The notes beneath the pieces are model-generated. The model was not told the origin of the DNA, ran no database searches, and saw only the letters and a program-made list of their open reading frames with translations. Positions 1 through 64,000 of a DNA stretch of 64,000 nucleotides are shown here, piece after piece. The DNA comes from a virus. Lineage: Duplodnaviria > Caudoviricetes. The position numbers were made by a program, and so were the translations under genes. Each line of letters starts with the position of its first letter. Position 1 is the first letter of the stretch. The stretch covers positions 12,349-76,348 of the IMG/VR virus record IMGVR_UViG_3300002835_000122. One strand, written 5' to 3'.

Positions 1-10406: not shown

Positions 10407-10774
10407 TAGTGAACCATAAACCTTGGTACTCCCGTATTGACCCTATACTGATATGCTCTATTGTATCCAGAATTTGTATCATCATAGTAATTGATTATGT
10501 AAGGCCTCGATTCATTATTGTCCCTAAAGCCCACTAAGCATCTTGCGCCCGGGACTGGTGCTACTACTTGAACGCCCCTTAAACTGGGGCAAATTACATC
10601 CTTGACTATATTACCTACATTTTCAGAATACTGATCTTCCAATACTACTACCGCAGTGTTGCTAATATTGCTATAGGACATGATAACTCCAGGCCTGGTC
10701 TTGGCTTTTTGCATTTCGGACAAATCAATTTGGTCCTGTATTTTTTTATCAAACTTTGGATAATTAACTGGCAT
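10406..10774 (-). CDS. Putative spike OB-fold protein (gpV/gp5 N-terminal-like)
   Basis: RPGVIMSY...TAVVVL...VKDVICP...PVPGARCLVGFRDNNESRPYII matches the spike OB-fold pattern. Confidence 0.7.
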   Translation of the reverse strand: MPVNYPKFDKKIQDQIDLSEMQKAKTRPGVIMSYSNISNTAVVVLEDQYSENVGNIVKDVICPSLRGVQVVAPVPGARCLVGFRDNNESRPYIINYYDDTNSGYNRAYQYRVNTGVPRFMVH

Positions 10775-10805
10775 AAAAAATCTCCTTATTCATAAACTGT
10801 TATGC

Positions 10806-13094
10806 TTAATCATTTTCTAAATACTCTCCGCTTAGCCATCTATCTATGTATGCGGCAGAATTCTGGCCTTGTGTACTAGCACTTAGGGAATATACGTCTT
10901 TAACCCATTTCTTTAAAGCTGCTTCAGTGCCTCCACCATTTACGTAGACTCTTGCAGCGTCTTCAAATTTAACTGATCCCAGCCATCCATATGGGTCCTT
11001 ATAGTTATCTCCCCATGCCGCAAATACATATCCGGTTTCTGGTGTAGGTCCCAATTTTGGAAAAAGGTAATATGGGGTTTGTCCGGTTACCAAAGTCCAG
11101 AACATATATGCTTGGTTTAATGGTATCCAAACCCTACGGTCAACTAGTTCTCTGAGTTTCTCAACAGCGCCGTTGTGACTACCTCGATAAAATACTTCTA
11201 ATTTATATTTTTCATTTAATTTTTCATTATAATTATCTATAGTAGGGGGTTGCTCTCCCGGATAAACTGTAGTCCAATTTTTGCTTGCTAGTTGCCATCC
11301 TTGCATCCGCTCTTTAGTTGTTCCATCTGTTAATTCGTAGATCTTTGTACCATGTGCCCCTGACACACTAGAGCCCCTCTTGATTGTTCCATTTCGATAT
11401 TCCCTAAATTTACCAACACTCATATTAATCTGGAATATACCTAGAGACATAAAGTCGCCACTTAGGGTATTGGGATTGCATGAAGTTGGACAGCCTCCAC
11501 CACTTTCCCTAACAGTAATTGCGGTCATAATTGCTGCGGTTTCTTTTCCGCATACTGTAGTGCGTAGTAGTTCGTAGACTGCGTCCTGCCCTATGTTCTC
11601 TCCCCAACGACCATAATAATTTGTTGTAAGAATAGAACTAGGAGTAGTTGCTCTTGTATCGGGGAATGTGCCAATTCCGGGAATATAGATTGTTCCAGGG
11701 GGTGAAGCTGTTTCATTGGAATAGTCATCATAAATTATTCCTGCCGCATTCATTATACCTCCAGGGCCCGTATACTTTCCTGCGCGCATTCCACTAAAAC
11801 TTAGATGTATATGATTTCTGTGATTATTGTCCCTATTGTCGGCAAAAAAGTTTACATATTCTAACTCTGGTCGACTTATTTTAAATGCGCATGTACTAGC
11901 GTCACCGTTACCACTTTGGTCAATTCCATAACCGATGGCATAGTCTTGATGAACACACATTAGATCAGGAAGTAAATACCTAGGAACTTCTACTAATGCA
12001 TCTAATAACATATATAGCGCGCCATCATATATTTCTCTAGTGACTCCACCATTTAATTTTATTGGATCTTTATTTATTTTGCCGACGGATGATATGTCTA
12101 CAGCTCTTCCGCTAGAATGATCGCTCATCCATAATTCATTCTTTTCATTTAGGTCCATTCCCCACTGTCTTCCGGAATCAAAACCACCACTAAGGACTAT
12201 TCCCTGCTCGTGCAAATGCAGTAGAAGTTCTATGAGTGCCGGAGCTACATAAGCGTTAGCGTCGGTTGGATTTTGCAGAATAATATCTTTAGAGATGACT
12301 CTTTGTGAAATATTTACTTTTGCATCTGGAAAATACGTATCTTCACCGTTATATACTGTAACGCCTTCGCGAGCAAACTCGTTAGGAATATCAAATTTAA
12401 AACTTGTGCTAAGAAAAGTACTAGGATACTTGGAACGCAATAATGCTATTCTTTCTTGATACCACCCTTTTTCTTCTTCGGTCATTTCGGAAAAAAAGGC
12501 AACATTTCTAAATCCTCCACTTTGCGATTCAGCGGAGGCTGTTTTATCGTTAGAAGACGACGTTGAGTCATTTCCTCCATCTCTGCCGCTATAATTTCCA
12601 ACATTCATTTGCTGCAGGTTTGCTACAGAATTACTTACAAATGACCCACTGAAATTTTTTCCAGCTAATGAATTTGCTACAATTCTATTAATTGCATTTC
12701 CGCCTGTTAACTTAACAGTTCCAACTCCTTCGTTTGATGCAAGGGTTATTTCATCTTCACCTTGACTTTCCGGATTGTTAACTGTCACATAATCTGGATT
12801 TTCTACAGTCCCTGCTGTAGCTATTGATCCACTCCCCGTAATTAAAGTATTTAAAGATGAAGATACACCTCTAGACATTGCTGCAATTGCATACTTCGGG
12901 CTCCTGAAAAATGCATCACCGTTAATTACGTCAGACAAAGTTCTGGTACTTAAGGTCTGGCCCACCATTGGTCGACTTATTGATGCGCTGGTATTTTTGA
13001 CTGGAGTTTTTCCACCAGGGAAAAAGTCTGCGTGAAGTGAGGTGGCAAACGACGCAGAATCAGATAGAGCTGCATTATTAAAACTAAAAGACAT
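10806..13094 (-). CDS. Virion-associated peptidoglycan hydrolase: M15-like Zn peptidase plus lysozyme/SLT-like domain
   Basis: SDHSSGRAVD...HRNHIHLS (HxxGxAxD...HxH) followed by AITVRESGG...SLGIFQIN (catalytic Glu, GxxQ). Confidence 0.8.
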   Translation of the reverse strand: MSFSFNNAALSDSASFATSLHADFFPGGKTPVKNTSASISRPMVGQTLSTRTLSDVINGDAFFRSPKYAIAAMSRGVSSSLNTLITGSGSIATAGTVENPDYVTVNNPESQGEDEITLASNEGVGTVKLTGGNAINRIVANSLAGKNFSGSFVSNSVANLQQMNVGNYSGRDGGNDSTSSSNDKTASAESQSGGFRNVAFFSEMTEEEKGWYQERIALLRSKYPSTFLSTSFKFDIPNEFAREGVTVYNGEDTYFPDAKVNISQRVISKDIILQNPTDANAYVAPALIELLLHLHEQGIVLSGGFDSGRQWGMDLNEKNELWMSDHSSGRAVDISSVGKINKDPIKLNGGVTREIYDGALYMLLDALVEVPRYLLPDLMCVHQDYAIGYGIDQSGNGDASTCAFKISRPELEYVNFFADNRDNNHRNHIHLSFSGMRAGKYTGPGGIMNAAGIIYDDYSNETASPPGTIYIPGIGTFPDTRATTPSSILTTNYYGRWGENIGQDAVYELLRTTVCGKETAAIMTAITVRESGGGCPTSCNPNTLSGDFMSLGIFQINMSVGKFREYRNGTIKRGSSVSGAHGTKIYELTDGTTKERMQGWQLASKNWTTVYPGEQPPTIDNYNEKLNEKYKLEVFYRGSHNGAVEKLRELVDRRVWIPLNQAYMFWTLVTGQTPYYLFPKLGPTPETGYVFAAWGDNYKDPYGWLGSVKFEDAARVYVNGGGTEAALKKWVKDVYSLSASTQGQNSAAYIDRWLSGEYLEND

Positions 13095-13103
13095 TTATTA
13101 CTC

Positions 13104-16100
13104 CTAAGTTCCGGGATTCAATGTAACTTGTTTTGGAATTAGCGCAGATTCTTCTGCGCTAATAACGGACTGTGATTCAATTAAAAGTTGCTTTGTGTAT
13201 ACTGTAGCTAGGTTATTGGCTACCAGTTCCCAGTTCAGACTAACTGGATGCCCATCCTCATAATACTCGTCCCAAAATATAGTAGGCCATTCATCTACTT
13301 TATTGTAAGTAGCTTCTAAGACCTTGAAGCAGACTAGGTCATTATAAAATCTATTGAATTCTTGTTCCGGAATTCCATAATCATCTAATGCGCTAATTGA
13401 CAGACTTAATGGTGGAGCATACTGAATATCTAAAGATTTAATTTTATCAAAAATATTACTTCTTTTTATAAAAATTGGAGACTCTTTATAGAGTGAACCC
13501 AATCCTGGAAAATCTTTACCAAAGAACTCTTTAGTAACGGGGTTGTCCATGTCTGTTGTAACTATTGTTTTTCCTCGATTTAACATAAAGCACTGGTTAA
13601 CAAAATCTTTTATTTGATTGATCATTGATTCTGGCTGGTAGTACCAGACAGTTCCCAGGACTCGATCGAAAACGTCTTTTGTATAATTTTGTAATCTATT
13701 TTCAGTAGCACCGGGTTCAAATTGAGCCTCAAATATAACGTTTGTATCTGCTCTGTTTGTAACTTTTATTCTTAAGACGAATACCCTATTTTTTATCTTT
13801 GCTTCCGTATACAACATAGCTCTACCTCCAGGAGTGGAAATAGGTGATATAGTTGTTCCATCGGCACCCGGCTCATTTGGAATAGACCCCACTTTTGTAA
13901 GACTTGTTTCGCCAGTATTTATTCCGTCAAAACGAACTGTAAATCTAGCGCCAGATATAACATCTTCGACATCAAACGTGTCACCGTCTTTAAACGTAGT
14001 AACTGTTACTATCACCTTAAATAAAGATGTTTGCAGATTTGCTTTTTCTGGACCTAATCCAGTAAGACTAAGTACGCGAGCGTGCGTTAGGGCGTTTTCG
14101 TAATCGGTATATCTTACTAGATCTTTTATTTCTGTTTCTTGCCAGCCAAGACTCTTTAGCAAGTCATCACTTCTTATGAAAGTATTTCCATCAGCGGTTT
14201 TGACTTTTGTTCTTGTGCCTAATATTCCTGGCAATAAAGCTTTAGTGTGATATCTTCCGACGACCATGCCTTGGTTGTATGATAATCCTGCGTCCATTGG
14301 TTGACCATTTTTATTAAGATACTGGACATAGCAGCCATGCTGATCCAGTACGTTATCTCTTAACCATGTCCAACCCTTCCAGGCTAACTGGCCAACGATT
14401 GGAACTGCTCTTGCTACGCTTACGCCCACAACTTGCATAACAGTATCTGTCCCTGAAGCCTTACCCTGCCCCTTGCTTTCTATTTCTTGTCGTGCTTTAT
14501 CTGGGAGACTCAGAGCGGTTTGATTTGCCATAATGTCTTTCATTAATGCGGAAGATCCGTGCGTATACTGAATTCCACCAATCATTTGAGTGCTCAGTGA
14601 ATCTGCTAACGCATCTACGGAAATGTTTCCGCCCATGTTTATGCCAGTGTTTGATGCCATAATATTATCCATATAGAATCTAGTGTCATTTCTCATATTC
14701 TGCATGCTGAGCCATGAGTGGAGCCATGATGACATGAACCATCTAGAGGGATCATTGACAGTCACTAGAGCGTTGGGTGTGACAGTAGTAATATATCCCA
14801 TTTCTGAAGTGAAGTGATGTACTACTTGCTCTACTTCAAATATTCCATACATTCTGTTGTAAACATCGGATAGATACACTAAGTCATGAGGCCTAATATC
14901 TGGATTGCCAATTAGCGTGAGTTCCCCACCATAAATATCTTTAATTGATTCCTTTAAATGAGATAGTGCTATTCTTCTTGCAGAAAGCTCATCTGGTGTG
15001 CCCTGTAATGTTTTTGCATATCCCCTAAATGTTTCTAGCGGGTGCATAAATGGGTGCAGTACTCCCAGGAAACCTGAGCCAATCATATTGTCATAATACA
15101 ATCCAGTCTCTACTGTAGTTTCCGTTTGACGCTCAGATGGCGCACCCTTGTCTAACGCTACGGTAACTGGGTTTTTTCCATCTGATACTGCGGTGATAAC
15201 GGTAGAAACATTGTTTAGATTCTCTTGAATTTGATTAGATATGATGTGAGAGAAAGAACTTAAGTAATGTATTCTTTGGAATGGTTGACGAATTTCTATT
15301 ACCGGTTCTCCATATTCCCTAGTAAAAGGATTATCAACGGCTCTCAATAGAGAGCCAGGTCTGCCAAGTGAATAGTATATTGAATCATTTAATACTTTAT
15401 TAAGAATGTGGGCTTGCTTACTAAAGTTTCCAACTTCAGAAAGTGCGTATCCCATTTGCATCATGCTCAACTTGAACATACCTAAGAGTGAGCTCAGACC
15501 ATCCCCAATGGCTCCAAGTATTGGGCCTATATTTGCGCTATAAAAATCTCCTATATCTTCATCTATTCCGCCAATAAATGTTGAAGAATTACTACCTTCT
15601 CCTTTTGTGCTAACTAATAATTTTAGGAATTTACTTTCATCTTTAGAATACTGGCTATAGGGGCTAATGAATGCTTCGAAAACTTTATCTACCGGCTTGA
15701 AAGACCATTGCCCATCTTCTCCGCCCCCACCTGCGGTAATAATTCCACGCTTTCTATCCGGCTTAAGAACTAACCAAGCCCTACCATAACCTGTACTCCA
15801 AAGCTTTTGCCTAAATAATCCAACCATTAATAGGAACAGCTGTTTAGGTGTATTGATGACTTCAGCTAGCTTTATTGCTGCCGCTGGATCCTCTTTATTC
15901 TCAATTGAAATTGAAAGCGCGTTATTAATTACCTTTGATTCAAAAAAGTTTAATCTAATTCCATCTAGAGATCTAGAAATGACGCTATTGAAGTACTGTA
16001 TTATTCCAGCGTCTCCGCGTATTCCCTTACTTTCGTAATCTATATAGTTTTTTCTAATAAATTCTACAGCTTCTATTCTAGATGAGGCACCACTAAAGCC

Positions 16101-19100
16101 GACACCAGATCCCAAGTCAGTCGTAGTGTCTGGCTCGTTAAAAAAGTCAGAACCTAAAAGAATAGCCAATTCATCTACTCCCGTACCATCAGTTGCGGAA
16201 AGACCAGGAATGCTTACAGTGGATTGTGAGAAATTTTGAAATGGAGTATTGCTACTTGCTCCTAGTATTCTTTTGAACTCTTTAGGAAAAGGATCAGTTG
16301 AGTCAGCGTCCAAGCCATAATGTCTAGTGAATATGGCTTTAACGCTATCGTATGTGTGATAGCCAAATCTAAATTGGTCCCAGATATCTGCAGCTTGACT
16401 AAGGGTTCTTCCATTTCCCGCAATCACTGAAACATTGGGATCATAATTTTCATCATAAAAAGATCTAGCCTCTACCGATATACCATCCATCGCTGAATAA
16501 ACCGGAGCAAAGCCTACTCGTCCACTGCCAGTTTCTTCATTTCCTGTTGTAAGAAGCTCGGCATCTAGGCGTTTATATAATTCGCCTTTATCTAGAGCAT
16601 CATAATTTAAATCTACGATTGCTTGAAAGTAGCTTGGGTTGTCACCGCTAGCAAGTATATTTCCACCATATTCATAACTATAGGAAGTGACTTCGGAATT
16701 TGTTGCAGAGTATTCTTCTAGTGAGCTATCGGAATTTTTTAAGTAACGTTCTGCGGCATCTGCTGGATACTGTGACATGTTGCCTATGTCCAAAGATGTC
16801 TTTGAAGCGGTAAACTTATTAGCATCTCCGTTGTCGTCTATAGCGAAATTACCAAAACCAATAATATAAGAATTTTTATCTGCGTCATTAAAAAATCTTT
16901 TTACTGGTGCTGCGGCGGACGAAACAACTCCTAATGGAGTATCGTCAGGAACAAATCCAAAAAAACAATCAACATCTCGCGGGAAAGTGCTTAGTCCTGT
17001 TTCAGCTTCTATTTTTTCCAGAAGAGAATTACCAGTGTCTGCTCTATCATGCAGTAAAATATTTGCCCACGCTGGCAGGGACTCCGCTAGCTGACTGCCA
17101 TCTGCGGCTATTTTGTCATCTATTGTAGAAACAAAAGTACCCAAGTACCACGCAGCGTCAGGGGATACGACTGCGTCAACATCATCGTCACCTTCTCCCC
17201 ATAGGAAATAAGCTGGAGCACAAACGACTGCCCTTCCTGTTAAGGGGCTAAATACAAGTACTCTTCTTTTTTTATAATCCGCTGCACTCCCGTATAGATC
17301 TTCAAATTTATATACTTGTTTAAACTTTTCCAAAGAGGCGTCTACTGTGTCAGGCTTGTATGGCCATCGCATTGCTATATAAAACATCTCCTCCTCTTTG
17401 GTAGCGGGAGATCCCCATTCCTCGTATGATATAGGCTGACTTAATTCATACTCAAAACTAAAATCATCTTTATTATCTCCAGAGGAAGCTACTACGCTAT
17501 TAACTGTCTGAAAATCTGTAGGTATATTTTGTGAGTAAACTGATGGCAGTGGCATTTTGCTGTACACTGTTTTATTTAGACTAATTAGATCAGACACGCC
17601 TGAGTCGATTGTTACTAGAAGACTACTAAAGCCTAAGGGCCTATCTAGTTCTAGGTTGCCAGAACTAGGCTTAATGGTAATTTTTGCTTCATTCAAAAAC
17701 TCTGCTTCTAATTGCAGAAAGTATATGAGATTAGCAGAAAGTGCGGCTCCGCCTGTTGAAAAGGATTTTAAAGCAGCTTCGCTAAATCGTTCCTGTAGAT
17801 TTTGCCTTTTAGACATATTTGACAATCGCGCTTCATTGCTGTCGCCATCTTCAGCTGAGTCTATAATCTTGGCTATTGGTGTAAGGGGGCTAAGCCAACC
17901 GCCGAAACCAAGTAAATCAACAACGTTAGATGTGCCTGATGCTTGATTACCACCAATGTCGCTTAAATATTCTCCAAATAATCCACCATCTCTAACTTCG
18001 TAAGATTTTTTGTCAAGAATTGTATCTTCTGATATTGTATAGTACGGGTATTGAAATCTTGGGGGAATATTTTCTATTTGCTTATGTTCTTGAGTTATAC
18101 TTGCATAGGTTTTTTCTCCGCCGATTGGTAGGTGAAAGCCCATTTTAACCGTACCTGCACTAACTGGTAGCTGAGATAGAATGATATTATTACCATCTGC
18201 GTCTTTGCTAACTCTTTTTGTAGCTAACTGTGAGTTAAAGTTTAGTAGTTTTCCTGTTAATCTTTTTGTGGGAGCGTATATTCCAGTAGAGGAAGCCTGA
18301 TCTTTTGCTAGCGTAGCCATGAAATCGCTAAGTTCTGAAGATCTTTTAAAAGCTTCGTAATCGGCAAGTGAATTTGCTTGCCTATTAACATTGTCCATAA
18401 CCATCTGTATATCTTCATCCGCACTTCTGTGCTTTGGGTAGCCGGGAAGGTCTAATTCATTAGCTTTCTTCACACTTGGGAAACCCGTAGTCACTGGAAC
18501 TACGCCAGAAGTATATAACCAATGCGGCTTTCCATAGAAAATAGTAGACCTATCCTCAAAGGGTCTAACTGCTACTATGTAATTTGGTAACAGCCTTGCA
18601 CATATCTGGAAAAGATCCCATACGGTTCGCATGTATGTTTGTGCGCGGAATGACACTTCATCAAATCCGCTTAAGTCATCATCAGCATTGGGGGAAATGA
18701 TTCCCATTGTTCTGAATACATTAGTGCCACCTCTACCTCTCAGTAGCCCCATAAGTGCTCCGCCTCCGGCGAGTCCTGCGACAGCATTAACTCCTGGTAT
18801 GGCAGCAATTCCAGCTGTTAATCCACCCAATAGAACATTCTTTACGGCTCCTGCTCTTCCTTCTGCTGAAACTAACTTATTATCCTCAACAATAGAATCT
18901 ATGGTATTACTGGAAGACACCGAACCATTTTGAGCCTCTGTGATTAACCTATTCCATGATCTATCGGTACCAGCTTCCAAATATCTTTGACCAGCTAAAG
19001 TTTTGCCATCGTCTTCTACTAGCGATGATGCTGTCGACCAACCATCATCTAGGTCTCCTCCTAGGAATTGTGCAAATCCCGTTCCATTTCCAGGATAAAT

Positions 19101-22100
19101 ATTTCTTTTATATAATTCAAGATCTACCTCTGCGCAAAAGTTGGACATTAGTTGTCCCATACTTGTCATTATGGTGCCGTCTCCAAAAAATGTACTAACG
19201 GGATTTCTTTGGAATATATTTGTTGATAATTTAAATGTTGCTGCATTAGCTGCTCCGCCCAAGTCACCCCGTCCCACATTGGAGTAGGCATTGGAAACAA
19301 CATTTCTCAGTCCATCGGCTCTTTGTTTTTCAACTTCGTTAATTGGTTCATATAGCATTGTGCCGAAGTGTCTAATTCCAAAACGATTCTCGGAAAATAT
19401 AGTTCCATTTGTTGCTCTAGCTAAAGCCTCTCTTGTTCTGGATGCGCCCATGCTCAAAAGCCTAACCATTAAATCTCTTGGTTCAGAAAGATACATTCCA
19501 GTATCTACTCCACCATCAATTTTTCCAGAGTCACCCTTTTTATTTGTTGAGTTAACAATAGCGCCAAGTTCAATTGCGTCAGATTGGGCAGTGACAGTAA
19601 CTATTTCGCCTTCTTCAACGTTGGTTATGACTCCGTTAAACAAAGTTTGCAAAGAATTTGGATTTGATCCATAGCCTCCTCTGAGGTGAACTCTAACTCC
19701 TGGCTTTAATCTTATATTATTAATATCAACTACGTAGTCATTTCTCATTCCTGAGACAATATTTTTAGCTACATTTAAAGTCCTGTCTAAGATAGCGCTA
19801 ATTCCATCCGCATAGCTCAACGGATCGCTATTGAAGTCGTCATTTCGCGCATTAAATATATCTGTAGATGGGCGTGTTGTTAATTTTGAGTACATATTTG
19901 AGACTCTTAATATTAAGGTATCTCCCAGTAAATCTTCAGATGATACAACTGAAAAATCTATAACAGATTGAAGACCATAGAAATTATCAAAAAGTTTGAC
20001 TCCTGCAAACATTCCCCCTTCGTCTATCAGCCATAACATGTAGGTCGGAAATGCTCTAAGCATTCGGCCAGATATGTCTCTGTACTGAACATCATTTAAC
20101 ATCTTTTCCATGTGATTATTAAATGAGCCGTCGTAAGCTTTTTGGTATTCAGACAATGGCTGAGCTCCACTAATTCCAGTCAAAGATTTATCACAACCAA
20201 CGTCTGGAGTTTGCATGTCTTTCGTGTAATTGCTTTCAATTTTTTTTGCGCCATCAGATTCAATTTTAACATTAGTTCCATCTGCTGTCAGATAAAATCT
20301 TCCATTATCTTTATTTATATATCCGAAATGGGACCCCAAAACGGTATACATAATTGCAGGTATCTCTTTAGGGTCATTTACTTCTGGATTAGCTAGTGGC
20401 ATCAAATATATCATTTTATGAAATTCAACTTCGTCTGGATCAAAACTGACAGATTCCTCTTCGGCCAGTTTGCTAGTCGCTAATATAGTTTTAATCATAT
20501 TTTCTGTCGCTGCATTTGTCACCCCCACATTTCCTATGACAAATGGTGATCCATTAATTTCTTCAAAAACTGGGTCCGCCTCAGAGGATTGCGAAGCTAG
20601 AAATAGGTAATCAGTTAACAGAGTACTTTTTGAAACGTCAGCGTTTGCTTCGTTAATTACTTGTTGAAAGATAGAAACAAAATTATGTGGACTAATTCCA
20701 GATTGATTTACGTAATCTATTATTTCGTTAATTAAATCTTCGTTAGTCTGTACTCTTGCGTCTACTGCGGCTGCGTTAGTTGCGTTAGTTACTGAATATC
20801 TTCTAAGGAAATTCCTAACTGTATTTTTTACAGATTCAATTTTTTGTTCAATTGCATCGGCTGATCCCTTAAAGAAGTCATCAGAGCTATCAAAAGTGAA
20901 ATTTTTAGTTAAATCTATCTGGATAGTGGTATTATTTATGATATCGCGATCAAACATTTCAAAACTTCTAAAATAGAAATCTGGATCTAGATTGCCAACG
21001 ATATCTCCTTCCGTATTTTTGACGCCCAATGGAAGGTCTGGATAGGCGTTAAACGATCCCCATAGCTGCTTCATTCTCAGGAAAGGGTTTCTCTTTGTAC
21101 CAAAATGCTCAATCAATTCCGTCTGTTGCTTTGAGGACATTTTTTCTCTTTGCTGTTGGAATATATCAAAGTCCACTAAGCTCAACTGTACTGCATAGAC
21201 ATGAGGAAAGTTGGGTATGGTGTCAACCTTATAGTTAAGGGGAAGAACATATTTGATTCCGCATAAAGCTGTTATGATATTTTTTATTCCTAGAAATCCT
21301 ATAACACCAGTAGAGTGCTCAAGTCTAGCTAACGCATTAGTATGATCAAATACTGATCTAATTTTTAATAATTCTTTTTCGCCAAAAACAGTCATCGATA
21401 TATTAATGTAACTGTCCTTGCCCCCAATGTACTGATAACTTGGTTCGTCTTGCATTTGGATCTGTAGCTTTGCTAGATTATTCCCCATTGATATACTAAC
21501 GCCATTTACTATGGCGGTCTTTGGGTCAAGATCTACTCGATTCATTGGAACTTCCCACTCATTGAACTGGTAGTCTCCATCTTTTAATCTTGTTGCTTCC
21601 ATCATATTTTTGATGAAGCCGTCAGTAAAAAATCTTTCATACAGATTGACCTGAAAGGCTTCAGTAACTTGCTGTGCAATTTTTTCTCTATCTGGTTCTA
21701 CTCCAGCGCTTTGTGTCTGTCTGACAAATTCCTCATCAATAAGTTTTTCCAAAATAGTTCCAGACGAACTAGCTCTTTTGTGAAGTTCTTTTTTGATATT
21801 GTTTAAACTACCCTGAGCTAATATTCCATCAAAAAAGTATGACTCTGCCGTACTAGGGTATTGTTCGAAGTAACCGTTTACTCCCCGAAGTTCTATCTTT
21901 TCTTGATAATCTAAGAACCATCTTTTTTCTTCATTATCTAATCTTGTATTGTTATTAGATATAAACGATTGCGCTAGGTAAAGGTAAACTTTTTTATATT
22001 GATCAGTAGTCGAGATGCCAGCTGTCAAAATATCAATTGCACCTTTAGCCATATTATTGATAGATTTCGGAAAGTTTGATTCGGTAGCCATTGAAGCAAT

Positions 22101-24302
22101 ATCTTTAATATCTTTTATTAAAGGAGTCTCCAAAGTTCTTTCTATTCCAAATGAATTAAGAAGTTTATCCCATAGGCCGGAAGCTGTATCGTTTAATATT
22201 TTTTCTTGTTCACTTCTAAAGGAAGTGTTGTCTGGTAAGAATATTTTTGTCTGTGTCTCAGCCGGAGTAAATAAAGTTATATTACTTCCGTCTCTCCATT
22301 GTGAGATAATATTAGTTGATAACACATCATTTTCAAAAGAATTTTTTCTTTCGAATTCAAAATCTTCCTGCTGTTCCATTAAACCAGATACGTCTACACC
22401 TATATGTGTTCCATAGTCAATCACATCCACGTTAGCTGTGTCCGAAGGCTTATTGTCAGACGTCTTTAATAGGAAGCTTTCATTGACATATTTGTGCATT
22501 TCTCCAGCGGCTTTGCCCATATACTGACGATATTTACCCCAGTGTATCGCCTGATTAAAATCTTTTAACATCGGCAGGAATGGCTTGTGATTAAAGTGGA
22601 CCATTTCCAAATCAATGACTAAAGCAAATGGATAATTTGGAACTGTTGATACTGACATATTGGAAAGTCCAACAGCAGTAATTCCATGTATTGAGTTAAG
22701 GTATTGGTTTTTTATTGGTAATATTGGCGAGTACTTAAAGGCTGCAACCAAACCCCTGAGAGAAGAAAGAAATTTATCTATTTTTGCTTCATCATCTCCA
22801 CCATTTTTGAAGTTAATTGTAAAGCTTTCGTCTAGACTTATTGTTGCCGCGTTGTCTATTGACAAGCCCCATATCTCTTCATAGTTAGGAAAGAAGAGCC
22901 GCATAGAAATAATAGTTTCCTTATAACCTGCGTTAAACTTAGGAGTATTTTTTTGTCTAATAGCTCCACCAGTTAATGATCCTGTTTTGTAATTAGAATT
23001 AACACTAATTGAAATCGGAGGAACGTAGAAATTTGCCGCGCCTAATCGAAGATGAAACATATCTGGTTTTCTAGGTGGAATGTTTTCCCTAAAAGGAAAA
23101 TCTTCAATTGCTTTTTTAATTTGTTGTGCGGTATTTTTTATCTGAAAAGCCAAGGTAAATATTGGCCTATTATCTTTGGTGACTCCAAAAGCTCTTTCTA
23201 AAGATATAATTGCATCGGCTTCATTATTCAGTGTGTCTTCTGATCCACCACCTTGACCGTTATTGGAGTAGTCTCCGACTGCTGCTAGAGCATCAAAGAC
23301 AAAGGTAACTAGGCCTGGAAAATAAAAATTAATTATTGAAAATGATATTGGATCTTTTTGAAGATTATAAACTACTTCACTTAATAATGTTAACCACGGC
23401 GTATCTATTGCCGGATCAATATATTCATCTATTGATCTTTTAACTGTTGCAACACTCTGCAGTCTTTTTTTTGCAAAATTGCTCATTTCATACGCAAATG
23501 ATGCTAGATAAAGTAGTCCTGTAGACTCCAACTTTGAGTAAACGCTTTTTGTTGCATCTTCGTTTAAAGTTGCAACATCGTTGTTGCTATTAGTTGAAAG
23601 AACCCTTAGCGCCTTAATTCTAACTTCTTGACTTGCACTACCCCCTCTTGTGTATTCGAAGAATCCGTCTACTGCAGATTCTACATCCATACTGCTACTA
23701 GCTCTGAATATAAAATTACGAATATTTGCATAAGCTTGATCTTCACTGTAATTATCTTCTAATTCTTTTTCATCTTCAGAAGATCTAGATTGCTCAGCGT
23801 TAGATATTTCAATTAGAACTGTGTCATCAATATCTCTTCCATTTGCAGTGGTATTCCATAGTTGCAATCTGGATAATACTTTACCTGCTAAAAGCTTTGT
23901 GGTATTGGGATAATAGCCAGAGTATGCATAATTTGCAATGAAATGATAGATTACGGCATCTTCGCTGCCTAGATTCGGATTAGGAATGTTGATTGAATTT
24001 TCGACATAAGTATTGTATTCCGGTACGACGATTGATGTCTCCGTAGGTATTCCAAATATAAAAGTAGAAACGGCTATTCTATAGGCAACTAATGAATAGT
24101 TATCGTTTTCACCATACTCAAGAAGGTTTTTACCCTTATATTCATGTACAGCTAAACCACCTGGCGAACCATCATTAAAAAATCGAGATAATTTATCAGC
24201 ACTGGTGCTTGGATCCGATAGTAATTGTGTTACCTCTTCATATAAGCTAGGATGCTCAACAATGTATTTTAGTACATTTTTAGATATTGTATTAATTGCC
24301 AT
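13104..24302 (-). CDS. Giant baseplate hub fusion protein (3732 aa): tube-like domains, gp27/gpD-like hub, DPBB-like insert, C-terminal SNase-like domain
   Basis: Hub motifs RLKPGVRVHLRGGYGSN...LFNGVIT and GELTLIGNPDIRPHDLVYL...FEVEQVVHHF; C-terminal DGDT...VRFDGINTGE...DVFDRVLG...LNWELVANNLA. Confidence 0.75.
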   Translation of the reverse strand: MAINTISKNVLKYIVEHPSLYEEVTQLLSDPSTSADKLSRFFNDGSPGGLAVHEYKGKNLLEYGENDNYSLVAYRIAVSTFIFGIPTETSIVVPEYNTYVENSINIPNPNLGSEDAVIYHFIANYAYSGYYPNTTKLLAGKVLSRLQLWNTTANGRDIDDTVLIEISNAEQSRSSEDEKELEDNYSEDQAYANIRNFIFRASSSMDVESAVDGFFEYTRGGSASQEVRIKALRVLSTNSNNDVATLNEDATKSVYSKLESTGLLYLASFAYEMSNFAKKRLQSVATVKRSIDEYIDPAIDTPWLTLLSEVVYNLQKDPISFSIINFYFPGLVTFVFDALAAVGDYSNNGQGGGSEDTLNNEADAIISLERAFGVTKDNRPIFTLAFQIKNTAQQIKKAIEDFPFRENIPPRKPDMFHLRLGAANFYVPPISISVNSNYKTGSLTGGAIRQKNTPKFNAGYKETIISMRLFFPNYEEIWGLSIDNAATISLDESFTINFKNGGDDEAKIDKFLSSLRGLVAAFKYSPILPIKNQYLNSIHGITAVGLSNMSVSTVPNYPFALVIDLEMVHFNHKPFLPMLKDFNQAIHWGKYRQYMGKAAGEMHKYVNESFLLKTSDNKPSDTANVDVIDYGTHIGVDVSGLMEQQEDFEFERKNSFENDVLSTNIISQWRDGSNITLFTPAETQTKIFLPDNTSFRSEQEKILNDTASGLWDKLLNSFGIERTLETPLIKDIKDIASMATESNFPKSINNMAKGAIDILTAGISTTDQYKKVYLYLAQSFISNNNTRLDNEEKRWFLDYQEKIELRGVNGYFEQYPSTAESYFFDGILAQGSLNNIKKELHKRASSSGTILEKLIDEEFVRQTQSAGVEPDREKIAQQVTEAFQVNLYERFFTDGFIKNMMEATRLKDGDYQFNEWEVPMNRVDLDPKTAIVNGVSISMGNNLAKLQIQMQDEPSYQYIGGKDSYINISMTVFGEKELLKIRSVFDHTNALARLEHSTGVIGFLGIKNIITALCGIKYVLPLNYKVDTIPNFPHVYAVQLSLVDFDIFQQQREKMSSKQQTELIEHFGTKRNPFLRMKQLWGSFNAYPDLPLGVKNTEGDIVGNLDPDFYFRSFEMFDRDIINNTTIQIDLTKNFTFDSSDDFFKGSADAIEQKIESVKNTVRNFLRRYSVTNATNAAAVDARVQTNEDLINEIIDYVNQSGISPHNFVSIFQQVINEANADVSKSTLLTDYLFLASQSSEADPVFEEINGSPFVIGNVGVTNAATENMIKTILATSKLAEEESVSFDPDEVEFHKMIYLMPLANPEVNDPKEIPAIMYTVLGSHFGYINKDNGRFYLTADGTNVKIESDGAKKIESNYTKDMQTPDVGCDKSLTGISGAQPLSEYQKAYDGSFNNHMEKMLNDVQYRDISGRMLRAFPTYMLWLIDEGGMFAGVKLFDNFYGLQSVIDFSVVSSEDLLGDTLILRVSNMYSKLTTRPSTDIFNARNDDFNSDPLSYADGISAILDRTLNVAKNIVSGMRNDYVVDINNIRLKPGVRVHLRGGYGSNPNSLQTLFNGVITNVEEGEIVTVTAQSDAIELGAIVNSTNKKGDSGKIDGGVDTGMYLSEPRDLMVRLLSMGASRTREALARATNGTIFSENRFGIRHFGTMLYEPINEVEKQRADGLRNVVSNAYSNVGRGDLGGAANAATFKLSTNIFQRNPVSTFFGDGTIMTSMGQLMSNFCAEVDLELYKRNIYPGNGTGFAQFLGGDLDDGWSTASSLVEDDGKTLAGQRYLEAGTDRSWNRLITEAQNGSVSSSNTIDSIVEDNKLVSAEGRAGAVKNVLLGGLTAGIAAIPGVNAVAGLAGGGALMGLLRGRGGTNVFRTMGIISPNADDDLSGFDEVSFRAQTYMRTVWDLFQICARLLPNYIVAVRPFEDRSTIFYGKPHWLYTSGVVPVTTGFPSVKKANELDLPGYPKHRSADEDIQMVMDNVNRQANSLADYEAFKRSSELSDFMATLAKDQASSTGIYAPTKRLTGKLLNFNSQLATKRVSKDADGNNIILSQLPVSAGTVKMGFHLPIGGEKTYASITQEHKQIENIPPRFQYPYYTISEDTILDKKSYEVRDGGLFGEYLSDIGGNQASGTSNVVDLLGFGGWLSPLTPIAKIIDSAEDGDSNEARLSNMSKRQNLQERFSEAALKSFSTGGAALSANLIYFLQLEAEFLNEAKITIKPSSGNLELDRPLGFSSLLVTIDSGVSDLISLNKTVYSKMPLPSVYSQNIPTDFQTVNSVVASSGDNKDDFSFEYELSQPISYEEWGSPATKEEEMFYIAMRWPYKPDTVDASLEKFKQVYKFEDLYGSAADYKKRRVLVFSPLTGRAVVCAPAYFLWGEGDDDVDAVVSPDAAWYLGTFVSTIDDKIAADGSQLAESLPAWANILLHDRADTGNSLLEKIEAETGLSTFPRDVDCFFGFVPDDTPLGVVSSAAAPVKRFFNDADKNSYIIGFGNFAIDDNGDANKFTASKTSLDIGNMSQYPADAAERYLKNSDSSLEEYSATNSEVTSYSYEYGGNILASGDNPSYFQAIVDLNYDALDKGELYKRLDAELLTTGNEETGSGRVGFAPVYSAMDGISVEARSFYDENYDPNVSVIAGNGRTLSQAADIWDQFRFGYHTYDSVKAIFTRHYGLDADSTDPFPKEFKRILGASSNTPFQNFSQSTVSIPGLSATDGTGVDELAILLGSDFFNEPDTTTDLGSGVGFSGASSRIEAVEFIRKNYIDYESKGIRGDAGIIQYFNSVISRSLDGIRLNFFESKVINNALSISIENKEDPAAAIKLAEVINTPKQLFLLMVGLFRQKLWSTGYGRAWLVLKPDRKRGIITAGGGGEDGQWSFKPVDKVFEAFISPYSQYSKDESKFLKLLVSTKGEGSNSSTFIGGIDEDIGDFYSANIGPILGAIGDGLSSLLGMFKLSMMQMGYALSEVGNFSKQAHILNKVLNDSIYYSLGRPGSLLRAVDNPFTREYGEPVIEIRQPFQRIHYLSSFSHIISNQIQENLNNVSTVITAVSDGKNPVTVALDKGAPSERQTETTVETGLYYDNMIGSGFLGVLHPFMHPLETFRGYAKTLQGTPDELSARRIALSHLKESIKDIYGGELTLIGNPDIRPHDLVYLSDVYNRMYGIFEVEQVVHHFTSEMGYITTVTPNALVTVNDPSRWFMSSWLHSWLSMQNMRNDTRFYMDNIMASNTGINMGGNISVDALADSLSTQMIGGIQYTHGSSALMKDIMANQTALSLPDKARQEIESKGQGKASGTDTVMQVVGVSVARAVPIVGQLAWKGWTWLRDNVLDQHGCYVQYLNKNGQPMDAGLSYNQGMVVGRYHTKALLPGILGTRTKVKTADGNTFIRSDDLLKSLGWQETEIKDLVRYTDYENALTHARVLSLTGLGPEKANLQTSLFKVIVTVTTFKDGDTFDVEDVISGARFTVRFDGINTGETSLTKVGSIPNEPGADGTTISPISTPGGRAMLYTEAKIKNRVFVLRIKVTNRADTNVIFEAQFEPGATENRLQNYTKDVFDRVLGTVWYYQPESMINQIKDFVNQCFMLNRGKTIVTTDMDNPVTKEFFGKDFPGLGSLYKESPIFIKRSNIFDKIKSLDIQYAPPLSLSISALDDYGIPEQEFNRFYNDLVCFKVLEATYNKVDEWPTIFWDEYYEDGHPVSLNWELVANNLATVYTKQLLIESQSVISAEESALIPKQVTLNPGT

Positions 24303-24311
24303 TGTACTTTC

Positions 24312-24761
24312 CTATTTAAACATCATATTGTTACGAATAATAGTTCTAAGTCTATCACTTGAAGAGTCTTTCATTGTAACAGAAGTATAGTTATCTATTA
24401 TACTAGACTTTGTTTCTGTTTTGAATGAATCTAGAGTAAAATTTTGTTTTTTTGTTTGCAGGTCCTTATTGTACCTAGCTTGCTGATGTCTTTTTCCGCT
24501 ATATCCACTACCATTCATCTGGATATGCGCACTTGGGGCATTGTCTAGTCCCTCTTTGGAATATTTGATTTTGTCAGATTTCCCTGATGCCTGCATTTTT
24601 TGACGCGATTCACCAATCACATTTTGCGATGGGGTTTTGCTTGAGACTATCTTTGCTGCGTATTTGCTTGCCGTTAAGGATCTATGGGACGTATCTTTAG
24701 GCTGTTTGGCAGCAGCGCTTAGGGCTTTATTTTGGTCCTTGACATTTAAAATCATATACAT
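24312..24761 (-). CDS. Small basic hypothetical protein (149 aa)
   Basis: Fills the gap between two large genes on the coding strand; K/S/Q-rich. Confidence 0.6.
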   Translation of the reverse strand: MYMILNVKDQNKALSAAAKQPKDTSHRSLTASKYAAKIVSSKTPSQNVIGESRQKMQASGKSDKIKYSKEGLDNAPSAHIQMNGSGYSGKRHQQARYNKDLQTKKQNFTLDSFKTETKSSIIDNYTSVTMKDSSSDRLRTIIRNNMMFK

Positions 24762-24767
24762 TCAACC

Positions 24768-27700
24768 TTAATAAGATCGGGCCATCGATTGATATGGGTC
24801 TCTTGCCACATCCGGGATTCTATTATACATAGTACTGTTAATGTTCCCATTAGTGAGTCCTGATGCTGCTGCACTAAATTTTTGTATTTGATCTCTATCG
24901 CCAAATAAGGAAACCTTATAATTCATGCCCGCAGTAAAACCTTGACCTCTTGCCTGCGGAATTTCTGACAATCTTTTTGGATAGTCAGACTCATAGGCTG
25001 ATCCTCCTGGCAAAAGCGGTGGACCGGACATGGCTTCCTGCGTATGATCTTTTTTGTTTTGATATAAAAAGCTAGCTGCTACAGCTATTCCAGTAGCTAT
25101 CGCTGCATTGCGAACTCCGGGTTTAGCAAACTGCTCTGCTAGATATTGTTTGTTCATTCTTTTGTACATTGATTCCGAGGCAGTTGATTTCTTTACTTTT
25201 GACAGATCTCTGAGAGTATCTGCAACAACTCCAGGAGTTGTTTCTGTTATATCATCTGCGGATTTAAGAATATTACTTGAAGCTAAATCTCCGTTTAAAA
25301 AGGCTGCAGCTTCCTTATCCAGCTGTGCATTTACTTCAAATATAGTTTTATTTTTTAACGCTCTAGCTATTTGCTGCTCGTCCATAGAGCCTGGTCCTTG
25401 ATCAACTTTACCTTTTATAAGTGATGAAATAACGGAAGAATTATTGTCTGTTCCAAAAAAGCCATCTGCAAAATCTAGGTCCAATACATCTTCCATAATA
25501 CCTGCTTTTTGGGCGTTGGACAATCGATTTTGAGTAAAAATATCATCAATATATTGTCTTAGTTGAAGGTTCTTAGTTGACTTTTCGTATGTAGCCTTTT
25601 GTTCTGACATTTTCATATATCTACTAAGGAGATTAAGGCTTTCATTGTCTATATTTGTTGATGCGTCTGGAAGTTTTGTAAAAAACTCTGGAGCTATTTT
25701 TCTTTTTAATCCGCCATATTGAAGGGCGCTAGTCATTTCGTACCCAGATATGCCCATTGATTTTTGAACTTGTTGAAGATTCTCTAGTAAATTAGTTCCC
25801 AATTCTACTTTTCTTATTTCTAATGCTACTCTCGATGCCTCTGGAGCGAAGCCACTTTCTATCTCGTCAGCTAAACTTTGCACTGCTTTTATTCCTGCTT
25901 GATTTTCGTCTAATATTTTTTCTGCTGCAATTCGTGATCTTTCACTTGTTCTAGATATCAGTTCTTGTTCTTGGGTGATCTGGGCATTTCGCCCTAGTCT
26001 CGCCATTGCTTCTAAATAATAGTTTGAAGTATTAGCTACATCTATTATTTTAGAAAGAGAACCTTTGGCTATAATTCCTCTAGCTCTTAGGACTTCTTCT
26101 ATCTTCTCATATTGCTTAGATGTTACGGCTTCATTAATATCGGTCAAGTCTGCAGTGTTATCTGCTTCAAACATTCCTGCTGATAGCTCTTCTGCGAAAT
26201 TTATAAGATCATTTTGATTCATTTTTCCACTAACTAAGAGGGCTTCATCTAGTATGAGTTCAGCGCCGTGTTTTTGTTTTAAATAGCCAAACATTTTTCC
26301 ATACTGTTTTATTGTTTTGTCGCCAAAATCATTTAGGTTAGTTTCTTTTCCATACAATTCTTCTAGTACTTTTGCCCCTAAGTTTGGATCCATGTTCGCA
26401 AGCTTGGTAGTTTCTTGCAGTAGCATTCGTCCAGATGTAAAAGTTTGTGTCATGTCAATGACGGTTTCAGCTGGAGTAAAAGCTAACATTAGCTTCTTAC
26501 TTATTAGGTCTTGTTGTATGCCAGGAATTGTCCCTAGTATATCTTCCATCTGCCTAAGGCCATGTCCGACCACAGTAGCTCTATTAATGTACTGTCCAAG
26601 GATATTTGTATTTTCTATTGCTGAGTCAATGCTTTTACTTATGAAGGTCTTTCCTAGTGCAGATTGCAGTTGCTCCGGGCTAATCTTTAATGCATTGACT
26701 GTATCGTAAAACTTTTTTGATAGGTCTTTTATCTGATCTTGAGATATAGAGCTTCCGCTTCTTAATCTGTTTAATTCTTTTGTCATTTGTTGAAGTTGAC
26801 TTTTTTGCGATCCACTTATTATGCCCTCTAGGCCTGATAAGACTTCTTCTTCGAGTGGCATTTCTGCCACTTTTGCCACTAGCCTCTGGAACCCAAGTGA
26901 CATTAGTCCTGGATCTTGGTCACCTAAAGCGATTAATTTTGTTGCAGAAAGATTCTCTATTCTATTTTCGCCTGATTTTAATACTCCCAGTTTTTGAAAA
27001 AAGTTTCTATTGAAATCTCGCATGATTCCGCCGCTTAATCGATCATTAACATCAATGGTCAGTTGTTCTAGTCTATCCATCATCTTTTCATTAAAGAAAT
27101 CGTCTGACATGCCCATCTTATGAGTTAATGGGTTGATTCCTTGAAGCGAAGTGGATAACAGTTTGTATTTCTCATCTTCTTTAGCCATCTCATTTAAAGT
27201 CTTCATAAAGAATCTATTGCCACCAAATATTTCACGATAGCTTTCTATATCTTCAAATCTAGTAAGGCCGATAACTTCACCCATTGAAGTAGGTTGACGT
27301 ACCATAGCGGCACCTAGTCTGCGCTTACCTTCGGACATATATGTACCCAATATGGGCAATCCCTTATCGTCTAAGTCGAAACCACCAAGTGCGTGATAGA
27401 ACTTTCTAATATCATTTTCGTGGAATAAAATATTGTGATTAGAAACTCTAAACTTTACGATATCGGCAGAGATTTCATCACCAGCTTCACCTATTTTTAC
27501 ACCCATCATTGGCTTTCCTGACAATATCCTTGTTCTGTCGATATCAATTGACTTTCCTGATAGCGTCTTTCTTCCGGTGGTTCCAGTCATTGCATTTGCT
27601 TCCGAGTTAAGAGCAAATCTGTACACATCACCAACCACTGGAAGTCTTTGTCCATTTTTTGTCTTATACAACTCAGCTTCATAGTATTTTTTTAATAGGT

Positions 27701-29549
27701 TTAAATATTCTGGAGAATCATTAATGCTTATGCCACTTCTATGTAGATCTAAAATTCTTTGCGCAAAGTCTCTGTTTAACATTTTTGAAAATTGTTGAGG
27801 TTCCGTAAAGTGTTCTATGTCTTGTTGTGCTAGCTGCTTGATTCCTTCCAAAACCTTGCTGTCATCCGTCAATCGACCAGTTTCCAATATACCCCTAAAC
27901 TCGTTAAGCACATTATCTCGATAGGCTTGAGCCAGTTTCATATCTTCTGTGTTTCCAAATATTGCATCATGGAAAGCGGCGAGCATTGGGTCCATGTATA
28001 CTCTAGAGGTGGATTCAGCTAATCCGCTTAGATTTAAGACAGGAGTACCAGCTGCTATTCCTGTGTCTTTCTTTAGTCCACTAATTGATGTTATGATTGC
28101 ATATTTATCAAATCTTTTTGAAAAATTCTGAAATTGAGCCGCTGACTTTCCGGAATAGTTTGTTCCCCCAATTTCCACAGAACTTCTAACCGTAACCTGA
28201 GATAAACCTATAGCCTCTCCGTCTTTTCCTATCTTTAGCTCAGACAACTGCCTTCTTAATTCAACTTTACGAATCATTGACGCTTCATCTCTACTATTAT
28301 CTAGGCTCTCCAATTCTTTTTTTATGGCTAGCCTAAGATTCGCTCCATGCCTTATGTTTATTAGAGATGAACCATCTCGACCTTTTTCTAATTCATCCAG
28401 TAGGCTCTTAATGACTTCTTGTGTATTACCATCATATTTTTCTGAATTCTTTAAGAACTCTTTCATTTTACTAGTGCCGAATACTCCCTCGGCTGCGTCT
28501 AAGTTTCCATCTCTAATAGTCTCCGTCACAAGATCTCTTAATGAATTATTTATTTTATTAAAATCTAAACCTGACATACTTTTTTTACGTGATTCAATTA
28601 TTTCCTTTAATACTTCATCAACATAACTTTTTGCTTCTTCAACTGCTGTTCCGCCACCCTTATACTGAAAAGATTCTTTCATAAATGCTCTTACGTCAAA
28701 TTGTTTTGTTCCATCGGCAAAGTTCTTAGCGGTGTCCTGATCAAAACCTAAGGCTATTGTCTCAAAAACACTGTCCATAGCAAGAGTTGCTTGTGAGAAT
28801 TCTTTGGCTATATCTGCAGACGCAGTAGACATAGGCTTACCCAGGAAAGACTTCATAAGGTCTCCGGCTATGGAAATATCTCTTGTAGAAAGAATGCCCT
28901 TTAATCTTTTTGGAAGCTTTGCAAACAGTTTAGATAGCCCTGCATTTCCGCCTCTCAATGCCTCTTCTAGTTCGTCTGGAGTGAATAGAGGTCTTCCGCC
29001 TTTGGACATTGCTTCTAGGGTTTCCTCCATTGATAATATTCGATCACCCTGGCGAAGACTAAGTGCCATTCCACCCTCATCAGTAGGAAATATTAATCCA
29101 GCGTTTTGATTTTTCATGTCCTGAAGGAATTTTCCAATACTTGTAGAGCCAGCTTCTGCTTTATGAATTTTGATTTGAGCACCGTATTGCTGATCTCCAG
29201 TCAACTTTAGTGCTTCATTAATATCCATGAGCACCTGCCCGTAACCCCTGTACGTGGAAGGGCCAAGAGTTCCTGGCTCAATGTTTACCATTTCGGTCAA
29301 TCCAAAGCTAGATACATACTCCGCAACCTTTTCTATTGAATCGGATATGAACTGTGCTGATTGGCCTGCCTTTAGCCTTAGGGGGTCAAAGTAGGTTGAT
29401 TTAAATTTTAACTTTCCGTCAACATTAACAACTTCTATCAATCCCTTTTGGCCAAGATAGCTTTTACTTAAAGCCTGTTTGGCTAAAAGTAATTGTCTCT
29501 CCATTGGCATGGGAGATAGGTACGACTGAATATAATCAGATACAGACAT
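24768..29549 (-). CDS. Putative virion-associated two-barrel RNA polymerase-like protein (1593 aa)
   Basis: RDGSSLI (aa ~391), VTVR...GK...IITSISGLK, GGFDLDD (aa 722-728), RQPTSMGE (aa 751); start overlaps the stop of the tape-measure-like gene; hydrophobic C-terminal segment. ORF certain, function inferred. Confidence 0.55.
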   Translation of the reverse strand: MSVSDYIQSYLSPMPMERQLLLAKQALSKSYLGQKGLIEVVNVDGKLKFKSTYFDPLRLKAGQSAQFISDSIEKVAEYVSSFGLTEMVNIEPGTLGPSTYRGYGQVLMDINEALKLTGDQQYGAQIKIHKAEAGSTSIGKFLQDMKNQNAGLIFPTDEGGMALSLRQGDRILSMEETLEAMSKGGRPLFTPDELEEALRGGNAGLSKLFAKLPKRLKGILSTRDISIAGDLMKSFLGKPMSTASADIAKEFSQATLAMDSVFETIALGFDQDTAKNFADGTKQFDVRAFMKESFQYKGGGTAVEEAKSYVDEVLKEIIESRKKSMSGLDFNKINNSLRDLVTETIRDGNLDAAEGVFGTSKMKEFLKNSEKYDGNTQEVIKSLLDELEKGRDGSSLINIRHGANLRLAIKKELESLDNSRDEASMIRKVELRRQLSELKIGKDGEAIGLSQVTVRSSVEIGGTNYSGKSAAQFQNFSKRFDKYAIITSISGLKKDTGIAAGTPVLNLSGLAESTSRVYMDPMLAAFHDAIFGNTEDMKLAQAYRDNVLNEFRGILETGRLTDDSKVLEGIKQLAQQDIEHFTEPQQFSKMLNRDFAQRILDLHRSGISINDSPEYLNLLKKYYEAELYKTKNGQRLPVVGDVYRFALNSEANAMTGTTGRKTLSGKSIDIDRTRILSGKPMMGVKIGEAGDEISADIVKFRVSNHNILFHENDIRKFYHALGGFDLDDKGLPILGTYMSEGKRRLGAAMVRQPTSMGEVIGLTRFEDIESYREIFGGNRFFMKTLNEMAKEDEKYKLLSTSLQGINPLTHKMGMSDDFFNEKMMDRLEQLTIDVNDRLSGGIMRDFNRNFFQKLGVLKSGENRIENLSATKLIALGDQDPGLMSLGFQRLVAKVAEMPLEEEVLSGLEGIISGSQKSQLQQMTKELNRLRSGSSISQDQIKDLSKKFYDTVNALKISPEQLQSALGKTFISKSIDSAIENTNILGQYINRATVVGHGLRQMEDILGTIPGIQQDLISKKLMLAFTPAETVIDMTQTFTSGRMLLQETTKLANMDPNLGAKVLEELYGKETNLNDFGDKTIKQYGKMFGYLKQKHGAELILDEALLVSGKMNQNDLINFAEELSAGMFEADNTADLTDINEAVTSKQYEKIEEVLRARGIIAKGSLSKIIDVANTSNYYLEAMARLGRNAQITQEQELISRTSERSRIAAEKILDENQAGIKAVQSLADEIESGFAPEASRVALEIRKVELGTNLLENLQQVQKSMGISGYEMTSALQYGGLKRKIAPEFFTKLPDASTNIDNESLNLLSRYMKMSEQKATYEKSTKNLQLRQYIDDIFTQNRLSNAQKAGIMEDVLDLDFADGFFGTDNNSSVISSLIKGKVDQGPGSMDEQQIARALKNKTIFEVNAQLDKEAAAFLNGDLASSNILKSADDITETTPGVVADTLRDLSKVKKSTASESMYKRMNKQYLAEQFAKPGVRNAAIATGIAVAASFLYQNKKDHTQEAMSGPPLLPGGSAYESDYPKRLSEIPQARGQGFTAGMNYKVSLFGDRDQIQKFSAAASGLTNGNINSTMYNRIPDVARDPYQSMARSY

Positions 29550-32500
29550 TATCTAACACCGGCATTAATATCAATTTGCTCCGATCCAAAAGGATTCATA
29601 ACTGGAATAACAGACCCTGATACTCCCATGCCACTCATGAGTGATCTCAATCTTGATGCGGTGTCTGTTTGAGATCCAGATCCACCACCAAATCTAGGAT
29701 AGCTAGGATTAGATAAACTAGCTTCTTGTAGCTGTTGAGGATAGTAACCCATTTGCGACATTTCTAGACCCATACTTTGACCAATTTTTATTTTAACTTG
29801 ATCCATACTAGTGTTTGGGTGCCAACCCTCCCAGCTTTCATCTGGTAGTTCATGTCTAGCAAAGTAGTCACTTAACTCTGGCCTCTTCTCTACATCCATA
29901 CCCCAGGCTGCTTCATATATTCTTCTTTCAAGCCTTCCTGCTGTATCTAATATTCTTTTTCTTTCCTCTACAGGAGCATTAATCATAGCTTTAAAATGTT
30001 CTCTTTTTCTTTTGGGTATAGATAGAGAAAGCGATTCTATATCAGTTCCATATTTACCTGAATTTATATCTTCTATTGGAGCGCCGTACATTGTTCTCTT
30101 AGCGGCTGATTCATACTGGAAGGCTGCTCCTTTATCTCCAGCCATGTTAGCCATCTTAGCTAATCTAGTATTTTTAGTATAATTTAAGATGTCTGCGTAT
30201 TCTTCGAGCGCAAGTTCTTTTTTTCTAGTTCTAGGCATAAACTGTTCTCCAGTGATGGCCTCATTCGCTGAATGAAATGATGAGACGGTAAGCCCTGTTA
30301 TCGCTCCTAATGTGGACATCACCAATTTACCCTTAGAGGTTTCTCCAAAAAATGAACCAGCTACTGCTAAGGTTGCCGTTGCAGCTATCGGGTTTCTATT
30401 TGCAGCCTTATTTATCATGGGTTCTATAAAGCTTTCGAATGGCCTTTGCCATTCCGGGAAGGTTGCCCCGTATACGTTATTTCTTTCCCAATCCTCAGTC
30501 GCAGTTTGTTTGTTTATAAACTTCTTATTAATAAAAGTATCTCTATGGGCCAGCATTTCGCCCATCCTGCCAAGAGCGTGGAGATTTGGATTAATGCCCA
30601 TTTGCTCTGGAGTACTATTCTTGTATTTATATTCAGTAAATTCTTTTTTCTGTTGTAATGACGCTGCTCGTTCTCTGAGCTCTTGAACCTTTAATCTATC
30701 TGCGGGGCCGTCCACCATCGAGTCTATGGTTTTATCTAGTGATCTGAATTGCTTGGAATACGGGGCAACATCGCCAAGTATCTTGTATTGATCCATAATT
30801 CCATAACGACCAGAGGCGTCAGAGCTAAGTCTATTTAATCTTTCGTAAGCTACTCCAGGTAGTCTTAGTTCCCCTTCTGGGACTTTTGCAAACGGGTCAC
30901 CTGTAGTGAAATCGGTAAAATATTCTGATCCAGGAAGAAATGGATATTGTCTTCCCATCGTATTTTTAATTGGGTTTATATAATCAACGCCAGATCTTTC
31001 TTTAGGTATAAATCTTCTTGTTATTTCAGAAAACTCTATAGAACCTATTTGACCTCCACCTAACATGGGAACGTCTCCTAGGCCTCCTAGATTCAGATCC
31101 CAGAATTGTCTTCCAGTTCCATATGCCTTAGAAGCTGATTGTAGTACTGATCTTTGAGGTGTAAAATCTCTTTGGCCTAATCCAAAACTTTCTCGCATAC
31201 TGCTTGCTGCGAAACCATAAATTCCTAACATTTCTTGAGCTCTGTACCCAAATTCTTGTGCTTGGATTTGCGGATTGCCAACACTCAACGGACTGCCAGC
31301 GGGTACGATTCGTTGAGGCATGATTCCAGGTACTTTAGGTGGGCCATAAGCCATCTGCATGTATTGATTATTTATTCCTGATATTGTATTTCTAGTTTCA
31401 TTCCTTGCCGTGTTAAGAGATCCAGCCCTTCCGGCTAACATTGCGTTAGAAGACGCCTGTGCGCCGTTTGGAGGGCCTCCAAAGCCACCCATGGCCATTC
31501 CACCAGCGACTCCGCCCATACCGCCGAAAACGCCACCTCTACCACTAATGTATGGATCTGCATTGTATGCTCCAGATTGACCGGCTGGCACATAATTAGC
31601 TAAGCCGGCTGCTACTTCCTGCTGGTGCATCATTGTTTGAGGTTTTAATATTTTGCCGACAGTAGCATTTAAGGCTGGAACAAGCGGTCCGAATGGTCCA
31701 CTGAAATATTCGCCCGATACAGGATATGGTCTATCTTCAAAATGCTTCCGCTCATAGCGATATGGATCAAATGGTCTAAGCGGAGAAATGTCAGTATGGA
31801 ACAATGCTCTTTCTATTGGGCTCCCCATATTATCTGAGGTAAACATTGCTCCAGCTTCTAATTTTCTGTATATACTTGGGCGGTAATACATAATTTTTCC
31901 ACCCATAAATGGAGTATTGCCTAACGGCCAAAACCGACCTTGTCTAATGGCGACTTCGCCCTCAAATAATTGTTCTTTCTTTTCTTCAAAATTCATTCCA
32001 CCGGGAGTAATCCCAGAACCAAGAGCTTGTAAATTTCCTACTGCTTTAGCAGCTCCGCCGATGAAGAATGGCGAGTAAACTCTTTCTCCTCTATCATCCT
32101 TTTCGTTTACCATGCCACCGATAGTTCTGTCAGCCGTCATTATCCCTAGGCCAGCGCCATATAGTGGCAGAACTCTTTTGGTCACCATTCCACTTGTAAA
32201 TAAGCTTAAGGGAGAACCATATTGTGAAACATCAAGTTGTAGGCCAATGGTTCCAAAGTATTTATTTAACCTATCAATACTATGTGACACTGCTGTGGAT
32301 GCACTGGAGTAGCTTTCTCGGCTACTGTAGGTGTTAATGCCTGTAACACTTTTCAGTGCGCCTAGTGGATTTCTAGCAAAAACGGTTCCAAAAGTTGGAA
32401 CTAAAAGAGCATCAGAGCCTGGGCCCATAGATGAACCAAGAACGTCAGTAGCTGATTCCGATATTCGGTAAGGTGATGTGCTAAGTCTTGGGTATAATGC

Positions 32501-35500
32501 TTTTTTAATTAATCCAGACTTTCCCACTTCTCCTATTCTTTGTGAGGTTCCAGTAATGAAAGGATCTAGTAAACCTCCAGCACCTTTGTCTCCAGCTTCT
32601 CTGAGAACATCTGTGGCGTTTCTTAATGCACCTCTTTGTACTGCTAATTCACTCAGCCCAGCTTTATTAGCTCTCATGGAACTTAAGTTGAATAATGTTG
32701 AGAGTCCGGCAGCTTGTGCTTCTGCTAGTTGACCAGGTGGCAGCTGTTTAGCCATTGAGGTAATAATTTCATTCATCTGAATAAAAGTATTAGAAAAATT
32801 TCGCCCTGCTGCACCGGCTGAGCTCGATGCCAATAGCTCATTTCTTTGAACTAGATATTTATATATCTCGTCTTTAAGTGCATCTTCCCTTGTTAATATT
32901 GATGGGCTTGTCGATCTGATATGAGATCCCGAAAGTAAGTCATCTTTTTCTAAAAGCCTTCTAACTCTTTCGCCCATTTGATATAGGGTCTGAGTTTCGT
33001 AACCCATCTTTCCTATTGTTGAAGCGTCGTGCTTTGCTGCCTGAAGCACATCGTGAGCAAACTTCTGAGTATCTTGAATATTATTAAGTGAAGAAACTCT
33101 TCTACCATTGAACAATCCTATGCCGGCATCCTCGAGGCGCGTCATTATTTTTCTAGGCATTGCGCTCTTAAAAGATTGTTCTCTGAAGTTTTCAAATGCC
33201 CTTAGCATTTGTCCTTCGGTGATCATTTCCTGCTTAGTTCCTGGAGACACAGCTGTAGCTGCGCCAGTATCATCTGCAAAGTTTAATTTGAACTGCTTGC
33301 CTTTAACTTCCACTGTTTCGTTTTTAAGAAGGCGCGCAAAAAAAGCTGGGTTTTCTGGATCAGTTTTTCTTTTTGCAAATCTCGACAGCATCCGGCCTAT
33401 TGAATTGGGTTGCTCATAATCAATGTCAAATCTCTGCCTGAGAGCCAGTTCTCTTTCTGGGCTAACTCCAAGCCTCTTTAGTAGATTTGATCTATTTTTT
33501 CCATCAGCAAATTCTATTTCGTTAAGCGACTTAGCCTTACGCTCTGAGGCTGCATTTCTAGCAGACCTCGAAAGCATTTCGTTACTTCTTCTTGAAAGTG
33601 GCCTGTAGAAACCTTGTAGCTCCTTTGCTTCGAATTCATCCGTAAGCGATCCCTGCTTAAAGGCCATTACATTGCTTTTACTTTTACCTCCACCATATGA
33701 TAAAAAGAAGTCTGCGCCTTCTTCTCCCTTGGGAAGGAAGGGTTGAGATATCTTGCCCTGTTGTATTTGAAAAAATGTGCGTCCTGACATTTCATCAAAC
33801 GAACCCTTTCCAAACATTCGTGCTGGATTAAAGTTAACTATAGGAATCTTTAAATCATTGGCTAAAAAGTTGCCAACGTTTGATACAGATTCTTTTAATC
33901 CAGAAAAATCTAATACATTTCCAGATCGAGTAGTATATATTCCTTTCATTACGGAAACGCTAGATGATGTAGTCGTCGGATCCGCTAAGGCCATCCTCTT
34001 GGAAATTTCACCAAGTGCGACTTGTTCTTCTGCCCTGAGACCTGTAAATAGACCTTTGCTAACTCCCTCGTCTAGAGTCATAGCTTTCAGGCCAAATACA
34101 TTAAAACCGCTACTAAATATACCTGTACTTATTTGTTTTTCTCTGACCAAAAAACTTCTTAGGCCATCCAAATTGTCGGTATCTAAACCTCTTTTTCCTA
34201 ACCTTTCAGCCAGTATTGCGTTAGATACCTCTCTGCCATTTGCATCCTTTAAATTAATACCTAATCTTTGTGCTGATCTTTTAATTAGAAAATCTTTTTG
34301 GGAAACTGATAGATTATTTAAGTCCGCAAAGTCTTCGAAGTTGGCTTTTTTAGTTTTTAGAACTTTTGCTGCTGCTCGAGGAATTCCATTTTCTAGTAAA
34401 GAGTTCCATCCCTTTTGTGCCTTTGACATTATTGCGGCTTGAAATTCTTTTCCTTCAAATATTCTATTAGTATTTTCTATAGATGTTTTCAGGGCGTCTG
34501 TACTAAGAAAGCCTCCCTCAATCGGATCATCTACTGTTGTTGAAAATCTTTTTAATATTTCATTAAAAGCGTCATCGCCTTCTTTGATGATTTTAGTTTT
34601 GCCAATAGTTACTTTTCTGCTAGTTTCCGTAGCTGAACTACTAACGCTTATGTCATCTATAAATTTTTCTAAAGTTTCAGAAAATTTCTGTCGATTAGAA
34701 TTAGGTGCTAAGTCTAATATTTGCCTTTGAAGTAGCCTCTTATATTCTAACTGCTCTATTGACCTATGGAACTCCGAACCACTGAACGACTTACTGCCGA
34801 CTCCCCCGTCTCCTAGAGTAGCTATTCTATTAGCTAGTTTAGACGTTCCGCTGGAAAAGTTTGCCTGCACCGTCTTTATAATGCCCGTTAGATCATCAGA
34901 TGTCATGCCATCTTTACGTAGTGCCCCGCCCTTACGTAGTGCTTCATCAAAGCTTAACGCTTTATTTACTACGTCATATCCAATTCCAGTTTCTCTGAAT
35001 TTATTTACACCCTGATTGACTGCTCCGCCAATCCCTCTTAGTCCGGGTATTAAATCTACATAACCAAAATTGCCATCTGCTCCATCGCCAAATGCTAATC
35101 TTCGACCAAATATGGCAGCCCTTTTTAGGGTATTATCATCAGCAGAGTTTGCTAAGGCCTCTCTAGCTTTAGAGTTTCTTACGCTATGCAGGATTTGATT
35201 TATATTGGGTCGTTCTTGATAATACTTAGCAGTTGCTGCTCTAATGCCTGCTGAAGTTTGAGAAGAAACTTTTAAAGCCTGGTTTGTTATTTTGCCTAAA
35301 TCATGACCAACCTCTCCAAGAATATCATCTAAGTCAGTAAATCTCTGAGCTGCTTTTGTCTTAAAGGAACTAACCCCAGACGACCTTGCGACATCTCCCA
35401 TCGATTGTCTAAAGTTATGAAGAGATGATCTTGCGTTACCTGCTGCTGCACCGGCTGCCTCAAACGGCAGTATCATTGTAGCTAAGGCTATTGATGATTC

Positions 35501-36187
35501 TTTAACAAAATCTGTAACAACATCTACTGGATTATACCAATTGACTTTAGGCTTATCTTCTCTTCCCCCAAAGATCGGGTCCACTAAGGCTTTTTGTCCA
35601 ACATATAGTGCTGGCAATTCATATGGCATGCGCCTTGCAGAGGCGACCATTCTGGTTTGTATAGAGTCCCTAAGGGACCAAATTGCTGCTGGCTCACCTT
35701 CAATGCCCTTGCCGGCCTGATTGAGTTCTGCGGTAGTAAAATAATTTCCTTGGTCAGTTAACTTTGTTTGACCTGCAGTTAGCCTGCCGTTGCTTTCAAA
35801 AACTAGTTTACTGTATGGGTCTAGCTGATCTGGATCCGCTCCGTCTATAGCTCTATTGACGCCACCTAGTTGGTCCAACTCTTTTCTGAGTCCAGTAAGG
35901 CTTTTTACCGTCCTTGAGGAAAAGCCTTCTGGATTGATAGATGCATGATCCTGAAGCGTTTTAGCTAGCTTCAAGCCACCTTCTTTGGTGACCTTGCTAA
36001 GGACGAACATTGCTCCCAGAGTTGCTGCGCTTGTTGCAAAGAACCTTAGTACTGGATGGCCATTTAAGGCCTTGCTTACAAAGCCAGAGTTAGGAGCATC
36101 ACCTCGCTCCTCATCATTCATTGTTGGTAGGTCTCTAGACGTTACATTGTAACCTAAGTTTTGTATGGGTCCTGGATCTCTTACCAC
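29549..36187 (-). CDS. Tape-measure-like / ejection protein (2212 aa)
   Basis: Directly downstream of tail chaperones; helical, G/A-rich, several hydrophobic segments; GTG start. Confidence 0.7.
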   Translation of the reverse strand: MVRDPGPIQNLGYNVTSRDLPTMNDEERGDAPNSGFVSKALNGHPVLRFFATSAATLGAMFVLSKVTKEGGLKLAKTLQDHASINPEGFSSRTVKSLTGLRKELDQLGGVNRAIDGADPDQLDPYSKLVFESNGRLTAGQTKLTDQGNYFTTAELNQAGKGIEGEPAAIWSLRDSIQTRMVASARRMPYELPALYVGQKALVDPIFGGREDKPKVNWYNPVDVVTDFVKESSIALATMILPFEAAGAAAGNARSSLHNFRQSMGDVARSSGVSSFKTKAAQRFTDLDDILGEVGHDLGKITNQALKVSSQTSAGIRAATAKYYQERPNINQILHSVRNSKAREALANSADDNTLKRAAIFGRRLAFGDGADGNFGYVDLIPGLRGIGGAVNQGVNKFRETGIGYDVVNKALSFDEALRKGGALRKDGMTSDDLTGIIKTVQANFSSGTSKLANRIATLGDGGVGSKSFSGSEFHRSIEQLEYKRLLQRQILDLAPNSNRQKFSETLEKFIDDISVSSSATETSRKVTIGKTKIIKEGDDAFNEILKRFSTTVDDPIEGGFLSTDALKTSIENTNRIFEGKEFQAAIMSKAQKGWNSLLENGIPRAAAKVLKTKKANFEDFADLNNLSVSQKDFLIKRSAQRLGINLKDANGREVSNAILAERLGKRGLDTDNLDGLRSFLVREKQISTGIFSSGFNVFGLKAMTLDEGVSKGLFTGLRAEEQVALGEISKRMALADPTTTSSSVSVMKGIYTTRSGNVLDFSGLKESVSNVGNFLANDLKIPIVNFNPARMFGKGSFDEMSGRTFFQIQQGKISQPFLPKGEEGADFFLSYGGGKSKSNVMAFKQGSLTDEFEAKELQGFYRPLSRRSNEMLSRSARNAASERKAKSLNEIEFADGKNRSNLLKRLGVSPERELALRQRFDIDYEQPNSIGRMLSRFAKRKTDPENPAFFARLLKNETVEVKGKQFKLNFADDTGAATAVSPGTKQEMITEGQMLRAFENFREQSFKSAMPRKIMTRLEDAGIGLFNGRRVSSLNNIQDTQKFAHDVLQAAKHDASTIGKMGYETQTLYQMGERVRRLLEKDDLLSGSHIRSTSPSILTREDALKDEIYKYLVQRNELLASSSAGAAGRNFSNTFIQMNEIITSMAKQLPPGQLAEAQAAGLSTLFNLSSMRANKAGLSELAVQRGALRNATDVLREAGDKGAGGLLDPFITGTSQRIGEVGKSGLIKKALYPRLSTSPYRISESATDVLGSSMGPGSDALLVPTFGTVFARNPLGALKSVTGINTYSSRESYSSASTAVSHSIDRLNKYFGTIGLQLDVSQYGSPLSLFTSGMVTKRVLPLYGAGLGIMTADRTIGGMVNEKDDRGERVYSPFFIGGAAKAVGNLQALGSGITPGGMNFEEKKEQLFEGEVAIRQGRFWPLGNTPFMGGKIMYYRPSIYRKLEAGAMFTSDNMGSPIERALFHTDISPLRPFDPYRYERKHFEDRPYPVSGEYFSGPFGPLVPALNATVGKILKPQTMMHQQEVAAGLANYVPAGQSGAYNADPYISGRGGVFGGMGGVAGGMAMGGFGGPPNGAQASSNAMLAGRAGSLNTARNETRNTISGINNQYMQMAYGPPKVPGIMPQRIVPAGSPLSVGNPQIQAQEFGYRAQEMLGIYGFAASSMRESFGLGQRDFTPQRSVLQSASKAYGTGRQFWDLNLGGLGDVPMLGGGQIGSIEFSEITRRFIPKERSGVDYINPIKNTMGRQYPFLPGSEYFTDFTTGDPFAKVPEGELRLPGVAYERLNRLSSDASGRYGIMDQYKILGDVAPYSKQFRSLDKTIDSMVDGPADRLKVQELRERAASLQQKKEFTEYKYKNSTPEQMGINPNLHALGRMGEMLAHRDTFINKKFINKQTATEDWERNNVYGATFPEWQRPFESFIEPMINKAANRNPIAATATLAVAGSFFGETSKGKLVMSTLGAITGLTVSSFHSANEAITGEQFMPRTRKKELALEEYADILNYTKNTRLAKMANMAGDKGAAFQYESAAKRTMYGAPIEDINSGKYGTDIESLSLSIPKRKREHFKAMINAPVEERKRILDTAGRLERRIYEAAWGMDVEKRPELSDYFARHELPDESWEGWHPNTSMDQVKIKIGQSMGLEMSQMGYYPQQLQEASLSNPSYPRFGGGSGSQTDTASRLRSLMSGMGVSGSVIPVMNPFGSEQIDINAGVR

Positions 36188-36201
36188 GTTTTTTCCTTAG
36201 C

Positions 36202-36831
36202 TCAGCCTGAACCCCACAGCTTTTGAGCAATGGGGTCTTGATAAGCTGCTTCTCCTTCTTTCTTAGAAAGATTATGACGAGCAGCTGAAACTTTTTGTTT
36301 TTCTACTTCTTCTTGTGGGTCAATCAATTGCAAAGTCAAATTGGTTGGCTCCATGCCATTCATGTTCTGTTTAATTTCAATTATTTTTTCTGAAAGAGCT
36401 ACATTTTCAGCTAATTCAGAGAATGTCATATTCTCTAAATCATCTGGAGTATATGTAGATATAGTAGCGAGAACAAAGGCTTTCATTAAATTCTTAACTT
36501 CTGTAGCTTGATATCTTTTTTCTTCAAGAACGCTTTTAGCTAAGGATACGGTAAAGAAACCTGATATATCTAATATCTCTTGAGACAATGAAGAAACTGC
36601 CCCAGGAGGTATTGACATTAGGTCAAAATCTTCTGGATGGATAATAGCGTATGACAAGATTAAGTCTTCCATATCTGCGGAAGAAAAACCATCCAAACCT
36701 TGTAGGTATAATATTTTATTATATTCTTTAAAGGTTAGTTCTCTAAAAACTAAAGATTGACCTTTAACGTCAACGCTGTAGATATTTCCATATTTACTTT
36801 TTAAAGCAAATACTAACTCTGGATCTATCAT
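36202..36831 (-). CDS. Tail assembly chaperone, paralog 2
   Basis: KSKYGNIY...VFRELTFKEY...SQEILDISGF; between tube and tape genes; similar to the upstream gene. Confidence 0.7.
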   Translation of the reverse strand: MIDPELVFALKSKYGNIYSVDVKGQSLVFRELTFKEYNKILYLQGLDGFSSADMEDLILSYAIIHPEDFDLMSIPPGAVSSLSQEILDISGFFTVSLAKSVLEEKRYQATEVKNLMKAFVLATISTYTPDDLENMTFSELAENVALSEKIIEIKQNMNGMEPTNLTLQLIDPQEEVEKQKVSAARHNLSKKEGEAAYQDPIAQKLWGSG

Positions 36832-36834
36832 ATG

Positions 36835-37389
36835 TTACAGCTGTCTTACCTCTAGCGCCACGAAGCCCGAAGCCTCTAGTACCTCTTGAGCAATCAGGGA
36901 TGGAAGGCCAGCCATAAATCCAACAGCGTTGTTCTTATCAAACTTTGGATAAAGCATACACAGTTCAGATATGGTCTCTTCATTCCAGAGATTAGCTTCT
37001 GCTGTGGTTAATTGTCCTGCCTGAACTAACTGTTCCATTTTCTTAACTATCTGCTTATATTCAGCGCGATTCAAAACTCTCCACACGATATGCTTATCGT
37101 AGGTAATGGAAGTGACGTAGATATCGCCGTACTGCTTTTTCCAGTCTTTGACTGTGCCAGCTAATGGCCCACCATTCCAGATTGCTTCTTCGTCCGGAAC
37201 ATCTTCTATATCTTGATAGTCAACATTTACTTCTGGATCTTCTGTGTCTTCTAAGTTAGGAGAATATCCCGATAAAAGGTCACTTGCCTTTGGGTCATCC
37301 GATAACTCTAAGTCTACAGTAGTAGTTTCAAAGTCTTCTCCAGATTCAATATCTAAATTTTTAATAACAACTTTTCTCTTGGAATCCAT
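36835..37389 (-). CDS. Tail assembly chaperone, paralog 1
   Basis: WKKQYGDIY...VWRVLNRAEY...AQEVLEASGF; acidic N-terminus; synteny. Confidence 0.75.
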   Translation of the reverse strand: MDSKRKVVIKNLDIESGEDFETTTVDLELSDDPKASDLLSGYSPNLEDTEDPEVNVDYQDIEDVPDEEAIWNGGPLAGTVKDWKKQYGDIYVTSITYDKHIVWRVLNRAEYKQIVKKMEQLVQAGQLTTAEANLWNEETISELCMLYPKFDKNNAVGFMAGLPSLIAQEVLEASGFVALEVRQL

Positions 37390-37417
37390 AATTACTCTCT
37401 TTCATTTCAATTAATTC

Positions 37418-37446
37418 ATTATATCATATAATACTTATTTAAGCAA
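37418..37446 (-). promoter_or_regulatory. Sigma70-type promoter upstream of tail chaperones
   Basis: Minus strand reads TTGCTT-17 nt-TATAAT with extended -10 (TGaTATAAT). Confidence 0.7.
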
Positions 37447-37490
37447 GCACTTTTAGCGCTTAAAAACTGAGTCGCATTCCTTATTGACTC

Positions 37491-38432
37491 CTACCTTCTC
37501 TGTAAATTGCCCACTGTAGATGTCGTTGTTGCCGCAGCTGCAGCTGCTTCTGCTCTTGCAGAAAGGTTAGAGACCACGCTAGATTTAACAAACGAAATGT
37601 TGCTTTCGGTGAAGTAGTGATCTCTTGCCATGAATTGGTAACTTTCGCCAATAGGCTGACCACCCGGCCCGTATGCTATTGACATATTTGTTAAATTTAC
37701 TTCCTGTATAACTATCTTCATGGGCTTAGTGATTCCATCCGAATTAACGGTTCTTTGATTGACATCAGAAATCATCATTCTGTCTATGTTGTCGGAAATA
37801 TTAGTATCTTCGGATTGATATACATTTAATGGAGACAGTGCCACTTCTTCCAATCCATATACTATAATTAGATTGAATGGTGGATGGGCGCTAAATATAT
37901 TTCTGTTGGAATTTTGTATATTCTTAGCAAAGGGATCATCTGTCATTCTGTCTAGCTGACCTCTAGCCCAATACTTCTCTACTAACTTTTCTTCTTCTTC
38001 TGTTTCAAAACTAGATCTTAAGTCAGATATTGTTCCATTAGTTGAACCGTTTTTTCTTTCCGTAAGAGCCCTAACAGCGGCTGCTTTTTCTAAAAGCTCT
38101 GTCATTCGTCTTGGATACTTGGAAAACATTGTTATTTCTCCGGTAATAATTCTAGTGCCGTACATCATAGCATCGTAGTTATAGGACCAGAATCCATATA
38201 ATGGCTGCTTTTCTTGTCTTACGTTAAAAGCAAAATTGGCAATATCTAGTTCATCTTCAGGGGAGAATAATCCGTCGATATATATTCGGATATCTTCTCC
38301 GCTGAAATAATAATCATAATAATTACTAAAGCGTAGATCGCCCTGTTTTCCGCCACTCCATACGGCATCTATTGTTCCATGAAGTGGGTCAAATTCTCTT
38401 ATTTTGTTATTGTCTATGTTTCTAATTGTCAT
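37491..38432 (-). CDS. Tail tube-like protein, paralog 3 (probable tube initiator)
   Basis: YFSGEDIRIYI...NVRQEKQPLYGFWSY...GTRIITGEI resembles the other two tube genes. Confidence 0.7.
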   Translation of the reverse strand: MTIRNIDNNKIREFDPLHGTIDAVWSGGKQGDLRFSNYYDYYFSGEDIRIYIDGLFSPEDELDIANFAFNVRQEKQPLYGFWSYNYDAMMYGTRIITGEITMFSKYPRRMTELLEKAAAVRALTERKNGSTNGTISDLRSSFETEEEEKLVEKYWARGQLDRMTDDPFAKNIQNSNRNIFSAHPPFNLIIVYGLEEVALSPLNVYQSEDTNISDNIDRMMISDVNQRTVNSDGITKPMKIVIQEVNLTNMSIAYGPGGQPIGESYQFMARDHYFTESNISFVKSSVVSNLSARAEAAAAAATTTSTVGNLQRR

Positions 38433-39214
38433 TCTGGAGGCTTTACCTGAGTTGTATTATTTTCGTTCTTTTTAGGATTATATTTCTTTTCATAGTATTC
38501 TTCTTCATTTAAGGAAGCTAGCTCTTCTACTATAAGATCGCCAAATATATTTGAACCAATATTTAAATCTCTTGATTTCATTGCCTGTGTATATGTCGGA
38601 TCAGTGGGCACTAAACTATCATTCGGCATCTTGATAAGTGGCTGGATTCCTCTTGCCATATATGTATATGTCTGCTCTGTTATCAAGTCATCTATGGATA
38701 GTGTTTGACCTTCGTCAACTATAGTAACTCCAAAAATTTTCATCTTAGCCCCAATTCCATATTCATTAAAAAATGTAATGACAATATCGAATGGTGGCAA
38801 CATATCTGCAAGCGGAGCAAAAAAGCCTTGCTTCCTGGCTAGGTATTCTCTAAACTGCTTTATTCTATAGAAAGCATACTCGTTAAAAACGGTAAATATT
38901 AAACTTCCGGCAATCGTTCTTCCACCCTTAACGAAACCCCTGACATTTACATGGCCCAATGTTCTTATGGGGGAGTTCTCTCTGTGTATAGAGTATGAAA
39001 TAGTTTGAAGTTCACCGAGAGTTATTACGTCGCCGACAGCTTCAACGTTACCTGTTTTACCTATCACTGGAACTATCATAGTCGCTACTGCGTCTGCTCC
39101 AGAGAAGGACATATTTGACATGTATTTATCAAAGTCGAATAAGTCAGTACCAGCGTTTTCTTTATTCTCTTCTTTTTTTGTCAACTTAAAAGGGAATGTT
39201 TGCCCTCGTGTCAT
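38429..39214 (-). CDS. Tail tube-like protein, paralog 2
   Basis: SFSGADAVA...GELQTISYSIHRENSPIRTLG...RTIAGSLIFTVF...ADMLPPFDIVITFFNEYG, clearly similar to 39287..39949. Confidence 0.8.
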   Translation of the reverse strand: MTRGQTFPFKLTKKEENKENAGTDLFDFDKYMSNMSFSGADAVATMIVPVIGKTGNVEAVGDVITLGELQTISYSIHRENSPIRTLGHVNVRGFVKGGRTIAGSLIFTVFNEYAFYRIKQFREYLARKQGFFAPLADMLPPFDIVITFFNEYGIGAKMKIFGVTIVDEGQTLSIDDLITEQTYTYMARGIQPLIKMPNDSLVPTDPTYTQAMKSRDLNIGSNIFGDLIVEELASLNEEEYYEKKYNPKKNENNTTQVKPPE

Positions 39215-39224
39215 ATGTTTCTCC

Positions 39225-39268
39225 TAAAAATAAAAAGGTGCATGGAAGAAGCCTCCCATGCACCTTTC
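39225..39268 (-). terminator. Rho-independent terminator after the major tube gene
   Basis: Inverted repeat aaggtgcatgg...ccatgcacctt followed on the minus strand by a T tract. Confidence 0.85.
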
Positions 39269-39286
39269 ACATAAAATTACACTCTA

Positions 39287-39949
39287 TCAGGGTCTGATAA
39301 TTGTGGTGTTCAATCCTTCAGGCGGAATGCCTACCAGATTAGTCGGATCGACAAGAGTATCATTTCTGATGACATACATGGGACCAAGCTCACGAGCTAC
39401 ATAGGTCATTGTTTCTTCAATAACGATATCGTCCATTGATGCGCCCGAACCTTCGTTCAAAAGTTCGCAACCATAGATTGATCTTACTGCAGCTTGACCG
39501 TATTCGTTAGCAAAAGTCACGGTAATGTCAAATGGCGGAATCTGATCAGCGTAGTAAGGAACTTTTCTTACGACGCCAGTCTTCTGCTCGTTGACATCAG
39601 CAATACCTCGTCTGTGACCATTGTCGCCAGGTAATGTATTGTGGCTTCTTGTGTAGAAGTCCATGGGTCTGTTTTGTGTATAGTTTTGTTCCAACATCTT
39701 ATAAAGCGCGGGACGATCAAACACTGTAAAGATTAAAGAGCCAGCTATTCCTCTTTTGCCTCTTGAGAAAGAGCGAGGATTAGGTGAACCCATAGTATAG
39801 ATTGGAGCCTTTTCTCTAGTGACAGAGAACGTAATGCCTGATAAGGCACCGATCTCTACTCCACCAAATGTGGCTACAATGTCCGCTCCTGAGAACGTGG
39901 TGTAAGTATTGAGATACTTATTAACTGATGTATATTCTTCTGCTGCCAT
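39287..39949 (-). CDS. Major tail tube protein
   Basis: TFSGADIVATFG...SVTREKAPIYTMGS...RGKRGIAGSLIFTVFDR...ADQIPPFDIT; directly after sheath; SD GGAGG; followed by terminator. Confidence 0.85.
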   Translation of the reverse strand: MAAEEYTSVNKYLNTYTTFSGADIVATFGGVEIGALSGITFSVTREKAPIYTMGSPNPRSFSRGKRGIAGSLIFTVFDRPALYKMLEQNYTQNRPMDFYTRSHNTLPGDNGHRRGIADVNEQKTGVVRKVPYYADQIPPFDITVTFANEYGQAAVRSIYGCELLNEGSGASMDDIVIEETMTYVARELGPMYVIRNDTLVDPTNLVGIPPEGLNTTIIRP

Positions 39950-39975
39950 TTAAGTTACCCTCCTAGTCGGTAAAT

Positions 39976-41214
39976 TTATAGACTAATGGCCACTCTGACT
40001 TCGATCTCTTTGAGTTCGAAGGCAGGTGTTAAAATAAGGTCTACAACCGCCTTGTTTTCGTTCGGGATATAAGAGACTGTGAAGTCACTACCGAGCAAGG
40101 CTCCTACTATTTGCATACCTCTCAAGCCAGAAGTAATTGCTGTTTCCATCGAATTTCTTGTTTGAATATTTGATGGCTCACCAACGAATCTCTGGCAGGC
40201 TTGTCTAACAACTGAGGTAGCATCATTTATGATTCTCTTAGTTGATAGTCTAGTGTAATCCGACGTAGACCATCCAAATGTTAGTCCATCTCCGAATACT
40301 GGGATCTTGTTAAAGTTAATAACAACAGTGTTAATACCCTTAGCCGATAAAGCTGTTTGCTGTGTTCTCGTAGGCGAGTATCTTACTGATTCAACATTAT
40401 AAACAGCCTTGTTAACGATTGAGCTGTATGAAGGCAATATGCTCATTGTAGCAGCGAGGTGTGCTGCGCCGTTTGCATAGCCAAAGTCAGTTGTTCCAGA
40501 AACGTAATTAACTGGCTTGATTTCTGCAGCAACGACGACTACATACGGTCCAGTCTCCTTCAACAGGTCGCTGGCGTCTCTGTCGGGAAGATTGGTAAGA
40601 GCCAAATGCGTGTTTGTGTTTCCTGGAGTCATCGTTTCCGAAGCTCCATCGTAAGACTTGACACCCATAACTGCTATGCAAGGATTAATATTTTCCGAAA
40701 TATCTTTAACTTTTACCGAAACCTTATATGCCCAGTTATAGTCTACAGTAGCAGAGTTATCTGCGTAGAAGGCACGGGTTGTGTCACTGGGTGAATCCGG
40801 CGTTGCTGCCCATTCACTAGGGCGACCACCACGACCCCACGGAACAATAATGTCGGGGATGCATGATTCTGCTGCAATAAATATATCATTAAAAATGTCT
40901 ACTCCGTTATTGGTAACGGCACCGGTAGATGGGACAAATACGGTATCCTTTGGCAACGGAACGATATAAATTCTTCCCGCTCCACCAATAATAAGCTCAA
41001 GAAACGCTCTGTGTGCATCTGAGCCATTACCAAAAGCCGTGATAACGTCTGCTTCGTTGGAGGCCCGGACAACATCAAGATCTGATATTCCACCAGTTCC
41101 ACTAGCTGTACTCCGCTTTGCTATTGCAACAATTCTAGGACCAGCTGGCGTGTCCTGACGTGAGACGCTATAAAAGCGATCTCTGATTAAAGTTCTTACT
41201 CCAGGTATAGCCAT
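39976..41214 (-). CDS. Tail sheath protein (major, compact 412 aa)
   Basis: MAIPGVRTLIRD N-terminus; C-terminal LSAKGIN...RLSTKRII...FVGEP...LTPAFELKEIEV sheath signature; SD GGAGG. Confidence 0.9.
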   Translation of the reverse strand: MAIPGVRTLIRDRFYSVSRQDTPAGPRIVAIAKRSTASGTGGISDLDVVRASNEADVITAFGNGSDAHRAFLELIIGGAGRIYIVPLPKDTVFVPSTGAVTNNGVDIFNDIFIAAESCIPDIIVPWGRGGRPSEWAATPDSPSDTTRAFYADNSATVDYNWAYKVSVKVKDISENINPCIAVMGVKSYDGASETMTPGNTNTHLALTNLPDRDASDLLKETGPYVVVVAAEIKPVNYVSGTTDFGYANGAAHLAATMSILPSYSSIVNKAVYNVESVRYSPTRTQQTALSAKGINTVVINFNKIPVFGDGLTFGWSTSDYTRLSTKRIINDATSVVRQACQRFVGEPSNIQTRNSMETAITSGLRGMQIVGALLGSDFTVSYIPNENKAVVDLILTPAFELKEIEVRVAISL

Positions 41215-41261
41215 TTTATTTTTTATCCTCCAAATTTCAAAACTCTATTTGAATCTTTCTT

Positions 41262-41269
41262 TATAGTAA
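41262..41269 (-). promoter_or_regulatory. Putative late promoter element TTACTAT upstream of sheath
   Basis: Same heptamer recurs in intergenic gaps at ~49214-49221 and ~52885-52891. Confidence 0.45.
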
Positions 41270-41328
41270 CACATAACTTATAAAAACAACTACAAACTTA
41301 ATTTTGGGGATAATTAATATATACCATT

Positions 41329-42192
41329 TTACTCATTGGGTGTTGCACCTTGGAATAGATCTATGACATTGCCTTCTGTTCCAGTATAGTTTGGTGTCGC
41401 TAGTTGATTTTTAAGCAGATCTTTTTCATAGGCCATCCATGTTCTTGCGTCAACGACAATTTTTTCAATTCTATTATTAGCTATTGCAAACGTTTTTTCA
41501 GTAGTTAACATATATGTGACGGTTCTTTTATGTATATCCTTGCCGTCTCTGTTTATCTCTGAGTCTGATAATCTTCTAGAATATACTAATTCAGATGCGC
41601 CTGCGGCTTTAAAAATTGAAGTATATTCCAACATAAAATCTTCAAAAGCTTCCATGACCTGATCACATAGGACCGCTGCATCGAGATCATCTCTGGTTGT
41701 CGTGCTATTTGGCCCTTGGAAAGTTCCAACTTTACTCATTACTGTAAAACCTACAACGTTTTGAAATTTTTGACCATAGATTGTTACCGAATTAGAAAGT
41801 ACATTTTGACGCATTCTTGGCTTTGGCTCTGTGGTGTGGGATTTTCTTAGTTCTAAATGATAACCAATTATTGCTGGAAAGTCATCTAGTCCAACACTCG
41901 TAGAGGACGGGGCTGATGAAAGATCTCTTGTGGAGTTTTCAATGCCTCCAGAGTCACTATACGTGACAGATGATTCTCTGTTTATACTCAATGGCAGTAT
42001 CGGTATTGTTGGGTAGCTTTCTTCCCACATTTTTTTAACTAAACTAACAAACTCTAGGTAAGTTAGATTGCCAGTATATACTTCTTCAACTCCATCGCTA
42101 TCTAACCTGCGATAGCCAGGAGCCTGTAGAGCCGGTAAACCGTATCTTGCGTTTTCGGAAAAGTGAGGAAAATCTCTATTTAAATAGCTCAT
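41329..42192 (-). CDS. Putative tail completion/terminator protein
   Basis: Between sheath paralogs; EPKPRMRQ...YGQKFQNVVGFTV...FEDFMLEYT pattern; synteny. Confidence 0.55.
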   Translation of the reverse strand: MSYLNRDFPHFSENARYGLPALQAPGYRRLDSDGVEEVYTGNLTYLEFVSLVKKMWEESYPTIPILPLSINRESSVTYSDSGGIENSTRDLSSAPSSTSVGLDDFPAIIGYHLELRKSHTTEPKPRMRQNVLSNSVTIYGQKFQNVVGFTVMSKVGTFQGPNSTTTRDDLDAAVLCDQVMEAFEDFMLEYTSIFKAAGASELVYSRRLSDSEINRDGKDIHKRTVTYMLTTEKTFAIANNRIEKIVVDARTWMAYEKDLLKNQLATPNYTGTEGNVIDLFQGATPNE

Positions 42193-42193
42193 A

Positions 42194-43825
42194 TTACGCT
42201 CCTGGTCCAGCTGCTAGTGAAAAATCTATTCTTTTTAGCCCAAAGGCTGAAAGTAATTCGACCTCAAAAATGAAAACACCTCTTTGTGTCTCTGATACTT
42301 GGACATTAAATGCGAAGTCATTTATTATTGAATTTCTTTTAAGTAGTTGTAAGAATTCTCTAGTTTCAGAAACTATTTGATCAAAAGCCATAATATCAAA
42401 ATGTGATAATGCTATTCCTTTTATTTCACTAACAACTAGAGAGACTAATCTCATTTGCGCTAGTTTCGTAAAGGTTGAATACTGATTAGCCATCGTGTAT
42501 TCGTTAGTCAAGTACACTTCAAAAGGTACTGCTCTTCTCGTTTTCTTGCCACGATATAATGTATTAATTCCAATATTTTCTAATCTCTGGTATTCTGCCT
42601 GAGTAAGATCGTTACCAAATAAAGACATGGCGCCTGGAACTCGACTTCTAATCAAAGCCTTATTGAGCGGAGAATCTGATACCATTCCAGCTACCGCCGC
42701 TGCAGCGCCAGAGACATAGCTTAGCTTTATCTGAGGATGCTGGAAAACCATTTCTCCATAGACTGGCACTATGTATCTGCCTTTATCTGAGGATATTTGA
42801 CCTGTAGCCTGATTGTATACGGTAAATTTATCAGTAAATATAGGATTCTGCTCAAGTATATCTATGTCTGATGACTTTATTCCATTAGTTTTAGATCCTA
42901 TAATTCCTATCTGTACGTTTCCTGTATTATTGTGGAAATCTGAACAATAATTTGCTAGCTGCGTAACGAAGTCTACTGAACCCGTTTCGATAATAGATGT
43001 TTCCAGTGGGACTATTATATCTACAAAATCTAAATCTATTATATCTTCATAGGTTTGTTCAAGTCTTTCATAATATTTTTCATAAAAAGTTTGAGAACTA
43101 GGAGTTGCTTGATCTCGATTGAATGCTGTAGTAGATATGAATCTTCCCTCATAACTTTGAACATATTCTATCATTGGCGCAGATGCGCATATCATTATGT
43201 CTCTTGCCCCGCAGGAGTATGCGTCTAAAACTCCTCGCAAAAGTGGACTGTCAAGATCTGCTTGGAGCAAATCTACTGCTTGCTGTATGGAGTTAATTTT
43301 TACTGGATAGTTTAATTGCACACCATCAGCGTGCCCTATTAGTAGAATCGTGCTCGTATTATTTCTATTTAATTGCTGATATGTCGGCTTATAGTTTATA
43401 ACGCTAGACTTAGGGGAGGTTATAGTTGCCGGAGATAATGTATTGGTAGATTGTTTTACCTGAAAAACTGAGCCTATATTAATGTCTCTTGCTGAACTGT
43501 TAGTTCTCGCTAAAACTGTGTAGTTATATTCATATAGGTTTTGAGGAACAGTATAATGGAATGTATATTCTCCATTGGAGATTTTTTCGATTCTATTGCC
43601 GGTAGCTTCTGGATCTTGATCTAAATAAAGATATGGACCATCAATTATTGGCCCCGCTCCGTTGTCGCCTCTAACAACATATACACTTATGTCTACTGGG
43701 GTAGCCAAACTCGTTGGATCATAAATTGTTCCATCAAAATCTGTAAACACAAATTTAAATTGGGCTGTCTGCCCCTTGGATAAAACTAACATTTTTACTT
43801 CTCTCTTGTGGCTCCGACAGTCCAA
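42194..43825 (-). CDS. Second sheath-like protein with N-terminal Ig-like extension
   Basis: C-terminal LENIGINTL...KLAQMRLVSLVV...LLSAFGLKRIDF resembles the sheath C-terminus; true start probably at MLVLSKG (~43792). Confidence 0.7.
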   Translation of the reverse strand: MDCRSHKREVKMLVLSKGQTAQFKFVFTDFDGTIYDPTSLATPVDISVYVVRGDNGAGPIIDGPYLYLDQDPEATGNRIEKISNGEYTFHYTVPQNLYEYNYTVLARTNSSARDINIGSVFQVKQSTNTLSPATITSPKSSVINYKPTYQQLNRNNTSTILLIGHADGVQLNYPVKINSIQQAVDLLQADLDSPLLRGVLDAYSCGARDIMICASAPMIEYVQSYEGRFISTTAFNRDQATPSSQTFYEKYYERLEQTYEDIIDLDFVDIIVPLETSIIETGSVDFVTQLANYCSDFHNNTGNVQIGIIGSKTNGIKSSDIDILEQNPIFTDKFTVYNQATGQISSDKGRYIVPVYGEMVFQHPQIKLSYVSGAAAAVAGMVSDSPLNKALIRSRVPGAMSLFGNDLTQAEYQRLENIGINTLYRGKKTRRAVPFEVYLTNEYTMANQYSTFTKLAQMRLVSLVVSEIKGIALSHFDIMAFDQIVSETREFLQLLKRNSIINDFAFNVQVSETQRGVFIFEVELLSAFGLKRIDFSLAAGPGA

Positions 43826-44202
43826 TAGTTTATTTTGCCGAACCTACCTCTAACTGCAGTGACCGCAGCTATGCTGAACATCGTATAATTTTTACTTGAT
43901 TTTAAAGAATAATTTTCATATATTCTATCCCCTTCTTTAGGGAAGATATTTTCTTCAAAATAGTATACTGCGTCGTAGTTGGTTAAAATTCCTTGTTGAG
44001 TTTCAGTAGAAGAATTTGCATTGGTGATACCAGACTGACCAACCTGACGTGTTGTTACTCTTTCAAATTGATCAAAGTGATTACCGTTAGGAAGAATTCT
44101 TTGTATATATACATCATGTCCCCATTGCCTAAGTATACGATTAAAGGATTTCTTTGCATCAATCATAACTTCTGAAGCCTCTCTTCGGCATCGGGTCATC
44201 AT
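43795..44202 (-). CDS. Putative head closure/neck protein
   Basis: FNRILRQWGHDVYIQR...VYYFEENIFPKEGDRIYE; synteny after adaptor; true start probably MIDAKK (~44166). Confidence 0.6.
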   Translation of the reverse strand: MMTRCRREASEVMIDAKKSFNRILRQWGHDVYIQRILPNGNHFDQFERVTTRQVGQSGITNANSSTETQQGILTNYDAVYYFEENIFPKEGDRIYENYSLKSSKNYTMFSIAAVTAVRGRFGKINYWTVGATREK

Positions 44203-45043
44203 TTATATTAGTTGTTCCATTTGGATCGTATAATTCTCTGCCAGACGGATATACAATTTTATCAGTTAATTTGCTGTCATACATAGACAGGCCTGGTAGA
44301 TTTTTGGGCTGGAATCCTCTTGGGCCAACTTTTGCTGCTAGCATTTCTTTTCTTAGTGCAGCAGCTATCTGACACCATGTCGTAGCATTGTCTCTGGTTA
44401 CTCTATTCCTTGGTATGGATTTATTGGTAATGCTTAAATCGCCAAGTGTTAAAGACATTTCGTCGTCACCACCTAATCCATAGGTTCTCGAGAGCTCACA
44501 GGCTGTTGCAGCCTTTATGTATTCAAGAACTGTAAATGACAGATTCGATCCATCTTCTGCGTCTAAAAGATTATAAATAGCCTTTACTTCTGTTGAATAA
44601 TTATAAATTATTTCACCTATTTCAAGAAGCGAGGCGTCTGGGAAGTAAGCCAGAAGAGACTCAGGGTCCAGATATAAAGGAGTAACATCTGGCGCAAAAG
44701 TTATGCTCTCGTCACTTTTTAATATAATGGTAGGCTGATATTCTTCTACCGTAGAGCTAACATATAGTTTTTGCTCTACTACTACAGTATTAGAGTTAGC
44801 TAATATGCCAGTAAATTTAACAGTATATGCGCCAGCTATAGTGGGAGTGTAATCATAATAAAAAACTGAACTAGATATCTGACTAGAGGTTCCTGAGTTT
44901 ACAGTTGTATTAGAAGAGTTTTTTATTATTACTTGTGGATTTGACGCAGGGGATAGTGCTATTTCATTTCCATCTGCATCAATGTCTTTAAACTTTACAG
45001 TTATTCTTACCGTATCACTGACTACAACTCTATCTGTTGACAT
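44159..45043 (-). CDS. Putative head-tail adaptor with N-terminal Ig-like domain
   Basis: Beta-rich N-half; helical C-half with YIKAATAC...SLTLGDLSI connector-like motif. Confidence 0.55.
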   Translation of the reverse strand: MSTDRVVVSDTVRITVKFKDIDADGNEIALSPASNPQVIIKNSSNTTVNSGTSSQISSSVFYYDYTPTIAGAYTVKFTGILANSNTVVVEQKLYVSSTVEEYQPTIILKSDESITFAPDVTPLYLDPESLLAYFPDASLLEIGEIIYNYSTEVKAIYNLLDAEDGSNLSFTVLEYIKAATACELSRTYGLGGDDEMSLTLGDLSITNKSIPRNRVTRDNATTWCQIAAALRKEMLAAKVGPRGFQPKNLPGLSMYDSKLTDKIVYPSGRELYDPNGTTNINDDPMPKRGFRSYD

Positions 45044-45058
45044 CTTTTACCTCTTAGT

Positions 45059-45511
45059 TTAAGCGTTAGACATAATAGTAACGTTAATTGTTCCAGCTGA
45101 GTTATCTTCCAGAGTGATACTTTGTGCGTTAGAGACAGCGTATGCTTCATTCTTATTTATCGACACTGCTATATATCCGGAGCTATATATTTCTTCACTA
45201 TTCAAAGTTGAAATAGCGTAGGCTTCAGCGTTTATCTTAGTTATCTCTGAGGATCCGTAACCATCAAACATTGCAAAAGTCATATAGGATGACGTCTCAG
45301 TGTTTTCTATTACTCCGCTTGGAGTAATAACGGAATGACTATTAACAAAAACTAATGTGCTGTCTACGGATGGTGGCGATATAACAATAACGCCTAATAT
45401 GTTTAAGCCACCAAAATTAGTAGTTAATCCAAAAGACTGAGGAGAAACTACATATACACCACTGTAATTGAAATGATCTTGATTATAGGTTATATCCCCA
45501 TTGTAGAGCAT
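45059..45511 (-). CDS. Hypothetical structural protein (150 aa)
   Basis: Coding-strand ORF filling the gap; beta-rich. Confidence 0.55.
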   Translation of the reverse strand: MLYNGDITYNQDHFNYSGVYVVSPQSFGLTTNFGGLNILGVIVISPPSVDSTLVFVNSHSVITPSGVIENTETSSYMTFAMFDGYGSSEITKINAEAYAISTLNSEEIYSSGYIAVSINKNEAYAVSNAQSITLEDNSAGTINVTIMSNA

Positions 45512-45524
45512 CTAAATCCTTTTA

Positions 45525-47648
45525 TCAGAATGTTCCACAATCGAATGTTATACCATCTATGGAACCGCCGGTAATTGAAACGTTATTAGAAGCTTGCGTA
45601 GCAATTGATCCCAAACCTAAGGTTGTTCTTCCGCCTGCTGCATCTACATCGTCGACTAATGATCTACCGAATGAAGAAAAATCTGCAAGGGCTGCAGTGC
45701 CAGAACCCGAGAAGTAGGGAAGCTTATCTGCTGCTGATGTTAAACCAGCAATGGCTGCAAGTTCTGCATCATAAGCTTGAACATTCGTACCAATTACAAG
45801 TCCGAGAGTGGTCCGAGATGCGGCAGCGTCAGCGTCAGCAATGATTGCTCGGCCATGTGCTGAAAAGTCAGTTACTGCCGCAGTGCCAGAACCAGTAAAA
45901 TAAGGCAGCTTATTAGCAGCTGACGTTAGGCCAGCAATTGCAGCAAGGTCGGCGTCATAGGCTTGTACATCAGTGCCAATAGCTAGGCCAAGAGCAGTTC
46001 TAGCTGCTCCAGCATCTGTGGCTCCAGTTCCACCATTAGCTATTGCTATGGTTGTGCCATTCCAAGTGCCAGTTGCAATTATTCCAACTGAAGTAAGGCT
46101 TGAGGCAGTGACTCCTGAGCCAAGAGTTGAACCAGAAAGTACAGAAGTTCCTGCAATTAACAATGACTTGCCCGTCAGAAGATTAAGATTTTCTGAAGAA
46201 GTCCATGCATCAGTTGCGTCAACCCAGTTAAAAGTCTTGTCTGTATCACCCTTGAGAGTGATGCCACCACCATCAGCACCTGCGTCTGTCGGAGAGGCGC
46301 TTGAGCCAAGTTCAAGATTCTTATCGTCAACAGTTACAGTAGTTGAATTGATTGTAGTGGTTGTGCCGTTAACTGTTAGATCGCCTGAAAGGACAAGGGA
46401 GGTGCCAGTGGCAGCACCAATGTTTGGAGTTACAAGTGTTGGCGTATTAGCAAATACTAGAGCACCAGTACCAGTTTCGTCAGATATAATTCCAGCAAGT
46501 TCTGATGATGAAGTCGCTGCAAAGGCTGAAAGCTTATCTGCAGTAAGTGCTACAGTACCAGTTGCATCTGGAAGCGTGATTGTGCGGTCTGCGGTTGGAT
46601 CTGTAACAGCAAGAGTTGTTTCGTGGGCATCAGCTGTTGCACCTTCGAAGACCATGCTTCCACCATTAAGTGTAAGTCCTGCAAATGTTACACTTGCAGA
46701 GGTTGCTACATCTTGACCAATAGACAATGAGTGAGTTGTCCCCTCACCTGTTGTTGCTGCAGAAGAGGTAACACCAGTTCCACCAGTTATTGTTGCTACA
46801 TAACTTCCTGAAGTATTAGTTCCAAGCGCAATTTCTATAGTTGTCGAACTTGCTGCAGTTAAACGACCCTGAGCGTCAACCGTGAAGCTACCGACTGATG
46901 CAGCACCGCCGTATGAGCCAGCTGTTACTGTAGTGTTGTCAAGATCTAAAGTAAGTGTGTCAGTTGCAGAGGCCACCGATGTTAGGCCTATGCCACCAAC
47001 TATAGTGAAGGTATCCCCACCAGCAATTGTTAAATTGTCACCGTTGTCTGCATCTACTGTAAATGAAGTAGAAATAGAAGCTGTCCCTGCTGCAGACAAA
47101 CGGCCTTGAGCGTCAACTGTGAAAGTTGGGATTGCACTAGCTGAACCATATGAACCAGCAGTAACTGTTGTATTGTCAAGATGTAGGGTTATGGTATTTG
47201 TAGATGATGCTATTGATGAAAGCCCAGTTCCACCAGATATAGTTACGGTTTCTGCGTCATCGATTGTTTGTGAAGATCCCGAATCACCTGCTAAAGTAAA
47301 GTTGTATGTAGATGCAACTACAGCGCTATCTACATATGCTGTTGTTGCTACGGATGTTGAGTTGTTTCCTGCTGTTTGTGTCGTTGCAGTTGCAGAACCG
47401 CCAAGAGCTAATGTACCAGAAAATGTTTTATTTCCTGTAATAGTTTGAGTGCCGGACAAGCCTACATAGGCACCAGGGCCAGCAATGGCTTGAACTGTCG
47501 TTGCAGTTCCTCCTGCTCCACCTGTTCCTTTACCGTAATAAAGAACGTCATCAGCTTCGTTGTATGCTAGTTCTGCGTTTTCTAAACTTGAGGGTGCGCC
47601 GGCTGCACCACCAGATGCTCTTCTTTTGATTCTGATCGTATTAGCCAT
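45525..47648 (-). CDS. Fibre protein (head/neck fibre), 707 aa, with internal repeats
   Basis: [10 protein letters not shown]...[15 protein letters not shown]-terminus, T/A/G/S-rich, C-terminal FDCGTF; two pairs of repeats. Confidence 0.8.
45610..46010 (-). repeat. Tandem ~62-aa repeat pair in the fibre gene
   Basis: [42 protein letters not shown] / [42 protein letters not shown]; boundaries approximate. Confidence 0.85.
46840..47310 (-). repeat. Tandem ~79-aa repeat pair in the fibre gene
   Basis: Both units contain [12 protein letters not shown]...FTVDAQGRL; boundaries approximate. Confidence 0.85.
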
Positions 47649-47650
47649 GA

Positions 47651-47989
47651 TTAAAAATTTCCTCCATCGGTAAGGTTTTCTTCAGGGTGATTAACCCAAA
47701 CTGAACCATTGTAACGCAAAACGTTACCTGTGCTCACTGTTGTAATAGTAACGTCAGTCAATCCATTTAAAACTGATTGAGTAGTAATTGCGGTTTCTGC
47801 AGATATTATTCTATCTTTGACTGTTAAATGACTGCCCGCTGGATTTAATCCTATAACTGTTTGTATGGCTTCAATGGCATCGTTTGCATTAGCGTGTTGT
47901 TGATGGTGAGGTACTGTCGCTGAATTGAGTGGGTCAGACGATGTAGGATTAATCAATATGTCTAATGCTGCGGGATACTGGGTGGCCAT
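47651..47989 (-). CDS. Small fibre-associated structural protein (112 aa)
   Basis: [16 protein letters not shown] and LNGLTDV...[13 protein letters not shown]...DGGNF fibre-type motifs. Confidence 0.65.
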
Positions 47990-47998
47990 AAAAATCCT

Positions 47999-48409
47999 TT
48001 ATAAACTAAATATTTTGTATTGATCATTACTCCAACTAATTGTTACCGAGATAGGATCAGTAGTAGCTGACACTGGAAGTCCAGTGGCTGTATCTATATA
48101 GGCTAGAAGCCTTGATGTGGCTCGAACGCCAGTATCTTTATATAATACTAAGTACGCAAAACCACTATTTCCATAATTCTCTATTGTTATGTTATCTGCG
48201 TCAAAAACCCCAGAAGTTGTTGCTTTTCCGGTCAATAAAGTAGTTGTTGCTGCGACCGAAGCTTCGCTAATGCTTGATAAAAATTCATGCGTACTTAGAT
48301 TTACTGTATAGGTATTTTTTACTAGTGCAACTTTAATATTATTATCAGTCAAGTCAAATAGGCCCTCTAGTAGACCCTCTTTACCTTTTGCGTATAATGC
48401 ATTTGCCAT
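47999..48409 (-). CDS. Conserved phage structural protein (136 aa)
   Basis: MANALYAKGKE...DLTDNNIKVALV...GVFDADNI...LLAYID pattern often seen beside fibre genes. Confidence 0.6.
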   Translation of the reverse strand: MANALYAKGKEGLLEGLFDLTDNNIKVALVKNTYTVNLSTHEFLSSISEASVAATTTLLTGKATTSGVFDADNITIENYGNSGFAYLVLYKDTGVRATSRLLAYIDTATGLPVSATTDPISVTISWSNDQYKIFSL

Positions 48410-49182
48410 TATAGTCCTACCTCTGCTGATACAATTACCCTGTATTTATAGCCTGATTCAAAGTAATTTTTTCCATCAACATAGTAAACGGGAGTTGCAT
48501 CATCTGACGGAAAATCAATATATACATCTGGCTTCCATGAGTGCATGGAGACTTCTGATGATACATTTTCCCATCTTGAGGGAGTCTTTTGGATTTTCTT
48601 ACGTTGAGCTTTAAAGTATTTTAATGTCAAAAAGTTTGATGCTGGACGAGAACTGAATGATACTGTGACTCTTCCATTGTTCTCATCATTATTTAAATAA
48701 AAGTCACCATTAGAAGGATTAGTTGATTCTATATAGAAATTAGGATTCTTTGCTAGTATCTGATATCCAGTTTCTATATCAGCTCTTACTGATTTATCCT
48801 CTATCAGCACTTCGTTAAGCACTGTTGCTTGGCTCTCTTGTAGAATTGAAGGAGTTGCCGAATTAGTTTGACTAGTAAAGCTAATTTTTTCCTCAGCAAC
48901 TGTTAGCCCAGATGAGTCAACTAAGTTAGTGACCCTGACTACATAGTCGGTATTGGAACTTAATACTACATCCCAGTATAAAGTTAAAGTTCTACTTATC
49001 TGATTATAATCAGTAATTGTATTTATTGTTCTAAATGGAGAAATTGTCTGAACAGGTGTAGCTGAATCTGTTTGTACAATAAAATTAGCATTTATTAATG
49101 ATGCTATCTTGATTGTTCTGCCAAATTTAATATTTACTGTATTAACAGTAACTGTAGCGCTATCTATCAAATACAAAGCCAC
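48409..49182 (-). CDS. Ig-like (Big-type) domain structural protein, probable head accessory
   Basis: TVNIKFGR...LTLYW...LSSNTDYVVRVTNLVD...ISFT and IESTNPSNG...VTVSFS; directly after MCP; 3 Ala-Thr-Pro motifs. Confidence 0.6.
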   Translation of the reverse strand: MALYLIDSATVTVNTVNIKFGRTIKIASLINANFIVQTDSATPVQTISPFRTINTITDYNQISRTLTLYWDVVLSSNTDYVVRVTNLVDSSGLTVAEEKISFTSQTNSATPSILQESQATVLNEVLIEDKSVRADIETGYQILAKNPNFYIESTNPSNGDFYLNNDENNGRVTVSFSSRPASNFLTLKYFKAQRKKIQKTPSRWENVSSEVSMHSWKPDVYIDFPSDDATPVYYVDGKNYFESGYKYRVIVSAEVGL

Positions 49183-49213
49183 TCAACACACTCCATAATT
49201 ATAATCCTGAACT

Positions 49214-49221
49214 AATAGTAA
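49214..49221 (-). promoter_or_regulatory. Putative late promoter element TTACTAT downstream of the MCP terminator
   Basis: Recurrent intergenic heptamer, positioned to restart transcription after the terminator. Confidence 0.45.
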
Positions 49222-49234
49222 TAAATTAATTCAA

Positions 49235-49272
49235 TAAAAAGCAAAGGGGCAGTAGATTTCTCTACCGCCCCC
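49235..49272 (-). terminator. Rho-independent terminator after MCP
   Basis: Minus-strand RNA GGGGCGGUAGA-GAAA-UCUACUGCCCC-UUUGCUUUUU; a second hairpin (ttagggt...accctaa) lies at ~49276-49308. Confidence 0.9.
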
Positions 49273-49316
49273 AGCTTTAGGGTAATTTGTAACTATAACG
49301 ACCCTAAGGTTTTTTA

Positions 49317-50381
49317 TCAGCTTAAGGCTACGTCGTTTGTAACTTGAACTTCGTAGTTACGGCTGAGTCTGACGTTCTTAGCAACTGTAATACCCTCACC
49401 GTCGCCCAGCATTACGATGTCGTAACGCTCCTTCATCTTGAGTGCACGAAGATCGCGACTCGGATCGTCGAACTGATCAGTGCTCATATCGTCCTTGACG
49501 AGAAGAGTACCGACTTCATTACGGTCGATGAGGAAAAGGTCTGACTTAGCTGCTGTTGCGCCACTCTTAGCTGTGAAGCTAACGAAAGGCGAAACAAGAA
49601 CATTCAAGCCCATTGGAGCTGTCGCGTTCAGTGCACCTTCCGGTGACTGAGGACGATATCCCCAACTTGTACCTACAGAAGATGCTGATCCACCAGCGTG
49701 GAAGATGGAATCCTTAAGGAATACCGACCACATCAATGGGTGCAGAATGAAATCTGTTGGGATATGATTTTCAGCCATAAGGATAGCGGCCATGTCCACA
49801 ATGTCATCCCAGGTAATTGTCAAGTTGGCTGCGCCATCAATATTTCTACCTGTTGTGTCATCATAACTACCACTATCGTTATCGAATGCAATTGTAGCTG
49901 CATCCTTGAAACGGCTAAGAGCAATCTGCTCTTTCAAACGAGCCATAGCACGGCCGGCTGCGCGAACATGTAAACCAACAATGTCCCAAAGTGAATCAGC
50001 GATGACTTCCTCTGTAAAGGATAGCTTAACGCCCTTCTTTGAAACTTTGCCTTCTACCTGCTTTGCGAAAGCGAGTGCTTGCTCTGGATACTCTTGTCCT
50101 TCTGGGATCTCTGCTGCTTGAATAGCGTTGACTGCGGGGAACTCCAAAGAGCGTCCCTTACCGAGACGAACAGTGGAAAGCAATGGAGTCACAAGTAGTT
50201 GTGGCTCTGCTGCTTCTTTAAGCGTACGCGAAAGAACTTTGGGGAAAAGTGCTGCTGCGTCTGGTGACGCAAAAGCTTCCTTAATTGTTACTCTGTTGTC
50301 TGCATCTATGTACCCGTCCTCAGTCAATACTGCTTCCCAAGCTGGGAGACCCGAGAGGAGCTCTTGGATTGTCTTACTCAT
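49317..50381 (-). CDS. Major capsid protein (HK97 fold)
   Basis: EAFASPDAAALFPKVL...EAAEP...AAEIPEGQEYPE...KKGVKLSFTEEVIADS...KMKERY; strong SD AGGAGG; followed by terminator. Confidence 0.92.
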   Translation of the reverse strand: MSKTIQELLSGLPAWEAVLTEDGYIDADNRVTIKEAFASPDAAALFPKVLSRTLKEAAEPQLLVTPLLSTVRLGKGRSLEFPAVNAIQAAEIPEGQEYPEQALAFAKQVEGKVSKKGVKLSFTEEVIADSLWDIVGLHVRAAGRAMARLKEQIALSRFKDAATIAFDNDSGSYDDTTGRNIDGAANLTITWDDIVDMAAILMAENHIPTDFILHPLMWSVFLKDSIFHAGGSASSVGTSWGYRPQSPEGALNATAPMGLNVLVSPFVSFTAKSGATAAKSDLFLIDRNEVGTLLVKDDMSTDQFDDPSRDLRALKMKERYDIVMLGDGEGITVAKNVRLSRNYEVQVTNDVALS

Positions 50382-50431
50382 CGTAGGATTATTCCTCCTG
50401 TGTTAATGTTTCTTTTGTATTAATATTAATA

Positions 50432-64000: not shown

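Follow-up and report, generated by a model that had tools for sequence, protein, structure and literature searches.

Does a gene in the tail module of an uncultured phage encode an RNA polymerase that travels in the virion? To our knowledge, virion-delivered RNA polymerases occur in only a few phage groups, with examples in N4, phiKZ, crAss-like phages and P23-45, and that of P23-45, a siphovirus of a thermophile, is the sole one tied to a tape measure. The window, i.e. the whole stretch of 64,000 nucleotides that was analysed, comes from a phage with contractile-tail genes and a genome of approx. 200 kb. An earlier note on this DNA had proposed a divergent two-barrel polymerase among its structural genes, and the candidate, P1 (P0001 in the ORF list), was studied with respect to its neighbourhood, conserved residues, predicted fold and relatives.

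P1 and the tail module

P1 is located on the minus strand (24768..29549) and starts with ATG; its translation has 1593 aa according to the ORF listing of the window. The TAA stop of the upstream gene shares one base with this ATG (...agaTAATGtct...), which bears out the extent of the ORF and its overlap with the upstream stop as first described. The upstream gene (29549..36187, minus strand, 2212 aa) had been called tape-measure-like. It is a homolog of gp145 of Bacillus phage 0305phi8-36 (blastp E 1e-46, in collinear pieces) and thereby of a virion protein, but not of the putative tape measure gp146 of that phage; the tape measure may be either this protein or P1. Downstream of P1 follows a conserved 149-aa gene (24312..24761, minus strand), which is found after P1 in 60 of the 68 related loci and matched no Pfam or PHROG family. 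Next to it lies a homolog of the baseplate hub with 3732 aa (13104..24302, minus strand; blastp to 0305phi8-36 gp147, E 3e-24; phrog_20474, E 2e-118). The order tube, tube, 313, 184, 209, gp145-like, P1, 149, hub was kept in 68/68 related loci wherever flanks were present.

Of the cultured phages, 0305phi8-36 comes closest to this one (34% identity for the portal), and its gp145 and gp147 are homologs of the two large neighbours of P1; gp145 and gp146 are annotated in its record as virion proteins identified by mass spectrometry. P1 occupies the slot of gp146, to which it is unrelated. A P1 profile found nothing in the whole 0305phi8-36 record and gave no positive score against gp145, gp146 and gp147 with hmmsearch --max, and gp146 contains neither a DxDD nor a DxDxD motif.

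The search for relatives of P1 yielded 38 homologs, and the family comprises 125 representatives at 50% clustering with lengths of 110–1993 aa; it was found at 68 distinct IMG/VR loci. Fused forms longer than 1993 aa were absent from the unfiltered family search. P1 had no match in Pfam (E ≤ 0.1), in PHROG with its tape-measure profiles included, or by tblastn in 50,697 phage records (INPHARED), and neither P1 nor its paralogs P2 and P3 matched PDB sequences in phmmer and profile searches. Neighbours in the ESM Atlas scored 0.81–0.85, values often reached by shuffled proteins; those labelled as tape measure scored 0.81–0.83, which is under the lead threshold of 0.9. All sources that name a member of the family use 'hypothetical protein', as the earlier note had guessed.

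Towards the C-terminus, a hydrophobic segment had been pointed out. Hydrophobicity indeed peaks there (aa 1478–1496, GVRNAAIATGIAVAASFLY; 25062..25118, minus strand), but the Kyte-Doolittle mean of these 19 residues, 1.22, is below the usual cut-off of 1.6 for a membrane helix. The segment is followed by a conserved C-terminal module (aa 1509–1593, GPPLLPGGSAYE...; 24771..25025, minus strand), which is invariant from G1509 to E1520 in 19/19 sequences. One locus, L072, matched this module alone with 48% identity.

Conserved residues and predicted fold

The alignment used to assess conservation comprised 130 representatives (50% clustering) with identities as low as approx. 20%, and only rows with a residue at the respective position were counted. 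The four motifs reported previously were all present in the translation, at the coordinates given for them. RDGSSLIN (aa 391–398; 28356..28379, minus strand; RDGSSLI, aa 391–397, corresponds to 28359–28379) contains the conserved pair D392 (112/113) and G393 (113/113). The stretch VTVR...IITSISGLK (aa 452–493; 28071–28196, minus strand) lies in the strands of a first, beta-like barrel (aa 452–508; 28026..28196, minus strand; model residues 73–129) with R455 (110/115), K468 (99/103) and K493 (119/120). The spacing of 25 residues between the two lysines is close to the 24 residues between K743 and K767 of QDE-1.

The second, beta-prime-like barrel region (aa 628–765; 27255..27668, minus strand; strands at model residues 249–386) carries GGFDLDD (aa 722–728; 27366..27386, minus strand), a candidate metal-binding loop D-x-D-D by its invariance and by hhalign. 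D725, D727 and D728 were each found in 126/126 rows and G722 in 126/127. All rows with residues there show [FY]D-x-DD, most commonly as LGGFDLDDKG (72 rows). The loop does not fit the usual D-x-D-x-D signature and is one residue shorter than DxDGD in the hhalign comparison. RQPTSMGE (aa 751–758; 27276..27299, minus strand) has the form R-x-P...E, and R751, P753 and E758 were invariant as well (126/126 each). The invariance proposed earlier as a check for the three Asp, R751 and the lysines was therefore confirmed, strictly for the former four and nearly so for the lysines. The motif order of the class had been given as R-x-P followed by DxDGD, which did not hold for P1, where the loop is DxDD and R-x-P comes 23 residues behind it. 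In other enzymes of the two-barrel fold R-x-P stands before the Asp loop, and DxDxD is treated as a universal signature.

In terms of that superfamily, D725, D727 and D728 would supply the acidic triad of the second-barrel loop, and K468, K493, R455 and D392 the basic pair and the second-metal Asp of the first barrel; D392 is a candidate for a fourth catalytic Asp. Judged from the alignment, such a set of motifs is far more than chance would provide. Because the loop is DxDD and not D-x-D-x-D, P1 was filed as a variant of the two-barrel superfamily and under no described family. No tail-module polymerase with DxDD was found described in the literature, in which the papers cited here and PMC13282480 were covered; the list of 23 RNAP families by Chaban et al. 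(Supplementary Data 3) could include the P1 family.

Two models were predicted. Model 1 with 660 residues reached a pLDDT of 71. Its VIA-wide match list was dominated by three-helix bundles on residues 553–620, with QDE-1 at rank 19, and since this search was uninformative, a shorter core was folded with a deeper alignment. This model 2 (m38f8ca978807; aa 380–870; 26940..28412, minus strand) reached a pLDDT of 88 and shows a polymerase-like core of two beta-barrel regions in the order beta-like, then beta-prime-like. This outcome supports the earlier claim of a double-psi two-barrel structure: helices do not make up the whole model, and homologs keep the RQP and acidic motifs without exception. 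The usual R-x-P position is taken by a variable, low-confidence loop (model residues 291–296).

In Foldseek searches the same enzymes headed both lists, with 10/10 of the top rows for model 1 and 9/10 for model 2, and QDE-1 and RDR2 were the closest structural matches. The best E-values against the PDB were 4.6e-3 for model 1 and 0.068 for model 2, with no match at E ≤ 1e-3 for either. The matches to polymerases span both barrels and the connector collinearly over 240–300 residues. With 7y7t_A, model residues 3–358 were aligned to chain residues 701–1023; the second barrel falls inside the aligned QDE-1 range of 700–1030. Model residue 3 pairs with QDE-1 701, which brings D392 (model residue 13) near D709, and the Asp loop is placed within approx. 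three residues of D1007–D1011. The assignment of D725/D727/D728 to QDE-1 D1007/D1009/D1011 and of D392 to D709 is thus a putative one, which rests on these aligned ranges and on hhalign to the paralogs. The helices that follow the barrels, where members of the superfamily have a bridge helix and trigger loop, may correspond to QDE-1 up to 1161–1169, as read from the ranges aligned to model 1 (pLDDT 71), in which aa 871–1000 are helical. In the BFVD, the top three matches of the core were proteins of uncultured phages (E 5e-9 to 2e-7), followed at ranks 4–6 by giant proteins of crAss-like phages (E 7e-4 to 7e-3). The virion polymerase gp66 of phi14:2 (PDB 6VR4) was a weak structural match over 296–298 residues. 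Archaeal PolD was not among the 50 listed Foldseek rows of either core search.

Paralogs and known polymerases

Near-complete relatives encode two smaller paralogs of P1 in their non-structural block, P2 with approx. 860 aa and DxDD and P3 with approx. 880–915 aa and DxDGD. Neither matched Pfam. In hhalign, the P1 (A4) and P3 (A6) alignments matched with E 1.7e-6 at a probability of 89.9. The match runs collinearly through 306 columns; it sets DG, R, K, K and RxP opposite their counterparts, and DxD-D opposite DxDGD. D392-G393 are paired with the invariant D220-G221 of P3, and R455, K468 and K493 with R261, K270 and K293. D725, D727, a gap and D728 correspond to the invariant D484, D486, G487 and D488. 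P2 aligned to P3 with a probability of 99.85 (E 9e-31) and has the one-residue deletion relative to DxDGD, too; a search of 669 ORFs with the P1 core HMM picked up P2 (E 1e-4 to 2e-3). The R-x-P site after the loop reads RSPNGxGE in P2 and RSPNGPGG in P3. P1 is approx. 700 residues longer than both, and they lack its conserved C-terminal module.

P2 was present at full length in 7/25 related contigs, and the A5 profile had a match in 4/4 records of at least 90% completeness; in one record, G008, P2 was its only match, with no P3 among the matches listed. As the window's own record is approx. 36% complete and contains neither P2 nor the region of P2, the picture of several polymerases was drawn from relatives at 24–35% identity. 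A close relative at 80% identity (G005) ends inside a P3-like ORF.

P1 differs from each of the characterised enzymes it resembles. The fusion protein gp96 of Thermus phage P23-45 joins an active virion RNAP to the tape measure (PDB 8H2M and 8H2N), with gp64 (P74-26 gp62) as a non-virion paralog that acts after it (PMC10770324). It is a siphovirus protein of 5002 aa with a canonical DFDGD and no sequence similarity to P1, whereas P1, from a contractile-tailed phage of approx. 200 kb, has 1593 aa and a DxDD loop that precedes R-x-P; the relatives of P1 have two extra paralogs, P23-45 has one. Activity and virion presence have been demonstrated for gp96, while P1 is known here from its sequence and predicted fold. 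For QDE-1, PMC9508822 describes D709 in the active site, K743 and K767 in the first barrel and the Pro-gate loop residue R962, 45 residues before DYDGD (D1007). QDE-1 and plant RDR2 (PDB 2J7N, 7Y7P, 7EU1, 7W84; PF05183) are polymerases of eukaryotic RNAi, cellular and dimeric enzymes with slab, neck and head domains; R-x-P precedes the Asp loop in QDE-1 and follows it in P1, which has no PF05183 match. PF05183 was not found in the records G000–G004 even at E ≤ 10, nor did PF00623, PF00562, PF00940 or sigma-70 region 2 match there.

Among phage enzymes, gp66 of phi14:2 is packaged in the virion and, as a single-chain two-barrel RNAP, carries out early-gene transcription (PDB 6VR4; 10.1101/2020.03.07.982082), and gp99 of 0305phi8-36 (ABS83659.1) is a YonO/RdRP-like single-chain two-barrel RNAP (PMC7824862). 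The gene of gp99 adjoins the terminal repeat, outside the tail block, and the record has no virion-protein note for it. It has RSPLIH before DTDGD and no similarity to P1 (hhalign E 0.68); comparisons of the P1 family with gp96 (aa 327–1124), phi14:2 gp66 and gp99 gave E-values of only 0.38–0.68. Homologs of gp99 were not found in G000–G004.

Proposed function and alternatives

Given a polymerase-like fold with a conserved metal loop in a tail-module gene, the phage probably brings a transcription enzyme of its own into the host. P1 is best read as a single-chain two-barrel polymerase, most likely a DNA-dependent RNAP, that would be produced along with the tail proteins, travel in the tail and enter the host together with the DNA, where it would begin the transcription of the phage (probability roughly 0.7). 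As to catalysis, D392, R455, K468 and K493 of the first barrel would keep the 3' end of the RNA and the phosphates of the NTP in place, while D725, D727 and D728 on the shortened loop of the second would bind the catalytic Mg ions; the R751-x-P753 hairpin after the loop may act as a ribose-sensing 'Pro-gate'. The predicted fold, the conserved residues, the paralogs and the gene order were observed here, and from them catalysis, template type, packaging, ejection and timing are inferred. P2 and P3 may take over later transcription, like gp64 after gp96 in P23-45. A bolder version, to be regarded as tentative, is that a large clade of uncultured, contractile-tailed phages of approx. 200 kb has a host-independent cascade of three paralogous RNAPs. 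The first would be the tape-measure-slot protein, threaded through the tube and transcribing at the membrane while the DNA comes in, and the DxDD loop with the moved R-x-P would represent a rewired site.

P1 could instead be the tape measure, a protein of the tail lumen or a pilot protein, the active barrels of which serve replication priming, RNA-templated synthesis or the pulling of DNA. The gp146 slot speaks for this, as do the approx. 720 residues beyond the core plus the conserved C-terminal module, and the RNA-dependent or dual nature of QDE-1 and RDR2 (PMC9508822). Still, the virion polymerases characterised in PMC10770324 and 10.1101/2020.03.07.982082 transcribe early genes, and two paralogs in the non-structural block suit a transcription cascade, so that we consider such a role unlikely. 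Gene position by itself is no proof of packaging, and P1 may be an active, late, non-virion polymerase that simply has its gene in the tail operon; against this stand the strictly kept place between two virion-protein homologs in 68 loci, the start coupled to the upstream gene, and the extra length and C-terminal module that set P1 apart from P2 and P3, which makes an unpackaged enzyme quite unlikely.

The non-canonical DxDD and the low-confidence loop at the usual R-x-P site would also fit a catalytically dead relic, retained as a structural or DNA-binding tail module. A relic is most improbable, however, in view of the three Asp, R-x-P, E, the two Lys and the first-barrel Asp, which are kept in 96–100% of approx. 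100–126 rows, and of P2, a stand-alone protein of polymerase size that keeps DxDD. Muralytic double-psi barrel enzymes with conserved Asp residues exist, and lysins are frequent on tail-lumen proteins, hence a cell-wall enzyme of this class (RlpA, MltA or a '3D'-like lytic transglycosylase) was considered, too. It is exceedingly improbable, as the polymerase matches cover both barrels with the connector, the Lys pair and Asp triad are the polymerase set and P3 has DxDGD; muralytic enzymes of this kind were absent from the 50 listed Foldseek rows of either core search.

If the P1 family is active, the injection of polymerases through contractile tails would be widespread, with 125 clusters at 50% and 68 loci. 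The catalytic loop would then work with one residue fewer and with R-x-P at another site, which would bear on the two-metal site and on ribose selection in all cellular RNA polymerases, and screens for DxDxD motifs would miss whole polymerase families. Since one of the three paralogs P1, P2 and P3 is canonical, they lend themselves to a natural experiment on the shortened loop.

Promoter-like motifs were searched for in the same set of records. The window showed no enrichment of TTACTATAT (3 matches where 1.29 were expected; 16 of 100 shuffles reached 3), and forward copies of TTATGACTAG were absent from G000, G001, G002 and G004. K-mer enrichment in G001 and G002 gave no cluster comparable to the array of G003, the one record in five that has it: there, 11 copies of TTATGACTAG form a promoter-like array. 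Upstream of genes in G001–G003, TTACTATAT was enriched.

Conserved motifs and predicted fold of P1

P1, the 1593-aa ORF at 24768-29549 (minus strand), had been proposed as a candidate two-barrel RNA polymerase in an earlier note, and each element of the motif list behind that proposal was found where it had been placed. A hydrophobic segment is likewise present near the C-terminus, but its hydrophobicity is only modest (KD 1.22). P1 had no match in Pfam, PHROG, PDB sequences or deposited phages, and sources that name a family member use 'hypothetical protein', as had been predicted. A word-indexed search gave 38 P1-family proteins with identities down to 25%, and an HMMER scan without filters against 1.84 billion representatives gave 125 clusters at 50% identity (113 with E<=1e-10). 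Family members were 110 to 1993 aa long, mostly 1550-1750 aa.

Conservation was counted per column in an alignment of 130 family sequences, using the rows with a residue at that column. The acidic and RQP residues, for which invariance had been named as a check, were conserved throughout: D725, D727, D728, R751, P753 and E758 were each found in 126/126 rows. They were followed by G722 (126/127), K493 (119/120), G393 (113/113), D392 (112/113), R455 (110/115), K468 (99/103) and D520 (115/123, with 7 Glu). The metal loop always reads D-x-D-D in this family and never D-x-D-x-D.

Two structures were predicted. Model 1 (aa 341-1000, 35 sequences) reached a pLDDT of 71, and its ten best Foldseek rows against the PDB were all QDE-1 or maize RDR2, with a best E of only 4.6e-3, followed by P23-45-type gp64 and phi14:2 gp66. 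The listing of a Foldseek-independent structure search with this model was dominated by a three-helix bundle. Model 2 (aa 380-870, 65 sequences picked from the 130 aligned) was predicted with a pLDDT of 88 and a pTM of 0.86; enzymes of the model 1 list occupied nine of its top ten PDB rows (E 0.07-0.6). Its best BFVD matches were three proteins of uncultured phages, all uncharacterised (E 5e-9 to 2e-7), and then crAss-like phage proteins. These predicted-structure scores are moderate; their weight comes from the recovery of a single enzyme class by an unbiased search in which nothing else rose above background. A two-barrel polymerase core whose active site is intact and unusual is very probably present in P1.

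The equivalence of motifs in P1 and QDE-1 was judged from aligned ranges and not from residue-level superposition. In the 7y7t_A row, model residues 3-358 were aligned to chain residues 701-1023. The DLDD loop of P1 lies at model 346-349, and D1007, D1009 and D1011, the catalytic residues of QDE-1 (PMC9508822), end 12 residues before chain 1023; therefore, the two loops coincide to about three residues. These ranges also place D392 (model 13) close to D709, described in that paper as a first-barrel Asp helping to hold the second metal. K468 and K493 are 25 residues apart, similar to the K743-K767 spacing of 24 given there. The order of RxP and then DxDGD, as the earlier note had it, did not hold for P1: its loop is D-x-D-D and the invariant R-Q-P stands 23 residues after it. 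In QDE-1, the 'Pro-gate' loop with the ribose-contacting R962 precedes D1007 by 45 residues (PMC9508822), and gp99 of Bacillus phage 0305phi8-36 has RSPLIH about 45 residues before DTDGD. The canonical R-x-P position is occupied in P1 by a variable, low-confidence loop (model 291-296). The downstream R-Q-P may reflect a permutation, or it may be a functional loop that has moved.

P1 does not match the PF05183 profile, nor does it show the DxDxD signature in its literal form, and it was therefore placed in the two-barrel superfamily, in no described family. Judged by the predicted models, QDE-1 and RDR2 are structurally closest; the closest functional counterpart would be P23-45 gp96 with gp64 (Chaban et al. 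2024, PMC10770324). Searches of article full text gave no published description of the P1 family.

The smaller paralogs P2 and P3

Paralogs were sought in three near-complete related genomes (G001, G002 and G003; completeness 92-100%). With a motif scan and the P1-family core HMM, each genome gave a single ORF of 855-877 aa, termed P2, which carries HGG[HM]DEDD and then RSPNGxGEY (core HMM E 1e-4 to 2e-3 among 669 ORFs); its family comprised 214 word-index matches. The P2 profile in turn found P3, an ORF of 880-913 aa, at E 6e-14 and 3e-18. In the P3 family (61 proteins), D484-x-D486-G-D488, the canonical DxDGD, is invariant, as are D220-G221, K270, K293 and RSPN. Neither P2 nor P3 matched Pfam or PDB sequences.

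Profile-profile comparison gave a probability of 99.85 for P2 and P3 (E 9e-31, 528 columns), 89.9 for P1 and P3 (E 1.7e-6, 306 collinear columns) and a P of 0.0075 for P1 and P2 (243 columns), and these sequence comparisons link the three proteins. DxDD pairs with DxDGD in both the P2-P3 and P1-P3 alignments, with one gap opposite Gly; the P1 loop is therefore the universal motif shortened by one residue. Both alignments also match the DG, R, K, K and RxP positions, so that placement of R-x-P behind the loop is common to all three proteins.

Full-length P2 occurred in 7 of 25 related contigs. Its profile matched in all four records of at least 90% completeness; the match in one relative (G008) was P2 alone with no P3 row listed, and among the rows listed a P3 stretch appeared in G002 and G003 only. 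P2 was absent from the window's own record, a fragment. Two P3-family proteins (P0302 and P0303; 1041-1062 aa) carry Pfam PF08719, one under the source name 'ribA/ribD-fused uncharacterized protein'; in these proteins the polymerase paralog is fused to an additional domain. The closest long relative, G005 (P1 80% identical), ends inside an ORF at G005:C1:112529-113674 that matches the P2 profile weakly in each of the two barrel regions (E 8.5e-5 and 3e-4); this is probably the P3 of that lineage, cut by the contig end.

Tail gene neighbourhood and virion context

The source record of the window has 76,348 bases and a CheckV completeness of 36%, which implies a genome size near 200 kb. All long ORFs of the window lie on the minus strand. 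In transcription order, the portal (54016-55692) comes first, followed by the major head protein (49317-50381) and the tail sheath (39976-41214), which precedes two tube-like paralogs and three small genes. A 2212-aa gene (29549-36187) stands directly before P1 and, as the earlier note had it, overlaps it: its TAA and the ATG of P1 have one base in common. P1 is followed by a 149-aa gene, a 3732-aa gene (13104-24302) matching phrog_20474 and then the baseplate wedge. Across 68 distinct IMG/VR loci, the order tube, tube, 313, 184, 209, gp145-like, P1, 149, hub recurred without exception wherever flanking sequence was available, and the three nearest neighbours of P1 were present in 65, 60 and 58 of the 68.

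The best cultured relatives of the portal are 0305phi8-36 and its kin (33-36% identity). The database record of 0305phi8-36 has a tail block in the order chaperonins, gp145, gp146, gp147. The 2212-aa protein matches gp145, a virion protein by mass spectrometry, in collinear pieces (E 1e-46), and the 3732-aa protein matches gp147, annotated as baseplate hub (E 3e-24). P1 matched none of the tail-block proteins, including gp146, a virion protein annotated 'hypothetical tape measure protein', and thus occupies the tape-measure slot between gp145-like and gp147-like neighbours. It exceeds P2 and P3 by about 700 residues in length and closes with a C-terminal 85-residue module, invariant at GPPLLPGGSAYE. 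Carriage of P1 in the virion is likely.

The hub homolog is about twice as long as gp147 (1903 aa), and its matches to gp147 are scattered over aa 416-3184 of the homolog, so it contains large insertions. Just downstream of the sheath, adjacent paralogs of 261 and 220 aa (38429-39949, minus strand) match phrog_9206 (E 3e-42 and 3e-52), labelled 'major head protein'. They stand where 0305phi8-36 has its tail tube and tube paralog (gp140, gp141), and the label looks wrong for them. In G003, the one record with terminal repeats (209.7 kb, 100% complete), the P1 homolog (G003:C1:61627-66507, minus strand) was matched in four pieces, two of which together contain one TAG and three TAA stops; giant tail genes are also fragmented in its ORF calls. 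Assembly error, frameshifting or a truly split gene could account for the broken homolog.

Proposed early transcription and candidate promoter elements

Profiles of beta-prime, beta, PF05183 and sigma-70 region 2 had no match in five records (G000-G004), and positive controls matched for beta, beta-prime and sigma. A T7-type RNAP profile had no match there either, but its control failed too, so this negative is uninformative. No homolog was found in G000-G004 of gp99, the YonO/RdRP-like polymerase that 0305phi8-36 itself encodes beside the terminal repeat (PMC7824862 and the database record). That P1 transcribes early genes is somewhat more likely than not. The combined reading, a two-barrel polymerase core carried in the virion for early transcription, is given a probability of roughly 0.7.

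G003 contains eleven same-orientation copies of TTATGACTAG at G003:C1:136937-148784 (loci L082-L083). A T-run stands before every copy, and many copies also follow a GC hairpin. Small genes begin 50-100 nt downstream of most copies, which lie in intergenic gaps; the final copy is 63 nt upstream of P3. The flanks downstream of the copies form varying inverted repeats. The array resembles terminator-promoter cassettes of early regions, which is a lead and not evidence. Forward copies were absent from G000, G001, G002 and G004, leaving the array in one of five records, and no counterpart was found in G001 and G002.

In the three distant relatives G001, G002 and G003, no 9-mers were more enriched upstream of genes, structural ones included, than TTACTATAT and overlapping words, which may represent a middle or late promoter element common to these genomes. 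The window holds only three copies of TTACTATAT (1.29 expected), one of them (52883-52891) in the gap upstream of a 544-aa gene.
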